Below are positions 1 through 64,000 of a stretch of 64,000 nt of DNA, one piece after another. Both the position numbers and the translations under genes were made by a program. The notes beneath the pieces are model-generated. The model made no database searches. It had not been told where the DNA came from and saw nothing but the letters and a program-made list of their open reading frames with translations. Position 1 is the first letter of the stretch. Every line of letters starts with the position of its first letter. The stretch covers positions 2,512-66,511 of the IMG/VR virus record IMGVR_UViG_3300037243_000030, one strand, 5' to 3'. Source of the stretch: a virus (Duplodnaviria; Caudoviricetes).

Positions 1-319
1 TGGCATACATACCAGTTTTACGGATGGCCGGCAGAATTTCATCTGCAACTTTAGCCTGGAAAAATTCTGCGGTTTCGTTCTTGGCTTTCATTGCTAGGCG
101 GTAGAAGATGTTTTCGGGGATAAAATCGTCTTTCCCAACTTGTTGGGAAAATCCTAATTCACTAAGAAAACCGTAAACCGTCTCCCACCGAACATATTCA
201 GTCCCGTTCTTGGTTTGAGTAAAACCCAATCCTCTCGCCACATCTTCCAGATTTAACTGAGCAACACCGTTTTCATCAATAAACCCACGAACACCCGAAA
301 TTGTGATTAACTCGTTCGT
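1..319 (-). CDS. BRO-N family phage antirepressor (3' end beyond window; apparent ACG start)
   Basis: Manual translation xNELITISGVRGFIDENGVAQLNLEDVARGLGFTQ...FIPENIFYRLAMKAKNETAEFFQAKVADEILPAIRKTGMYA; SD GGAGGAG 6 nt before ACG at 319-317. Confidence 0.85.
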
Positions 320-348
320 AAATATCTCCTCCCCCTCTTTTTTTTGCA

Positions 349-546
349 TCAGCCAGTTAATCCGCCGCCGTCAATCCACTGAATCAATTTAGTTTTGTTA
401 ATACGGTAATGTTCTCTTGCCGGGCGCAATCCCAATTTAACCGCAGCTGGAAAGTCATCTGTTTTAACTATTTTTAGCATTTTAGCATAAGACACTCCGA
501 GAATTTCAGCGGCTTCACGCACTTCTATAAGCTCCATTTTATCCAC
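349..546 (-). CDS. Small HTH DNA-binding protein (excisionase/Cro-like)
   Basis: 65 aa, EAAEILGVS...YRINKTKLIQWI pattern; divergent from the repressor. Confidence 0.75.
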   Translation of the reverse strand: MDKMELIEVREAAEILGVSYAKMLKIVKTDDFPAAVKLGLRPAREHYRINKTKLIQWIDGGGLTG

Positions 547-599
547 ATTTGCACCTCCTTGTTCGCTTATTGGAATAACTTGTACGATAATCTAACGTT

Positions 600-627
600 A
601 TTTTATCACGTTTAGCGATAATGTCAA
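600..627 (-). promoter_or_regulatory. Lytic promoter with overlapping operator-like palindrome
   Basis: Minus strand TTGACA-N16-TAAAAT; spacer region TTATCGCTAAACGTGATAA is a partial palindrome. Confidence 0.65.
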
Positions 628-805
628 TAATAATTTGCCATATTTTTATTACTTTTAACGAAAAGGAAAAGGGCATAGAGTTAACGAATAATTTCTATAT
701 AAAATGTTAATAATTATTACGATATTATATGCTATAAATATTGTTTATAGCGAACAGGTTTTTTATCTCAATAAGCGAAAATAATAGCAGAAAGATGGGA
801 ATAAT

Positions 806-1207
806 ATGAAAAACGTTATAAATTCAGGAGGATTAAAAGTGAAATTTCGAGGCGAGAAATTATTGCGGCTTCGGGATGAAAAGGGTCTGACAATGCAAGA
901 CCTTGAAGAAATTAGCGGTATTAGTCAGAGCACCATTTCCGAGCTAGAAAATGGAGTTAAAAAAAATCCTCGCACAAAAACCATTGAGGCTTTGTGCAAG
1001 GCGTTGAAAGTTGACGATTATTATTTTTACTTAGATGAGGCAAAACTTCCAACAGATTTACTGCCGGATCTTCCCGACGACGTTAAAAGATTTCTTTTTT
1101 CAGGAACTAGCGTTCCGTATATTGTTTTAGCGGAGGAAGCAAAACGAGGTGGCATTTCACCCGAAAAACTTAAACAACTAATTGATTTTCTCTCAGAATC
1201 GAAGTAG
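806..1207 (+). CDS. XRE-family phage repressor (likely start GTG 839)
   Basis: HTH_3 pattern LRLRDEKGLTMQDLEEISGISQSTISELENG; AGGAGG before GTG 839. Confidence 0.85.
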   Translation: MKNVINSGGLKVKFRGEKLLRLRDEKGLTMQDLEEISGISQSTISELENGVKKNPRTKTIEALCKALKVDDYYFYLDEAKLPTDLLPDLPDDVKRFLFSGTSVPYIVLAEEAKRGGISPEKLKQLIDFLSESK

Positions 1208-1349
1208 TCGCATTGGCGGCTACCTCTTCTTTTTTTTGATCACTGTATAAAGTTAGAAATTCGTCCACATACTTCTTATCAACTACAAAATTTCCGTTTC
1301 TACGTTTCAGCCACTTAGCAATACCTAAATCTTCAACACAGTAACCCAT
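1170..1349 (-). CDS. Small hypothetical protein (59 aa) convergent on the repressor
   Basis: AGGAGG-N6-ATG; MGYCVEDLGIAKWLKRRNGNFVVDKKYVDEFLTLYSDQKKEEVAANATTSILRENQLVV; not in ORF track. Confidence 0.5.
   Translation of the reverse strand: MGYCVEDLGIAKWLKRRNGNFVVDKKYVDEFLTLYSDQKKEEVAANATTSILRENQLVV
1204..1237 (+). terminator. Intrinsic terminator after repressor
   Basis: GTAGTCGC-ATTG-GCGGCTAC hairpin followed by a T-rich run. Confidence 0.55.
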
Positions 1350-1445
1350 AGTGCGCCTCCTAAAAATAACTTCCGGTCGAGTGCATGCTCCGCTTTAACT
1401 TATTATTGTTATTCTATATAAATTATTAATTACCTATCGTTCCTT

Positions 1446-2705
1446 TTGGAAAAATTTCGACAAATTATTTCAAAACAGGAGGATATCGTGGACAAAAAAC
1501 CAAAGCGGGCAAATGGCGAAGGCACAAAAATGAAGTGGAATGAGAAGCGACAAAAGTGGGAACAACAAATTTCTATCGGCGGCAAACGCCCTACTCTTCG
1601 CGCTGATTCACAAAACGAACTTCGTAAGATGATATTAATCGCCCAGGGCGACGATCAGAGAGGAACATATATTAAGCCATCTAAGGAATTATTTAAAACC
1701 TATCTCGACAACTGGCTTAAATCAAAGAAACTCAGTGTAAAACTTACGACGTGGAAGCCCTACAGTGTATTAGTTCGGCTTCATATAGAACCGGAAATTG
1801 GCAATACTTCGCTACAAAAACTAACTCGCCAGAATATTCAAGATGTACTATTAAAAAAATCCGAAACGCATAAAGCATCCACAGTGCGCCAAATGGCTAT
1901 GATAATTAAAAACTCATTGGAATTGGCCGTAACCGACAAAAAAATATTGCAAAGTCCTTATTCAAAAATTGAACTACCACAAATTATATTGCGGAAGGTT
2001 GACGTACTGACCACTGAAATTATAGAAGCCCTTTTGAAAGTTTGTTTTAAAACTAGAATTTATCCTGTAACATATCTAAATTTGTCTTGTGGTATGCGTC
2101 GGGGCGAAATATTAGGTCTAAGCTGGAAAAATGTTTTTTGGGATTCTTCCGAAATTGAGATAGAAAAACAATGGGTTCTTGAAAACGGAATGCCCTGCTG
2201 GCACGAGGAACCTAAGACAGATTCCGGTTTTCGCAGAGTAGAAGTACCACCCGAAATTATAACCATGCTGGAAACTTGGCGGTCAAACAAACCAAACGAC
2301 ATATATGTATTTCAGGCAAAAAACGGACTCCCGCAACATCCCGGCAACTTCCGGCGCGATTTCAAAAGATGGGTTAGGGCCGCGCAAAAATTAATCAACG
2401 AAAACCGAAAAAAAGAAAACCCGGACGCCGAATTAATTAATATTGATGCCATCCGATTCCACGATATTAGGCATAATTACGGTACCCAACTTGCCGCGAG
2501 AAAAATTCATCAGCGATTAATAGAGTCGCAAATGGGTCACAAGGATTATCGTAGCTCCCGCAGGTATATTCACGCTACGAAAGAAGGCAAACAGGAAGCC
2601 GCCAGTGCAATTTCGGATGCAATGAAAAGCATCCAAAAACCTAGTTGCACCCAAATTGCATCCACAAAGAAAAAAGCCTCAGAGACAAAGTCCCTAAAGC
2701 CTTGA
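1446..2705 (+). CDS. int: Tyrosine integrase (likely start GTG 1488)
   Basis: Catalytic set: GMRRGEILGL (R), EPKT (K), FHDIRH (HxxR), MGH, RRYIH (Y). Confidence 0.97.
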   Translation: MEKFRQIISKQEDIVDKKPKRANGEGTKMKWNEKRQKWEQQISIGGKRPTLRADSQNELRKMILIAQGDDQRGTYIKPSKELFKTYLDNWLKSKKLSVKLTTWKPYSVLVRLHIEPEIGNTSLQKLTRQNIQDVLLKKSETHKASTVRQMAMIIKNSLELAVTDKKILQSPYSKIELPQIILRKVDVLTTEIIEALLKVCFKTRIYPVTYLNLSCGMRRGEILGLSWKNVFWDSSEIEIEKQWVLENGMPCWHEEPKTDSGFRRVEVPPEIITMLETWRSNKPNDIYVFQAKNGLPQHPGNFRRDFKRWVRAAQKLINENRKKENPDAELINIDAIRFHDIRHNYGTQLAARKIHQRLIESQMGHKDYRSSRRYIHATKEGKQEAASAISDAMKSIQKPSCTQIASTKKKASETKSLKP

Positions 2706-2946
2706 TATTACTGGTGGAGATAAGCGGGATCGAACCGCTGACCTCTTGAATGCCATTCCTGAGTTCTTGACTTTTATTTATTTAAGTAATAATTTAATCG
2801 ATATTCGCGTTATTACTGCATTCGCTGATTCAATAGTTATGCGGCTTTTATCAAATTAATCACTATCGCTATTTGCGTTAATTATCTTTAATGTTATCGT
2901 GTTAATTAAAGATGCGCTGACATTGCATCCAAAATTGCATCCAAAG
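2611..2946. other. attP site (core plus arm-type repeats)
   Basis: tRNA-derived core at 2712-2758; TTGCA(C/T)CC(A/G)(A/C)A repeats at 2611-2622 (inverted), 2645-2655, 2656-2666, 2923-2934, 2935-2946. Confidence 0.85.
2712..2758 (-). pseudogene. 3' half of tRNA-Ala(GGC), used as att core
   Basis: Minus strand GAATGGCATTCAAGAGGTCAGCGGTTCGATCCCGCTTATCTCCACCA: anticodon loop GGC, T-arm GGTTCGATCCC, CCA end; 5' half absent. Confidence 0.9.
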
Positions 2947-3033
2947 TTATATCAGCGCCACCACCACCAGCCCCACCAGATCAATCGCAAACACACTCAC
3001 AAAAAATATCGCAACATCCTGCATCGGTATCAT
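2947..3033 (-). CDS. Small hydrophobic peptide (28 aa)
   Basis: MIPMQDVAIFFVSVFAIDLVGLVVVALI; GGAG upstream; ATGA overlap with the previous stop. Confidence 0.45.
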   Translation of the reverse strand: MIPMQDVAIFFVSVFAIDLVGLVVVALI

Positions 3034-3233
3034 GCCTGTATCTCCAGTTGCCGCCGCGCCTGGGCCGTAGTAGTTACCAGGGTTATCCGGGCCTTGCGGA
3101 TTCTTTCGGGCGTGTTGTCCGGGGCGTACTCATAAATGGCGATTTTATCCAGGCCGAACGCTCCTAAGAAAGGTATGTTTTGCCGTTCACATTCACTCAC
3201 AATTTCATCCATCATTGTGTGAATTTTTCCCAT
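3030..3233 (-). CDS. Hypothetical protein
   Basis: 67 aa, GGAGG RBS. Confidence 0.65.
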   Translation of the reverse strand: MGKIHTMMDEIVSECERQNIPFLGAFGLDKIAIYEYAPDNTPERIRKARITLVTTTAQARRQLEIQA

Positions 3234-3346
3234 GCTTATCCCTCCATTTTATTAACTTACCGCAACCCTGTTTCCGGGAAAGGGACAACTTTTTTATGCG
3301 GGTTTTGGGCTTGTTTATATACGTCTGGACGAATACCAGGCGTACA

Positions 3347-3586
3347 TCAATTAAAAAACTGGCTGATGCGTTGATATGCAGTTATAAAGTTGTCAAGCAA
3401 TCCAATTGCCATATATAAGAACACAGTAAAGGCTGCAAAGAACCCGGCTTTTTGAATCAAATTCGCCATGCGCCCATTACCAAAAACGGACATTAACCCT
3501 GCACCGACCACGCTTACCAACCCTATACCTATCAATGTTTTTATATCAATTAAGAAACTTGCTGGCTGCATAATTCTTCCCTCCAT
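3347..3586 (-). CDS. Small 2-TM membrane protein, SpoIIIAC/AD-like by eye
   Basis: Two hydrophobic helices separated by G...MANLIQKAGF, resembling the SpoIIIAC layout. Confidence 0.6.
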   Translation of the reverse strand: MEGRIMQPASFLIDIKTLIGIGLVSVVGAGLMSVFGNGRMANLIQKAGFFAAFTVFLYMAIGLLDNFITAYQRISQFFN

Positions 3587-4014
3587 TTATTCACTAACTC
3601 GTCATTGATAATTAAAACCGAATCCCCCGGCAACTTAAACCCCCTTTCGCTTATCCTGATTTCCTTGTTTGCCCCGGTGATCGTGTTAGTCACCGTACAT
3701 ATGCCACTGTCATAATCCATTGTTATACGCTCCCAACTCTTAGCATGACGCATAAGCCACAGCCGCGCCCAATTGGCTGCTATACGCCTAAGTGGATAAG
3801 CTACAGCATCGTGATAATAGAAATATGGCAACGTCTGATTACAACATTTGATTTTACCATTTGCCGATAATGCTTTTAATCGCCTTTGCGCCACTCGCGA
3901 GGAAGGGAAGGCCAAAAGGGTTAATTGCTGAGTGTCCAACACCCCCCACTCTGTCAGTATCGCTATCACCTTTGCATTCCGCTCGAAGCATTCCCGGCGA
4001 AAATTGGTCGACAA
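3550..4014 (-). CDS. Replication-relaxation (Replic_Relax)-like protein, short
   Basis: N-terminal wHTH pattern VLDTQQLTLLAFPSSRVAQRRLKAL; position after FtsK. Confidence 0.7.
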   Translation of the reverse strand: MSTNFRRECFERNAKVIAILTEWGVLDTQQLTLLAFPSSRVAQRRLKALSANGKIKCCNQTLPYFYYHDAVAYPLRRIAANWARLWLMRHAKSWERITMDYDSGICTVTNTITGANKEIRISERGFKLPGDSVLIINDELVNKWREELCSQQVS

Positions 4015-5056
4015 TCGGTATCACCTCCGGGTCGAGATATGGGGATTGAATCAACATAAGATCACAGCCCACTCGTAAATACCCCCTGCCGGGAACAGCT
4101 GGTAACCCCGCCGCCTCACCGCTATCCATTATTACCCGACTATCGACTTCGCTTTTTGTGCGAAAACAGAGCGTTCCTCCAAAGTTGGCCTTTGCGTCCC
4201 CGAACGATTTGCTGCCGAATATCTTACTGCTGGGCCGTTGAGTCGCCGCCACTATGCAAATTCCAGATGCCCGGCATAACCGGAGCAGTGTTTCAAGATC
4301 TTCCTGCGCGTCTTTATCTTTCAATTCCGCCAACTCATCTATAACCAAAACTATGTACTGCATTTTGCCGCCGTGTTGGTGGTATTTTTTTATATCGACG
4401 CAACGGGACTCTTTCAAGAGCAACTGCCGGGATCGCATTTCCTGAACCAACCGGGCAAGGCATTGGCATGTGGATTCCTGCTCTGTGACCAATAAAACGC
4501 GGTTTTCGAGGTAGTTGTACTCGCTCATTTTTAAGTCAACCACAACGACCACAGGCGGCTCCTGTAGGCTTAACAATGAATTAACGATGACATGTATCGC
4601 ATTGGACTTACCCCCGCCCGTAGTACCACCAATCAGCATGTGCGGTAATTTTGCGATGTCGATAACTTCTAATCCTCCGGCAGAATATCCGATTGGAATC
4701 GGTAGTATCCCTTTGCGCGGATAATCAAAACTGTATTCGAAATAGTCTCCTAATAAATTCGTGCTAATTTGCAATATCGCCATTTTACCGGATTGACTGA
4801 TAGCGACGTTGACCTTGTTCCCTCCAGCAGAGTCCCGGAAATAATCCAACTTACTATAGAAATCCTTAAAGTTGATCCCCGCCGGCAACGCAATCGTGAA
4901 CATATACCCGTTTGCGGTTTTTTTTCGTTCGTGGATCTGTGGACGTTTATCCTCTGCCCAGAGTGCTTCGATGGTTTCTGTGACTGACAAGGGGATTTGC
5001 TGGCCTAACATGGGGAGTATCCCGGCGCGAACGTCGTGAATGATTTCAGTAAGCAT
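3854..5056 (-). CDS. FtsK/SpoIIIE family ATPase (start 5056, not 5155)
   Basis: PHMLIGGTTGGGKS (Walker A), VLVIDELAEL (Walker B), ATQRP; SD GAGGTG upstream of MLTEII. Confidence 0.92.
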   Translation of the reverse strand: MLTEIIHDVRAGILPMLGQQIPLSVTETIEALWAEDKRPQIHERKKTANGYMFTIALPAGINFKDFYSKLDYFRDSAGGNKVNVAISQSGKMAILQISTNLLGDYFEYSFDYPRKGILPIPIGYSAGGLEVIDIAKLPHMLIGGTTGGGKSNAIHVIVNSLLSLQEPPVVVVVDLKMSEYNYLENRVLLVTEQESTCQCLARLVQEMRSRQLLLKESRCVDIKKYHQHGGKMQYIVLVIDELAELKDKDAQEDLETLLRLCRASGICIVAATQRPSSKIFGSKSFGDAKANFGGTLCFRTKSEVDSRVIMDSGEAAGLPAVPGRGYLRVGCDLMLIQSPYLDPEVIPIVDQFSPGMLRAECKGDSDTDRVGGVGHSAINPFGLPFLASGAKAIKSIIGKW

Positions 5057-5167
5057 ATTCGTGGTATATTCACCTCGTTTCTGTTTTTCTAATCCTATTG
5101 TATTCGCGTGCGTCGAATATTTGCTTGTACCCAATAAAATTATTTTCGGAGACAAAAAAAGACCCGT

Positions 5168-5365
5168 TTAAGGGGTTTCCTCAAACAGGTCGTTTATCGT
5201 GCAGTTTAATCGTTTGGCAATCTGCCACGCATTATCTAGGTCGGGTTGTCGCTTCTGGTGCTCCCAGAGATTATATTGACCGACGGAATATCCCAACAGT
5301 GCGGAAAACTCCGTCTGATTCATTTCGTATTTAAATCGGTAATGTTTTAATCTGTTTTTTAACAT
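5168..5365 (-). CDS. XRE-family HTH regulator
   Basis: MLKNRLKHYR...NQTEFSALLG...WEHQKRQPDLDNAWQIAKRLNCTINDLF. Confidence 0.9.
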   Translation of the reverse strand: MLKNRLKHYRFKYEMNQTEFSALLGYSVGQYNLWEHQKRQPDLDNAWQIAKRLNCTINDLFEETP

Positions 5366-5440
5366 ACTAGGATATTCGACGGTTGGTAAAATATTCCTGC
5401 CGTAGATGAATATAGATGATTGTTAGATAAACTTTAGATG

Positions 5441-5469
5441 AAAAAAAGCCCCCACCTTTCGGCAGGGGC
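5441..5469 (-). terminator. Terminator at end of late/lysis operon
   Basis: GCCCCTGCC-GAAA-GGTGGGGGC-TTTTTTT. Confidence 0.8.
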
Positions 5470-5481
5470 AGTAAAGGGGAG

Positions 5482-5913
5482 CTAATTAATTGTGACCGTT
5501 ACAATCGAATCAGGTCGCGAATTGAAAACATCTATACAATTGTTTGCAGTTAGTGCGTACCCTTTTGTTTGTTCACCATTCAACTGCACAGATTGTACAT
5601 TTTGTACATTTACACCGTCCGGAAGCCAGTAAATCCCGGCCCCGTCGATATTCTTCAGAGTCAATGTTTTATAGCACGTTTGTTCGACGGTCTGCGTGGC
5701 TGGTGGCGGCGGCATTACCTGCCTGCCGGTATGAATGGATGCGTTAGTTGATAAAACTTGTCCTGCGGCAACCTGTGGCGTCTGACACGGTTTTGCGATA
5801 ACTGCTGCCGCCTGTGGCATCGGCTGGTTGTAATTATAGGCCGCAAGACCCACAATTAATGCCGCCAGGACAAGTACGACAAAAATTAGGTATTTTTTTT
5901 TCATTAAGCTCAC
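5482..5913 (-). CDS. Exported or membrane-anchored hypothetical protein
   Basis: KKKYLIFVVLVLAALIVGLAA N-terminus, Pro/Gln linker, small beta domain. Confidence 0.7.
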   Translation of the reverse strand: MSLMKKKYLIFVVLVLAALIVGLAAYNYNQPMPQAAAVIAKPCQTPQVAAGQVLSTNASIHTGRQVMPPPPATQTVEQTCYKTLTLKNIDGAGIYWLPDGVNVQNVQSVQLNGEQTKGYALTANNCIDVFNSRPDSIVTVTIN

Positions 5914-6379
5914 CTCCTAACGCAATAAACAAATCCTTCGGCGTTATGCAGTAAGCCGGGACTCTAGGTAATATTTTGACCATCCCTTTTCTTAATCCCA
6001 AAGTGATAGTCTCACTACAGTCATAACGCCAATGCCATTTTTTATGAATAATCCGATGAAACACATCATAAATCATCCCGGCGAAACACGATCCTAGCAG
6101 ACTATATTTGCAACCAATCAACGATCGCCATTTCCTGGACGCTGCCGGAAGGTCGGGAACATTAACCGAAATCATTTCAGTGCGGCACTTGTCGTATTTG
6201 TGGACATCCTCAGACACGACAACACCGCTGCCGAGCGCTTCCAGTATGCCATTAAACATCAGCACCCCAACGTGTACCGGCCAATCGCCGCCCTCGGCAA
6301 ACGTGACCGCATCATCAATTATAGTGTCGGCCACGCTATCCCGATGGGCGAATACAAATAGAACGTTTACTTTACTCAC
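5834..6379 (-). CDS. Permuted papain-like amidase (YaeF/YiiX, NlpC/P60 superfamily)
   Basis: N-terminal HVGV, EAL-GV, IG-KY, and C-terminal DCSE catalytic Cys. Confidence 0.75.
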   Translation of the reverse strand: MSKVNVLFVFAHRDSVADTIIDDAVTFAEGGDWPVHVGVLMFNGILEALGSGVVVSEDVHKYDKCRTEMISVNVPDLPAASRKWRSLIGCKYSLLGSCFAGMIYDVFHRIIHKKWHWRYDCSETITLGLRKGMVKILPRVPAYCITPKDLFIALGGELNEKKIPNFCRTCPGGINCGSCGL

Positions 6380-6393
6380 GGTATCACTCCCAA

Positions 6394-6945
6394 TTAGAGA
6401 GAAGCTAATTTCTGCTCAATTTCCGCGATAGCGTTCGACGCGCCATTGCTGGCCAGAGTGATCAGCGCCCGCAGGATAATTACTTCGGACGGGTCGCGGA
6501 CATCTTTGACGTACAAGGATTTTGAATTGCCGGCTTCTTCGGCTTCCAATTCGGTAATTTTGTTATTGGCTTTCTGAATTAATTGTGACAGATAGCTGCC
6601 GCTATTGGTGGTATCCAATTGACTCACGACGGCCTGACTTACGGTGGATTCTACTTGCTTAACGGCAGCCTGTCCTGCTGTTGATTCAAGGGCTTCTTTG
6701 GCGTCCATTTCGGCTGTTTTTAAATCGAGATTCATACTAAACACTCCCTTAATTTTTTTTATAATCAGGCAACCCAATTGCCGGATTACTGTGGTAATAG
6801 ATTCCTCTTGCGAGGAGTTGGCCATCTCTGATTCTATGGCCTCGATAATTCGTTGTTTGGCAATCGAAATGTCGGTTTGGACTTCAGGCATTTCGAATAT
6901 GGCCAGAACGATAGCACGAAGAGCGATAAAGCTCATTTGACTCAC
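6394..6945 (-). CDS. Hypothetical protein (possibly two genes; internal RBS and ATG at 6735)
   Basis: 183 aa; AAGGGAG-N8-ATG inside the ORF. Confidence 0.65.
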   Translation of the reverse strand: MSQMSFIALRAIVLAIFEMPEVQTDISIAKQRIIEAIESEMANSSQEESITTVIRQLGCLIIKKIKGVFSMNLDLKTAEMDAKEALESTAGQAAVKQVESTVSQAVVSQLDTTNSGSYLSQLIQKANNKITELEAEEAGNSKSLYVKDVRDPSEVIILRALITLASNGASNAIAEIEQKLASL

Positions 6946-6948
6946 TTC

Positions 6949-7722
6949 CTAGTTGGGCATATTAGGTAATTTTACTGTGATTGCTTTGTCAGTACCGGAT
7001 AATACTACCACCGGACTCCCCAACACTCTTGGAGTCATCGCTTTTTTAACTGGATATGGATCTCTTCCTTGGTAACTACCACCGGCAATGAAATGACGAA
7101 CCACATTAATCATGTGTTTGTTCTGCATGTCTCGCCGGAACCACGATAACGGAAACCATATCGGCTGATGGGAGTGACCTTGGAAATAAAAATCAGCATC
7201 ACACACATTCGGCAATTTTGCCAAGGCATTTGCGATGCTGCCAACCATTGAACCATTTGAAGATCCATGCACGCCATATCCGGTATATACCGATGGTTTG
7301 CCATGATTGCCGTAACCTACCGAAAGCGAGATACATATCTCATCATCGAAGAATTTGACATCTAAGAATTTACATAAATCCCGAACATCTGTATTATCTT
7401 CTGCCGTCCGGTCATCATGGTTGCCGGAACAGGCTCCGATAATTTTATCTTTGATTGGCGCCAACTTATCAGACAAATAATATTTTTGTTCGCCTGGTGG
7501 AATGGCCTGGTGGTAAACGTTTCCGACTTTATGGTTTTTAAGATCGCGCTGGAACAGGTCGCCTGGAATAATCACCCTGGCAAAAGGATCTTCCTTGACG
7601 GCTAAAATATCATTGTCAAGGATTTTTTCTTGCCAGTTTTCACAGCCGACATGAATATCGGACATTATCATTAGGTTGAGATATGGAGCGTCTAAATAAG
7701 GTACTTCATATAGTTCCATCAT
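6949..7722 (-). CDS. Calcineurin-like metallophosphoesterase
   Basis: DIH, GDL, GNHD, HG, GHSH motifs. Confidence 0.88.
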   Translation of the reverse strand: MMELYEVPYLDAPYLNLMIMSDIHVGCENWQEKILDNDILAVKEDPFARVIIPGDLFQRDLKNHKVGNVYHQAIPPGEQKYYLSDKLAPIKDKIIGACSGNHDDRTAEDNTDVRDLCKFLDVKFFDDEICISLSVGYGNHGKPSVYTGYGVHGSSNGSMVGSIANALAKLPNVCDADFYFQGHSHQPIWFPLSWFRRDMQNKHMINVVRHFIAGGSYQGRDPYPVKKAMTPRVLGSPVVVLSGTDKAITVKLPNMPN

Positions 7723-8312
7723 TAATTACCAGGATGCGCTAAATACCAGTTTGCTTTACCTCTTAAAATCTCCCCACCACTTCCCCGGACGCCTGCAGGC
7801 GACAACATCCAGAAATCCCAGCGTTCGCAGTTACTAGCGGGACCATAAGTATTATTTGGATAACCAGTCGGATCAGGATACCCCGGATTATATCCGTCCA
7901 GATTGTCCCCCGCTTCAGCATGGGTCAAGAAATGCTGAATATCCAGAGGTACCTGCAGGGATTCCGACAATACTGCCATAACCTGGGCGATAGTTTCCAC
8001 CTGGGCGTCCGTAATTGGTTCGGGTCCGAAGTTCACTGTGGTGGCATTAAACATAGCCATGGCAGCCATTGCCACGGCTCCTGTGTTGCGGTAATACGTA
8101 TGCGCCAGCAGGGCCGCTAAATCATCAACCTCAGCGTATAAGCTGCCATCAGAATCAACCATTAAATGATAGTCTGGGAAGTGCTGCCCGTAATGTGCGG
8201 CACTCCAGTGGATATAAACTTTGACACATCTGTTTTCCCCGGCAGCTCGTGTTTCGAGTTTCGGTTTTGCGGCTAGGGCCATAGTTTTTAATTCTGATAG
8301 GGTTATTTTCAT
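7722..8312 (-). CDS. N-acetylmuramoyl-L-alanine amidase (Amidase_2-type endolysin)
   Basis: YIHWSA, YHLMV, HT..RNTGAV, HAE Zn-amidase pattern. Confidence 0.85.
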   Translation of the reverse strand: MKITLSELKTMALAAKPKLETRAAGENRCVKVYIHWSAAHYGQHFPDYHLMVDSDGSLYAEVDDLAALLAHTYYRNTGAVAMAAMAMFNATTVNFGPEPITDAQVETIAQVMAVLSESLQVPLDIQHFLTHAEAGDNLDGYNPGYPDPTGYPNNTYGPASNCERWDFWMLSPAGVRGSGGEILRGKANWYLAHPGN

Positions 8313-8902
8313 TTAATCTCCCCCCTCACCATCGCGTACTCTTCCATAGCCCGCCAAATCAGTCGGGCGTCATTTTTTATAAACGCCGCATTTGCCCGGA
8401 TATGATATAAATACGCTAATAAAAACTCTTCTTTTGTTGGGTCAAACCCGGCTGTTTTTGTTGCGCCGATAGCGTTCTCGAACAGTGCAGGTACGTTCCC
8501 CGGCGAAAACAGGATCGCATTACTTAATATTACGTCCTGCATCGCCTCGCTGTATTTCGTCGCATCAAAACCGACTTTAAGCAATTCAGCAACTGCCGGC
8601 TGATAATACTGCATTTTTGCGTAATCCCGTTGAGCCTGCCCGAACAACGCAATATCGGAACTGGCCACGAATTTCCATGTAGCATTAAACGCCGCCGTCG
8701 GGGCCGTCAGGCCGTCGAATTTCGCGGCTAGGGGTTTATACTCCGAAATAGTCGCCATCCATTTAATGAACGCCTGGACCACTCCTGCGCCCGAATAGAA
8801 CTGGAACAATCCGTAACTGCCCTCACCGTGTGGTCCGTCGTTCGGGTTGATCGCGCCGACGTTATTGGATGCCTCAAACCTGCTGGAAATGTCGCCTAGC
8901 AT
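8309..8902 (-). CDS. Lysozyme-like muramidase (VgrG3 C-terminal-like)
   Basis: LGDISSRFEAS...GSYGLFQF pattern of catalytic Glu and lysozyme-like loop. Confidence 0.65.
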   Translation of the reverse strand: MLGDISSRFEASNNVGAINPNDGPHGEGSYGLFQFYSGAGVVQAFIKWMATISEYKPLAAKFDGLTAPTAAFNATWKFVASSDIALFGQAQRDYAKMQYYQPAVAELLKVGFDATKYSEAMQDVILSNAILFSPGNVPALFENAIGATKTAGFDPTKEEFLLAYLYHIRANAAFIKNDARLIWRAMEEYAMVRGEIK

Positions 8903-9408
8903 TGCTTGATCCTCCCCTCCACGGTTTTTATGGATTCGTCTCGTTGTGGGACTGGATCTTGTCCAGTTTTACATATTTTTTGCATAACCCAAACATCCGG
9001 CGTGGTGTAATGAATACCGGTCCCTGGCATACGGTGATGATCGACGCAGAGCATCATTTGGTTACGAACGTCATCCACTGTTGTTAGTGGCTCGTTAATC
9101 ATTTTGTGACTATAGCCGTAAATGTCGTGTTCCAGCAGGTAGGCTTTCAGCTTGTCGTAGTCAACCTCGTTCTGCTTACTCCACTCACAACCGTAATGAT
9201 GCTCTTCTATTTTTTCAGTGGCGCCACACACGTAACAATAATAAAAACCATCTTGTTTGATGGTTTTGCGTGCGTGTCTAAATTCGGCTGATTCTGTTCG
9301 CGGACCGTGACCACAGTCAATAATTACTTCTGTAAATGTGTGTTTCTCTATATGCTCCTCTACCATCTCACCCTCCAAAAAAATGTTTAACCTGTGGCCA
9401 GTAAGCAA
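8896..9408 (-). CDS. HNH-like/Zn-binding protein (likely start 9363)
   Basis: CYVC, EEHH, NQMMLCVDHH, GIH. Confidence 0.55.
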   Translation of the reverse strand: MLTGHRLNIFLEGEMVEEHIEKHTFTEVIIDCGHGPRTESAEFRHARKTIKQDGFYYCYVCGATEKIEEHHYGCEWSKQNEVDYDKLKAYLLEHDIYGYSHKMINEPLTTVDDVRNQMMLCVDHHRMPGTGIHYTTPDVWVMQKICKTGQDPVPQRDESIKTVEGRIKQC

Positions 9409-9730
9409 TTATCGTTGCAAGTGAAGCCCCTGCGCCGAACGCACCAACAATAAAAGTCAGCCGCCAATTTCTCTGCGTCTGACTCTCTACGATTGCCTCT
9501 TTTTTCCCCTCTTGTACGCCCGCATTTTTAGCCCGCGAAATTTCAATATCGCCTATTCGTCCATCAAAACCATCGTGTTCGTCTTGATTGTTTTGTTTAC
9601 AGCTAACGCAATACCTGTCCTGGGAATCCAGCCGACCTTTAATTTCACCGACAATTTCCCGGATTTCCCCCATGTCGGTACCCATCCGTTCGACGGCAGC
9701 TAATAATAATATCTCAGTGTTTGCGGTCAC
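9368..9730 (-). CDS. Putative holin-like protein
   Basis: Coiled-coil N-terminus and C-terminal TM helix; upstream of endolysins. Confidence 0.55.
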   Translation of the reverse strand: MTANTEILLLAAVERMGTDMGEIREIVGEIKGRLDSQDRYCVSCKQNNQDEHDGFDGRIGDIEISRAKNAGVQEGKKEAIVESQTQRNWRLTFIVGAFGAGASLATIIAYWPQVKHFFGG

Positions 9731-10103
9731 AACCTTTACCCTCCTGCTTCATTTTTATTTCGTCTACTGTACGAGCAATATGAAGCAGTGTCTTATAGTC
9801 TGCGTCGGCCTTGGCTTCATTGTGTGATTGGATCACATTCTGGCCGACAATGATGATGGGTAGTAATACCAGTTGGAGTACCGTTTGGGCGAGATAGGTT
9901 ACCCATACAAGGATACTTTGAGACGCGATAACTGGCGGCAACATAAGCAAATCAAGAATAAAAAAAGCATAGGCACACCACATTGTACCTACACCGTTTG
10001 TTATTTTAACTGCCAATCGTTCGTTAAAATTATTGACTTTCATAAAATGGTTTGGATGTCTTACTTCCGGATGCTCATTTTGTTGCACTCGCCCCACCTC
10101 CAC
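9714..10103 (-). CDS. DUF1003-like membrane protein
   Basis: NERLAVKITNGVGTMWCAY...QLVLLPIIIVGQN. Confidence 0.7.
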   Translation of the reverse strand: MEVGRVQQNEHPEVRHPNHFMKVNNFNERLAVKITNGVGTMWCAYAFFILDLLMLPPVIASQSILVWVTYLAQTVLQLVLLPIIIVGQNVIQSHNEAKADADYKTLLHIARTVDEIKMKQEGKGCDRKH

Positions 10104-10106
10104 TAA

Positions 10107-10125
10107 AATAGACGCTTTCGCGTCT
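10107..10125 (-). terminator. Hairpin/terminator after tail fibre block
   Basis: GACGC-GAAA-GCGTC followed by TATTTT. Confidence 0.45.
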
Positions 10126-10127
10126 TA

Positions 10128-10206
10128 TTACCATGTTGCTATCGCTTGAACGGCGCCCACAGTTGTTGCGGCCTCGCGCATGTGTATCCAATGGTGCCAC
10201 CGCACC
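10128..10206 (-). pseudogene. Vestigial tail-fibre assembly chaperone gene
   Basis: Strong SD AAGGAGGTG, then residual frame EAATTVGAVQAIATW* resembling the C-terminus of the 11768-12319 chaperone (IAPTVATVQAVPIS*). Confidence 0.5.
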
Positions 10207-10209
10207 TCC

Positions 10210-11754
10210 TTATAGTTCGGCTGTAAATGTCATAACTTGTGCAGCTCCGGTGGTTTGATATGCCGCAAAACCAAACGCATTGGTAATGCCAGCGGTATAA
10301 CCTGAACCACCCCCGGTTACTGTTGGCGTTGCTCTCATCGTGGAAGGGAATGTGTAACTTGTATAATATGATGTGGTTTGACCAACCCATACAGTCATAG
10401 ATAAAAAATACCGTTGACATAAAGCTAATTCGGTTTGTATCGGTAAAACTTCAAAAGGCGTGGCTACTGAGCTTTGCTCTAGCTGAACACCAGTGACATA
10501 AATATTGTCATCAGCACCGGCAGTACCACTAGGCGTGTAATAAAATTCGTACGCTATTTCAGTTTCACCGGCAGGGAGGGTGACGGTCTCCGTGAAACGC
10601 TGCCAAGATGTAGTCAAAGTATTAGCCTGAGTATTAGTAGCGTAACCTGTCCAGGTAGATATTGATGCGGTTCCCTGATCGGTTCCAGTGCCCGTGATAA
10701 TGGCTGAAGTTAGTGAACCTCCACTATAGTTAGCACCTTCTTTAGCATAAAAAGAAAGCGTTACTGTTTGCCCTTGAAGAGGGATGCAGTTAACACTTTC
10801 TATTTCTTGTCCGGCATACAAGATGCCGGTTGATGTCGCGCTACTATTTCGTCCAAGTTTAAGGCAATCCTGGAACCCTGCTGGGCCTATAGCTGATTGT
10901 GCCAAGATACCGGTCGCCGTTGTTGCTTCATACCCAAAAAATCTATCCACAGATATATATGTTGGTGCAGTAGTTAACGCGCCAGTTGTTCCACGTTGTG
11001 CAATTCGCATATCTCCGTTAATTAATTTATTACGAAAAGGTTGGGGGCCACTACTCCACGCAGGATTTGCGCTAGCTCCTTGGGTTTGTAGGACTTGTCC
11101 AGAAGTTCCAGGGATAAGATTAGTCCAAGCTGATCCATTATAATACACAATATCGCCCTGAACTGGGCTACCAGGCAATATAGCCGACGCAGACCATATA
11201 GGGTTGGCACTAGCACCTTGAGTCTGCAAATAATACCCGGAAGTTCCTGGTGCCAATACAACCCAAAAGGTTCCGTTGTAATACATGATGTCGCCCTGAA
11301 CCGGACTTGACGGCGCTGGCAAAAAATAAGACGCTGCATTACCATTCAAATATTGGGCGTTTAAATTTGGCACTACTGTATTAGATGTAATAACAAACGG
11401 CGCAGTGCCACTGGCTACCGTCGATGTTATTTGTCCGCTAAATGTAGCGCCTGAAAAATTATTCCATAATATTGTTCCATCGCCCGCCAGCGTACCCAAT
11501 ACATCACTGCTTGTAGCGTTAGCATTAGCTTGCATTACTTGATTGGTTGTGGTATTAATCCAAATTTGATACGGATATAATGGGTTTGGCGCTGTCGTCC
11601 CGGCAAATAATGTAACCAAGGATTGTAGGGCATTATTGAACCCCATCCTGACTTGGTAACCAGAGCCGTCATTGACGACAATGGGGTTCTGTGTTGCTTG
11701 TGCTAACGGGGATAATGCTAGTAAAAAAACTAAAAGTAGTATAAATTTTTTCAT
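10210..11754 (-). CDS. Tail-fibre-like protein with N-terminal signal peptide
   Basis: MKKFILLLVFLLALSPLAQA; fibre-like N-domain (FNNALQSL..LFAGTTAP); 2x GDI.YYNG..W repeat; RNKLINGDMRIAQRG...DRF carbohydrate-binding-like C-domain. Confidence 0.8.
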   Translation of the reverse strand: MKKFILLLVFLLALSPLAQATQNPIVVNDGSGYQVRMGFNNALQSLVTLFAGTTAPNPLYPYQIWINTTTNQVMQANANATSSDVLGTLAGDGTILWNNFSGATFSGQITSTVASGTAPFVITSNTVVPNLNAQYLNGNAASYFLPAPSSPVQGDIMYYNGTFWVVLAPGTSGYYLQTQGASANPIWSASAILPGSPVQGDIVYYNGSAWTNLIPGTSGQVLQTQGASANPAWSSGPQPFRNKLINGDMRIAQRGTTGALTTAPTYISVDRFFGYEATTATGILAQSAIGPAGFQDCLKLGRNSSATSTGILYAGQEIESVNCIPLQGQTVTLSFYAKEGANYSGGSLTSAIITGTGTDQGTASISTWTGYATNTQANTLTTSWQRFTETVTLPAGETEIAYEFYYTPSGTAGADDNIYVTGVQLEQSSVATPFEVLPIQTELALCQRYFLSMTVWVGQTTSYYTSYTFPSTMRATPTVTGGGSGYTAGITNAFGFAAYQTTGAAQVMTFTAEL

Positions 11755-11767
11755 GCTTTACCTCCAG

Positions 11768-12319
11768 TTACGAAATTGGAACTGCTTGAACAGTAGCCAC
11801 CGTGGGTGCGATCATAACCTGTGCTATAAGTGCGGCCTGTCTGTCAAAATATGGTTGCATATATTCAGAACAGAGAATCGGTATTTGAATAATTTCAGCA
11901 GCAGTAAGCACCTGAGTAGACCCACTCGCAAAAGTAATGGAGAATGTAAAAGTTGTGTCAGATTGTGCTTTTCTCTCCGCAAACAAAAACCTTACACCAG
12001 TAACTATGTCAGAAGGAATTGTTTGTGGGTTACCGTTGCTATCAATAAAAGGGATGCCGCTATTCTCAATATTATTGACATACGCCTTTATTGCGGCGAT
12101 TTGTATAGCCTGCGCCTGTGCTAAGGTGATCGCTGAAGGCCAAACAGTGGCAGCCGTAAACACGCCGTTGACGACTGTATACTGGCCAGGGTTACTGTAA
12201 GATGCCTGGTGTTGTGCCTCGGTGATCTCAATATTTGGCGTAGGAATCGAAGTATATTGAGTTGTATCGGGATAATAACCCGTGATATTACCCTTTGAAT
12301 CATAAGTTACAGTTACCAC
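11768..12319 (-). CDS. Tail fibre assembly protein (DUF4376-like)
   Basis: YDSKGNITGYY, EITEAQHQ, C-terminal helical TVATVQAV; follows the fibre gene. Confidence 0.7.
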   Translation of the reverse strand: MVTVTYDSKGNITGYYPDTTQYTSIPTPNIEITEAQHQASYSNPGQYTVVNGVFTAATVWPSAITLAQAQAIQIAAIKAYVNNIENSGIPFIDSNGNPQTIPSDIVTGVRFLFAERKAQSDTTFTFSITFASGSTQVLTAAEIIQIPILCSEYMQPYFDRQAALIAQVMIAPTVATVQAVPIS

Positions 12320-12332
12320 GCTAGATCCCCCT

Positions 12333-12977
12333 TTAACATCCTATTGCAAACCACGTGAAACCTCCGCCACTATATACCAAATTATTATAAGTAATTGTAT
12401 AACACACAAATTGAGTAACAGATAATTCAGACACTTCACTAAACGCGCTTATCGACGGAAATGTTGCACTTCCAGTAACTGTTGTGTTCACAGATAGACA
12501 CGTATTAGGAAAGGCTATTGGGAATACAACAGTTCCAACCCCACCAGAATTAGTAACTGATGTTCCCCACTGGATAATTAATCCACCAGGTAATTTTTGA
12601 TAACCGTTAGCTGTCATTGATGCTAAAAACTGTCCCATATTTACCGCATCGCCTGAATTAACACCAGCCAACATATTGGTAATTTTATTAGACTGTGCGC
12701 TGATTCCGCCTGCTTGGTTTATTGCAATAATATTAGTTAAAACAGCTTCCAAAGCTGTAAAACTAGAATCGGAAACCGCATAACCTAAATTTGCTAAAAC
12801 TGTAGCAAAAGCAGCAACAAAAGTCGATGATTGAAACAAAACTTTATTCATCATATTTGACGGACAAATACCCGACACAAAGCCGCCCGTTTGTTGGGAA
12901 CTGCCATCATATGTAACATCTGTGGCTATGTTAGCCGCCGTACTATCGAATTGTTTGAAGTTTGTCGATCCGGCCAT
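12333..12977 (-). CDS. Short tail fibre protein (gp53-like C-terminus)
   Basis: NGYQKLPGGLIIQWG...FPIAFPN motif. Confidence 0.8.
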   Translation of the reverse strand: MAGSTNFKQFDSTAANIATDVTYDGSSQQTGGFVSGICPSNMMNKVLFQSSTFVAAFATVLANLGYAVSDSSFTALEAVLTNIIAINQAGGISAQSNKITNMLAGVNSGDAVNMGQFLASMTANGYQKLPGGLIIQWGTSVTNSGGVGTVVFPIAFPNTCLSVNTTVTGSATFPSISAFSEVSELSVTQFVCYTITYNNLVYSGGGFTWFAIGC

Positions 12978-12990
12978 TTATTTCCCTCCT

Positions 12991-13662
12991 TTAAGTCAAT
13001 ACCACCCACGACCCAACGTCACATCCCGCAACATATGCGTCTTCAACGTCAAATCCAAACGCCGGTAATGTGCCAAATACGTAATTAACCAAGACCCCTG
13101 CAGGGCGCGGAACAATATAGCCATTGGTGATTAAATCGTGGATATTCGAACTAAAAATACCTGCTATAATTACATTCATCGTCATGTTTTGGTTGTCTTG
13201 AAGAACAATAATTCCATCAGGAAATAATAGTGACCACGCGGTATATAATGAAGGAATAGTCCCGTCCCAGGTGTTTTTTATAATAGTGGCTTTTAATAAC
13301 ACTTGGTAATCACTATCTGAAAGAGTCGGACTTGATCCGTTGGTCGGGCTAAAATTAACCGTTCTGGATTGTCCGATTAATTGCCCGATAAAATCAAGTT
13401 GTGGGCCAACTGCATTGTCAATATCAAAATAAAAATACATATTAGCCGCCAATGTTGCAGCATCGTTAAAAGGTGTTAAGAGCACCTGCAACCACGCCAT
13501 AAATAGAGGTTTGTTTTGATATTCACTTGTTGGTAAGGATAAATAATATGTCATTGCAATGTATCCGGGATATTGGTCTACATCAACAATAGAATCAAAA
13601 TCTATAACATCATTTATAGTGTTTTGCCACATTTGACTTAAAGGAGTTGGAGGTGTAATCAT
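12991..13662 (-). CDS. Baseplate protein DUF2612-like
   Basis: FDIDNAVGPQLDFIGQLIG; LLKATIIKNTWDGT; VPRPAGV. Confidence 0.85.
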   Translation of the reverse strand: MITPPTPLSQMWQNTINDVIDFDSIVDVDQYPGYIAMTYYLSLPTSEYQNKPLFMAWLQVLLTPFNDAATLAANMYFYFDIDNAVGPQLDFIGQLIGQSRTVNFSPTNGSSPTLSDSDYQVLLKATIIKNTWDGTIPSLYTAWSLLFPDGIIVLQDNQNMTMNVIIAGIFSSNIHDLITNGYIVPRPAGVLVNYVFGTLPAFGFDVEDAYVAGCDVGSWVVLT

Positions 13663-13671
13663 AATGCCCTC

Positions 13672-14874
13672 CTACGACACAGAAGCCAATGAAATATTAG
13701 CCACTGCACCTTGTGAAGCATAATTATAAGCAATCGTAATATCTGCGGTCCCCGTAGGACTCGGGGCAATCCCGGAATACACCGAACGAACGGTAAATAT
13801 CGGACTGTTAATATTGGGGTTGGCCATCATTGCGACAGCGTTAAGAGCATCGTTTAAAACGGATTGACCGATTGCCAGTGAATTAAGATAATTGGCTACT
13901 GCCGTCTGAATTGCCGCCTGAACTGCGGCTGTATAAGCTGTCGTATTAATAACGTGAACATTTACAATTGCGTAAATCGGCGTATAACCCAGAGTATAAT
14001 AACTGATTGGTGTTATATTGCCGTATTGGTCTGTTATATTAGTGGTCGTGCTGCCGTTCGTATAGGCTCCAGGTGTTTTCTTGGACCATATCGCGTTCGC
14101 AATCGCCGCCGACGTGGCGCTACCTTCAACAACCGCCGTTATTGAATGTGCCGGTAGCCCGAATCCGTTGGGGTCTGTTCCAGTTGAATTAGTAGGATTC
14201 TCATATACGATGTTCCGTTCAACCCCTGTTAGATTAGCTATATCCGCCTGTACGCCGTTTAACGGGCTATTGGACGCTATACCTGTACTGACTGTTTGCC
14301 GCGCCCTGAAGGCCGAGTCTGCTTCTGTGGGTTGCCCCGGTGTAGCGGGTCCGGTATTCGTGAACGAAGTCCAGCCATAAGTCGGTGTTGCAATATTTGA
14401 GATTGTTCCGGCAGCGGCGTTAATTGCTCCTGATGTTTCGCAAGTTACTGTTACAATTACCGTCCCGCCGCCGCCGATTGTGACCGGGGAAGGCAAGTCC
14501 CACGTATTGCCAGCGGGGTCCGTAACTTTGCCGCCAGTTATTACGGCGCCCGCTGTTCCGGTGACTAATCCTGTAGGGCATGTCGAATATGTAGGAACCT
14601 TGCGTTTAATACCGTTCAGTTTATACAACGCGTCCTGCCCGGCTCCAATGGCTGACTGGGCACCGAAAGAGTTATAGACTAATTGGAGGCCAGAATTACA
14701 GTCAGCGGCTATGGTTGCAATTATCGCTAACTGCTGGTAATCGGCGGCGTCATTTCCAAGATAGACGCTGGAGCCAAAAATCGCCTGCGCGTTGCTTGTG
14801 TAGTAAGCCAATATATCTGTGAAAGAATTTATGTGTAATCCGCTGGAATCAATACTTGGTGCTTGGTACGTCAT
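13672..14874 (-). CDS. Baseplate J/gp47 family protein
   Basis: AIGAGQDALYKLNGIKRK, G.INAAAGTI..I.TP..GW, EADSAFRARQ. Confidence 0.9.
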   Translation of the reverse strand: MTYQAPSIDSSGLHINSFTDILAYYTSNAQAIFGSSVYLGNDAADYQQLAIIATIAADCNSGLQLVYNSFGAQSAIGAGQDALYKLNGIKRKVPTYSTCPTGLVTGTAGAVITGGKVTDPAGNTWDLPSPVTIGGGGTVIVTVTCETSGAINAAAGTISNIATPTYGWTSFTNTGPATPGQPTEADSAFRARQTVSTGIASNSPLNGVQADIANLTGVERNIVYENPTNSTGTDPNGFGLPAHSITAVVEGSATSAAIANAIWSKKTPGAYTNGSTTTNITDQYGNITPISYYTLGYTPIYAIVNVHVINTTAYTAAVQAAIQTAVANYLNSLAIGQSVLNDALNAVAMMANPNINSPIFTVRSVYSGIAPSPTGTADITIAYNYASQGAVANISLASVS

Positions 14875-14884
14875 TAGGCACCTC

Positions 14885-15277
14885 CTATGCGTTGCTCACC
14901 GTAACCGTAGTTGAAAAAGCCGTTGTAACTGTGCAGGTAAATTGGTATGTCCTGCTGGAAGAATTAAACGAGGATGAAAATGACGAAATCCCCGTAACGT
15001 TTGCCGTCCCGAGGATTCTTGTTTGGAATAAATTATCGACTATTTTTTTATTGGAACCGGAGGTTCCCAGTATTTGCTGCCATAGCGGTAACCCGTCTGT
15101 GATTGACAGGAACCATTCACCGTAAAACAGCATCAAACGGGTTTTGATCGCTTGAGCAACGGCAGCAGCTCCAGTTAAAAAGCCTTGGCCTGGACCACAG
15201 CCGAATGTATAGTCGCCTGATGGCGATAATGCTCGGTAAGTCATTGACGCCATGTTTTTCTCTCCCCTCCTTGTCAT
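14885..15277 (-). CDS. Baseplate wedge protein (gp46/gp25-like)
   Basis: YRALSPSGDYTFG...QAIKTRLMLFYGEWFL...GLP. Confidence 0.75.
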   Translation of the reverse strand: MTRRGEKNMASMTYRALSPSGDYTFGCGPGQGFLTGAAAVAQAIKTRLMLFYGEWFLSITDGLPLWQQILGTSGSNKKIVDNLFQTRILGTANVTGISSFSSSFNSSSRTYQFTCTVTTAFSTTVTVSNA

Positions 15278-15299
15278 TTTATGGAATTATGCATATAAT
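15271..15299 (+). promoter_or_regulatory. Sigma-A promoter of moron
   Basis: TTGTCA-N17-TATAAT. Confidence 0.8.
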
Positions 15300-15328
15300 A
15301 CAGTTAACCGGAAATAATAAATTTTGAG

Positions 15329-15976
15329 GTGTTGAATATGAGGAAAATAATTTTAATATTATTGCTTTTAATATTGCCATTATCTATTTGTCATGCGGGG
15401 CAGTATTACGATGACGCTCGATTACCATTAATATTAATTACATCAAATAACGACAGGGATATTTATATAACTGTTGATGAGTTTCAACGTATTGTTAATG
15501 ATATTAGACAGAATGGAAACATATCAGCAGAATGTTTTGACTTTATTTTTGTATATAAAAACGAACAAGCAAGGGAAGACGCTGTACAATCAGCAAAAAA
15601 TATGATTAATCAAGAAAACGAAAGAGTACAACAAATTTTTAATAAAAATGGGGCCGATTATTATACAGCAGCAGATGTGCCAAATCAATTTCTTATTCTT
15701 CACCCAGTTGATAATCTAACTTGCATTGATATAGTTATGACATATGCTAAAAACAGTGCAGGCGAGGAATATACTGATACAACACAAATTGCTTTTATGA
15801 ATCCACCATACAATAAAAGCTATTATTTATTACCTACCGATGATCTAACTTGTAATTCTTATATACCTAACGATGGATTGTTAGCTCTCTATAAAAACGA
15901 ATTTCATAAATATAGTAAAATTACTCCCTTTACTCAAAATCTAATTAGCTTAGTTATAAAAAAAGCTATGGGCTAA
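15329..15976 (+). CDS. Exported moron protein, opposite to the tail operon
   Basis: Signal peptide MRKIILILLLLILPLSICHA; AT-rich; own promoter. Confidence 0.8.
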   Translation: MLNMRKIILILLLLILPLSICHAGQYYDDARLPLILITSNNDRDIYITVDEFQRIVNDIRQNGNISAECFDFIFVYKNEQAREDAVQSAKNMINQENERVQQIFNKNGADYYTAADVPNQFLILHPVDNLTCIDIVMTYAKNSAGEEYTDTTQIAFMNPPYNKSYYLLPTDDLTCNSYIPNDGLLALYKNEFHKYSKITPFTQNLISLVIKKAMG

Positions 15977-16572
15977 ACAACCCCACCAGTATTACTACCG
16001 CCAGATTGCACTCCTGAGTGAGTATGCGCCATAAAACTTCGATTCATAATATTTACGGTACCACCAAGAATATTAATAGTGGTGCCGTTCATTTCAATAA
16101 TAGCTGCACCAGCAGCGTTTCTTATTTGAAATGTATTCGTAACACCTGTTAACGAATTGGGAATTGAAATCCGGCAGGGATAAAAAACAGCGTCGCTCAA
16201 ATCATGGCGACGCTTTTCTACTTGATTTTGTATGCCGCCCGATTGCCAGAAGGCATCATAACATTTGTCTTGATAAACTATAATTCCTTCGTCACCAACG
16301 TTTAAGGGCCATGTTATGGCATACCCTCCGCCTCCGGGATATATCACAGGAACATTAATCAAAATCGGCAGTTGTACGTGAGATATATTGCCGTTAATAT
16401 TAAGTCGTTCTCTTATTGCTGGTTGGACAGTACATGTGGCGGGGGGGCCAGGACTAAACGACTGTATAATTCCCGGCTCTGAAACCCGCATATCAAAAGC
16501 ATGTTGATCTAATGCCTTTTTCTGAATTTCTTCTGGCATCATCATCAGTTCCGGTAAAGTTACGTGTGGCAT
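15973..16572 (-). CDS. Gp138-like baseplate spike/puncturing protein
   Basis: PGIIQSF, VQPAI, GDEGIIVYQDKC, RRHDLSDAVF, C-terminal HTH metal-binding tip (HTHSGVQSG). Confidence 0.85.
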   Translation of the reverse strand: MPHVTLPELMMMPEEIQKKALDQHAFDMRVSEPGIIQSFSPGPPATCTVQPAIRERLNINGNISHVQLPILINVPVIYPGGGGYAITWPLNVGDEGIIVYQDKCYDAFWQSGGIQNQVEKRRHDLSDAVFYPCRISIPNSLTGVTNTFQIRNAAGAAIIEMNGTTINILGGTVNIMNRSFMAHTHSGVQSGGSNTGGVV

Positions 16573-16583
16573 AGGTATTCCTC

Positions 16584-17576
16584 CTAGTTCGGAGATTTAT
16601 CTAATAAATACGGCAGCGCTCCTTGTGGCGTCATCGCCAGTGCTTCCGTATACCAATCATTCCCCCGAGTATCACCATAATGAGATACTTTTACAACTTT
16701 GTAACTACCCGAACTCAAGATATATGGCAATTGTTGGCTTCCATATTGTACTTCTTGTTCATTAATCTGCACTTTACTATCAAAAGTAATATCCATAGGG
16801 GGCCAAGCAAGAACTATTGATGGATTCATTAAAACCTTGAATTGCACTCCTGCATCCACTTGTTCCGGATAGCCAATTAACCCCCCGATTGGAGGAAGGT
16901 ATATTATTAACGACTGTCCTGGTGGCACGTTGCAATAAGAAACTATGTTCATTTGACCATCAGAGAACCAAAACTGAGAGTTGTTATCCTGTGCGATATC
17001 TCGAAATACCTTAGAAGGATCTGCAAATATTACTTTTCCTCTAGGTAGTTGTTTTGATTGAAGATTAGCCATAAGAGTACCTAATGGTATTGGTGTTACT
17101 GCTTGATTAGCAACGCCCTGAACAACGGCCTGCTGGTCAACACCGGCAGCAAATGTCAGTGATGCGTAATTGTTTCCATATATTAAAGATAGACCATCAA
17201 TACAGTTTAAGATTAATTTATTATCTATCGCGTTTTCGTGCATTACTCTAGTCTGAAAAACTTCCCCCGTAAAAATCCTACCATAGTTTCCATTTTGATA
17301 ACCGGCCTGAATAACAATTGTCCCTACCGCTGGCGAAAACCCTTGAGTCGGAGGAATTATCGAATTTATAGTTTGGGCATTTAAATTCCACACAGTAACT
17401 TCAGCGAACATTATAGCCTGATATCCAGGGCGTTCAATCCGAAATGTAGCATGTGGGGCATAAATACCAAATTCATCAGAAGTTAATGTGATCGCCTGTC
17501 CACCGTTTGCTGGAATAAAAGCTATATGCCACTTACGCCCCCATGCAGAATCCAAATCACTTGCATTTACCGCCAT
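16584..17576 (-). CDS. Baseplate hub protein
   Basis: AEVTVWNLN, IQAGYQNGNYGRIFTG, GDTRGNDWYT. Confidence 0.8.
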   Translation of the reverse strand: MAVNASDLDSAWGRKWHIAFIPANGGQAITLTSDEFGIYAPHATFRIERPGYQAIMFAEVTVWNLNAQTINSIIPPTQGFSPAVGTIVIQAGYQNGNYGRIFTGEVFQTRVMHENAIDNKLILNCIDGLSLIYGNNYASLTFAAGVDQQAVVQGVANQAVTPIPLGTLMANLQSKQLPRGKVIFADPSKVFRDIAQDNNSQFWFSDGQMNIVSYCNVPPGQSLIIYLPPIGGLIGYPEQVDAGVQFKVLMNPSIVLAWPPMDITFDSKVQINEQEVQYGSQQLPYILSSGSYKVVKVSHYGDTRGNDWYTEALAMTPQGALPYLLDKSPN

Positions 17577-17585
17577 TTTCTCACC

Positions 17586-17933
17586 TCAAGCTGCCGGAGT
17601 ATCATACCAGATCGTAACGAAATCCGACCCCAAATTTGTGTTATCTGGGTAATCTTCTGGGCAGTTGTCTATGTTAAAGATATACATACTTCCTATTCCC
17701 AAGTAAGCATATTGACCAAGAATATTACCAGTAGGGTAATCACCCGTAACCAGTGGAATAGAGTCTAAAATAATAGCAAGCGTATTTGGATTGGTAATTG
17801 TCATACTCCAATACCCTGCCACTCTGTTATATACAAGAGTAATCATCAAAGATACATTTACGCCGTTAATACTGCCTGTTACTGTTCGTGTCTGGTTTGG
17901 CGTCGTAGTAAGCGGGATAATCTGTGCTGCCAT
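17586..17933 (-). CDS. Small baseplate protein (DUF6983/plug-like)
   Basis: IIPL..TPNQT...YNRVAGYW...IPLVTG; synteny. Confidence 0.65.
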   Translation of the reverse strand: MAAQIIPLTTTPNQTRTVTGSINGVNVSLMITLVYNRVAGYWSMTITNPNTLAIILDSIPLVTGDYPTGNILGQYAYLGIGSMYIFNIDNCPEDYPDNTNLGSDFVTIWYDTPAA

Positions 17934-17942
17934 ATTATCCTC

Positions 17943-18746
17943 CTATTTCATAAAGACGGTATCTCCGTTATCTAGCTGTTTCGTTAATATGTTTGCGAAA
18001 GATGTTTGCTGGGTTGCTTTTACCGTTGGGATATTTGTGCTTGCCGTCGGCGCCGTAACAGTAACCGGCGTAACTGGTTGATTCCCTTGATTGCTTGGCG
18101 GCGTCGCGGTTTGCGTCATGTCATCACTAGAAACCGCCGTAATATTTGCGGTAGTCGCAACCATAATCTGTTTTAATGTTACTGTGGCTTTCAAGCTGGT
18201 CATAGTCTTGTTATCTCTGGGCGCAACAACTTGTTCGATTAACATATTCTCATAAATATTTAGATTGGTGTTAAGTTCCAATACAGTTCTGCTTTGCTGC
18301 CAGGTCATCAGTTGTTGATAAGCGTTTATTGATCTTCCTTGCTGTGATCCCCATTGTCCCTGCGCAAAGCTGACCATTGCATCGCTCATGCCAATTTCTA
18401 AAGTTACTGTGGCAGGCATCATGTAAGCATGGTCTGATATACTAGCCCCGGTCTGTACAGGATGCTGTGTAATGGTTGATTGTGTGCTGTGATTTTCTGA
18501 AAATACTGCGTCGAAATACCAAGACGTTACCACATTATTACTATCTGTTGATGCAAGATTAGTTTTAATCCCGCATAACTTCGCCCACTGAGGGGGCCTA
18601 AACGGCCCCGGATTTGATACCGAATATGTATCTGGAGTAGGGTTGCCGGTAGGGGCGTTCATATTATTCACAACTGTCGTATATTCCTGCCAGTCTGAAT
18701 AAACCTGGCTGACAGGAACTAAACTGCCGGGTAATTGACCGTTCAT
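17943..18746 (-). CDS. Dit-like baseplate/tail tube initiator protein
   Basis: FDAVFSENH..ITQHPVQTGASISDHAY; YENMLIE; follows tape measure. Confidence 0.75.
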   Translation of the reverse strand: MNGQLPGSLVPVSQVYSDWQEYTTVVNNMNAPTGNPTPDTYSVSNPGPFRPPQWAKLCGIKTNLASTDSNNVVTSWYFDAVFSENHSTQSTITQHPVQTGASISDHAYMMPATVTLEIGMSDAMVSFAQGQWGSQQGRSINAYQQLMTWQQSRTVLELNTNLNIYENMLIEQVVAPRDNKTMTSLKATVTLKQIMVATTANITAVSSDDMTQTATPPSNQGNQPVTPVTVTAPTASTNIPTVKATQQTSFANILTKQLDNGDTVFMK

Positions 18747-18757
18747 AAACTCACCCC

Positions 18758-20443
18758 CTAGGACGTTGAAATACCACTAGCTACTCTGAGTTGCCGCGAT
18801 GTACCAAGCCCTATTTGGGCGTTTAGTTGTTTGGCTATTTCCGCCGCATATTGTGACGGGTTTGAAGTGCCGGGCGGTAGTTGAACGTTTATGGTGCCGA
18901 TGTTGGTATTGACGGAGCTGCCGCTACCGCCCATGCTGCCGTTTGGAGAATAATTGCTTGCTATATAGTTGCCATAACTTTGCCCAGATCCGCCAGGCAT
19001 ATTTGCAGCAACTCTACCTACATATTGCTGATTCTCTGTACTGTTTGCAGTTTTTGGGTTTCTCCAGCTAGGTCCACCATTATAGGCTCTAAGCGCATCG
19101 TTCCAATTACCTTGAGATTTATACATTTCTGCCAAGTAAAGTGTTCCACCCATGATGTTTTGATAGGGGTCAAAGGCATTAGTTACCCCCAGGCTAGCAG
19201 CAGTACTCGGCATTAATTGCATAAGACCCATAGCTCCAGCAGGGGATACTGCCCTAGGATTCCATGTAGACTCAGCGCCAATTACACCACGAATAATGTC
19301 TACAGGTACTCCATATTTCTGAGAAGCAGCACTTATAATATCATCATAGCTACTATTTGATCCCATAGTGTTGGGAGAAATTTGCTGTGAAACACCGGAT
19401 GATCCTGATGGTATATCCCCAGTACTTCCCGCTACTGTCCCTCCAGCAGTATATGTTTCCCAGTCTTTTGCCAATTGTTTGTCCATCTGGTGTAATATTT
19501 TTACAGCGCCCGTTAAATCCCCAGAAAGAAAGGCTGAGATAGCATCAAATAGGCCTGCAAACTGATTTGCCAATAAGTTAGCAAGGTTTATCGTATAAGT
19601 TATTTGTTGGTTAATGCTTTGGAATAAATCTTTTATTGCCTGAGTTTTAAAAAAAGCAGCCACTAGCTTAACGACTGCCCCAGTTAAATTCTCTACTGCT
19701 GTTAGGGCTTGTTTAAGAGCACTTAACTCTCCGTCATCTTTTGCTATATTTAGATAATCTAACCAAACATCATAAAGAGTTTGTACCCAACTAACAATAT
19801 CTGATACAAGATTCAAAATAGGAAGAAAAAAAGCCGCTATTTTACTAGTCCAATCAGACATGTTATTTGTTATCCAATTATTTAACTTAATAAAACCATC
19901 TAAAAGATTATCTATCGGTTTCTGAAGATACTTCATTAACCAATAACCCATCCATTGCATACCATAAGTCATCTCTACTTTAAAACGGGTAAATTCAAAA
20001 CGAACATCACGAATGTGTCTTGCCATTCCTTCTGCATCATTGGGTAATTGCATTTGTTTCTGTTGGTCTATTAATGATAAATATCGTTGCCTTAATTCGG
20101 GCATCCATGCAATATCATTAATGTTTTCGCCCATGGCATCAGTAGCTATCTTATACTCTTTAGCTTGTTGTACGCCCATATACATGTGCAGTGCTAGTTT
20201 TTGATATTGTAAATCCAACTGCGCAGTCTTATCAATCAATCCAGCTGTCGCCGCCGTAATAGTGGTTAAAACAGTCGTTATTGCTGTGGCGGCAACCGTG
20301 TAATTTTTAACCCAACCTGAGGTATGGGACTGAATAGCACTGGAGACGTCCTGCAGGGTTTTGTTGAATTTATTGAATCCTTGGTTATCGACTTGAAAAC
20401 CAAGGGAAACCAAATATTGTTTTATAACGTTTGCAGTATCCAT
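18758..20443 (-). CDS. Tape measure protein with lytic transglycosylase (SLT) domain
   Basis: Helical N-terminal part; VIGAESTWNPRAVSPAGAMGLMQLMP...ALRAYNGG. Confidence 0.9.
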   Translation of the reverse strand: MDTANVIKQYLVSLGFQVDNQGFNKFNKTLQDVSSAIQSHTSGWVKNYTVAATAITTVLTTITAATAGLIDKTAQLDLQYQKLALHMYMGVQQAKEYKIATDAMGENINDIAWMPELRQRYLSLIDQQKQMQLPNDAEGMARHIRDVRFEFTRFKVEMTYGMQWMGYWLMKYLQKPIDNLLDGFIKLNNWITNNMSDWTSKIAAFFLPILNLVSDIVSWVQTLYDVWLDYLNIAKDDGELSALKQALTAVENLTGAVVKLVAAFFKTQAIKDLFQSINQQITYTINLANLLANQFAGLFDAISAFLSGDLTGAVKILHQMDKQLAKDWETYTAGGTVAGSTGDIPSGSSGVSQQISPNTMGSNSSYDDIISAASQKYGVPVDIIRGVIGAESTWNPRAVSPAGAMGLMQLMPSTAASLGVTNAFDPYQNIMGGTLYLAEMYKSQGNWNDALRAYNGGPSWRNPKTANSTENQQYVGRVAANMPGGSGQSYGNYIASNYSPNGSMGGSGSSVNTNIGTINVQLPPGTSNPSQYAAEIAKQLNAQIGLGTSRQLRVASGISTS

Positions 20444-20446
20444 GCG

Positions 20447-20695
20447 TTATCCAGCCCCTTCTCTCTTTAACTCTTGCCACTCTTGAAATCGTCGTTCATT
20501 TTCTCGATCAACGGAATAATATTCATGGAAATTCAGCAGATCCTCAAGAATATATGTTCCATCTTCTAGTTCATGTTGTTGCCATCTTCCCACCGATACA
20601 GGAAGCCATAGATAAGGATCTAACGTAGGGTACGGAAGAGGGTTATACCCTTGAAAGTCTCTTTGTATACCTTCAATACCCTTTCGGCGAAAAAA
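20447..20695 (-). CDS. Tail assembly chaperone extension (-1 frameshift product)
   Basis: Slippery T TTT TTC at 20695-20689; the -1 frame stays open past the chaperone stop: ...YPTLDPYLWLPVSVGRWQQHELEDGTYILEDLLNFHEYYSVDRENERRFQEWQELKREGAG*. Confidence 0.7.
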   Translation of the reverse strand, partial: FFRRKGIEGIQRDFQGYNPLPYPTLDPYLWLPVSVGRWQQHELEDGTYILEDLLNFHEYYSVDRENERRFQEWQELKREGAG

Positions 20696-21078
20696 GCAGA
20701 TATATTGAACTCCAGCACATTCACAACTAGGCTAATTACTACGGCGGGGTCAACCTCTATTTCAGGAATAGACCAGATGCCCTTTGTAGCCATTACCGGC
20801 ACTGTATACTCAACACCGTTAGATTCTTCGACTTGATACCTTTTGCACGCCATCATACAATGATGAATCAAATCAGAAAAATCTTCCTCAGTCATTGCCG
20901 AGCGATTAAACGGCAATACTGGTAATCCCAACTGTGCTTCCATACCCGGAGGAAGCATTTTTACTATTACCTGGCTTGCTATCCACATTGCCGTTGCTAC
21001 GGGTAATTTTGAAATTTGATATTTGATAGGTTTATTATCTTCGTCAGCAATAAAAACGTCTTTAAATCTACTAGACAT
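20620..21078 (-). CDS. Tail assembly chaperone
   Basis: Between tail tube and tape measure; 152 aa. Confidence 0.75.
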   Translation of the reverse strand: MSSRFKDVFIADEDNKPIKYQISKLPVATAMWIASQVIVKMLPPGMEAQLGLPVLPFNRSAMTEEDFSDLIHHCMMACKRYQVEESNGVEYTVPVMATKGIWSIPEIEVDPAVVISLVVNVLEFNISAFFAERVLKVYKETFKGITLFRTLR

Positions 21079-21096
21079 TTTTTAAGACCCCTCCAT

Positions 21097-21549
21097 TTAA
21101 TAGGTAGACGATTGAATATCAGCAAACGGGATCGCCCAACTCACCTTGCCGCCCTGACTGGCATACGCCTTATCGGGATTCTTCGGAATACTCCCGCCAG
21201 TACACTGATGCCCAGTCCCGTCCACGGTATTCCGCAACGTCAACGCCGCATTCGCGAAATTGCTCACGTCGCCACTACGGGCAGCCGAATTAACGAAATT
21301 AAACCAAGACAACAGGTACTTGTGCAATATGGAGGTCTGCTGGCATTCGATAGTAATCGTGCCATTGTCTCCCGCAATATAACTAATTTGAGCGCTTCCA
21401 TCAGCCGCAATATCGGTGGCGGTTTTTTCGGTAGCATAACTAACAGAAATTTGACCTATTCCAATGTTACCGGCAATCGTTATCCCGCCGGCCAACGGAT
21501 GAGTAAAAACGCCCATAAGGTCTTTAAAACTATAAGTTGTTGGTGTCAT
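21097..21549 (-). CDS. Tail tube protein (DUF3277-like)
   Basis: TYSFKDL, DIAADGS, GTITIECQQTS; follows sheath. Confidence 0.8.
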   Translation of the reverse strand: MTPTTYSFKDLMGVFTHPLAGGITIAGNIGIGQISVSYATEKTATDIAADGSAQISYIAGDNGTITIECQQTSILHKYLLSWFNFVNSAARSGDVSNFANAALTLRNTVDGTGHQCTGGSIPKNPDKAYASQGGKVSWAIPFADIQSSTY

Positions 21550-21562
21550 TTTTCATCCCTCC

Positions 21563-22933
21563 TCATGCCTGCGGATATACGCCGATTATGATATTCTGAA
21601 TACCAGATGCCTCGTTAAGACATACATAAACTGGCGGTGATGTCCGGTTTGCTCTCTGCGACGTGGTCAATGTGTTACACGATGGAGCCTGTACGACGTA
21701 ACCCTTCGGCATGGATTCACCATAACTGAGATTTAGCACTTGGGCTAATCCCCAAACGCCAGGAGCAATATAGCCAATGTTCACGAAATTATCGCACTGC
21801 TGGTTAATTGTGTGAATTATCTGGGTAACGCCCTGATCGGTTAACGGCACTTTCGGGCTGTCGCACAGTAAATTCATGACCTGCGTTTGGATGGCATTCG
21901 ACAACATGTCTCTATATAAAACTTGATCCATAAAGTATCCATTAGACATTGCACCCTGCTGAAGAATACTGAATTCGGAATTGTACTGAACATAAACATT
22001 CAGGCCCATACCAAAAGTAGACCCAGGAATGCCGGAAATGTTCGCCACTTGATTGGATGTCAGTGGTTCTGGTGCTAAACCAACTAATTTCATAAACATC
22101 ATTACGAATGCCGAATTCGCAAGCCCGGTATTATTTCCGCAGGCGACGCCCATTGCCATTACAGCGGCATAAACGGATTGGGTAGAGTAAATACCCCAGG
22201 TTCTAGAGTAATTTGCGGCCTGCAGGGTATACCCGACGTTCCCCGCCGTATTAGCTAAAACCGCAGAATCGGACGTGGTAAACATGTACTGAATGTACGG
22301 CATCATAGCTTGAGCCACAGGGGCGATTGCTTCATGGTCGGCGGTAACGGCGTTCAAAGCCACGACTTGGTACCAGGCATTTGAAGCTGAACGACAAGCA
22401 TTAATGGCCTGCAGGCACGTTTCGCCAATGACCGTAATATTGAGTTTACATCCGGTTCCAGATTTGTTGGTGGTAGTCGCCAAGGTGTTAGCTACGGAAT
22501 ATCCGGTACCTTGCGTTACTTGAGAGAAAGTTGTAACAACTCCAGAGCTGACAGCCGTTACTTGGAAAACGCCCCCACTTCCTCCGGACTGAACAACCGT
22601 GATTAAATCGCCCACTGCATAGCCGGTGCCGCCTGTGTTAAGTGTTGCGGTCTGAATCGCCGTGGTATCTTGCAGACCGACCCAAAGGACCAATGGAGCC
22701 GGATTCTGGTCAAAATATGCCAAAGACGCTAGGTATTCAGGGCTTGAGGAATTGAATCCATAACTCAGTAACCCAGACGGACTCTGGAAAGATACTAATC
22801 TCGTTGCATTTGGAATAACAACTGAACTACCAATAACCAAGCCTTGGTTAAATGTTTCATTGGCTACAGCAACGGGGGAAACGTTTACAACAACGTCGAC
22901 TATGGTATTCAGGTTTAAGACTGGATTGGACAA
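21563..22933 (-). CDS. Tail sheath protein (DUF3383)
   Basis: SPEYLASLAYFDQNP, FMKLVGLAPE, LL....KVPLTDQG, RANRTSP. Confidence 0.88.
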   Translation of the reverse strand: MSNPVLNLNTIVDVVVNVSPVAVANETFNQGLVIGSSVVIPNATRLVSFQSPSGLLSYGFNSSSPEYLASLAYFDQNPAPLVLWVGLQDTTAIQTATLNTGGTGYAVGDLITVVQSGGSGGVFQVTAVSSGVVTTFSQVTQGTGYSVANTLATTTNKSGTGCKLNITVIGETCLQAINACRSASNAWYQVVALNAVTADHEAIAPVAQAMMPYIQYMFTTSDSAVLANTAGNVGYTLQAANYSRTWGIYSTQSVYAAVMAMGVACGNNTGLANSAFVMMFMKLVGLAPEPLTSNQVANISGIPGSTFGMGLNVYVQYNSEFSILQQGAMSNGYFMDQVLYRDMLSNAIQTQVMNLLCDSPKVPLTDQGVTQIIHTINQQCDNFVNIGYIAPGVWGLAQVLNLSYGESMPKGYVVQAPSCNTLTTSQRANRTSPPVYVCLNEASGIQNIIIGVYPQA

Positions 22934-22945
22934 GAAATATCACCT

Positions 22946-23584
22946 CTATTCATTTGTTATGGTGACGGTATTTATAGCGGAATCATTGGACTGGCTGACA
23001 ACCGGAACCTCAGCGATTGTGGCAATTGAAGTGTTGCGAATAACGGACTCGTAAAACTGGGCACTTAAATCCCATCGCTCCCACCACTGGCCCATGAAGT
23101 TTTCCGGCGCCCGGATAGGGTCATCAACTTCGGACATTAGGTATAAATTGTTGGCCACAAATAAATCATGGATACCGTCGTAAAATAGTTGGTCCCGAAT
23201 ATTAACGGCGTTTATCATGGCATCAGGTCCGTAGCACTCCCAGAACACCTGCCAAACACGGGTATAACTGGTTGATTGGTTGAGATTTTCAGAAACAATA
23301 TTGCATTTACTATAAGAAAACAGTTGGTTAAAATATTGAGTTGTGGTGATTGGAGTAAGTTGAACTTCCCGGATTTTGTTGTAATGGTGACCCGATACCG
23401 GCACGATTCGTAAAAACACATAATCCGAATTAATAGTAAAACCCGGCGCACCTTGTTGGGGCCAGGTTTGACGTATCATTGATTTAGTTGCTGTTGCTGT
23501 TGGGTCCAGTCCGAGCATTGTCGCCGTATTAACAAAAAACAGGCTTTTTAAGCCTGCAGTAAGATTTATTTGGTCTGTTGCCAT
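22946..23584 (-). CDS. Neck/tail terminator protein
   Basis: RQTWPQQGAP, YGPDA, WWERWDL; synteny. Confidence 0.7.
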   Translation of the reverse strand: MATDQINLTAGLKSLFFVNTATMLGLDPTATATKSMIRQTWPQQGAPGFTINSDYVFLRIVPVSGHHYNKIREVQLTPITTTQYFNQLFSYSKCNIVSENLNQSTSYTRVWQVFWECYGPDAMINAVNIRDQLFYDGIHDLFVANNLYLMSEVDDPIRAPENFMGQWWERWDLSAQFYESVIRNTSIATIAEVPVVSQSNDSAINTVTITNE

Positions 23585-23998
23585 TTAAGCACCTGCCATT
23601 CGCACGCCGCAGGCTTTGTAATACCCATAACTCAGATAAGTAAAATCTTGCCATACTCGGTAGGTGTCACCGTTCCAGACAAGCTGGTCAGCCGTCCCAG
23701 GATCAGAGTGTGAAGTTAATAACGGCTGTGAAACATCGCTATAAAACACCATCATACCCTCTACCCTGTCGCCCTCAGGTACCTGTAAAACGTCCTTGGA
23801 GTTGGCCGCGATTACTGGTCCCCAATAAGTTATCGGCGTAGGATTGGGATCAGGAGTCCATTCACCGTCGTCACTCCACTGCCCGGTATTGTGATAAACG
23901 GTATAAGTCTGGGCTAACAGCGGGGAATTAATTATTCTGGAAAGATTAATCATCGCCTTCACCTGCCTGCTGGCCGTTTTCGCGGAGGACCCAAACAA
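23585..23998 (-). CDS. Head-tail joining (closure) protein (likely start 23953)
   Basis: VPEGDRVEGM, DQLVWNGDTYRV; synteny. Confidence 0.7.
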   Translation of the reverse strand: MFGSSAKTASRQVKAMINLSRIINSPLLAQTYTVYHNTGQWSDDGEWTPDPNPTPITYWGPVIAANSKDVLQVPEGDRVEGMMVFYSDVSQPLLTSHSDPGTADQLVWNGDTYRVWQDFTYLSYGYYKACGVRMAGA

Positions 23999-24506
23999 TT
24001 GCTTTCTGCATTTGAGCTGTATCTATAAGTGTGGTCGTAGCTTCGCCTGGATTGGCGAGAGCTTCTTTTTTCTTTTTGCCCCGCATTTTATCAATTTTCC
24101 GCGCTATTGTTTCGGGTGAATCCGGAGGCCATCCATTACGCTGGTCATAAAACCATTCTTGAGCCATGGTTTGACCCATCAATCCAACGGCTTTAAGTTG
24201 TTTTTTCGCCTGTGCCGGCTTACCTTCCAGTAGTAACTGTGCGGCTGTTCCCATTCCCTCAGATAACTTCGCTTGCCCATGCTCAATAGCTGGTTCAATT
24301 ACTGGTCTTGCAGGGATGTGGCGTAACGCGCTACCATGCGTATGAATATACAATAACTCCGCATTATTTACAGTATCAGTACCCTTCCTCGCCGACTTGT
24401 TCTCCGGTATCCCCACCAGCACATCCATATTCATCAACGCGGCCATGTCTTTTTTGATCTTATCCAGTCCGGGACCAGATGCTGACGCTGACGCTTTCGC
24501 AGTCAT
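23946..24506 (-). CDS. Neck/virion morphogenesis protein
   Basis: VLVGIPE, NNAELLYIHTHG, IPARP, LIDTAQM. Confidence 0.75.
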   Translation of the reverse strand: MTAKASASASGPGLDKIKKDMAALMNMDVLVGIPENKSARKGTDTVNNAELLYIHTHGSALRHIPARPVIEPAIEHGQAKLSEGMGTAAQLLLEGKPAQAKKQLKAVGLMGQTMAQEWFYDQRNGWPPDSPETIARKIDKMRGKKKKEALANPGEATTTLIDTAQMQKAIVWVLRENGQQAGEGDD

Positions 24507-25024
24507 CGCACCACCATTCCCCCACGGCCAACCATCCTAGCCATCGATGCTAACTGAATCCCGAACGATGTCGTTTTCCACATGGCCCACCCAGGGAGAT
24601 CCCCGGCAACCGACGATATATCATAACTGCCGGAAACGTCACCCGCAGATACCGCCGATTCGGGAAACATTGCTTGCGCTGTTGCTACTACCTGCGCTGC
24701 TGTCGAGTTTGGCCCGGATTGCGTCTGCAACCACAACGTACAAAAATGCGCCGTATACAGACACATGGCGTATTGCCACATTGAATGCCATCGTACCTGC
24801 AGGATAGATGCATTAGCCATCGTGATATACATTTGCTGGATTGTTATAGGCACAAGCATATTATTGTCTGGCGTCTGGGTATCACCGAACTGCGGGAAAA
24901 CCGCCAGGAAATTGGAGATAGTAAATGTCGGGTTCGAGCCGACAAGAATATTTGATGCTCCAGATGTAATCTGCTGGGCCATCGCCTCAACGTTATTGCC
25001 GTATGGGCCAATCACTTCGTACAT
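24503..25024 (-). CDS. Head-tail connector (DUF4054)
   Basis: FLAVFPQF, LYTAHF, SAGDVSGSYD, TTSFGIQL. Confidence 0.8.
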   Translation of the reverse strand: MYEVIGPYGNNVEAMAQQITSGASNILVGSNPTFTISNFLAVFPQFGDTQTPDNNMLVPITIQQMYITMANASILQVRWHSMWQYAMCLYTAHFCTLWLQTQSGPNSTAAQVVATAQAMFPESAVSAGDVSGSYDISSVAGDLPGWAMWKTTSFGIQLASMARMVGRGGMVVR

Positions 25025-25036
25025 ATCATCACGTCC

Positions 25037-25534
25037 TTAATTTTTCGCGGGACGTCCTCGTTTAACGGGTTCGGTTACCGGAATGTCTTGCTTGTCGTCA
25101 CTGATCAGACAGTTAATCGCATCAGCTTCGCCTGTGCGGGTATCCTGGAACACAACAGGAATTGCTTTTGCAACGCTCGGATCGGGCATTTGATCGCCTT
25201 CGGCTCGATAGATAGGCGGGTTGAGTTTGGGTTTTTCTCCAACGTCATCAAGCGGCACGCCGCCACCAGTGAGGTTGTTTTCCTCTTTCAAACGCCGATT
25301 TTCTTCTTCAAGTGCCTGGATTTTTTCGTTGAGTTTCAAAACGTCTTCGTTTTCACCAGCACCGGAATAGGTCTGAATGCTTTTATCGGCAATCGCCATT
25401 TTGAAATATGGATGATCCGCTACCCAGTCCGGCAGGGCACAGAAACCCACTTTAGTAGAAACCCGAATAAGTTGACCGTGTTTGTCGATTTCGCCACGGT
25501 CAAACGATAGTGTTTTGTTTGCAAATACTTTCAT
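25037..25534 (-). CDS. Hypothetical virion-associated protein
   Basis: VGFCALPDWVADHPYF; typical position after the capsid gene. Confidence 0.65.
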   Translation of the reverse strand: MKVFANKTLSFDRGEIDKHGQLIRVSTKVGFCALPDWVADHPYFKMAIADKSIQTYSGAGENEDVLKLNEKIQALEEENRRLKEENNLTGGGVPLDDVGEKPKLNPPIYRAEGDQMPDPSVAKAIPVVFQDTRTGEADAINCLISDDKQDIPVTEPVKRGRPAKN

Positions 25535-25561
25535 TGTTCTCCCCCTCTGATGTAATAGAAA

Positions 25562-25589
25562 AGGACACCAATCGTTTGACTGGTGTCCT
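25562..25589 (-). terminator. Hairpin terminator downstream of HNH gene
   Basis: AGGACACCA...TGGTGTCCT with T-rich tails. Confidence 0.55.
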
Positions 25590-25603
25590 CGTCTTTTTTA
25601 GTT

Positions 25604-26281
25604 TTACTTTGGTTTGCGTTTTATTCGTTTGGCATCTTTATTCGTATTCGTCAGTGTAGGACTGTAACGGGGCGGTGCAGTTATTGCTTCTTCAAACGAC
25701 CACCCACGCTGATAAATTCGCTGACGCAGTTGGTAATAAGAAACGCCTTTGATTTTGGCCCAATCAGGCAATACATGAGTTTCACCCTCATATGTGTAAA
25801 ATTTTGATCGCCTTTGATTGTTAACTTGCATTTTTTGGTCAGCCCACCGGCAGTTTAACGGTTCATAGTCACCATTATTATCTTTTCTATCAAGAGATAC
25901 TTTCCTTCCGTTTTCTGAAGGATCTCCCATGTCTTTGTAGAAATTTTCGAAGATTAACCATCGTTTACATACTTTTATGCCTCTTCCGCCATAGTCTTTA
26001 TATTGTTTATCGTTCGGATTAAAGCATCGGCTTTTAATATGGCACCAAGCATCATAAACTTTTGATCCTTCTTTACCATGCTTGAATTGCGTCTCCGCCG
26101 CTCGTTCTTTTTGTAAACACCCACAGCTTTGAGTAGTTCCTCTTTTTAAACTTGGTGGCAATATCCATTTATATATACCGCATTGACACAGACAAAGCCA
26201 CCTTGCTTTTTCATGGTCATACTCTATTACTGTTAGTCTACCAAACTTTTGCCCCGCAAGATTTTTTAACCTCATTACCAC
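25604..26281 (-). CDS. Free-standing HNH homing endonuclease
   Basis: GQKFGRLTV, WLCLCQCG, SCGC, YGGRGIKVC.RW, LDRKDNNGDYEPLNCRWA. Confidence 0.9.
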   Translation of the reverse strand: MVMRLKNLAGQKFGRLTVIEYDHEKARWLCLCQCGIYKWILPPSLKRGTTQSCGCLQKERAAETQFKHGKEGSKVYDAWCHIKSRCFNPNDKQYKDYGGRGIKVCKRWLIFENFYKDMGDPSENGRKVSLDRKDNNGDYEPLNCRWADQKMQVNNQRRSKFYTYEGETHVLPDWAKIKGVSYYQLRQRIYQRGWSFEEAITAPPRYSPTLTNTNKDAKRIKRKPK

Positions 26282-26285
26282 ATCA

Positions 26286-26327
26286 CCCCTTTATACATAT
26301 TTTACTATATATAAAGGGGGTTGTCAA
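26286..26327 (-). promoter_or_regulatory. HNH promoter with RBS-occluding inverted repeat
   Basis: TTGACA-N17-TAAAAT; CCCCTTTATA / TATAAAGGGG 10-bp inverted repeat includes the SD. Confidence 0.75.
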
Positions 26328-26354
26328 TAAACTATATGGTAAAATTACACTGAA

Positions 26355-27398
26355 CTAAATTCCATCAACCGCTGCCATTGTGGTCGGAGCAAGTAGTTTT
26401 AATTGACTGAATTGCCCACTGTATAATGTTTCGTAACTTGCGCTTAAAACACTAGGGGCTGTCATGATCCTAGTTAAAGGGACTGTAAGATCCCAGTTAA
26501 CTCTCAACGGATCTTTAACATAAGCCAGCATTCTCTGAGTCGAACCAACACCAGCACCAAGTGCCCACACGCTAGGATAAATGCCCAGCGTCCGGCCCTG
26601 GTTAACGCAGATGTTATTCTTCAACAGGTATTCAATAATTGATTGAGTACCAGCCAGCGATACCATCTGATTGCAAATATAGGAATAGTTGTACGGATCA
26701 ATCAGAATGTGATTCGCCATACCAGACAGATCATTGCCGGAGTTCTGCCAGGTCAGTGTGATCAACTGATTGATATCGTACATAATTTCATTAGGGGTTT
26801 TGTTGACCCAGAGCCGCGAATTACCGGCTGAATTCATTGCCGCCAAAGACGAAGTAATTAACGGACTATTGAACAGGCCAGTAGTGGCAGCTTTTGAAAT
26901 GCCGTTATATACGTTACGATCCATGACTTTGTTCCAGTTCAGGCGGATGCCGGTGTCGAGAATCTGCGACAGTGAACGTCCGACCTGTTGCATAGCCAAA
27001 TCATCAAAAACGGGAAGCCGGAGAACTTCACCGAATTTGTTGGTCTGCCAGATGTCTTTGCTCACATTGGCCTGGGAAATTGGCACATTGTTAGTTTCTT
27101 TGCCCATGATCGAATCTTCTTCGTTGCCAGTCGTGCTGTAATCAACGAACACATTCGACACGGTTTCAACCCATCCGCCACCAGGAAGAACATCAACGTC
27201 TCTGGGATAAAAATATGAAGTAAGCGGTTCAATCAATCTGGGGTCTTGCTTCTCCAACTCACCAATTAAAAAAGCCCCGGAACTCGCTGTTCCAGCGTCA
27301 TAACCAGGACCGTAATACCCTTGCATTGGTTGGAATGCGCCTTTGGTGCCGTCTCTAAGTGCGGCGTCCATAGCAGAAGCTTTAAAAATGCTATTCAT
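26355..27398 (-). CDS. Major capsid protein (DUF2184 family)
   Basis: FLIGELEKQDPRLIEPL..YFYPRD; head operon position. Confidence 0.9.
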   Translation of the reverse strand: MNSIFKASAMDAALRDGTKGAFQPMQGYYGPGYDAGTASSGAFLIGELEKQDPRLIEPLTSYFYPRDVDVLPGGGWVETVSNVFVDYSTTGNEEDSIMGKETNNVPISQANVSKDIWQTNKFGEVLRLPVFDDLAMQQVGRSLSQILDTGIRLNWNKVMDRNVYNGISKAATTGLFNSPLITSSLAAMNSAGNSRLWVNKTPNEIMYDINQLITLTWQNSGNDLSGMANHILIDPYNYSYICNQMVSLAGTQSIIEYLLKNNICVNQGRTLGIYPSVWALGAGVGSTQRMLAYVKDPLRVNWDLTVPLTRIMTAPSVLSASYETLYSGQFSQLKLLAPTTMAAVDGI

Positions 27399-27416
27399 TG
27401 TATGTCATCCCTCCTA

Positions 27417-28007
27417 TTACGGATTTACCGCGTATTTGATGGTTATTTCAGTGTTCAGGTTGGTGTCAAGCTTGCCGGTTGTAAAGCAAACATTCGGCAA
27501 CGCAACGGCGGTCGCACCACTCAGAGTGGTCGTGGCAGTTGCCCAAGAACCGATAGGCGAAGTCGCATTACCAACAGTAACGGCGTAAACGGTGCCTCCA
27601 GTGGTCGGCGTGCCTTCAGGAAGGTTGACAACGCAGGTACCTTCAATGAGACGATCACAGGGCTGGGCACCAGGCAGATAAGATCCTGCCGGAGAACCGC
27701 CGCCAGAACCGAGCGCATAAGTGAAGGTCTGTTGAACTTCGGCCACGGCAACGCCAGCGAAATTTGCGGCAACAGATGAGGCGACACCAGTACCAGTTTG
27801 GCCCCAAAGGGATACAGTATTGGTGGTGGTTCCAGCAGTGCTGTTAAGGATCAACGGAGCACCAAACGGTACGGCGGACATCTGCTGAACACCAGAACCA
27901 TTTAAGAGGGAATAGACGAATTTGGCGTCAATTTTATTGAACGGGTTCCGGGAGACTTTACCGGCATACCCTAGGTTGAGATCTTTTGCGATTACAGTAC
28001 AAGGCAT
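27417..28007 (-). CDS. Capsid cement/decoration protein
   Basis: GYAGKVSR..., FAGVAV; immediately before the capsid gene. Confidence 0.75.
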   Translation of the reverse strand: MPCTVIAKDLNLGYAGKVSRNPFNKIDAKFVYSLLNGSGVQQMSAVPFGAPLILNSTAGTTTNTVSLWGQTGTGVASSVAANFAGVAVAEVQQTFTYALGSGGGSPAGSYLPGAQPCDRLIEGTCVVNLPEGTPTTGGTVYAVTVGNATSPIGSWATATTTLSGATAVALPNVCFTTGKLDTNLNTEITIKYAVNP

Positions 28008-29272
28008 TATTGTACGCCTCCTTCCAAGGCTTTCCCGGCTTTAGCCAGGGCTTCACATGCGTTAATTGACCGCTGCATATGGGACTGCGGTTGATTGGCG
28101 GTATTCTTATCCATAGCCGCCTGACGATTGCCGGCGAGTTTGGATGCAATTATGCCGTAAGAATTTTTACTGGACTGCCGGGCATCCTGGACGGTAGCAC
28201 GCAGCTTATTGGCTGCCTCAAGGCGAAGTTTTTCGTCGGGAATAGCCATGATAATCGGCGCCATGTCATGCACGAATTTTTTCATGGAATTGGCGTCGTG
28301 GGCCTTATCCTTAGACTCTTCCTTCTTTTCCTCTTCTTTAATGGCTTTCTTGTCTTCCTTTTCAGGATAGTTCTCGTCGGGATCAGCGTCGGCACCGTCT
28401 TTATAAAACTCGTCGCATTCTTTCTCGACGGCATCCATAACAGCTTTAGCGTCATCGACTTCGGATTTTTCAGCCGATTCGAGTTTATCTAGGCGAGCGA
28501 TGGCCTGTTTCAGAAGGGCCAGGATTTCGCTGTCGCCACCCTCGGCGGCGTCTTTGACTTCCTTTTTGTCTTCGTCAGGTTTTTCGTCCTTAGCGCTACA
28601 GTCTTTAACTTCATCTTCCTTCATGGCGTCCATCGCCTTAGCGATATCTTCCGGTTCAGCGTCTTGGGCAAAGGCTTTAAACCCCATCGCTGCCAAAAGT
28701 TCTTTCGTGATTTTACCCACTCTTTTTTTGCCTCCTTGTTCCGGTTTTTGGTCTTGAATTGCTACTCGCGGACCGGCTCGTCCGCTGGGTACAACAGCTA
28801 CGTGATTGCCGCAAATCTCTTTTTGTTCATATTGGCCATCTTCCAAAGGAACCCAAATACAGTCATACCCGCAGGATACTTCACGTTTATTACCGGACTT
28901 TATCTCGGAAATCAACAAAGCGTCCTTAATTACCAGATCAGCCAATAAAAAATCGCCCTCGCGGCGAATGTTGGTTGGCTGTCCTTTTTCTGCCATTTCG
29001 ACAGTGTTAATGTCAAGGTTGGCTACGGGATGCTTATTAGTTACAGATTTCAGATTAAAACTGGCCATTGTTGCCGGTGAAAACAATTCTTCCGGGCTGC
29101 GATAAACACGGCAAAGACGATCTGCTGGTTCGTTAAAATTTCTTGGCAACTCGCGGCCATAATAATCCATCCAGCCTATTCGACCTATAGGGACATTCAA
29201 ACAGATCAAATATCCCTCTTCAGTCTCAGCCATGTTATCGCTAATTTTATCTGCGTAAAATGCTAGTGCCAC
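28007..29272 (-). CDS. DUF2213 head maturation/scaffold protein
   Basis: EGYLIC.NVPIGR.G, VYRSPEELF, REVSCGYD, NHVAVV..GRAG; acidic C-terminus. Confidence 0.9.
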   Translation of the reverse strand: MALAFYADKISDNMAETEEGYLICLNVPIGRIGWMDYYGRELPRNFNEPADRLCRVYRSPEELFSPATMASFNLKSVTNKHPVANLDINTVEMAEKGQPTNIRREGDFLLADLVIKDALLISEIKSGNKREVSCGYDCIWVPLEDGQYEQKEICGNHVAVVPSGRAGPRVAIQDQKPEQGGKKRVGKITKELLAAMGFKAFAQDAEPEDIAKAMDAMKEDEVKDCSAKDEKPDEDKKEVKDAAEGGDSEILALLKQAIARLDKLESAEKSEVDDAKAVMDAVEKECDEFYKDGADADPDENYPEKEDKKAIKEEEKKEESKDKAHDANSMKKFVHDMAPIIMAIPDEKLRLEAANKLRATVQDARQSSKNSYGIIASKLAGNRQAAMDKNTANQPQSHMQRSINACEALAKAGKALEGGVQ

Positions 29273-29301
29273 GCCATCACCTCCTTATGTGGTGGCTAAT
29301 A

Positions 29302-29877
29302 CTATGATAGATCCTCAGACCACTCGATAGCATACGAAACGGTATTACCGCCTGAAAGTGCCTGGGCATTCAGATTGATTGCCAGACATTGAGCAATTCC
29401 ACGAAGAATAATGGGTTTGTCATTGCGAGTCGCAAAATCAAAGACCAGATTACTTGCGGCTCCAGCGGTAGCCAACGGAAAATTCAGTTTCTGCGAACTA
29501 ACAATAACCCCAGTTCCAAGCCCGGTAGGATTGACCGAAAACTGGTTAACTACTCCTGTCGGGGCTACGTCAGAACTATCAAACTGTGAAATAGACGGCT
29601 GCGTCGCGGTACCGCCCGTATTCGCTACGGTACGTTTGACCAAGGAAACATCCATGGTTCCAGCAGTGGTGGCTAGGCCGCTGATAACGACTCTTTTTAT
29701 TCTTAGCGTCTTTGTGGCACTCCCCACCAGAGTAACAATGTCGGTAGGAATTGCCGCAGGAGTCATTGCAATTCCAGCGACTCCATAGGTGGCGGCTGTA
29801 GATTCTTCGGTCACATGCAGGTTACCGTCAGCATCTACAGCGGCACCAAAAATACTGATATTTGCGTCTCTTGGCAT
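29302..29877 (-). CDS. Beta-rich putative structural protein
   Basis: 191 aa, Thr/Ala/Gly-rich, strong RBS. Confidence 0.7.
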   Translation of the reverse strand: MPRDANISIFGAAVDADGNLHVTEESTAATYGVAGIAMTPAAIPTDIVTLVGSATKTLRIKRVVISGLATTAGTMDVSLVKRTVANTGGTATQPSISQFDSSDVAPTGVVNQFSVNPTGLGTGVIVSSQKLNFPLATAGAASNLVFDFATRNDKPIILRGIAQCLAINLNAQALSGGNTVSYAIEWSEDLS

Positions 29878-29906
29878 AAGTTTAAAACCTCCTTATTTTT
29901 GGGTAT

Positions 29907-29930
29907 AAAAAAATCGCCCTTATGGCGATG
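29907..29930 (-). terminator. Terminator closing the 29981-37670 block
   Basis: ATCGCC-ATAA-GGGCGAT-TTTTTT. Confidence 0.65.
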
Positions 29931-29980
29931 GACTTGATAGTTACTTTTTCATGGACATTCCCCCTTGCAAAATACGCATC

Positions 29981-32900
29981 TTATAAAGCGTTAGATACAT
30001 TAATAACTTCTGCCCATGCGTTCCAGCCACTGGTTGAATCAGCTAGATAGGCGACAATGGTCTGGTCATGGGTGAAGTCGGCCCATATACCATAGCAACA
30101 ATCACTGACCGTAGTTGATCGCTGATAAATCTGCTGGACAGTAAATCCATCAGTTGCGTAAATATTGCCATAGCCGATACAACCATTTTGTCTACCGGAC
30201 TGTATTGCACCAGGAGTATTCCAGCTAAAATAAGCTCTGGAATTGGTGTAATCAACTGGCCCCATTGACCCAATTGGGACTGACCCAGAGTTCCAACTCG
30301 GGCAGACAAGCAATGGAAAATCGAAGTATAAGGTGCTGCCCGGCTGCGTGCCGCCAACAGGACGAATATACCGCGAGATCCCGACTTTGGCGTCATCGCT
30401 GACGAATAATACACAATTCTTGAGCGGGAAGGCGTAAGTTGGCTGGGACTCCAGTGTCCCCTGTGGATAGGTAGCTCTGTACCAGTTCACGCAATCAAAG
30501 GAGTAAAATATCATTGTCCAACTGATATTATCACCGCAACTAATCCAGTAAATGCCCTCGTACGGGTCGTAGACGCAAGAGTGGATGTGTGAGGTATAGC
30601 CGCTTTGATAAGGTATATAGGTACTCAGAGTAAATATTAGCCCCCACGTTACACCACCGTCTAAGCTACGAAATACCTGAGCATTGCCGGTGTAATTGTG
30701 GTCGTAGTTGGTACTCAGAACAATATTTTGATAACAGTTTACGCCAAATGCATTTGCTGGCGGGAATGCCAAAGGCCCATAAGTTATGGCAAAGGATGTG
30801 CCGCCATTGGTAGAAAGATAGATGTTGTTATCGCTCAGCCAAACAAGGATATTACCGTTGCTGCAAACAACCACATTATTTATATCTGAACCAGATGCAA
30901 ATGTGTATACCGTGCTAAATGATGTACCCCAGTTTGTTGATTTAGACAAGATATTGCCATTGCCAGTCGTATAACCGTAAATAACCCCTTGAGCTACGGC
31001 AAGCGGTGTAAATAAAACCGAATTAATCAAAGGTGCGGTTTGGAAAGTATTTTGCTGCCAAGGTTGTGTTTGGTAAGGAACTCTTGGCGTTTCATCGAAC
31101 CAGTAAGAAAGCGTCAATTTTGAAGTAGCATTGCTATTGGTATTTGTGAGTGTAATTGATGTGGTGTTACTTACATCAATAGAATAGTACCCACGATCTG
31201 CGACATATGCCTCGTTGAAACCTGTTTGCAGATTAACGCAAGAAGTATTTAAATATGTGCCCTTATCAAGATTAAGTGCTTGAGCCTGGACAACCATACC
31301 CCAGCATAAGTCTACATTTAGAAATAGTGTGTTATGCCCTGTCGTATTGATTGTAACTATTTTGACTGTTATTTCGTCATTCCACGCCTGAGTTACCGCT
31401 GTTGTCTGTGATGACAGCGTTTCAATTGCCTGGTTAAATATAGCCGTTGTCCCTGTTGTTGTTACTGTACTGCCGCTAGGAGTAACAGTGTAATATGCCC
31501 TATAATATTGTAAGATGTTAGTGCTAGAGGGGGCTACTGTAGTTTTAAGTGTGATATACGGTTCTAGAAACTGATCGCCAGGTTGCACAGTATAAAAAAT
31601 ACTGTATAGGTAATCTGTAGCATCTAACTGTGTTTTTGTAATTGTTCCCGGCGAAGGATTAAGTGTAGTGCCGTTATTGATTACAGTTATATTCATAGTG
31701 GCATCAGAAACACCATCCACAAACATGCCAGCAGTTATTGAAAATTGCAGAAAAATATTTAGCGTATACCCTGCAAAGATCGTGCTATTAATCGGTATTT
31801 TAGCTTTCTGGTAAGTACCATTACCGGAACCAGAAGTGTTTTGAATAATTTGCCAATTAGCTAAATTGACTGTTCCACCATTTGAACCGGAACCAGACGG
31901 AACAGCTTGACTCAAAAAGTCGTATTGCAAAGCTACTGAATTAACTCCACTTGTAAGGCTATTATTTGTATTAATTATTGCTGCGTTCAGTGTAGCGATT
32001 TCGTTTGCTACTTGGTATTGTGACGCTAAATATAATTGACTCCCACTAACAATAATGGGAGTCTGAAATGTCACTGATGTTCCTGTCGAACCTGTCCGGT
32101 AATCCATCTTAAATTGAATCGTTGCGGTAGTTGCTGGAATTAAAATACCTTCAATGCCGTACCAACCGTTAGCGATTGCCGGAATAATTACTGTACTGCC
32201 AACTTGCGCACCAGATGAGTTCATAAATACGATATGCTTGAGCAGATTTGTACTATCAGAAGTAACATTTACCCCCGTACTAAAAAAGTTACCTACAGAT
32301 AAATTACCAGTCGCATTTAACGCATACGTCAAATATCCATTTGTCGGATCTGCACCGATTGTAAATGCGTTATTGGCTATAGTAACCATTGAACTAGGAG
32401 CATACAGCCCGCTAAAATAACTATCGCCTGTATGATTAATTATTTGACTAAGTGTTGAATTGCCATCACTACCGTAAAATAAATTGGTTACTACTGCTGT
32501 AAGTTCGCTAATACGAGCCTGAGTGGTTGTTGCGGTATAAAGCGACTGAGTCGCGCTTGCGGCGGTTACTGTGTTATTAAGTACCGGCGGAACATAAGTT
32601 GATTTAATCCAATAACCGCTTCCACTTGCACCTTGCTTAACCCAGATACCATCGCTTGTTGACGTTGTAGGAGAACCATTGGAAAGTGTTATTGTCCCAG
32701 TTCTGGTCATTGCTGGAGGTGTGTTGCCATAACCTGGATTAGTCTCAGTAATATTGATTACATCTGTCCCGATTGGATTTGTAACTGTATAAATAGCATT
32801 GATCGTCGTGTTGCCGGCCAGTGCTGCCGCTATATTTGCAGCCGTAACAATGTTAGTCCCACCAATATTAAACTGATTACCACTTGCGCCCGAAGCAACA

Positions 32901-33604
32901 GCAGTGAAAGTTACACCGTTAAAAGTAACTGTGTCACCTACTGCGGCGTTAGTAATCTCATAAACTTGTCTAAAACCTGCTACCGTAACGTCGCCGTAGA
33001 CCAAACACGTAATACCTTGATTATGTGCTAAATCAACGTTCATCAGAGCGCACGTATTATAGTTTAATGTGGTAATTGATTGGGCGGCCAAATTAACAGC
33101 ATTTGCGGCGTTCATTGCGGCTGCCGCCTGTATCTGGGAATCAGCATCAGCATTTTGGGCGGCTGTAACACTATTACTTATACCAGCTATGGCCGTGTTA
33201 GCCGCATTTATCGCGCTAATTAATTCGTTAGGCATTATAAAAGCTATTGCAGGAGTGTACTCATTATTGCCAGCAAGTAGGTCACCCACTTTAAAACTAG
33301 CAATTGTGGAACTACATTGTTGCCCGGTAGTCAATTGTATAGATGCTTGTACTGTGTATATTCCAGCTATCGGTAAATCCCCAGAAACAGTCGTATATGT
33401 AGATAATCCCCCATTTGTGGGTAAGCTAATTGCTGCGCCCCTTGTAAATCCGTTACCGTTTGGATCTACAAAATTAAGAGACACAATACTAGCATTTGTT
33501 AAATCATAGGGGCCATTGTTTTGAGTTAATGTGGCCGTTAAGACGGCCCCTATATCTCCAGCAGCGGGCAAGCCACCTGCGAATAAAATTGTTAGATTAA
33601 TCAT
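29981..33604 (-). CDS. 1207-aa protein: BppU-like N-domain, fibre-like middle, Asp-box beta-propeller C-domain
   Basis: Asp-boxes KSTNWGTSF, YLSTNGGTSF, FRSLDGGVTW, YSFDCVNW; N-terminus GPYDLTNASIVSLNF...GDL..AGIY. Confidence 0.75.
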   Translation of the reverse strand: MINLTILFAGGLPAAGDIGAVLTATLTQNNGPYDLTNASIVSLNFVDPNGNGFTRGAAISLPTNGGLSTYTTVSGDLPIAGIYTVQASIQLTTGQQCSSTIASFKVGDLLAGNNEYTPAIAFIMPNELISAINAANTAIAGISNSVTAAQNADADSQIQAAAAMNAANAVNLAAQSITTLNYNTCALMNVDLAHNQGITCLVYGDVTVAGFRQVYEITNAAVGDTVTFNGVTFTAVASGASGNQFNIGGTNIVTAANIAAALAGNTTINAIYTVTNPIGTDVINITETNPGYGNTPPAMTRTGTITLSNGSPTTSTSDGIWVKQGASGSGYWIKSTYVPPVLNNTVTAASATQSLYTATTTQARISELTAVVTNLFYGSDGNSTLSQIINHTGDSYFSGLYAPSSMVTIANNAFTIGADPTNGYLTYALNATGNLSVGNFFSTGVNVTSDSTNLLKHIVFMNSSGAQVGSTVIIPAIANGWYGIEGILIPATTATIQFKMDYRTGSTGTSVTFQTPIIVSGSQLYLASQYQVANEIATLNAAIINTNNSLTSGVNSVALQYDFLSQAVPSGSGSNGGTVNLANWQIIQNTSGSGNGTYQKAKIPINSTIFAGYTLNIFLQFSITAGMFVDGVSDATMNITVINNGTTLNPSPGTITKTQLDATDYLYSIFYTVQPGDQFLEPYITLKTTVAPSSTNILQYYRAYYTVTPSGSTVTTTGTTAIFNQAIETLSSQTTAVTQAWNDEITVKIVTINTTGHNTLFLNVDLCWGMVVQAQALNLDKGTYLNTSCVNLQTGFNEAYVADRGYYSIDVSNTTSITLTNTNSNATSKLTLSYWFDETPRVPYQTQPWQQNTFQTAPLINSVLFTPLAVAQGVIYGYTTGNGNILSKSTNWGTSFSTVYTFASGSDINNVVVCSNGNILVWLSDNNIYLSTNGGTSFAITYGPLAFPPANAFGVNCYQNIVLSTNYDHNYTGNAQVFRSLDGGVTWGLIFTLSTYIPYQSGYTSHIHSCVYDPYEGIYWISCGDNISWTMIFYSFDCVNWYRATYPQGTLESQPTYAFPLKNCVLFVSDDAKVGISRYIRPVGGTQPGSTLYFDFPLLVCPSWNSGSVPIGSMGPVDYTNSRAYFSWNTPGAIQSGRQNGCIGYGNIYATDGFTVQQIYQRSTTVSDCCYGIWADFTHDQTIVAYLADSTSGWNAWAEVINVSNAL

Positions 33605-33622
33605 ATTGCACCGCCTTTTTGT

Positions 33623-33790
33623 TTAAGGCCAAACATTTACCATACAGCCTTCGGCATCGATGTATGTCGCCATATACGTACCACCCGTAAGCCCCGTTAA
33701 ATAAGTCTGGCACTGTGCCAACGTTCCGGGATACGTTCCGATGCTGGCCCAAGTGCCATCAGATTGCTGCTCGTAAATCGTATAATTCAC
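33623..33790 (-). CDS. Small hypothetical protein (55 aa)
   Basis: AAGGGGG then GTG; MNYTIYEQQSDGTWASIGTYPGTLAQCQTYLTGLTGGTYMATYIDAEGCMVNVWP. Confidence 0.6.
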   Translation of the reverse strand: MNYTIYEQQSDGTWASIGTYPGTLAQCQTYLTGLTGGTYMATYIDAEGCMVNVWP

Positions 33791-33802
33791 GTTGCCGCCC
33801 CC

Positions 33803-35620
33803 TTAGTTAGTGCCGTACAAATTGACATAGTTTATGGTCGCCGCTGATCCAGCTGTTGAGCAGTAAACCCTCGCATATTTGGCTGTCATACCGGTTGTTG
33901 AGGCGACAGCTACTGTGGATGAAGCAACCGATGTTACCGGCGCGGAAGCAACATACCAGTTAACATTATCTGACGAAAACTGGATTTCAAATGCTGGCGC
34001 AGTAGTTGTGATTGTTCCAGCATTAGCTGTTAGAGTTACGGACTTGCAACCCTCAATATTGAAGGACTTCGTACTGCCACCAATAGCCTGGGTTGATGTC
34101 CAAGTCGTATCATAGAAACTGTGAGCAATTAATGGAGACACACTGCCGCGCATTGTCGTAATTGAAAATGTGAAACTTGGTGAACTACCGGAGATTGTCC
34201 ATACCCATTCTCGTCTGCCGCCTATCGCAATATATGGAATGTCGTAAGTTCCGGTTGCGGTAATGGGCTGTGTGTCATATACGTCTTTCCATGTGGTACC
34301 GTTATCGGACGAGGTATAGAGTGAGGCTATCATTACCGGGGTTGTGCCAGAAACGGCTGTGACATTGACTAGGGCCGAAACAGCTTGACCACTTATATCC
34401 GAAATTACCCCTGAGTTGCCGCTCGTGGTTTTGGCTGCGCTAGCAACATCTGTATTTGATGCAGCCCCTTGTTGTATAACACCCAATGATCTATATGTCG
34501 CTGTAGGATCACTTGCATAGCTAGTACTTCCGCCAGCAACCTGAATAATACCAATACCACCAATTAGATTCGTCCCAGGCGGCAACGCCTGTCCAGCCAA
34601 AGGTGCAACTCTCAATTCAGTGTATGCCTGAACCGTACCACCTGATATTGCTGTGCTTATATATGCCTTAACGTAACGATATGTTGGTTGACCAATAAAA
34701 TAATAATTGGTACTTGCCGCAGGAGTTATTGAAGTTACGCCAGTATTATTCGCGGTATTTGTCAAATAAATGGGTACAGGGTTAATACCATCGTTTGAGC
34801 CGACAAAACTGACCACGCCACCAGATATACCCGCACTTGCATTAATCTGAATTGCAACCGAGCCATATCCCGTAGTATCAAGCCATCCACTACTAGCACT
34901 TGCCAGCAGTATATTGTTGTTTAGCGTACTCTGCGAAGCCGCACCCGTGATATATTGGTCAGCACTAGCAACTGGCAACTGCCCCGGATTTGTAGCAACG
35001 CCGTTAATTTCATTTATAGCAGATGGTGAATTGCCAAGGTTAGTAGTCACATATGGTTGTTCCATGGGGCCATAGGTTGTTTGCAAAGCAAGTTTAGTTG
35101 TCGTACTCGCACCTGTATTCTGAATGGTAACCTGGAAATACCAAGCATTAATGGGATAGCCAATGTTTAGCCCTGTATTGGCTGCTCGTGTATATGTCGT
35201 TGTCTGAGCAAGTTGGGTGCCACCAGCGTCCACATATTGATTAACAACTACAGTATATGGCTGATCAGAATATGCTGTTATTTGAGCATCTTCCTGGTTA
35301 GCGTTTAACGAACTCTGTATAGTGCCTGTAAAAGTTGCACCCGCACCGAGTTGTGTTGTCGTACTATTACCCGGATCAGCAATATAGCTATATCCGTTTA
35401 TTTGTACGCCGTTGGTTGTGCCTGGGGTTGTTTGGTCGATTCCGACCTTACCGGCTACATTAGTTCCAGCAGCAAGATTGACATTCATTGCCCCGTTTGA
35501 ACCAGAAACGCTAGTTACGGCCCCGGAAGTCGAATCGACATACTGCGAAGGGGCGGCTACCGCAAAACTTGGAAACAATAAAAACAGCGCAACTAAAAAC
35601 GCTAGAAATCTATTTTTCAT
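33803..35620 (-). CDS. Beta-rich multidomain protein with signal peptide
   Basis: MKNRFLAFLVALFLLFPSFAVA; S/T/G-rich jelly-roll-like modules. Confidence 0.75.
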   Translation of the reverse strand: MKNRFLAFLVALFLLFPSFAVAAPSQYVDSTSGAVTSVSGSNGAMNVNLAAGTNVAGKVGIDQTTPGTTNGVQINGYSYIADPGNSTTTQLGAGATFTGTIQSSLNANQEDAQITAYSDQPYTVVVNQYVDAGGTQLAQTTTYTRAANTGLNIGYPINAWYFQVTIQNTGASTTTKLALQTTYGPMEQPYVTTNLGNSPSAINEINGVATNPGQLPVASADQYITGAASQSTLNNNILLASASSGWLDTTGYGSVAIQINASAGISGGVVSFVGSNDGINPVPIYLTNTANNTGVTSITPAASTNYYFIGQPTYRYVKAYISTAISGGTVQAYTELRVAPLAGQALPPGTNLIGGIGIIQVAGGSTSYASDPTATYRSLGVIQQGAASNTDVASAAKTTSGNSGVISDISGQAVSALVNVTAVSGTTPVMIASLYTSSDNGTTWKDVYDTQPITATGTYDIPYIAIGGRREWVWTISGSSPSFTFSITTMRGSVSPLIAHSFYDTTWTSTQAIGGSTKSFNIEGCKSVTLTANAGTITTTAPAFEIQFSSDNVNWYVASAPVTSVASSTVAVASTTGMTAKYARVYCSTAGSAATINYVNLYGTN

Positions 35621-35637
35621 TCCATATCATCCTTTCT

Positions 35638-36255
35638 CTATACTACAAAGTAACTTACGCCCTCATTAGCCACATCAGCGTCAATCCAAATCAAATTGGC
35701 ATTTGACACCTCGTAAGTCACCGGCATATCAGCGGCCAACGCAACACCGTAATTTGTTGCTGATACTGTAGTAAATCCGGTATATACCCGATTAGAACCA
35801 GTAATAGCAATGGCACTACCGACATTCTTAGCAAGTCCAATCAACGTTACTTTGCGACAAGGAGCAGCGGGCAGTTGTACCGCCGTTCCGGGAGTTACTA
35901 CATGGGCTATACCATGGCTGCCGGACGAGGAACCAAGAGTTAAAACACCGTTGGTCGTTCCTGGAGTGGTCTGGTCAATACCAAATTTGCCAGCAATGGC
36001 CGTACCTGCTCCTAATACAGGATTGGTTGTATTCGTGGCGATAGTCACTAACGATGTATTACCGGTAGTCTGATTTGCCGCTGTCGCAGCACCATTCAAT
36101 ATGCCTAAATTAGCTGTAACCGTCGCCGTAGTATCTACAATACCATTCGACCCGGTTATAGGTTCAAATCCACCAGTACCCGTACCACCAACTGGGTTCC
36201 AGTATTGAGGGATCGGTACTCCATTAGCATCTAATAAAAGTGCAGGATATGCCAT
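35638..36255 (-). CDS. Beta-rich putative structural protein
   Basis: LLLDANGVPIPQYW; shares GK.GIDQTTPGTTNGV with the 605-aa neighbour. Confidence 0.7.
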   Translation of the reverse strand: MAYPALLLDANGVPIPQYWNPVGGTGTGGFEPITGSNGIVDTTATVTANLGILNGAATAANQTTGNTSLVTIATNTTNPVLGAGTAIAGKFGIDQTTPGTTNGVLTLGSSSGSHGIAHVVTPGTAVQLPAAPCRKVTLIGLAKNVGSAIAITGSNRVYTGFTTVSATNYGVALAADMPVTYEVSNANLIWIDADVANEGVSYFVV

Positions 36256-36269
36256 TTATTTATCCCCCT

Positions 36270-37670
36270 TTACTGCTCATAACCGGCAAGAAAATACGTG
36301 ATCTGTGTTGCCGCTGCAGTAGCCCCGGCCTGTACACTCATCTGACTACCACTTGGGCAAGCAGGCTCAGAACCTATATTTATAGCATTAATAGGTGATG
36401 TCTGTTGAGAATGTCCAATTAACACATTTCCAGTACTTGCAGTTAATGACGTATTCACACTTACAACCGAGGGGTTAGTACTATTATTACAAGAGATAAA
36501 ATCCGTCAAATAGAACGTTTTGCCGGTCGTAACCGTGTAACTTAATGTCTGCACCGTAGTAACTGACGTACTGGTTGTAATCGTCCCAGTAAAAGACTTC
36601 AGTGTCTGATTAGGTGCTTTAGGCGCCTGCGTCATTGGCATCGGCGAGGTTGCATTACAAGGAGACATATTAGAACCCAAAAATCCAAATTGAACCTGTA
36701 CAGTATCTAAGTTGTTTACAAAAATGCCATCAGTAATCAAATTGGTATTTGATGCAGGTGCAGATGCTCCGTTTATTACACCATAAAAAATACCTAATAC
36801 TATATAAGAGGGTGGTATTTGCGTCTTGTGTGTAGCAATTGGAATGTCATCTATCATAAATATTGCATATTCAGAAGTTAATTCTACCCTTAGACGATGA
36901 CTGGTGCTATTTGTCCAGGAATTGGGCAATGTCCATGTATAAGATTCTGTATTGCTTGCTCCAGCACCTGATTGGGTAACCGTGGTAATCTGTGTATTGT
37001 TCGTGCCGCTATACGTAAAATAAGCACCAACAGTTGGCGTTGTAATGCTATCCATGATACCCGCGTAAAACGTTTGATTAGCTATGCATTGAGACAATGC
37101 AGATCCTGGGAACACAAGAATTATAGGTACAAAATCTACTGATCTAGTAATATAAGTCGCAGAATTAGCAGTAGTTCCTGCACCAATCGTCAAAATCGAG
37201 TTAGCCACTGACACTGTGCCACCCGTACCAATAACAGGTTGAAATCTGGATTGTATTGCTGCTCCGGTTGCTGTTGACCCTGTATAATTTGTATAAAGAT
37301 TTAAAGTTGTATCATTAAGTATTTGGCCCACCTGGGCATATGCAGTAATAGCGTCAGAACTTAATTTAATATAGTCGCCTACCATAATTCCACTAGAAAG
37401 AAAACCACCTGAAGTTGTTACAATATTGCTTCCGGTAGTAAATGATAAAGTATTAGCAAAAGGAGAATAATAAATATTTGCCCCATTAGTAAAACTATCT
37501 CTTATACTACCCTCGTCAGTGTAAATAGGGCCACGGATCTGGAGATTACTTGCTCCATCAAAAGATAGCTGCGTAGGCGCGTTAGCAACAGTATTATCAA
37601 ATGCCGTATTATATGGGTAATAACCGCCTTGACCGATTCCAAAATTAGGTACCCCAATATTTCCAGCCAA
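36270..37670 (-). CDS. Beta-rich protein with lectin/ConA-like segment
   Basis: 466 aa; HRLRVELT..YAIFMIDDIPIATH resembles the laminin-G/ConA-type YxxF.IDG..V..H motif. Confidence 0.65.
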   Translation of the reverse strand: MAGNIGVPNFGIGQGGYYPYNTAFDNTVANAPTQLSFDGASNLQIRGPIYTDEGSIRDSFTNGANIYYSPFANTLSFTTGSNIVTTSGGFLSSGIMVGDYIKLSSDAITAYAQVGQILNDTTLNLYTNYTGSTATGAAIQSRFQPVIGTGGTVSVANSILTIGAGTTANSATYITRSVDFVPIILVFPGSALSQCIANQTFYAGIMDSITTPTVGAYFTYSGTNNTQITTVTQSGAGASNTESYTWTLPNSWTNSTSHRLRVELTSEYAIFMIDDIPIATHKTQIPPSYIVLGIFYGVINGASAPASNTNLITDGIFVNNLDTVQVQFGFLGSNMSPCNATSPMPMTQAPKAPNQTLKSFTGTITTSTSVTTVQTLSYTVTTGKTFYLTDFISCNNSTNPSVVSVNTSLTASTGNVLIGHSQQTSPINAINIGSEPACPSGSQMSVQAGATAAATQITYFLAGYEQ

Positions 37671-37710
37671 ATTTAGTCACCTTCTTTTTTTAGTTTCGCG
37701 GTATAAAAAC

Positions 37711-37756
37711 AAAAAGAGGCTAGAATCTACGTTGCAAAACGTAAACTCTGGCCTCT
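37711..37756 (-). terminator. Long hairpin/terminator
   Basis: AGAGGCCAGAGTTTACGTT-TTGC-AACGTAGATTCTAGCCTCT-TTTTG. Confidence 0.65.
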
Positions 37757-37777
37757 AAAATTTCATGAGCCTAATTA

Positions 37778-37939
37778 CTAAAATATGTAGTTTTGAATAA
37801 AACTTAATAATTTGTTTTTAGGTTTATTTCTTTCTTTAATTATTTCCTCTACCATTCTTGCCATCATTTTACGATGAATTGTTAACATTGGTTCGCTTTC
37901 ATAAAGACGTTGTAAAATAGCCCTTTGTTCGTCGGTCAT
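37778..37939 (-). CDS. Small hypothetical protein (53 aa)
   Basis: ATGA-coupled; MTDEQRAILQRLYESEP... Confidence 0.5.
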   Translation of the reverse strand: MTDEQRAILQRLYESEPMLTIHRKMMARMVEEIIKERNKPKNKLLSFIQNYIF

Positions 37940-38088
37940 AATTTTACTCTTTTCTCTACGATTTTACCGTCAACCACTTGCAGGACCGCCGTATACGTGC
38001 AATTTCCGTTTTTAATATCTTTAATCCTGACCTCGTAATCATCGTATTCAGCGAGTTTTCGACCACATTTACAGAGTAGGTTCGTCAT
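37936..38088 (-). CDS. Small Com-like zinc-ribbon protein (50 aa)
   Basis: MTNLLCKCGRKLAEYDDYEVRIKDIKNGNC...; ATGA-coupled on both sides. Confidence 0.5.
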   Translation of the reverse strand: MTNLLCKCGRKLAEYDDYEVRIKDIKNGNCTYTAVLQVVDGKIVEKRVKL

Positions 38089-38453
38089 ATTTGCGCCTTC
38101 CCAATAATAAAACTTTCTTCTACCGAACCAATAAGTTGCAATTTACCATCAATAACCCTGATTATAGTTTCTTTTCCGTGGCGACACTTAACAATAATTT
38201 CGGTATCATTCATTTCGGCTATTTTAACATTGTTGGAACAACTACAACGAATGTTTAAATATTCCGTTCTTGCTGGGCGAAATTTTCTAACTTTGTTTTC
38301 TTTTGAACAGTTTGAGTCGCCAAACTCCCGCATATTGTTTGTTGCTATTTCTAAGTTTTTTACAATTATTGTCTTGTTGTTTTTAATATAATCATCAAAA
38401 TACTTATCAAACAATTCTCCACACCTTGTATCCATTACTTGTTTCCTCCTCAC
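38085..38453 (-). CDS. Hypothetical protein with C-terminal Com-like Zn ribbon
   Basis: IRCSCSNNVKIAEM...IIVKCRH. Confidence 0.6.
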   Translation of the reverse strand: MRRKQVMDTRCGELFDKYFDDYIKNNKTIIVKNLEIATNNMREFGDSNCSKENKVRKFRPARTEYLNIRCSCSNNVKIAEMNDTEIIVKCRHGKETIIRVIDGKLQLIGSVEESFIIGKAQI

Positions 38454-38528
38454 ATAATATAAATTAACGGAGGTTCGTGGGGATTACCTCACAATTATAT
38501 GTTTTGGTACGTTACGTTCGGTCCATTG

Positions 38529-38660
38529 TTAAAAACCATAACAATCGTCCTCATGGTCAATAAATTGTAGGTAAACACTTAAAACAAAAATACTCCAAAT
38601 AAATCGAATATACCAACGAAACCATAGCGGCAATGTAAGCGTCACTGTATATTTATTCAT
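38529..38660 (-). CDS. Small membrane protein (43 aa)
   Basis: MNKYTVTLTLPLWFRWYIRFIWSIFVLSVYLQF... Confidence 0.4.
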   Translation of the reverse strand: MNKYTVTLTLPLWFRWYIRFIWSIFVLSVYLQFIDHEDDCYGF

Positions 38661-39485
38661 TCACGCCGCCACCCTCTCAAATTCACTTCGTCGCATCCTG
38701 CTAATCCGACCATTCATAAATACCCGAATCGGCCAGTTAATATATTTCAAATCTATCACCGGCGAAGCGATGCACCTGCAATTATATATCTCGCCAGGTC
38801 CGTATTTACCGGCGTCTTTCTCTCCGACTAACAATTCGGGGTGCGGTAAGTCATTCCAACTCATCAATACGCCATCCAAATTACGGTGCGATTCCCTGAC
38901 GCGACCGTCTTTACTGGTTCGCCATATGAAATAATTCAACCCTATATCCTGGGATTGCGCCTGCGTGAGCGCCGTCGACGCCTTACTTACTTCTGTCCGC
39001 GCTATCAAATTCACTCTACTCCGCGTCAACCCCGGCAGTCTCTCCCGTAAATCCACCGCAATATCTGCCGCACGTCTGCCGCACTGTTGTTGCTCCATCA
39101 CATATGAAGTTATCCACCGGGACACGTCTAGTGGCGCTGACGAAATTAAGCCAGCGTTCCAATCAATCTGCCTCCGCACCATATCGCCTACAGGGCCATT
39201 TAACGACTGTTTCAACGCCGCATATATTTCCCGTCCTCTAGTCCCCTCGGAAGCAGCCTCGCACCAACTCCGGGCGTTGTGTGCCTGCAGTGACGTAACC
39301 ATTCTGGACGCCATACCCAAGGCGACTGACCGGAATATGTCTGACGCTACGAATTCATTTATCCGCGTAAGATATCCTAGCGGGTCCATAAAATCAAAAT
39401 CGCCAAACACTTTATTTATCAATAAGTGCATGGCGTGCGCGTAGCGGGATTCGATTGAGCGGGGGGGCTGGAAATTATCTGACAT
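38661..39485 (-). CDS. Minor head morphogenesis protein (SPP1 gp7/Mu F family)
   Basis: LIARTEVSKA, WRTSKDGRVRESH, PGEIYNCRC. Confidence 0.92.
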   Translation of the reverse strand: MSDNFQPPRSIESRYAHAMHLLINKVFGDFDFMDPLGYLTRINEFVASDIFRSVALGMASRMVTSLQAHNARSWCEAASEGTRGREIYAALKQSLNGPVGDMVRRQIDWNAGLISSAPLDVSRWITSYVMEQQQCGRRAADIAVDLRERLPGLTRSRVNLIARTEVSKASTALTQAQSQDIGLNYFIWRTSKDGRVRESHRNLDGVLMSWNDLPHPELLVGEKDAGKYGPGEIYNCRCIASPVIDLKYINWPIRVFMNGRISRMRRSEFERVAA

Positions 39486-39642
39486 TTGCCATCCCTCTAA
39501 CTAAGGATTCTACAAGCGCTTCTCGCTCTGCTTCTGACTTTAACCGTTCCAGTGCGTTCCGTTTCTCCATCAAATATATAATTTCTTCCGGTGTCCCCTC
39601 ATACGTCGCCGACACTTCCCCAGCAGTTTCGGTGTATTTCAT
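39475..39642 (-). CDS. Small hypothetical protein (55 aa)
   Basis: GAGGTG RBS; MKYTETAGEVSATYEGTPEEI... Confidence 0.55.
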   Translation of the reverse strand: MKYTETAGEVSATYEGTPEEIIYLMEKRNALERLKSEAEREALVESLVRGMANVR

Positions 39643-39855
39643 TTATTCCACCTCTTCAATCGTGATCCGGACGCGCTTGCCGTCGTAATCGCGCAGAGTT
39701 TCCAAAACGTGGTTAATGTTTTCCCAGTGTTGAGACCAATATCCAAGTCCGTGACATCGATCACATTCTTCACGATCAGAAATATATGCCTCGCCTTCGC
39801 ACTCAGGACATATAAACACAACTTGTACTCTTTTAAATTCACCTTCGCCACTCAT
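39643..39855 (-). CDS. Zn-finger hypothetical protein
   Basis: CPECEG...CDRCHGLG; start MSGEGEF after GGAGG. Confidence 0.6.
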   Translation of the reverse strand: MSGEGEFKRVQVVFICPECEGEAYISDREECDRCHGLGYWSQHWENINHVLETLRDYDGKRVRITIEEVE

Positions 39856-40181
39856 CCCCCCACCTCCGGACCTTCCGGCAGAGGCTGCCAATGGGGAACG
39901 CACTCCATCGCCAATCCAAAAGAAGCATTATCGGTAACCCACATCGCTTCTTTTAATAGCTTACCTATCAGTATATTTTTATAATCTGTATAAATCATTA
40001 CTCTCTGGTTTTCTTCCGGCAACCTCTCGGCGACGCTAACCCACTGCGATTTAACCCGATATAGTTGCCGGCATAATGTGCAATCTAATTCGCCTATATC
40101 ATTTGACACTGGCGTCAGCGGAGTATCCATTACAGCACCGCCTTTTCGGCGGTCTCTTCTGTGTCGTTTTTTATCAACCAA
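39852..40181 (-). CDS. DUF551-like protein
   Basis: WVSVAERLPE...VPHWQPLPEGP. Confidence 0.75.
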   Translation of the reverse strand: MVDKKRHRRDRRKGGAVMDTPLTPVSNDIGELDCTLCRQLYRVKSQWVSVAERLPEENQRVMIYTDYKNILIGKLLKEAMWVTDNASFGLAMECVPHWQPLPEGPEVGG

Positions 40182-40438
40182 TCATGAACATCTTTTATCT
40201 TTTCGTCATGAGATAATACCTCTGATACGATTCTTATTATTTTTCGGTATGGTTTTTCAATTAATAAGTCATAAGAGTTAAGAAGTCCGTTGTACTTATA
40301 CCCGAGATCTTCCAGGATTTTTAATTTTTCTTCTCTTGTTTCCATCTTCAAATACCGCCTCCCGTATTTATTATGCCTTGTTATGGACGCCGCAGGAGTA
40401 AGGCAACTCTCTTCCCCGGCCAAGGTATCGGCGTCCAA
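40130..40438 (-). CDS. Hypothetical protein
   Basis: ORF; probable start at LKMETREEK. Confidence 0.5.
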   Translation of the reverse strand: MDADTLAGEESCLTPAASITRHNKYGRRYLKMETREEKLKILEDLGYKYNGLLNSYDLLIEKPYRKIIRIVSEVLSHDEKIKDVHDWLIKNDTEETAEKAVL

Positions 40439-40441
40439 ACT

Positions 40442-40729
40442 TTATTTCGAGTAAAAATTAAACATTTGTTCTTTAGTATATCCTTCCATAACTGATCCGC
40501 TATCAGCTACATTGAATCCCTTATCTGGGCCTTCTTGTATTTCGTAAGCATCTTCTAAAGCTATTAATTCTATGCCAGCAGGACATCCTTCGAAAGCTAT
40601 TGCGGACGTTCCGTCAATCTCAAACATTTTATAAACGTCTCCACGTTTAATGTTTTCCAATCCATCTTTTTGCCACTCCCCGTCACGCAACACCATAACA
40701 TAACGCTTATGCTCTATATCTGGATGCAT
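40442..40729 (-). CDS. Hypothetical protein
   Basis: 95 aa; IKRGDVYKMFE.DG pattern. Confidence 0.6.
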   Translation of the reverse strand: MHPDIEHKRYVMVLRDGEWQKDGLENIKRGDVYKMFEIDGTSAIAFEGCPAGIELIALEDAYEIQEGPDKGFNVADSGSVMEGYTKEQMFNFYSK

Positions 40730-40838
40730 GGTTATTTACCAGCTTTCTTTTTGGTTTTCGCCGGCTCAACCGGTCTCTCGGCTGATCTTACCGCCGCCTT
40801 CTCCATCAACTTACCCTGCATCTTATGTGCCGCCATTT

Positions 40839-42395
40839 TCACGATACCAACCTCCTCCAGAATCCGGGTTTGCTATCTGCAACTGGTTCTTTGGAATGCC
40901 CATATCTTTTCATATATTCCTCTTCGTCCATTTTTAAGGGTTCTTGTCTGTGTTTTTCTTTGTCGGAAGATTGCTCTCCACCAAGTGAACTAAAATCAAT
41001 ACTAGGTAAATCTCCCATATTACTGTACGTGTCATCTGCGGCTTCGATGTTCTCATCTGAAATCGCCGCAAACATCGATGTCGTCAATGACAACGTATGT
41101 AATTCCGTCACCGCCGCCCTCTGCGTCAGTAAATTCTCTTTATACGCATTAATTATACTATCGGATTTATTCTTAACCAAATTCGCCACCTGCTCGTCTG
41201 ATGGCGTTCGAACTGGATTATACCGATGCCCTAAATCGCTAGGTATCTTACCGAACTCACTCATAAACATTATCGGTAATAACTTATCAATCTTTGGACG
41301 CAATACCGTGTTCTGCTGCTGGGCTATCATGTCGTAATAATTCTGTAAATCACCTTCGCCCGTAGCGTTCATTCCAGCAGGAGATCGACCAAATAATCGG
41401 GATACAGGGATATCGCATGCGCCGGATATATCCATCATTTGAGATTCGGAGATTTCGTTTAGACCAGTAAATGTATAATTCAACGCCTTAACATCATCAT
41501 GCTCGCCGACAACCATCATACTGCTATTGGATCGCAATGTATTCTGCGCCTGTTTTACGTTGTAAAAATCCTGTTGCATCTGAGGATCGCCAATCGCCAG
41601 TAGTTGGTCAAGACCCGCGACGGTATTCACAAGAACATTGCTCTGGAAAACTAATCCCGCAATATTCCACGAGGTGTTGTCGCGCTTAACTATTTCTTCG
41701 TAAAGGTGTTCAACCTCGCTAGCCCCCCACATTATCGTGTTTAAGGATTCCCAAAACGGAAGCTTGCGACCATCAAACCGAATTATGCGGGTGTGGTGTA
41801 CTTTCTCCATTAACTTTTCTGTGGTTTCGTCGCGGACTTCATAATACAGTGGCAGTCCAAAATCAGGATCGTCGATATCCTCGATAATTTCTACTGACGG
41901 ATATATACCAGACCAACGGTCCAGGATCAGTAATCCTTTAAACGTGTTCGGCAGGATGTCTTCGACGACCAGTGGTTCCGTTAATTTGTCTTCGTCGCCC
42001 TGAATCATAATCAATCCACCGGCACCACCGTATAATCTACCCCAATACAAACCTTCCGCTAATTTCTCTTTTATCTTTGTTCGCCGTTCCAGCTTGTCGT
42101 ATCTGTCTTGCTGCTCTGGTGTAATCTCGCAGGTCAGTGAGAACCAGTTTTTTATGCAATCGTCCGGGATGGTGTTAATAATTTTTTTAAAGATCCAGTT
42201 GTTGCGGTAAAGACTATTACAGAGCGAATAGTTCTGGCTAAGACGAGTTATTGGGTACGCGCTTTCAGACATAAAATTAGCAGACCCGACCGCGCCAAGT
42301 CTACTAATCGCATTAACAAAGGTATCTAACGCACTCCCGCGCGTATTCTTCTGTTCCTGGGGGCGTTCTACTGCCCGTTTATTTCGTTTCGACAA
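40839..42395 (-). CDS. Portal protein (DUF1073 family)
   Basis: LYRNNWIFKKIINTIPDDC, RLYGGAG, VHHTRIIRFDG, DIPVSRLFGRSPAGMNATGEGD. Confidence 0.9.
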   Translation of the reverse strand: MSKRNKRAVERPQEQKNTRGSALDTFVNAISRLGAVGSANFMSESAYPITRLSQNYSLCNSLYRNNWIFKKIINTIPDDCIKNWFSLTCEITPEQQDRYDKLERRTKIKEKLAEGLYWGRLYGGAGGLIMIQGDEDKLTEPLVVEDILPNTFKGLLILDRWSGIYPSVEIIEDIDDPDFGLPLYYEVRDETTEKLMEKVHHTRIIRFDGRKLPFWESLNTIMWGASEVEHLYEEIVKRDNTSWNIAGLVFQSNVLVNTVAGLDQLLAIGDPQMQQDFYNVKQAQNTLRSNSSMMVVGEHDDVKALNYTFTGLNEISESQMMDISGACDIPVSRLFGRSPAGMNATGEGDLQNYYDMIAQQQNTVLRPKIDKLLPIMFMSEFGKIPSDLGHRYNPVRTPSDEQVANLVKNKSDSIINAYKENLLTQRAAVTELHTLSLTTSMFAAISDENIEAADDTYSNMGDLPSIDFSSLGGEQSSDKEKHRQEPLKMDEEEYMKRYGHSKEPVADSKPGFWRRLVS

Positions 42396-42400
42396 TTAGG

Positions 42401-42589
42401 TCACCCCCATCTTTCCAGCAGTTCCGTCAACTGCCTTACGTGGTCATGCTCGTCGTTTATAATTTCAATCAGCACCGCTCGCACGCCCGCGTCGGTTATC
42501 GAATTCAAGTGCGCCTGGTATAACTCAATCGCGCCAATCTCGGATTCGAGGTCCGCGCGGAGTTTCGTTATTAGTTCGAAATTATTCAT
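42401..42589 (-). CDS. Small ferritin-like (half four-helix-bundle) protein
   Basis: LRADLESEIGAIELY...IINDEHDH: ExxA..Y and DExxH di-iron pattern. Confidence 0.75.
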   Translation of the reverse strand: MNNFELITKLRADLESEIGAIELYQAHLNSITDAGVRAVLIEIINDEHDHVRQLTELLERWG

Positions 42590-42635
42590 CGCTGTGCACG
42601 CCTTATTGGCGGTGTCTGAGTAATAGTTTCCCATA

Positions 42636-42773
42636 CTAAAACTCGCGTTTAAGAGCAGTGTAAACATCAATAAGTTGGGCTAAGTCGGCCAGATTAACGT
42701 CTTGGTTACATTTCAGTATCGAATCGCATCGGTCAACTATCAGTTTTTCCATCACGTCAATAACCCTATCCAC
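42636..42773 (-). CDS. Small hypothetical protein (45 aa)
   Basis: GAGGAG RBS then GTG; MDRVIDVMEKLIVDRC... Confidence 0.5.
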   Translation of the reverse strand: MDRVIDVMEKLIVDRCDSILKCNQDVNLADLAQLIDVYTALKREF

Positions 42774-42790
42774 TAAAATCCACTCCTCTA

Positions 42791-44344
42791 CTATCTCATT
42801 CCCGCCCTATACCGTAATCCTGACTCGGAGAGCATTTCTATTAGCATTGTTGCACCGTCTGCGGCGTCATCATGTTCGTTTTTACCCATAATCACGTACC
42901 CGGTTAAATTATCCATAAACTTCGCGTAATCACTATTCAGCGCATAGTCCGACCGGAACCAAACATGTTCCTTAACGGCGCCAGAAGACAATAATATGCG
43001 TGTTTCTTTGTTCGTTGTGGTAAACGACGGCTGTATTTGTGTTATCGACCGAGCCTTCCATAACTCGCGTTTCAGGTTGTTGCAATAAATCTCGCCGCCG
43101 GCGTTCGATTCCACACGGCACTTACGAACCTTATACCGTTTCAGCATTTCAATAGTTAAAGGCTCCGTCACTGTGATCGGAGCCTGGGTGAATATGCAGT
43201 CAATTATATAAATCCGTGATTCGAACAACACAGCAACCAGCAAACAATAATAATCGGTACCCTTATCGGCTATATCGATTACACCAACAAACGTCTTGTA
43301 ATAATCGCCTTCCGTCTGAATATCTGCCAGTGTAAACCGATTCAGGGATTCGACCGGGAACAGTAGACCTTCGGCAGGTTTGGGGTCTTGCTGGTACATA
43401 GACAGGAAGATAACTTGGTTTTGTTGTTTGATTTCAAGCAATCTCTCGAGCGAATGCCTAGATGGCCATAACGCTTCGCCTTCTAACCGAGGATCTTCTG
43501 TATTGGGTGGTCCTAGTTTAACGGCTGGGAATATTACTTGATGCCACTTTCCTGGCTCCCGTTTTAATATCGTGCCAGCAAGGTCGTCTGGATGCCAGCG
43601 GGTCAGCGTAATTAATTGCTGGCTGTCGTTGTGAAGGCGGGTTCGAAATACCGAGTCGTACCAATCCTGCACGTTTGCGCGTACCGTCGGGCTCCAGGCG
43701 TCCTGGGCGTCTTTATAAGGATCATCTATAATACCAATATCAACGGCGCGACCTGTTAAACCACCACCAACGCCAACGGCTATAAAACTGCCCTTTTTGT
43801 GGAGTATTTCAAACTCTTCAGTAGTACGAATATATCCAGCGCCACGATTCGGAAGTTTGGTGTCTGGATATAATTGCTGATATTTTGGATCTTCGATGAT
43901 TCGCTGAACATCGCGGCCCCATTTAGCCGCAAAAGTTGTGTTATAACTCGCTATAGCGACTTTAAAATTCGGATTATCGCCAAGGAGTTTGGCGGGTAAA
44001 TTAACCGAGCATAACAAACTCTTGCCGTTTTGCGGTGGCATAAACACCATCAACTTCCGAATTTCGCCTCTCGCGAACCTGTCCAGAGCCGCCGCGTATC
44101 TATCGTGATGCCAGTTAACTTGGTATGTGGGCATTGTGTATGTAACGAAGTCGATTAACCGCGTACGAGCGGCATATACTTGCTGTTCCTCAAGTAATTT
44201 AAGGAGTTCTAATTGTTCAGTATCTGACATTGGCATGTTATCACCCCACACCCCCGAATACCAGCAGGGGATAAAAACCATGAATTGGCGCCCGACCTGT
44301 TTGTCATGTAAGTACCCAAACCGTGGTAACAACGTGAATAACAA
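42791..44344 (-). CDS. terL: Terminase large subunit (likely start near 44236)
   Basis: MPPQNGKS (Walker A), GIIDDPYKD (Walker B), DIADKGTDY, HDDAADG nuclease motif. Confidence 0.95.
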   Translation of the reverse strand: MLFTLLPRFGYLHDKQVGRQFMVFIPCWYSGVWGDNMPMSDTEQLELLKLLEEQQVYAARTRLIDFVTYTMPTYQVNWHHDRYAAALDRFARGEIRKLMVFMPPQNGKSLLCSVNLPAKLLGDNPNFKVAIASYNTTFAAKWGRDVQRIIEDPKYQQLYPDTKLPNRGAGYIRTTEEFEILHKKGSFIAVGVGGGLTGRAVDIGIIDDPYKDAQDAWSPTVRANVQDWYDSVFRTRLHNDSQQLITLTRWHPDDLAGTILKREPGKWHQVIFPAVKLGPPNTEDPRLEGEALWPSRHSLERLLEIKQQNQVIFLSMYQQDPKPAEGLLFPVESLNRFTLADIQTEGDYYKTFVGVIDIADKGTDYYCLLVAVLFESRIYIIDCIFTQAPITVTEPLTIEMLKRYKVRKCRVESNAGGEIYCNNLKRELWKARSITQIQPSFTTTNKETRILLSSGAVKEHVWFRSDYALNSDYAKFMDNLTGYVIMGKNEHDDAADGATMLIEMLSESGLRYRAGMR

Positions 44345-44469
44345 CTGTCTAGTTAGACTTATAGACCTTAAATTAAAACTGTCAATAAATTAAAAATTCA
44401 ACTCTAAACTGACGCAATTTAACGACTTACTTGACATCAAGTTAGAGTATACTTTACATTGACACTTTA

Positions 44470-44931
44470 TTAAGTCCCCGGCGGCAACTGTTTAGCCAGC
44501 AGTTCAGTGATTCGTTGTTGCCTTTGCTCGGGCGTCATCGCTTCGAGTTGGATTGGGCCACCAGCAGGGCCGGTAACCTCCTGAGTAGTGACATCTTTCT
44601 GCTCAAGGTACTGTTTACCGAGCCATATCAACATTGTGACGTTGCCGTCCATAGCCGATTCAATCTGTCTCCTACGAAGAGACATTCGTCCACCAGCGGA
44701 CGCCTTTTTGTAGTAATCCGCAAAACCAGCGTTATATTGCTTTTTAACCGCTCTTTCTATTGTGTCAACAGAACAATTAAAAAACGATGCTATTTCTAGT
44801 TGTGTTGCTTGCATATAACACAACTTATCAAACAATTTCCAATCAATCTCTATTGTTGGCCTACCACCTAAGTTTCTTAAATCCGGTAAATTGTCGTCTG
44901 TATTCTCTTCCATACTCTCACCCACAATCAA
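44470..44931 (-). CDS. terS: Terminase small subunit
   Basis: GGRPTIEIDW, EIASFFNCSVDTIER, GNVTMLIWLGKQYLEQKD, EVTGPAGGPI. Confidence 0.85.
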   Translation of the reverse strand: MIVGESMEENTDDNLPDLRNLGGRPTIEIDWKLFDKLCYMQATQLEIASFFNCSVDTIERAVKKQYNAGFADYYKKASAGGRMSLRRRQIESAMDGNVTMLIWLGKQYLEQKDVTTQEVTGPAGGPIQLEAMTPEQRQQRITELLAKQLPPGT

Positions 44932-44978
44932 TTTAAACCTATCTGTTTGCCCCGTAGAGCGATTATAAATATGTTTTA

Positions 44979-45212
44979 TTAAAATACTGCGTGCAGCCCT
45001 GGTTTTTGCTTCCAGACCCCACGACGACCTTTATAAACACCAAGAACATTTCTATTAGGACGCATTAAATCTTTAATAACTCCTTTGGAATCGAAACCCA
45101 AACAAGTTTTCCCTGAGTTGGTTGTTTTAGGATTAGGATGCTTGCATTTGCCATTCGTAACCCACAAACATTCACCACAATCAGCCATTGGAATAAAACT
45201 AACTTCTTTCAT
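44979..45212 (-). CDS. Cys-rich hypothetical protein
   Basis: CGECLW...CKHP...CLGF. Confidence 0.6.
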   Translation of the reverse strand: MKEVSFIPMADCGECLWVTNGKCKHPNPKTTNSGKTCLGFDSKGVIKDLMRPNRNVLGVYKGRRGVWKQKPGLHAVF

Positions 45213-45230
45213 AAAATCCTCTCCCCAAAT

Positions 45231-45315
45231 AAAAAAACCGCCCTTAAAAGGACGGTTTATGTGTTCGTAGACTTTGAACAGTTTAATGATAACATGGAGA
45301 ATATTAAGATTTCAA
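45231..45315 (-). promoter_or_regulatory. Putative late promoter followed by a terminator hairpin
   Basis: TTGAAA-N18-TATCAT with TGn (45315-45286); AAACCGTCC-TTTTAA-GGGCGGTTT-TTTT. Confidence 0.5.
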
Positions 45316-45338
45316 TAAAGTAAACCTCTATTAATTCT

Positions 45339-45752
45339 CTATATTTTTATATTTCTTTTAAAACAATAAATTAATTCGTGTTTCCATTTCCATAAAGTCG
45401 GATATGAAACATTAAGCCTTTCAGCAATAATACTGGGTTTCAATTTCTCCCAATAATACAACTCACAAATCCGTTGCAGTTCCGGTAAGAGCGTGTCGTA
45501 AATCGCCTCCACCTGCCGACATATCACATATGATATATTTTCACTATCGGCATTCCTAATAGCGAATTTTGAAGTTGAATCACTAACATCCGTTCCCCTC
45601 GGCATGTCCAGTGAATCGTAATTAGGAATACAACTAGGCGTAAGGGACAGCATTTCGGTGTCAAGTTTGTATTGCGGGTAGTCCCAGAGAATAGCCTCAA
45701 CAGGATCAGAGTATTTATGTTTGGGACTTGCTATCTTCCAGTTATTATTCAT
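45339..45752 (-). CDS. ArpU/RinA-family late transcription activator
   Basis: VEAILWDYP, SDSTSKFAIR, RICELYYWEK...IAERLNVS. Confidence 0.8.
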   Translation of the reverse strand: MNNNWKIASPKHKYSDPVEAILWDYPQYKLDTEMLSLTPSCIPNYDSLDMPRGTDVSDSTSKFAIRNADSENISYVICRQVEAIYDTLLPELQRICELYYWEKLKPSIIAERLNVSYPTLWKWKHELIYCFKRNIKI

Positions 45753-45906
45753 GGACTAGCCTCCCCTTGTTATTATATCTCTATTATAGTTGTATTTGCG
45801 TTATTTGTAAATACTACTATGTTAACTTATTATTCCAGCAGCCACTGGGACGCGATTTTGTTTTGTTGGGTGTAGTCGAGCATATGTAAATTTCCTCCCG
45901 ACTTAA

Positions 45907-46194
45907 TTAATTACAAATATTAGAGTTTGGTTTATAGAGCAGTTCCAAATCACTAACAAAAACCCATGTTGATTTATTGTTGCTTTTAATAATTGCATAA
46001 GAATGGAATTCGTCTATTTCCACATGGGTTAACATGCCGCAAACCCTATGCCAACTTGAACCAACAATATCGCCAAATTCTATATTGTTTTTTCTTAAGT
46101 GTCTATTGCATCGTTCGGCTGATGAAGGTTGGCAATAATCAAGATCGTCTTGTAATTTTATTTCTGTAATATTAACTTTAGGGTGTTTAAACAT
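45907..46194 (-). CDS. Hypothetical protein
   Basis: 95-aa ORF. Confidence 0.55.
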   Translation of the reverse strand: MFKHPKVNITEIKLQDDLDYCQPSSAERCNRHLRKNNIEFGDIVGSSWHRVCGMLTHVEIDEFHSYAIIKSNNKSTWVFVSDLELLYKPNSNICN

Positions 46195-46198
46195 TATT

Positions 46199-46495
46199 TT
46201 ACTCCCTGATCGCTAATTTATCTAAATCAACATGCTTATATCGATCATGTTCCTCGGCTTGTTTGGCATCGTTAAAGCTGGTGATCTCACTGAGGTAGCC
46301 CGTTATCCGCCGAATCCTGATAATCGGCGACCGTTCCTTACATCTCACTTCGACGTACTCCCCATCAACCACAATTTCAGCCCGATCAATAGGTTTCTTC
46401 CAGATTTTTAACTCCTGTTTGATATATTCAGTCGCCTCTTCGAGAGTCATTTCTGCGGGGTAAATGGTGGTGATGCCAAGTATAATATTTTGCAA
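46199..46495 (-). CDS. Small protein matching the anaerobic RNR (NrdD) C-terminal glycyl-radical segment
   Basis: RIRRITGYLS...FNDAKQAEEHDR. Confidence 0.8.
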   Translation of the reverse strand: MQNIILGITTIYPAEMTLEEATEYIKQELKIWKKPIDRAEIVVDGEYVEVRCKERSPIIRIRRITGYLSEITSFNDAKQAEEHDRYKHVDLDKLAIRE

Positions 46496-46731
46496 TTGAT
46501 TGCCCTCCCAAATATAGAATGAATAGCGCGATGATAAACCAGGGGAATAGGTTGACGTAGATGATTAGGCGGAGCCAAGCAGTTAAAGTCATAAAATAAC
46601 ATCATCTTTGTTAGACTCGTTTAATAATCCGTGGGTTAAAGTTTTAATCATATTTTTGTCATTGTCGCTAATAATGTTTTTAATAATTAACACCATCAAT
46701 AACGCTTCCACAATGGCTTCCTCGCGTGACA

Positions 46732-47448
46732 TCACAGCACCCCCGCTTCCCTTAGTTTATTGAGCGCACTCCGTAATGGTTCAAACTCAAATTCTAATGC
46801 TTCAATTTCATCGCATTCATCAAAACTATTCATAGTTGTATAAGCGTCTTGCGGGGCTAGGGCTTGCTGGGCTATTGCATACACCTTGCGCTCATCCCAG
46901 TCTAATATTGACGCGCGTTGATCTTTATAAATTAAGTAAATCTGGCTTAATGCTTCTCCCAACACAGCAATCCTCTGTTCCTTGGCGGCAAGCTGCTCTT
47001 CTAAATCGCGCCACTTGTGGTCAGCTTTCATGAATTTTTCTTGAAATCGCCGCATATCAGCATAATCTCTTTCTGCTTCTTTTGTTTTGGCGGCAATCTG
47101 CTGCTCTGCTGCTTTCGCTTTTTTGCGTAGTGCTTCGCAAATCATAATATGGGCAACATCGTCTCGAATTTGTGTTTTTTCATATTCTTGGCACCGCTTT
47201 TGCATTTCGGCGTTTTGCTGTTTTAATCCAGCAATTTCCCTGCAATCAATTATAGCTTCATCACGGTATCCGCTGTTCATAAGTTGAACTTCTTTGATTT
47301 TTTCTTGCAGTTCATCGTTTTCGGTACGAAGTTGATGTACCTCGCGTAGATATGGCAGCACCATTTCAGACCATCTTGATCTATTGCCGGTAGCGGTAAT
47401 GTCAAGGACAAATTTTTCTATATCTTTGATTAATTCATCTAGATTCAC
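46732..47448 (-). CDS. Coiled-coil hypothetical protein
   Basis: 238 aa heptad-rich. Confidence 0.7.
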   Translation of the reverse strand: MNLDELIKDIEKFVLDITATGNRSRWSEMVLPYLREVHQLRTENDELQEKIKEVQLMNSGYRDEAIIDCREIAGLKQQNAEMQKRCQEYEKTQIRDDVAHIMICEALRKKAKAAEQQIAAKTKEAERDYADMRRFQEKFMKADHKWRDLEEQLAAKEQRIAVLGEALSQIYLIYKDQRASILDWDERKVYAIAQQALAPQDAYTTMNSFDECDEIEALEFEFEPLRSALNKLREAGVL

Positions 47449-48113
47449 CCGCGCTCACCCCTCTGCTCCTCGTATTTGGCTAATGCATCACGAAGTTTTA
47501 TTTTATCACTTGTCAATACTCCACCATGTTCTTCATAATTTATAACTTCTTTAGCCGCCTCCGCCACATTTACAGCCAGCAGGAGATATGCGCTCATACT
47601 GGGATTATGCTCCCAGGTTAATTCATATCCATCCAAACTTTTCGCGTACTGTAGCCGTTTTAAGTGAGTTTGCCTAACAATATCCCTGTAGAGTTTTTCA
47701 TCCGTTTTTGCTATATCATCAGTAGTATCAATATTATCAAGTAAGTCCCATAGTTTTTCTGCTACTTTTAGATTAGCCGCACATTCCGCCACTTTGTGTT
47801 TTAGATGGTTTTGGACTCGTTCAAGGTTGTTTTTATACGCCTGGTTGTCGGCTTCAAGCTGGGCTATGCGGTTCTGCTTTTCTAATAGCTGCCTTCCAGC
47901 ATCTCGTATACCTGACTTTAACTGTGTTATCTGACCTGTCATAACTTTGCTATCACGAATTAAATCTGTTAAATTTTCTCTATGCTGTTGCCGCGCCTGT
48001 TCGCTTGCTTTTAATTGTTCGCGCAGTTTTTCCTGTTCTAAAAAAAATCCACATTTTGTATAATTACAGTCCAAATCATTCGACCTCCTCTGTATGTGTT
48101 GGGTCGTTCCCAC
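47445..48113 (-). CDS. Coiled-coil hypothetical protein (likely start TTG 48074)
   Basis: ORF; GAGGAGG upstream of TTG. Confidence 0.65.
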   Translation of the reverse strand: MGTTQHIQRRSNDLDCNYTKCGFFLEQEKLREQLKASEQARQQHRENLTDLIRDSKVMTGQITQLKSGIRDAGRQLLEKQNRIAQLEADNQAYKNNLERVQNHLKHKVAECAANLKVAEKLWDLLDNIDTTDDIAKTDEKLYRDIVRQTHLKRLQYAKSLDGYELTWEHNPSMSAYLLLAVNVAEAAKEVINYEEHGGVLTSDKIKLRDALAKYEEQRGERG

Positions 48114-48351
48114 ATTCAGGGCATTTATGAATAGTTCCGCCTTTTTTTGAATACATATTTTTCATTTTATCAAGTCGGCGTTGATCTAATTCATTAATCA
48201 TTGTTACCACCTTTTTTAACTACTACCAAATCTAAACATTTCTTGCAAACCTTAAATTCTTTGCCATTATATTTATTTTTAATTGTGCCAATTGCCCGAT
48301 ATTGTTCACATAATTGGCATTTTAATTCACATACTTTATCTGCTGGGCATA

Positions 48352-48627
48352 TCATTCGCTCTCGCCTCCCAATTCTTCCAGCCTACGTATTGTTGCCGCT
48401 AAGGTGCAGTAACCACTATGCCCATAATTTTTACCATAGTGACATACTGGGCAAAAACTTAAGCCAGTTTTATTTTCGTCGCTACACCATTCTAATTTTT
48501 TAAGTTCATCCAGCGCCATTTTTAGCGCGGCTGTGTATTTATCCGCACAACATTTATTTAATTCTGAACAACTATATCCGCATTGGCTCATCCCATATCC
48601 TCCCCCTCGCTCAAAGTTGGAACACAC
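48352..48627 (-). CDS. Hypothetical Zn-binding protein
   Basis: CPVCH...H..YC. Confidence 0.6.
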   Translation of the reverse strand: MCSNFERGGGYGMSQCGYSCSELNKCCADKYTAALKMALDELKKLEWCSDENKTGLSFCPVCHYGKNYGHSGYCTLAATIRRLEELGGESE

Positions 48628-48636
48628 TCAATTCGA

Positions 48637-49104
48637 TTAATCAGTGCCATCCTGCTCACTCTCCCATTCCCAAAGTCGTTGCTTACCTTTCGCCGGTACC
48701 GGATCAATCCGGCGCACGTTCGCCAGTATCCAGGCATAGCGACCAGGAGTGTAGTCGCCTAAAGCGAGTTCGTTGCCTTTAATAATCTTGCTAGTGCTTA
48801 ATTCTGCTTTGAAAGGCAAAATTATTAATTTTGTGGTTCCGCTTATACGATCACAATATTGATGTTTTACCTCAACACAGTCCACTAAGTCAGCAATGGC
48901 AATCACAAATCCAAGCGGAACGTCTTGGACAATAACTAAGCCAGCATCGTTAAGACGTTGTCTTGTTATTTCCAGATCAATCCGCTTCCCCGCATGTATC
49001 GCCAGTGGCCCCCGGTAGTTCGTCGGCCAGGAACGCGTTTCAATTTGCTTCGCGCCAATGGCGATCAGCGACGCCCAGGGCTGCAATATTGTTAAGGCTT
49101 TCAT
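48637..49104 (-). CDS. ASCH domain protein
   Basis: MKALTILQPWASLIAIGAKQIETRSWPTNYRGPLAIHAGK. Confidence 0.92.
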   Translation of the reverse strand: MKALTILQPWASLIAIGAKQIETRSWPTNYRGPLAIHAGKRIDLEITRQRLNDAGLVIVQDVPLGFVIAIADLVDCVEVKHQYCDRISGTTKLIILPFKAELSTSKIIKGNELALGDYTPGRYAWILANVRRIDPVPAKGKQRLWEWESEQDGTD

Positions 49105-49228
49105 AATTCACCCCGCCTTTTCCTTATATCTTTGGGCTCTCCGGATTTCTGGGTTGATAAATATTTTTTGGTCAACATAAGATTAACCATCCCCTTAAAA
49201 AAAAAATTAATTTATTTTGATTTATGTA

Positions 49229-49257
49229 TTGCATTTATTATTGATATATGTTATACT
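49229..49257 (+). promoter_or_regulatory. Sigma-A promoter inside cassette A
   Basis: TTGCAT-N17-TATACT with TG extension. Confidence 0.75.
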
Positions 49258-49279
49258 TAAATCAATAAAAGGATTGGAG

Positions 49280-49801
49280 ATGACAAAAATGAAAGCGACT
49301 CGGACAGTAACCTGGACCACGAAAGACGGCAAAACCGCTGAATGCAAAATCGAGATTACCCGCGAAATACAAGAAAACATCTCTTATTCTGACGGGTGGA
49401 ACATCAACCTCGGTCCAGAAGAAATAAAAAGCACCTATATTGAGTTAAGAGTTAACGGTAAATATGTAGCTCGCGATCTTGGGAATATATCTCCAATAAC
49501 AAAAGAAGGATACCGCGCGACTTACGACAAAATGGTTGCTGCTGGTGTATATGCAAGACTAGGTGATGTATACATCAACCGCGAAAATTACGAAAAGATT
49601 ATGGCCGCTATCACCGAAGCAACCACTGAAGCCGAACAAGATGCCGAATACATAGCTTACAAAGCGACCCCTAAAGCAACCAAAATCCACGATAATAACA
49701 TCATAGTTGATGACGGAAATTACGATTATGACTCAGAAAATCATGGCCCAGGTTGGTGCAATAAATGCCATAGTTATTGTTGGGGAGATTGCGAAGCCTA
49801 A
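49280..49801 (+). CDS. Hypothetical passenger protein
   Basis: GGAG then ATG; ends GWCNKCHSYCWGDCEA (Cys cluster). Confidence 0.75.
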   Translation: MTKMKATRTVTWTTKDGKTAECKIEITREIQENISYSDGWNINLGPEEIKSTYIELRVNGKYVARDLGNISPITKEGYRATYDKMVAAGVYARLGDVYINRENYEKIMAAITEATTEAEQDAEYIAYKATPKATKIHDNNIIVDDGNYDYDSENHGPGWCNKCHSYCWGDCEA

Positions 49802-49850
49802 ATAAAATTGCCGAGCCGGGCGGCTAATCTCGGCGAAGGGAGCGATAAAA

Positions 49851-50279
49851 ATGAAAAAACTCATTGGATTAAAAGGCGGTCAAGATGCGACATTTTGGGA
49901 AATTATTAGCAGCCAAGAATGCGAATTAGTTAAATATCCGTCTATCAAAAACGGTAAAGAAGTCCCTTTTACCCTCGGAATGTCCGACGCAGAATTACAA
50001 GAGTTTATGGCGAACAAACAAAAGGTTGGGTATCATGGTTATAGGCTTATTATCGCGGGGAATCCAATTTGCGCGGAAGATACGTTGAAAGAAATGGGAT
50101 ATGACGCTTTTAGTAACGCACCAAATTCTGTTGATATTTATGATCCTCGCGGCGGCGAACGTCCTAACTCAGGCAGGCCAGCAACGGGCGCAATGCCCAC
50201 TAAGGCAATAAGGATGGCTGAAGATGAATATATCAAAGTTAAAGAATTTTTAACTCAACTTCGTCAACCGTCCAAATAG
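49851..50279 (+). CDS. Passenger protein with C-terminal RHH-like DNA-binding tail
   Basis: RGGERPNSGRPATGAMPTKAIRMAEDEYIKVKEFL; followed by hairpin AACCGTCC/GGGCGGTT. Confidence 0.75.
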   Translation: MKKLIGLKGGQDATFWEIISSQECELVKYPSIKNGKEVPFTLGMSDAELQEFMANKQKVGYHGYRLIIAGNPICAEDTLKEMGYDAFSNAPNSVDIYDPRGGERPNSGRPATGAMPTKAIRMAEDEYIKVKEFLTQLRQPSK

Positions 50280-50291
50280 GGCGGTTTCCTT

Positions 50292-50768
50292 TTATGTCGC
50301 CTTTATTTCAACCCTAAAATCCGAAGAGCCGGAATTATCGTTATAGCATTGTTCAACCATTTCTCTTTTTGAACGCCTAACGCTTTCGGCCCACCTAACA
50401 CCCGTTAAGACTAATCTTCCTTTGCCGCCTCCTTCTTTTAATATCGCGCAACAATATCTCATGTGTCTAAGAGGAGGTAGTTTTTTTGCTTCAATCAATT
50501 GCCACATACTTTTCTTTGGCTTATGCACTTCCACATCTTTGTGATGCTCCCGGATAAAACACACCAGTTCCGGAGGATCAACCGTAGTAAGGTTGTAGTG
50601 ATAGTCTGCCTTGACCCCTGACCGCTTTACAAGGTCTTTAACTACACAACTATCCTTGCCGCCCGAGAACGCCACGTAATACCCTTCTGGCGGCTCAAAT
50701 TGGCGTATCCGGTCAATGGCTATCTGTACTTTATCAACCACGCCAAATAGCGTATGCTCAATCAGCAT
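50292..50768 (-). pseudogene. Truncated PAPS-reductase family protein
   Basis: AFSGGKDS, RYCCAILKE, TGVRWAESVRR; frame enters the cassette IR at 50330 and stops; C-terminal part absent. Confidence 0.8.
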
Positions 50769-51598
50769 TAACCCTCCCCCTCTTCCTCTCTCCTGCTGTT
50801 GTCCTCGATTTCAGCGATAGCCGCTAGTATTGGGTATATCTGTTGTGGTACTACTGTTCGTCCGAGCGCGGCAGTTCTGTCCACCCCACCGGATAACCCA
50901 TATACCACTCTAGCCAATCCGGGTTCAGATTCCCACCTAAAACTGTCGCCAATCCGTTTCCCGAATGTTCTGATGCACCTTTGCGATTGTAATTCCCGTG
51001 AACCGTTAGTGTAGGAAGTAGTTTTAATCCCTGAATTAATTTCATAGAATGTTTCGTTTTCCCGTTGTATTCCTTGCCCTTGATATCCCCACAGGTCGCA
51101 TCGAACGCGGTCAGAGTTGGCAACAATGAATACTCTATCCCGTCTATGCCACGCGTCAACGGCGCAAGCCGGTAAAACAAACGCTTGTGATTCGTAGTTG
51201 ATATTCTCCAAATCATCAAACACCGCGTCGATTCCCAAGGATATATGGCCACCAACATTTTCGCCAATAACCCAAGTCGGCCTGATTTCTGATATAATTC
51301 TAAACATTTCCGGCCAGAGATATCGATCATCTGCCGCGCCTTTTCTGTTCCCGGAAGTACTAAAAGGTTGACAAGGGTATCCGCCGGCCACAATGTCAAT
51401 TCCTGTGATTCCTGCATTATCTAGCACCTCCTTGGTCAGTTTCTTCACATCATCGAATATCGGCACGTCAGGCCAATGTTTCTTTAGCACCTTCTGGCAA
51501 AATGGTTCAATCTCGCAAAACGCCACCGTCTCAATTCCTGCCCACTGTGCCGCAAGATCGATTCCGCCTATGCCTGAGAACAACGAGAGCATTTTCAT
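50768..51598 (-). CDS. DNA cytosine-C5 methyltransferase, alpha chain
   Basis: LSLFSGIGG (I), GGYPCQPFS (IV), GENV (VI), HRRDRVFIVA (VIII), ALGRTVVPQ (X). Confidence 0.92.
   Translation of the reverse strand: MKMLSLFSGIGGIDLAAQWAGIETVAFCEIEPFCQKVLKKHWPDVPIFDDVKKLTKEVLDNAGITGIDIVAGGYPCQPFSTSGNRKGAADDRYLWPEMFRIISEIRPTWVIGENVGGHISLGIDAVFDDLENINYESQAFVLPACAVDAWHRRDRVFIVANSDRVRCDLWGYQGQGIQRENETFYEINSGIKTTSYTNGSRELQSQRCIRTFGKRIGDSFRWESEPGLARVVYGLSGGVDRTAALGRTVVPQQIYPILAAIAEIEDNSRREEEGEG
50851..51417 (-). CDS. DNA cytosine-C5 methyltransferase, beta chain (overlapping frame)
   Basis: LLPTLTA twice; GGNLNPDWLEWYMGYPVGWT (motif IX, missing from the alpha chain). Confidence 0.8.
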   Translation of the reverse strand: MQESQELTLWPADTLVNLLVLPGTEKARQMIDISGRKCLELYQKSGRLGLLAKMLVAIYPWESTRCLMIWRISTTNHKRLFYRLAPLTRGIDGIEYSLLPTLTAFDATCGDIKGKEYNGKTKHSMKLIQGLKLLPTLTVHGNYNRKGASEHSGNGLATVLGGNLNPDWLEWYMGYPVGWTELPRSDEQ

Positions 51599-51745
51599 TT
51601 GTTGTCCTCCAGCGCGGCGAGTGCCTTCTCTAATGCCCACGCGCCGCAATCACACTTTTTTGTGTTATCTTTTTCAAGTTCACAATTCCAATGATGAGAT
51701 ATATCACCCTTAAAATTATTGTAAGCCTCAACCAGCGCCTCGTAT

Positions 51746-52012
51746 TTATCCATGTGTGCCTCCAAATACGTGCATATTCATAACCTTCATTACGAAACTG
51801 CAAAATCTCTCCATTTCCTCGGGCGGTCGTTTTTTGCGTGTAATCTGCCGATCATACGAGCTTAATCCTAAGATTGTTATTTTGGATTCAACCGCCCTGC
51901 GTGAACGTCCCAGTGTTTTGGCGATTTCATTTACTTTGACGTGGTTAGCATACAGATTTTTAAGCTGGGTAAATTCCGCTTCTGACCAATTCATTTCACA
52001 TCCCCTCCTCAA
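51746..52012 (-). CDS. Small HTH (Myb/SANT-like) protein
   Basis: WSEAE...LKNLY...EIAKTLGRSRRAVESK. Confidence 0.7.
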   Translation of the reverse strand: MRRGCEMNWSEAEFTQLKNLYANHVKVNEIAKTLGRSRRAVESKITILGLSSYDRQITRKKRPPEEMERFCSFVMKVMNMHVFGGTHG

Positions 52013-52346
52013 ACCGCCAGTGATAACCGCCGCACGTTGATCTCTTAAAGTGGCAACACTTACATATTCCTTCAGGCTTGACGCCTGTTATTTTTGCCGC
52101 TTCAATACCAGACTTAAATATAACGCCGTCCGATCTAACGACTTTTTTCTCGCGGTATGCGTGGTCAATGTGCCGGAATCCACCCCAACCAGTTCCGCCA
52201 TTGGGTATTAAATTTAACGTGCGCCCGATGCTCCGAACGCTGGAGTAACTTATTTGCATACGCTTGGCAATGATTTTATTAGTTAAGCCTTGCGTGTGCA
52301 GCTCGCAGTATTGATTTTGATAGTGGGTGTTATCGGATATTTTCAT
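51996..52346 (-). CDS. HTH plus NUMOD1-type DNA-binding protein
   Basis: GVIFKSGIEAAKITGV...ICKCC...CGGYHWRF. Confidence 0.75.
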   Translation of the reverse strand: MKISDNTHYQNQYCELHTQGLTNKIIAKRMQISYSSVRSIGRTLNLIPNGGTGWGGFRHIDHAYREKKVVRSDGVIFKSGIEAAKITGVKPEGICKCCHFKRSTCGGYHWRFEEGM

Positions 52347-52347
52347 T

Positions 52348-52482
52348 TTAGCGCCCCCAGCTTAAAGTAATTACCGCAAATCCACCAACAGCAATCCCCC
52401 AAACATATTGACATTGCGAAGTAATATGCTCGTTTACACAAAAACCTGCGATTATAATCGCGAGCCATACAATCCACTTCAT
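52348..52482 (-). CDS. Small membrane protein (44 aa)
   Basis: MKWIVWLAIIIAGF...WGIAVGGFAVITLSW. Confidence 0.5.
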   Translation of the reverse strand: MKWIVWLAIIIAGFCVNEHITSQCQYVWGIAVGGFAVITLSWGR

Positions 52483-52856
52483 TTCAGCCCTCCTAATAAT
52501 CGAATTAATTCCTTTCCAAACGGTTCAATTAACTTCCGATGTTCGCCGTATTGTTCTTGACTGTCCCATCCAACCTTTCCTTGCACACACCACGTTTCCG
52601 TGATAGTTTCCCATCCTTCGGGTTTAATCACTGCGGCAACACGATATTTGGTTCCGTCGTTCGGAATTAATACGGCTCCGGTGTTACGCGCAATCATTAA
52701 CGCCGATGACAAATCTGCGCTGGCCCGAGACATTAAAAACAACCATTTTTCAGAATCTCCCCGACTATATACCCCGTAATTATCCCAAAACTCAACTCCA
52801 CCAAAATATTTCCACGGGTTCGATTGTTCGGTGGGGGAGGCTAATGGCGGGATCAC
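52479..52856 (-). CDS. Hypothetical protein
   Basis: 125-aa ORF. Confidence 0.65.
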   Translation of the reverse strand: MIPPLASPTEQSNPWKYFGGVEFWDNYGVYSRGDSEKWLFLMSRASADLSSALMIARNTGAVLIPNDGTKYRVAAVIKPEGWETITETWCVQGKVGWDSQEQYGEHRKLIEPFGKELIRLLGGLK

Positions 52857-53005
52857 ATTTCACTCCAGATTCGAAGAAGCATATCGGAAATTAAGTTTAT
52901 CGAGCAATCACCACTTTTAAATAATGCACAATTGTTATCACACGTTTTTGGGGTAAACGGACACGTTTTTATCATTTATATCACTCCTACATTATGTTAA
53001 TAAGA

Positions 53006-53110
53006 TAGTTAGGTAGTTAGGTATATATTTTTTTTCAGTAAAGTCCTCTTATGAAGAAATTAATATTGAAAAGTTTCCGAAATGCAAATAATAACCTAAC
53101 TACCTAACTA
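53006..53110. repeat. Inverted iteron pair, putative replication origin
   Basis: TAGTTAGGTAGTTAGGT (53006-53022) and its exact reverse complement (53094-53110) around an AT-rich spacer, just after the primase. Confidence 0.7.
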
Positions 53111-55549
53111 ATAAGGTAAATTACCCTTATCCATAAAAACGACTTCGCCCTTACTGTCATTTGAGTCTGTGCGGTTTTCTGCTCTTAATCCGATTCCGTG
53201 AAACTTTGTGTAATTACCAGTGCTAATTTTCTTTAAAAAGCCTTTTTTCTCTAAACTATCAGTGAAATCTTTACGTTTTATACGTACATTTTCATCATAA
53301 ATCTCTATCCAAGACCGAAAATTGGTATATAATTCACCTACATTTCCACTTGCAAGAGGATTTATGGTACACTTATCGCTCATCCATAGCTCAATATAGT
53401 CGTTTTCTTTCTGGTATGCTTTTGTTGCTTGAACCACTTCGTCTGGTGGTTGTAAACCAAATTTGTTCCATTCCAGGCAACCTTCGATTAACCAATTTAA
53501 GATCCCCGACTTCTCTGTCTCTGCCCTTAATTTTGTTTTTAGTCCTTTGTCTTGACTGTTACCGACGAATGTTTTTACAAAGGGCAGAAGTTGAATTCGT
53601 TCCCAAAGTGCGAAGTCTTCTGGGCGGGCAGTTGGTTTGTCGTTAGTCATTAAAACTAGTTTAAATTGGGGCAAAAACTCGAAGGTTTCTTGATAAAGGA
53701 ACCTGGCTGCCATTCGATCCTGGCCGGTCATTTGTTTAATTAATGCCTCGTCAAACTGACAACCCTTACCGCCTTCGCTCGCCACCACATACCGAGCCCC
53801 CCGCAGACGCGCCACGTCGTTTGATATCCCTTCGTTCTTCTTCTTCATAATTGTGGCGGTCGGTGTGGTTTGGGCGTAGTCTCCGAGCATGTCCAGGATT
53901 AATTCTAAGAGAGTGCCTTTGCCGTTGCGGCCATAACCAAATGCGATAATGAACTGTTGCTCACGGGTTTCTCCTGTTAAGCAATACCCTAAAAATCGTT
54001 GCACAAATTTAATAATGTTTTGGTTATCGTCGAATGTGCTACTAAGAAAATTTTCGAACGTGGGACACTTGGCCTCGGGCTTATAAGTAACAGGAGCCAG
54101 TTTTGTTGCGTTGTTTTTGGGGTCCGGTGCCATCAGTTTACCTGTTTTTAAATCAAGGGTTCCGTTTTTTACGTTTAATAACCAGATATCAGAATCAAGT
54201 TCAATTATTGATACCGGCATCATGTGTTGCGCCAGTATAAGCATTGCGTTCACCCTTGGAAGTGACTCTGATTTTTTAGCATGTGAGAGTAGCGCATCTC
54301 TAACATCTGGGTTATCAATACCTGCGGCATCGCCATACATAGACCGGACACATTTCTTGGCAAATGCCATAATGGCGCCACTGTCATCGATTTTCCACCT
54401 GGTCCCGTCCCACACTAACCATTTACCATACTGAGTGCAGTATTTTACTTGACCATCAAACATTCGTGTGAACCGTTCGGCGTTGCCTATGTCAGTTAAC
54501 TTCTCGAATCCGGGTTCGGTACCAGTTTCGGGGTCTGGTTTCTTCCCTTTCTTTCTTGACAGCGCGAACGTCACCGGATTTTTCACCTGGCAGCCTTCCG
54601 GGGGACAGCCGGCGAATCCGATAGACCGGATATATTCGCACGACTGCGGGGCCGGATTACTGCGGGCGTGGACGTATTTACGGTCGGTTTCCCGTATGGA
54701 ATACCGGGAATAATTACGGGATAAATCATGACAGGCTTCGAGTCCGTCCTTACACCGGGAAAGGTTGGTTAGTGCGGCGTACCATAAGGGTTCCGGTAGG
54801 TCGGCGGCGTTATCCCGGCAATGTTGCATAAATATACATTGACTGAATACTATGGATGCGGGGCCGTCTGTCGGACGTGATTCGAATATTTTGCCACATA
54901 TTTTAGTCAGGTCCGCGTCTGTGGAATCTGGCAGGGACGAATCGAAATCATCCGGATTGTACCTCACGGCGGAGGAATGGATTACTTTGACCGGGACCGG
55001 ATCAAATTTATAATTCTGGGTACCAGGCAGCCGTAATATCCGGCAGAGGTCGGCGGTTTTATCGAATTTCCATTTATGAGTTGCCGCCCGGGTTAAAATG
55101 TGATTCTGAAACCGGGATAATATGTCTGCCGCCCGAAGCCGATCTTCCGATATATCCCACGCCTCGCGGAATAACCAGTACCCGTGGAGCCCATGCCCGG
55201 AATCGACGAGGATCGATGGCAGGAATTCCTCACCGCGCAGGAAATTGATAACGTCCTGATTGGTGGCGGGTACGTTTTTTTTGGTCGGCGACTGGATATC
55301 GAAGTCGAACCAAAGGCCGGGAATACTGGTCACAGTATCGTTTGATGTGCGGCGAGTTGAAGATTTTTTATCCTGGGCGAGCCCGACGCCGAAATACACA
55401 TCCCGTGATAGGTTGGATAATTCGATGGCTTTGGCGGCGATGGCCGGGAGGTTCGAGATGGGGAACCAATAAGTTTTCTCGTCCTGCCGGGTCCATAGGG
55501 TAAGGTAGCCGCTGGTGTCGGGATAAAGTTGGTTGAGGAAGTCGATCAT
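53108..55549 (-). CDS. P4/D5-family primase-helicase with N-terminal RepB-like primase domain (start 55549)
   Basis: VDSGHGLHGYW, DLCRILRLPGT.NYK, TDIGNAERF, GYGRNGKGT (Walker A), ASE. Confidence 0.92.
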   Translation of the reverse strand: MIDFLNQLYPDTSGYLTLWTRQDEKTYWFPISNLPAIAAKAIELSNLSRDVYFGVGLAQDKKSSTRRTSNDTVTSIPGLWFDFDIQSPTKKNVPATNQDVINFLRGEEFLPSILVDSGHGLHGYWLFREAWDISEDRLRAADILSRFQNHILTRAATHKWKFDKTADLCRILRLPGTQNYKFDPVPVKVIHSSAVRYNPDDFDSSLPDSTDADLTKICGKIFESRPTDGPASIVFSQCIFMQHCRDNAADLPEPLWYAALTNLSRCKDGLEACHDLSRNYSRYSIRETDRKYVHARSNPAPQSCEYIRSIGFAGCPPEGCQVKNPVTFALSRKKGKKPDPETGTEPGFEKLTDIGNAERFTRMFDGQVKYCTQYGKWLVWDGTRWKIDDSGAIMAFAKKCVRSMYGDAAGIDNPDVRDALLSHAKKSESLPRVNAMLILAQHMMPVSIIELDSDIWLLNVKNGTLDLKTGKLMAPDPKNNATKLAPVTYKPEAKCPTFENFLSSTFDDNQNIIKFVQRFLGYCLTGETREQQFIIAFGYGRNGKGTLLELILDMLGDYAQTTPTATIMKKKNEGISNDVARLRGARYVVASEGGKGCQFDEALIKQMTGQDRMAARFLYQETFEFLPQFKLVLMTNDKPTARPEDFALWERIQLLPFVKTFVGNSQDKGLKTKLRAETEKSGILNWLIEGCLEWNKFGLQPPDEVVQATKAYQKENDYIELWMSDKCTINPLASGNVGELYTNFRSWIEIYDENVRIKRKDFTDSLEKKGFLKKISTGNYTKFHGIGLRAENRTDSNDSKGEVVFMDKGNLPY

Positions 55550-55568
55550 TGTTTTACCCCTCTCCGGG

Positions 55569-55724
55569 TCACGCGTATTTCTTATCCGGGCATTTCTGAT
55601 ATGTGGGAGATTTGCGGTTATTGATACACTTGGCGCAGTTCTCCCGGCAGTCACGGTCGGGATTTTTCTTGCAGAGCGCGGGCGGTTTCGTGAATCGGCA
55701 GTTGTCGCAGACACAATTCGTCAT
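55569..55724 (-). CDS. Small Cys-rich protein (51 aa)
   Basis: MTNCVCDNCRFTKPPALCKKNPDRDCRENCAKC... Confidence 0.5.
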   Translation of the reverse strand: MTNCVCDNCRFTKPPALCKKNPDRDCRENCAKCINNRKSPTYQKCPDKKYA

Positions 55725-55727
55725 ATT

Positions 55728-55991
55728 TCAGTCCTCCGGCGCCACAGGCGGTGATTTAACGTAATTGTCCGGCCCGTAAGGTAATCCCATGGCTTTGTCT
55801 ATTATGCGGTCCTGGATAACTGAGGGGTCGGTAAGTTCGAACATTTGAATTTGAGTCAGCGTAAGTTGGTGGTCCTGTTGGGATAAATCCGCCTGGAGTT
55901 CGTGGAGCTGGTGCCATGTAATGAGGTTAAGCGCAAGCAAACACATTATGGCGATTGTTAATAATTTTATGGCTGATTTTAGTCGTTGCAT
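55728..55991 (-). CDS. Membrane-anchored hypothetical protein
   Basis: N-terminal TM helix then coiled coil. Confidence 0.6.
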   Translation of the reverse strand: MQRLKSAIKLLTIAIMCLLALNLITWHQLHELQADLSQQDHQLTLTQIQMFELTDPSVIQDRIIDKAMGLPYGPDNYVKSPPVAPED

Positions 55992-56302
55992 TTTTGTACC
56001 TCCGGATATTTGATTGATATCCCATGCTGTTTCGCGTACACAATCTCCCTACAGCACCCCTCGGACTCCCAGTACTTCCCATGTACCCACAGTTCGTCCG
56101 CCAATTTCAATAAATTAAAACATAACTCCATGCCATGTTCGGCGTCATATTCCACTGGGTCCACGAATGAAAAATTGTGGATTGGGGATAATGGTAAAAT
56201 ATCGGGGGTGTCGATTAGGGCCTGCCGGATTATGGCGGCGATTTTTTGTTTGTTTTCTTCGACGGAATTACGGAGGGGGTGGGCGAAGTATACGCGTTTC
56301 AT
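55979..56302 (-). CDS. DUF4406 / nucleoside 2-deoxyribosyltransferase-like protein
   Basis: VYFAHPLR, LSPIHNF, LLKLADELWVHG...SEGCCREI..A. Confidence 0.75.
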   Translation of the reverse strand: MKRVYFAHPLRNSVEENKQKIAAIIRQALIDTPDILPLSPIHNFSFVDPVEYDAEHGMELCFNLLKLADELWVHGKYWESEGCCREIVYAKQHGISIKYPEVQKCND

Positions 56303-56532
56303 ATTCGACCCTCCCCATCAATGCACCGAATCAATTTCACAGCCATGGCCGCAACCTGAATCGCTTCCTCTCTAGCGCGTTGTGAAGTTTCGTGGAAGAT
56401 CGCTTGTTCAGTCTCAAGGTATTCTTCTCTTAAAATAGCCAAGCCCTCATGACTACTATTAAATGGCGGAAACTTTTGATTAGCAGATTTTAATTCATTT
56501 ACAATTTCTTGAATTATGGTTGATATGCTCAA
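56299..56532 (-). CDS. MazG-like nucleotide pyrophosphohydrolase
   Basis: HEGLAILREEYLET...REEAIQVAAMA. Confidence 0.7.
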   Translation of the reverse strand: MSISTIIQEIVNELKSANQKFPPFNSSHEGLAILREEYLETEQAIFHETSQRAREEAIQVAAMAVKLIRCIDGEGRI

Positions 56533-57174
56533 TTAATTTAGCTCCTCTTTTTTATAAAATTTGGATCGTAAAGGAGTTAATAATGCTTTACTTATTGGCC
56601 AACCCCGAGCAATTCTTGAGTTTAAAGTTCTTACATTAATTTTGAAAATTTGCGCCCATTGCCCAATAGTTTTAAATTGCCCATTAAACTCCAATAAACA
56701 GGTAGTTCTTTTATTGTTTGCTTGTTCTTCATTTGTAGCCCAATGACAATTTTCTTTACAATAGTCGCCATTATTATTTTTACGATCCAATGTCGTTCCT
56801 GGGGGTCTTTCCCCCATGTCACGGAAAAAGGTTTTAAATGAATTTCTCCACTCTTCACAAACTTTTATACCCCTTGAGCCATAAATACGATATCTATTAT
56901 TATTTGGTTTATAACAACGTGAAATCATACTTTGCCATGAATAATAAGTGGGGGTTTTGCTTTTACCGTTTGCTCTCTTAATAAGGCATCCACAAGATTT
57001 CGTATGTCCATTTTTTAGATTTTCACCATTTATAACTATTAAGTTGCCGCAATCACACCGGCATTTCCATTGAGTTTTATTATTTTTTCTGTTGTCTAAA
57101 TTTAGGACGATTAATTTACTGAATCTTTGACCAGATAAATCAATTACATGTTTCATATTTACAACCCTCGTCAA
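56533..57174 (-). CDS. Free-standing HNH homing endonuclease
   Basis: DLSGQRFSKL, WKCRCDCG, SCGC, YGSRGIKVC, LDRKNNNGDY..ENCHWAT. Confidence 0.9.
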   Translation of the reverse strand: MTRVVNMKHVIDLSGQRFSKLIVLNLDNRKNNKTQWKCRCDCGNLIVINGENLKNGHTKSCGCLIKRANGKSKTPTYYSWQSMISRCYKPNNNRYRIYGSRGIKVCEEWRNSFKTFFRDMGERPPGTTLDRKNNNGDYCKENCHWATNEEQANNKRTTCLLEFNGQFKTIGQWAQIFKINVRTLNSRIARGWPISKALLTPLRSKFYKKEELN

Positions 57175-57180
57175 AGATCA

Positions 57181-57681
57181 TTACTTCCCCTCCCGCAACA
57201 TCCCCCGCATAATCAAGCAGTAATTGGCCACATCCTGCAGGCGTTCGTCTACTTCGTTCCCGGTGACACCGGTATGGGATAATGCCACCAGATGTTTGTC
57301 AGCCAGCGTCAGGGCCACCAGAAACATGAGTTCCTTCTCGTCCACCGTTACGCCGTGTTTTTCCATAAATGGTTTCAGTACCCGGTTCGCTGTTTTCCGG
57401 AAATTCGAGAACGCATCTGCGTCCGCGCCGTATTCGGTGTTTTTATAGGAGAATAGTTTTTTGATGTCGTCTGTTGATTTGGCTATGAATTCGGCTAATT
57501 TTTCACGGGTGGTGACGTGGGATTCTGGCCCGACCCCCGCCTCCCCGTTGTATCTGTGCCAGCAGGACATACAATAATTTAACCGCCGGTCTTGTAAGTT
57601 TTTTCCGCAGATTTTACACGTTTCGCTCATTTCGCACCTCCAATAATTCGAATGGCGTCTTCCACACACCATGCAATACAA
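57181..57681 (-). CDS. Nucleotide-modification-associated (Nmad1/DUF1599-like) protein
   Basis: KNTEYG..DAFSNF...DKH...ERLQDVANYCLIM. Confidence 0.65.
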   Translation of the reverse strand: MYCMVCGRRHSNYWRCEMSETCKICGKNLQDRRLNYCMSCWHRYNGEAGVGPESHVTTREKLAEFIAKSTDDIKKLFSYKNTEYGADADAFSNFRKTANRVLKPFMEKHGVTVDEKELMFLVALTLADKHLVALSHTGVTGNEVDERLQDVANYCLIMRGMLREGK

Positions 57682-58037
57682 GTTACCGCGCCAGCATTGT
57701 CCATTTGTTTTTGAAAATTTATCTGAATCGGTTTTACTGTGTCGCCTGGTGCCTTTACTTCAATAAATCCAACTCTCGCAAATTTCGTCCCTACCATGTC
57801 GGGAGTTATAATTGTCGGTATGATTATCAGTAGGTCGGCGAATCCGGGGGGGAGCCCTTTTACGCGATTTGCATCTTCCAAAACCGTGTATGTGTGTTTG
57901 CCTCTTACTTCGCGTTTCATAAACTTTCCGCCCCAAAAATCTCCTGCGTTAGTCCGGTATGGTATTACTTTGCCTTTAGATACTCGGGATATTTCTAGTT
58001 CAATTTCGGCAGTTAGGTTGGTGCCTTTGGTGGCCAT
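57627..58037 (-). CDS. VRR-NUC domain nuclease
   Basis: GFADL, FIEVKAPG...Q..F. Confidence 0.85.
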   Translation of the reverse strand: MATKGTNLTAEIELEISRVSKGKVIPYRTNAGDFWGGKFMKREVRGKHTYTVLEDANRVKGLPPGFADLLIIIPTIITPDMVGTKFARVGFIEVKAPGDTVKPIQINFQKQMDNAGAVTCIAWCVEDAIRIIGGAK

Positions 58038-59458
58038 TATCTCAACCCTTTCTCTCCCTTAATCCTGGCCCAATCTTTATGTAGTTGGGACCAGGTAAAA
58101 CTAATGTGTTTTGCTTTACATTTGAATTCCACCCAACCCTTGGCGTAATTTCTAGTTATAGCGATTTCCGTTAATTCGGTCTGGTCACGGCACATTCCAA
58201 CTTCCATCCTCGCCGTTTTCTTCTCCATCGCCATAAACTCCACCAGGGTTCCGGCTTCCTCGGCTAACTGCCGGGGGGTCATTACATATTCGTGCTGACA
58301 ATACGGGCATTTCGGTGATGGGGGGTGGACGGCGAAACACTGGGGACATTGACGGATACTCACTGTCGGGCCGTCGGCTTGGCGACGTTTCTTTATGCCG
58401 TCCAGTGACCACTCTCGATCTTCATCAACTGCTCCATGTCTAAAAACATTGCCCACACAATCCAAAATAACAGCTTGTTTTTCTGGGTTTTCCGGGTCGC
58501 GTCTTAATGGGCGCATAGCCTGTTGCAGAAAAAGTGTGGTCGATTGTGTGGGGCGTAGTAAAATTACCGCTTCCATTGTTGGAACATTAAAGCCTTCCGA
58601 CACAAGCTCACAATTTGTCAAAATTCTTATTCGTCCCGCTCGGAAATCTTCAATTATTCGCTTACGTTCTTCCCGTGGGGTTTCACCGTCTATGTGCCTA
58701 CTTGGAATATTTGCGGCATTAAATCCTTCGGCTGTATGTATGCTGTGATCCCTACTAACACAATAGGCGATGGCTTTTTTGCCTGCGGCTAGTTGCTGGT
58801 AATGTTCTACCGCATTTCCTGTTACAACACTCTTATCCATTCTTATGGCAAGTTCTTTTGTGTCATAGTCGCCCATTTTAATTGTTATGCCTTCGAGATT
58901 CGCTACTGGTGGAGGTGCGAAATACCGAAACGGAGATAAGTGGCCGGCAGCGATTAGTTCTTTTGTGGTCGGCCCTAAAATCAAAACGTCGCTAACTTCT
59001 TTTAATCCCTGGTTTCCGAGTCTTTGCGGAGTTGCAGTAAGTCCCACGACATAAGCATCCGGCCAGTAGTTAAAGATATTTAGCCACGTTTTTGCAACAG
59101 AATGATGGTGTTCATCGGCTATGATTAGTTGAGGTTTTTGTGCTTTGCTTAATCGCCGACTTAACGTTTGGACACTGGCGATTTGGATTAAATCATCGGT
59201 TTCCTTAAATCCAGGAGCAATAATACCGTAATTAACACCGATTTCGTCAAAAGTTTCTGCAGTTTGGGAAATTAATTCAACCCTATGGACTAGAAAAATT
59301 ACTCGGTTGCCTCTTTTTGCTGCTTCATTTGCCATAAATACGATTAAGACCGTTTTTCCTGAGCCACATGGCGATGTGAAACAAATTTTACGATAGCCAG
59401 ATTGGAAGGCGGCACGAATATCACTAATGGCCTTGATTTGATAACCGCGTAATTGCAT
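58037..59458 (-). CDS. DEAD/DEAH-box (SF2) helicase
   Basis: SPCGSGKT, IADEHHH, GLTATP, SEGFNVP, QQAMRPLR, C-terminal Zn finger. Confidence 0.93.
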   Translation of the reverse strand: MQLRGYQIKAISDIRAAFQSGYRKICFTSPCGSGKTVLIVFMANEAAKRGNRVIFLVHRVELISQTAETFDEIGVNYGIIAPGFKETDDLIQIASVQTLSRRLSKAQKPQLIIADEHHHSVAKTWLNIFNYWPDAYVVGLTATPQRLGNQGLKEVSDVLILGPTTKELIAAGHLSPFRYFAPPPVANLEGITIKMGDYDTKELAIRMDKSVVTGNAVEHYQQLAAGKKAIAYCVSRDHSIHTAEGFNAANIPSRHIDGETPREERKRIIEDFRAGRIRILTNCELVSEGFNVPTMEAVILLRPTQSTTLFLQQAMRPLRRDPENPEKQAVILDCVGNVFRHGAVDEDREWSLDGIKKRRQADGPTVSIRQCPQCFAVHPPSPKCPYCQHEYVMTPRQLAEEAGTLVEFMAMEKKTARMEVGMCRDQTELTEIAITRNYAKGWVEFKCKAKHISFTWSQLHKDWARIKGEKGLR

Positions 59459-59925
59459 GTATTAATGCCTCCTGCCGTGACAACCCTCTTTTGTTCATGC
59501 CATACCAAATAATAGAACTATTTAACTTATACTGCCGTATCCAATCTGCTTGTATTTTTGTTTCACCATTAAAGGTTAATTTTTTAATGCGAGTGGTATT
59601 TTTGTTTTGTTCAGATCTTGTTATAAAACAACAATTACTTGGTGAATAACCTAGATTATTATTTTTACGTTCAATAGTTAAATTATCTTCATATCCATGA
59701 GTAAGTGCCCAATTTACAAAAACGTGAATATCGTTGCGCCATTCATCACATACTTTTATCCCTCTGCCACCATAATCAGAATAGCCTTTACATTTAGCGT
59801 TATAACATCTTCTTAACATAGAGCGGTATATTCCATAGATCCTTGTATTAGATAAACCGTGGGTCCTACATGCCTTTCGAGCCAAATCGAAATATTTTTT
59901 ACTATTAATCATGGCGTATTCTTTT
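59424..59925 (-). pseudogene. HNH endonuclease, C-terminal fragment
   Basis: THGLSNTRIYGIY..M..RCYN...YGGRGIKVC.EW...IERKNNN; N-terminus replaced by the cassette B end. Confidence 0.8.
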
Positions 59926-60381
59926 GGCTCTCCGGATAATTGGGTTGAAAAATATTTTTGCACACATACTACACTCCTTATCTAAATCGGATTATTGGGT
60001 TGAAGGATTAATTTGGTAGTTTGTCGAAGACGGTTATTTCGTCTCTTTTTTTATTTCTCGCCACTCAGCAACAGCCAAGCATAATCCATTACCTCGATGC
60101 GGGCAAAGATTTCTACACTTCTTAACTTTTTTAAGGCTAATATCACATACAACACAGGATGCGGCTTTGGCGATCCGTTCTAAAATCTCTTGTTTCATCA
60201 TCTTCATCTCCCTATTTAAATAACGCTTCATGCGGCCAATTATTCAGGATAATCTGTTGAAGTTTAGCCGCTAGCTCCCTTAACTGGTTATAGGCTACCT
60301 CGTTATCTTTCCTGATCCTTGGATCATGTGCTGAGGGTTGAGACTGTTTTACCGGGTTTCAACCCTAAAATCCGAAGACCC
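59926..60381. mobile_element. Non-autonomous ISL3-like cassette B (456 bp)
   Basis: GGCTCTCCGGATAATTGGGTTGAAA (+59926) and GGGTCTTCGGATTTTAGGGTTGAAA (-60381); internal core copy at 59987-60004; no TSD found. Confidence 0.7.
60034..60231 (-). CDS. Small Cys-containing passenger protein
   Basis: 65-aa ORF; AGGGAG RBS before the internal Met. Confidence 0.55.
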   Translation of the reverse strand: MKRYLNREMKMMKQEILERIAKAASCVVCDISLKKVKKCRNLCPHRGNGLCLAVAEWREIKKETK

Positions 60382-60442
60382 ATAACTTAACTGCAGTCAA
60401 TCTCCCAAATTTCTGCCCCGTAATATCTTTGAAAACACCCAA
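60365..60442 (-). pseudogene. HNH endonuclease, N-terminal fragment
   Basis: GGAGG then TTG; LGVFKDITGQKFGRLTAVKL, then enters the IR and stops. Confidence 0.75.
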
Positions 60443-60509
60443 TATATTCACCCCTCCCCGGCCCCGGCTTTTACACCGGGACCGCTGATTTGGTAGTCGC
60501 GGAGTTCCA

Positions 60510-60884
60510 TTAGAAGGGAATTTCTTCTTCAGGAAGTACCTGTCCGCCAAAGGGATTATTGCCGCTTTCTGATTCACTTTTTTGTTTACTGTCCAAGAAT
60601 TCTACCTGCTGGGCAACAACCTCGGTTATCCATCGCTTATCTCCGTCGGTCGTCTCATAGGTGCGAACCTGCATTCGGCCTTCTACACACACCCTGCGCC
60701 CTTTCTCTAGGTAGTTGCCAATCAATTCAGCCTGTTTTTCCCATGCGACAACAGGAATAAAATCAGCCTCTTTATTACCGAACCGATTCACGGCTAGTTT
60801 GAAATTAGCCGTCTGCTTGCCGGATTGTGTAAACCTTACGTCTGGGTCAGCAACAAGTCTTCCAATCAAAATAACTTTATTCAT
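60510..60884 (-). CDS. ssb: Single-stranded DNA-binding protein
   Basis: MNKVILIGRLVADPDVRFTQSGK, acidic tail EEEIPF. Confidence 0.95.
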   Translation of the reverse strand: MNKVILIGRLVADPDVRFTQSGKQTANFKLAVNRFGNKEADFIPVVAWEKQAELIGNYLEKGRRVCVEGRMQVRTYETTDGDKRWITEVVAQQVEFLDSKQKSESESGNNPFGGQVLPEEEIPF

Positions 60885-61792
60885 TCCTTGCATTCCTCCT
60901 GATATTTGGCCCACATTACGGGCATTTTTTCGATGATACTGCCGGCTTGTGCTATTGTTAATTTGGTCATACTGTCAATCTTAAAGAAATGGTAAGCGGC
61001 TTTTTTAATGTCTTCAGACTCGATTCCCTGCTCTTTAGCCATGGCAAATATTCTAGCAAATTGGTCTTTACTTGCGGCATCCGGTGAAGAAGAGGGTGCA
61101 GCATCGGCCCCTTGCTCTAGCCATCCTAATAACTGTTTTCCTGTGTCAATGCTTAACATAAATGTTTTTCCGTCAAACAGTGACGTGCGGTCCTTACTGG
61201 TTGTTGCTTGATGGTCTTGGTCAACATCTATAAACGATGTAAACTCGTATTCCATCCCCTCGCGCTGGATTGGGTTCATACCGATTTTTCGAATAACAGT
61301 TCTATCACCTTGCTTCTCCTGGACATAATCCATTTTTGCTCTCAGCGTGGCGATAAGATGGCATTTGCTTTGTAGGATAGACTCGACAAGTCGATTATGT
61401 TGCGGGGTAATATCGCGCCAAGCAGTCCACCCATTGCCGGTCTTTTTCTCGATCTGGCCTTTTTTGTCCAACAATCCACCTTCTCCACTCCAGGCGTGTG
61501 TTAGGCTGTCGACTATAATGCACTTAATCCCAGCGGATTCACATTCTTTAATGGCCGCTATGTATTTTTCGGGGGTGTAGGGGGTATTGATTTCGATGTA
61601 GTTATAACTGCCTAGATTAGCATATAATTCGCCTGAATGGTTTTCTGTGTCGATTAAGCATATCGATTCCCAGTCACCAGTAATTCCGAAAGCCACCAAT
61701 AATGACCCATATGTCTTTCCACTTCCAGCAGGACCGCTAATTCCTAGCCTTAGGCTTGCCTTGCGCCTTTCTGCTTTTCTCATTTGCGCCAT
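60881..61792 (-). CDS. AAA-family (Sak4-like) recombination ATPase
   Basis: GPAGSGKT, IDTE, IIVDSLTHAW.G.GG, EGMEYEF. Confidence 0.85.
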   Translation of the reverse strand: MAQMRKAERRKASLRLGISGPAGSGKTYGSLLVAFGITGDWESICLIDTENHSGELYANLGSYNYIEINTPYTPEKYIAAIKECESAGIKCIIVDSLTHAWSGEGGLLDKKGQIEKKTGNGWTAWRDITPQHNRLVESILQSKCHLIATLRAKMDYVQEKQGDRTVIRKIGMNPIQREGMEYEFTSFIDVDQDHQATTSKDRTSLFDGKTFMLSIDTGKQLLGWLEQGADAAPSSSPDAASKDQFARIFAMAKEQGIESEDIKKAAYHFFKIDSMTKLTIAQAGSIIEKMPVMWAKYQEECKE

Positions 61793-61796
61793 TTTC

Positions 61797-62291
61797 TCAC
61801 CTCACTCTCAAATGTTTTCCCACCGTATATTCTGTTCCCGGCACTGTCCTGCCGCCTTTAACCGCTTCGTAAATTCGTTCGTTACTGGGAATATGCTGTT
61901 CTGGAATAATGTCGATGAATTCAGCAGGAACATCATCTTTGTTGGTAATTTTTACTGCCCCACGGGAATTTTTCTGGATTGTCATTGTCCCTAGCGGAGT
62001 AGTAATTTTGTCTTTTTTAATCAACTCAAGATTGCTTTTATAGTAATCTTTTAACCATTCCAGACGAGCTTCGGCAGTTTTTCTGAGCGATTTAAAACGA
62101 TCTTCTTCCTCCTTGAATGATTTTACGTAACTATCCAACGTGCGAATTATTGCTATACCGTTTTGTGCTTTCACCTCGATGGCATCATTAATACATTCCA
62201 GCGTGTCTTTGAATGATTCAATATCGGCATTTTCGTCCATCATAGCTTCGATTAATTGTTGATGAGATTCGGCTAGTTTGTAGAGTTGCAT
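61797..62291 (-). CDS. Siphovirus Gp157 family protein
   Basis: MQLYKLAE, KAQNGIAIIR, IYEAVKGG..VPG. Confidence 0.85.
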   Translation of the reverse strand: MQLYKLAESHQQLIEAMMDENADIESFKDTLECINDAIEVKAQNGIAIIRTLDSYVKSFKEEEDRFKSLRKTAEARLEWLKDYYKSNLELIKKDKITTPLGTMTIQKNSRGAVKITNKDDVPAEFIDIIPEQHIPSNERIYEAVKGGRTVPGTEYTVGKHLRVR

Positions 62292-62857
62292 TACAATACC
62301 CCAGAAACATCAACCGTGATGCTTTTTCTGCTTGCCAGGTAGTCAGCGAAATGGACGATTGACTCAGCAGTGTTGGACGGTTGCTGTTTACCCGATTGCC
62401 CCATATGTGCCGCAATCAGATTTGAAATAGGGGTTTCTCCAAAGGCTTTTTCGACCTGTTCAGCGGCCACGATTTCATGGTCTTCATATGCCGCTATGTC
62501 GCCTTCGTCGGTGGTGCCGCGCTTAAATGTGTCATGCAGGATAATTGCGGCAATAACATGGTCCTTGTCTTCCTGTGTTAAGCCCAGTACAGCAGAGGCG
62601 CAATCAACACTCATTAGATAGTAGGCAATTTTTACGGCTGCTATTGTGTGACGGACTAACCCGCCATCACCCAGCGTATAAGCGGGATGATATTTACCGG
62701 AAGAACTGGCAGGGATTTTTCTGAAATACTGCGGAACAGTTTCGTCGAGAAAGGTAACGACCCTCTGCCGGATGCTGGAATTTCTGATAAGTTTAGTTAT
62801 TGATTTAAGTGTTTCAAAGTCTTTGGCATCCTCGTTCGCAAAAATATCATTCTCCAC
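62291..62857 (-). CDS. HD-domain protein
   Basis: PASSSGKYHP...GGLVRHT, ILHDTFK, HMG, HFADYLASR. Confidence 0.85.
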   Translation of the reverse strand: MENDIFANEDAKDFETLKSITKLIRNSSIRQRVVTFLDETVPQYFRKIPASSSGKYHPAYTLGDGGLVRHTIAAVKIAYYLMSVDCASAVLGLTQEDKDHVIAAIILHDTFKRGTTDEGDIAAYEDHEIVAAEQVEKAFGETPISNLIAAHMGQSGKQQPSNTAESIVHFADYLASRKSITVDVSGVL

Positions 62858-63152
62858 GTTTCAATCCCTCCAAATATCGGGCAATCTTTTCCTCAACTGC
62901 CGGGATCTTTATACCCAATTCCTCCGGCCTTGCTAGGATAAAATAGTCAACTCCGCCGACGGTTTTAGTCAATCGGTAACTGGGCATTGGTGCGGTTATA
63001 ACAACCTCGGCGTCGATGTTTGCGAATTTGGCAATATCGTGTATTTGCACATCAAGCCCTAAAAAACTGGAAGAAAGATCAATAGAGCCAGTAAGCGTTT
63101 TACATTTAGCAACGACTGATTTTATTTCCCAACTTAACTCCTCAATTGTCAT
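62847..63152 (-). CDS. Hypothetical protein
   Basis: 101 aa, coupled to neighbours. Confidence 0.65.
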   Translation of the reverse strand: MTIEELSWEIKSVVAKCKTLTGSIDLSSSFLGLDVQIHDIAKFANIDAEVVITAPMPSYRLTKTVGGVDYFILARPEELGIKIPAVEEKIARYLEGLKRGE

Positions 63153-63355
63153 GCCATCCCCTCCATCTCATCAGCTATCATCCCCAGAGCCGCCACGACC
63201 CCTCGAAACATTTCCCTTGGCATTTCGCTATCGGGGTTTTGAATTTCGTCCTCTAGCGTCCGGATTGATAACCGTATATTGTTTTTTGATTGTTCATAGT
63301 GCGCCCGGTTTTGAATAACCAGGTCGTAACCCTCTTGGAAGTCGTCCGTTTGCAA
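63149..63355 (-). CDS. Hypothetical protein
   Basis: GAGGTG then TTG; 68 aa. Confidence 0.65.
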   Translation of the reverse strand: MQTDDFQEGYDLVIQNRAHYEQSKNNIRLSIRTLEDEIQNPDSEMPREMFRGVVAALGMIADEMEGMA

Positions 63356-63378
63356 TCACCTCTCGTTTGGTTTATAAT
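63350..63378 (+). promoter_or_regulatory. Antisense sigma-A-type promoter
   Basis: TTGCAA-N17-TATAAT. Confidence 0.55.
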
Positions 63379-63397
63379 GTAAGTGAGATTTTTTCTT

Positions 63398-63422
63398 AGC
63401 GCCCTTCGAGGGTGCTTTTTTT
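63398..63422 (+). terminator. Plus-strand intrinsic terminator
   Basis: AGCGCCCT-TCG-AGGGTGCT followed by a T-run. Confidence 0.6.
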
Positions 63423-63999
63423 ATCGTTCAATCTTTGTTAATAACTGCACTCTGCTGGTTCTGAATTTGCCCTCAGTGTTTAGTGGGACTATTGCACCAA
63501 CTAACCACTCAAACCTAATCAAGCATTTCCATATTTGGCTGCGAGTGTTTTTCTTAACCCAATCTAACGCCGCTACATTTATACCGTGAGAGCAGTCGGT
63601 GAATATGTTCATGTCGGTAAATTCATCAAGTATTGAACCTTCTTCAATTACCCATTTATCCGGCGACTTGTATTGCTCGCCGAATGTTTTGTAGCAGATA
63701 TAACCTTCATCCGTACGTTCAAGTTGGGTTAAAAAATCGAATTGTTTAGTGGTATCGGGAAGTCCGTTCGCGCCAGACAGGTTCGCGCCAGACAGGTCCG
63801 CGCCATACAGGTTCGCGCCAGACAGGTTCGCGCTCCGCAGGTTCGCGCCAGACAGGTCCGCGCCATACAGGTTCGCGCCAGACAGGTCCGCGCCAGACAG
63901 GTTCGCGCCAGACAGGTCCGCGCCATACAGGTTCGCGCCAGACAGGTTCGCGCTCCGCAGGTTCGCGCTCCGCAGGTTCGCGCTCCGCAGGTTCGCGCC
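63421..63999 (-). CDS. Pentapeptide-repeat protein (5' end beyond window)
   Basis: Repeating A(N/D)L(S/R/Y)(G/S), then GYICYKTFG...CSHGINVA...[12 protein letters not shown]. Confidence 0.9.
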
Positions 64000-64000
64000 A
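63766..64000. repeat. 15-bp tandem repeat encoding the pentapeptides
   Basis: About 15-16 units such as GTTCGCGCCAGACAG, GTCCGCGCCATACAG, GTTCGCGCTCCGCAG. Confidence 0.95.

Follow-up and report, generated by a model that had tools for sequence, protein, structure and literature searches.

The replication and early region of the phage described here contains two short cassettes, A (49135-50330) and B (59926-60381), which are both enclosed by inverted repeats of the type found at the ends of ISL3 insertion sequences. Each carries cargo genes, neither carries a transposase, the phage genes next to them are truncated and target duplications are absent. These cassettes are probably non-autonomous derivatives, with the build of a mobile insertion cassette, of a clade of ISL3 elements that carries passenger genes, and deletions adjacent to their ends would have followed. 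All coordinates refer to the window, the stretch of 64,000 nucleotides that was analysed.

The window makes up most of an IMG/VR record of 66.5 kb which is closed by direct terminal repeats. A tyrosine integrase gene is present in the record, and the phage is therefore considered temperate. All genes around the cassettes lie on the minus strand in a replication and early block that includes genes for ASCH-like, PAPS-reductase-like, C5 methyltransferase, D5_N/DUF5906-domain (primase-type), helicase, HNH endonuclease and SSB proteins, while the ORFs of cassette A lie on the plus strand. The phage has no close relatives: the closest helicase relative is at most 40% identical. A megablast of 48600-51000 against GenBank phages gave zero matches, and exact look-ups of the flanking proteins returned the same gene arrangement only. 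A reading of the cassette region as an RNA element seems unlikely; an Rfam scan of 48000-61500 gave nothing at E <= 0.1. Two further repeat structures were observed in this part of the genome. At 53006-53110 two inverted arms of 25 nt, 88% complementary, spaced by 55 nt and made of TAGTTAGG units, reach the start of an 868-aa ORF (D5_N/DUF5906, primase-type; 53108-55714, minus strand); from their sequence, they may be an origin or an operator. A tandem repeat with a 15-nt unit and at least 11 copies begins at 63736 and extends to the window end at 64000.

The cassettes are delimited by a 23-bp motif, of which a motif scan found four copies arranged as two inverted pairs, 49135-49157 (+) with 50308-50330 (-) and 59926-59948 (+) with 60359-60381 (-), with 0-2 mismatches. 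Dinucleotide shuffles give an expectation of 0.00 matches, and the whole 66.5-kb record holds no 23-bp copy beyond these four. A fifth copy, consisting of a 16-nt core only, is found at 59988-60003 (+), 55 nt inward of the left end of cassette B. Between cassettes A and B, the left ends are 88% alike over 40 nt (49129-49168 and 59920-59959), and the two right ends 96% alike over 25 nt, with 22 of the 23 repeat positions identical; left and right ends differ from each other at 3-4 of 23 positions. The likeness of the left ends includes an inner extension, so that each left end can be drawn to 34 nt (49135-49168 and 59926-59959, both +), and it also reaches 5-6 nt beyond the repeat into an outside part that is T-rich. 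The inverted pairs described in a first-pass annotation of this DNA, with the same orientation at both sites and differing cargo, are thus real.

One might ask whether such repeats are operators or promoters belonging to the phage itself, with a merely coincidental resemblance to IS ends. The TTGA of the repeat is usable as a -35 box, and in cassette A the TTGA of the left repeat forms the -35 of a weak, inward promoter-like site (49154-49183) that overlaps the end. However, every 23-bp copy belongs to an inverted pair that marks the borders of a cassette, and none is placed in front of another operon. Homology of the adjoining genes stops at the outer side of the repeats, and in unrelated genomes this sequence delimits transposons that are flanked by target duplications. 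A regulatory origin is therefore very improbable.

The identity of these transposons was obtained from complete elements in other genomes. A scan for the repeat pattern in one genome per prokaryotic species gave 17 matches, a number close to chance expectation, and several of the 17 are ends of ISL3 elements. Across complete ISL3 elements, 19-23 of the 23 positions are shared with the cassette ends, and the right end of cassette A is identical at 23 of 23 positions to an end of complete elements in a Bacillota metagenome-assembled genome (MAG) and in a metagenome contig. The Bacillota MAG element (L132:2203-5672, equal to G001:C4:125702-129171) is intact at 3,470 bp and is flanked by a perfect 8-bp duplication (AAAATAAA). 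Compared with the right end of cassette A, its inverted ends agree at 22/23 and 23/23 positions. Its 448-aa transposase contains the domains Zn_ribbon_ISL3, HTH_Tnp_ISL3 and DDE_Tnp_ISL3, and its passengers are a SacI-type restriction enzyme and a D12 adenine methyltransferase. As an observation in its own right, this element is a transposon-borne restriction-modification system, with genes for a HicB-like antitoxin and a resolvase adjoining. The element in the metagenome contig JAEHJW020004075.1 (L138:7361 and L133:1-3009) has the same ends, an 8-bp duplication that is an A-run, a 443-aa ISL3 transposase, and an N6/N4 methyltransferase and a 301-aa ORF as passengers. On a third contig (L137:5371-7846) the same end is followed by small passenger ORFs, which occupy 2.1 kb before an ISL3 transposase starts, and on an Acidimicrobiales contig the motif directly abuts the C-terminus of an ISL3 transposase.

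These data agree with published ends. The ISL3 elements ISArsp7 and ISPst2 begin likewise and have 8-bp duplications (PMC6305408 Table 3), and an ISL3-derived MITE also combines the same end start with 8-bp duplications (PMC11448079). The first-pass annotation had assigned the repeats to ISL3 and had proposed that the assignment be checked by comparison with known IS families; it holds, with the same 23-mers bounding elements that encode ISL3 transposases and are flanked by 8-bp duplications. Another of its arguments treated a frame that reads out through one end as characteristic of ISL3; this point does not hold, since in the related autonomous elements the transposase frame stops short of the repeat.

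From the autonomous relatives, it was also evident that the two ends of such an element are not equivalent. In three of them, the end distal to the transposase has a second copy of the core about 45 nt inside, with a promoter after it, and the order of parts is distal end (terminal repeat, subterminal core and promoter), passengers, transposase and proximal end. The placement of passengers between distal end and transposase suggests an ISL3 clade in which a slot for passengers is a regular feature. In the phage, the left ends look distal and the right ends proximal, because cassette B has a subterminal core copy (59988-60003), comparable to that in the distal ends of the three relatives, and cassette A has the inward promoter-like site. 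The layout of cassette A is that of the autonomous relatives minus the transposase. Scans of prokaryotic genomes and metagenomes found no autonomous element with the left-end variant of the cassettes.

Searches of the complete phage with the PF01610 profile and with the MAG transposase as query found no ISL3 transposase. Transposase domains are likewise absent from the cargo ORFs, and no DDE_Tnp_ISL3 lies between the repeats. Both cassettes are therefore non-autonomous, which is what the first-pass annotation had suggested from the letters of the DNA. When 40 kb of phage sequence (positions 20001-40000 and 44001-64000 of the window) were compared with the Bacillota MAG, the 25-bp repeat was all that they shared, and the motif was not found in other genomes of the order to which this MAG belongs.

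Cassette A is a self-contained unit of two genes, 1,196 bp in length. Inside the left end, a second promoter-like site (49229-49257, +; TTGCAT, a spacing of 17 nt, TATACT), which was recognized by reading and lies below the scan threshold, precedes ORF1 (49289-49801, +; 170 aa). ORF2 (49851-50279, +; 142 aa) follows, and a hairpin terminator-like site (50266-50296, +; hairpin at 50266-50286) just inside the right repeat (50308-50330, -) ends the cargo operon. The description of this cassette as a complete expression unit, with promoter, two genes and terminator between the ends, is thus borne out by plus-strand ORFs, promoter-like sites and a hairpin. In ORF1, the N-terminal domain, which is conserved among its homologues, is rich in beta structure; helices are also present, and four cysteines form a conserved motif at the C-terminus. 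Neither ORF1, ORF2 nor the small ORF of cassette B matched Pfam, PHROGs or PADLOC; an AlphaFold model of ORF1 (pLDDT 81) gave no Foldseek match at E <= 0.001 and a best VIA-align Z of 5.9, which is at background level; and the ESM Atlas gave zero leads above 0.8. On visual inspection, the C-terminal part of ORF2 resembles a ribbon-helix-helix regulator. This likeness found no support in the tests, and the only hint is a weak NikA-like match (E 0.024), which belongs to the partner gene of one ORF1 homologue.

More was learned from the genomic company of the cargo. ORF1 has about 15 homologues, 35-49% identical, all in prophage-like contigs, where they neighbour lysis or repressor genes at prophage ends. 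A second small gene comes after each of them, though only in some cases is it homologous to ORF2; homologues of ORF2 are 57-62% identical, and one adjoins an ORF1 homologue. ISL3 ends were found around none of the approximately 15 ORF1 homologues. Since the homologues sit in prophage-like contigs without such ends, the cargo of cassette A is regarded as a phage accessory unit of the moron type. One of these prophage-like contigs (L142:2122-5727) encodes Csf1 and Csf3 (type IV CRISPR-associated) and has a PAPS-reductase-like gene directly upstream of its ORF1 homologue.

Cassette B is smaller, with a length of 456 bp, and contains, on the minus strand, the tail of a gene without its head together with a small orphan gene. 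The tail (60212-60358, -) comprises 48 codons without a start and shares 56% identity with a 98-aa protein, over residues 49-91 of the latter; it is cut precisely where it reaches the inner side of the right repeat (60359-60381, -). The small ORF (60034-60231, -; 55-65 aa) contains cysteines and has a good ribosome-binding site; a homologue search gave none, and a candidate assignment to DUF6906 was rejected on testing. A 20-codon ORF (59905-59967, -), which starts inside the cassette from a strong ribosome-binding site, reads outward through the left repeat, and the stop codon of this ORF overlaps the ATG (59912) of the adjoining HNH remainder. Cassette B may therefore provide translational coupling for the truncated endonuclease.

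The junctions of both cassettes with the phage coincide with broken genes. On the left of cassette A, the ASCH-like gene (phrog_3193; 48637-49104, -) adjoins the cassette with its start 30 nt from the repeat. On the right, the PAPS-reductase-like gene (50331-50768, -) has relatives of about 260 aa, with which its residues 1-146 share 72-78% identity; homology ends with residue 146 at base 50331, immediately beside the repeat. The conserved C-terminal portion of about 113 residues is gone, and the final 12 codons of the called ORF (50292-50768, -) come from the repeat instead. Full-length relatives have no repeat-like sequence at the break point. At cassette B, an HNH/AP2-type homing endonuclease gene is split: its N-terminal part of about 22 codons, which has a GQKFGRLT motif, ends at the right repeat (60383-60448, -), and the remainder (59424-59912, -; phrog_3377, E 6e-47) resumes at the left repeat. 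Compared with an intact paralogue in the structural region (25604-26281, -; 34% identity to the split gene), about 25-40 codons are absent between the two pieces.

At both cassettes, the 8 bp outside the left end are unlike the 8 bp outside the right end, and there is therefore no target duplication at A or B. These observations uphold two statements of the first-pass annotation, that the PAPS-reductase frame is cut at the right end with its C-terminal part missing and that target duplications are absent; the truncated genes beside both cassettes are in keeping with its further statement that these sit in deletions. A canonical ISL3 insertion is left unsupported, because neither cassette has an 8-bp duplication. 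The left flanks are T-rich and resemble the target sites of autonomous copies, while the right flanks lie within coding sequence. Taken as sequence features, these flanks weakly suggest that the right junctions arose secondarily.

Repeats can mislead assemblers, and junctions of this kind might be thought to be assembly chimeras. Against this, both junctions of cassette A are 100% identical between the window and Logan assemblies of two sequencing runs, so that they are not a chimera of a single assembly, and the record is closed by direct terminal repeats. An artefact of assembly deserves almost no weight.

How the cassettes arrived, what caused the deletions and whether the cassettes still move are matters of inference. 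In the proposed mechanism, insertion would have taken place during the prophage state, after binding of the repeats by the transposase of an ISL3 element resident in the host; alternatively, a full element may have been inserted, with loss of the transposase gene afterwards. A later deletion starting at the outer edge of one repeat would then have removed one copy of the 8-bp duplication together with neighbouring phage DNA, that is, the 3' half of the PAPS-reductase gene in one case and 25-40 HNH codons in the other. Such a deletion could result from intramolecular attack by a transposon end or from recombination between two copies. It is proposed that the PAPS-reductase and HNH genes were dispensable and that the phage survived for this reason. 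Several points count against reading the cassettes as ISL3 derivatives of this sort. Both lack the 8-bp target duplication; two separate end-adjacent deletions must be assumed; the cargo of cassette A occurs elsewhere without ISL3 ends; the Bacillota MAG has only the repeat in common with the 40 kb of phage compared; and neither a second copy, an empty site, an autonomous element with the left-end variant nor another phage with these ends was found.

The lack of duplications and the replacement of flanking sequence by each cassette can also be explained without a transposase. The ends, though derived from ISL3, would then serve as portable linkers for module exchange, with short-homology or illegitimate recombination at these 23-40 bp placing the cassettes, and with co-resident phages or two copies of an element as partners. 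The cargos of A and B are both phage-type genes, the region encodes an SSB and a helicase, and the likeness of the left ends continues 5-6 nt outside the repeat, all of which fits this explanation. However, that outside likeness is T-rich, as at ordinary ISL3 target sites; no partner phage or element with these ends was found; and in the version with two copies, the HNH gene would have had to receive two earlier insertions no more than about 100 bp apart. Placement by recombination is thus unlikely.

A different question is whether the cassettes can still be recognized by any existing transposase, or whether they are decayed, old ISL3 insertions, of interest only as immobile scars that inactivated two phage genes and as bearers of a fixed accessory operon. 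The 3-4 of 23 positions at which left and right ends differ, the truncated gene inside cassette B, the single copy of each cassette and the failure to find a cognate element with the left-end variant are all in keeping with such fossils. This is in contrast to the right ends, which are identical at 22-23 of 23 positions to the ends of intact elements with fresh 8-bp duplications, and to the better conservation of the ends than of everything between them. We regard complete immobility as possible, though doubtful.

The first-pass annotation had put forward a shuffling of cargo in the early region by a host transposase acting in trans, and further copies and the ancestral site were looked for with this proposal in view. 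Exact-pattern scans of IMG/VR (2.9 million viral contigs) with the full repeat and with the extended left end found no other phage, and no further cassette copies were found in viral contigs, genomes or metagenomes. The first-pass annotation had suggested looking in related phages for empty alleles; no empty site was found among relatives of the PAPS-reductase, ASCH and helicase genes. Relatives of the PAPS-reductase reach 80% amino acid identity and yet are non-syntenic, those of the ASCH gene are at most 50% identical and those of the helicase at most 40%, and for these reasons the ancestral site is not reconstructable.

If the derivation from passenger-carrying ISL3 elements is extended beyond this genome, the clade with a passenger slot would be a regular vehicle for the accessory genes of temperate phages. 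Host transposase would move moron-type units from phage to phage, and replacement would be the typical outcome, keeping the genome within its packaging limit. Insertion would here be coupled to an end-adjacent deletion, hence the lack of a target duplication. This extension is speculative, and the chance that it is correct seems slight.

The acquisition of morons by phages is mostly explained through illegitimate recombination. Two gene sets between the ends of one transposon family present a concrete, testable route for accessory genes into phages, and the cassettes link this entry to a little-described ISL3 group which carries restriction-modification genes in bacteria. With their absent duplications and truncated flanking genes, they are also a natural case for the study of deletions mediated by transposon ends where genome size is limited. 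Phage genomes seldom contain insertion sequences or elements derived from them (PMC11602168; PMC3429520). The value of the finding is limited by its origin in a single genome.

Among known systems, mobile insertion cassettes (MICs), of which MIC231, derived from IS231 of Bacillus cereus, is reportedly an example, are like the phage cassettes in having IS-type terminal inverted repeats, passengers, no transposase and presumed mobilization in trans. Tn3-derived MICs and TIMEs are described as well (PMC4337579, PMC4133298). Unlike MIC231 and the Tn3-derived MICs, the phage cassettes have an ISL3 parent and are found in a phage genome, without a target duplication and beside deletions. A second group of relatives is that of passenger-carrying ISL3 elements such as ISPpu12 and the three elements reported above. 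They have the same type of ends and a passenger slot between distal end and transposase, a layout kept in cassette A, but the transposase gene was lost from the phage cassettes or was never present. ISPst2 is likewise an ISL3 element with two passenger genes (PMC6305408 Table 3).

Smaller non-autonomous elements offer further parallels. An ISL3-derived MITE of Microcystis aeruginosa is non-autonomous, and the first 9 nt of its ends are the same as in ISL3 ends (PMC11448079). This MITE is non-coding and multicopy, with 8-nt duplications, whereas the phage cassettes are coding and single-copy and lack duplications. Viral MITEs and MPME1/2, which are mobile elements of mycobacteriophages, are small non-autonomous elements in phage genomes as these cassettes are; however, those elements are short and for the most part lack coding sequence, or they contain one ORF that belongs to the element itself, whereas the cargo here is an expression unit of phage origin. 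MITEs in viral genomes are rare, with a frequency of 0.2% of the viruses surveyed (PMC11602168). MICs, passenger ISL3 elements, ISL3-derived MITEs and rare viral MITEs are already described, and no description of ISL3-bounded, cargo-bearing cassettes without transposase in a phage was found in the literature.

Two systems of phages themselves complete the comparison. A phage moron is a unit of promoter, gene and terminator inserted between phage genes, normally without transposon ends. The cargo of cassette A is similar in being an autonomous unit from promoter to terminator in an accessory position, but transposon ends flank it. The PeSL cassettes of T4 are direct repeats of promoter and stem-loop, which act via recombination and are proposed drivers of module shuffling. 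Both these and the repeats of the present phage are short sequences bracketing variable genes of the early region, and the difference is that here the brackets are inverted ends of an insertion sequence.
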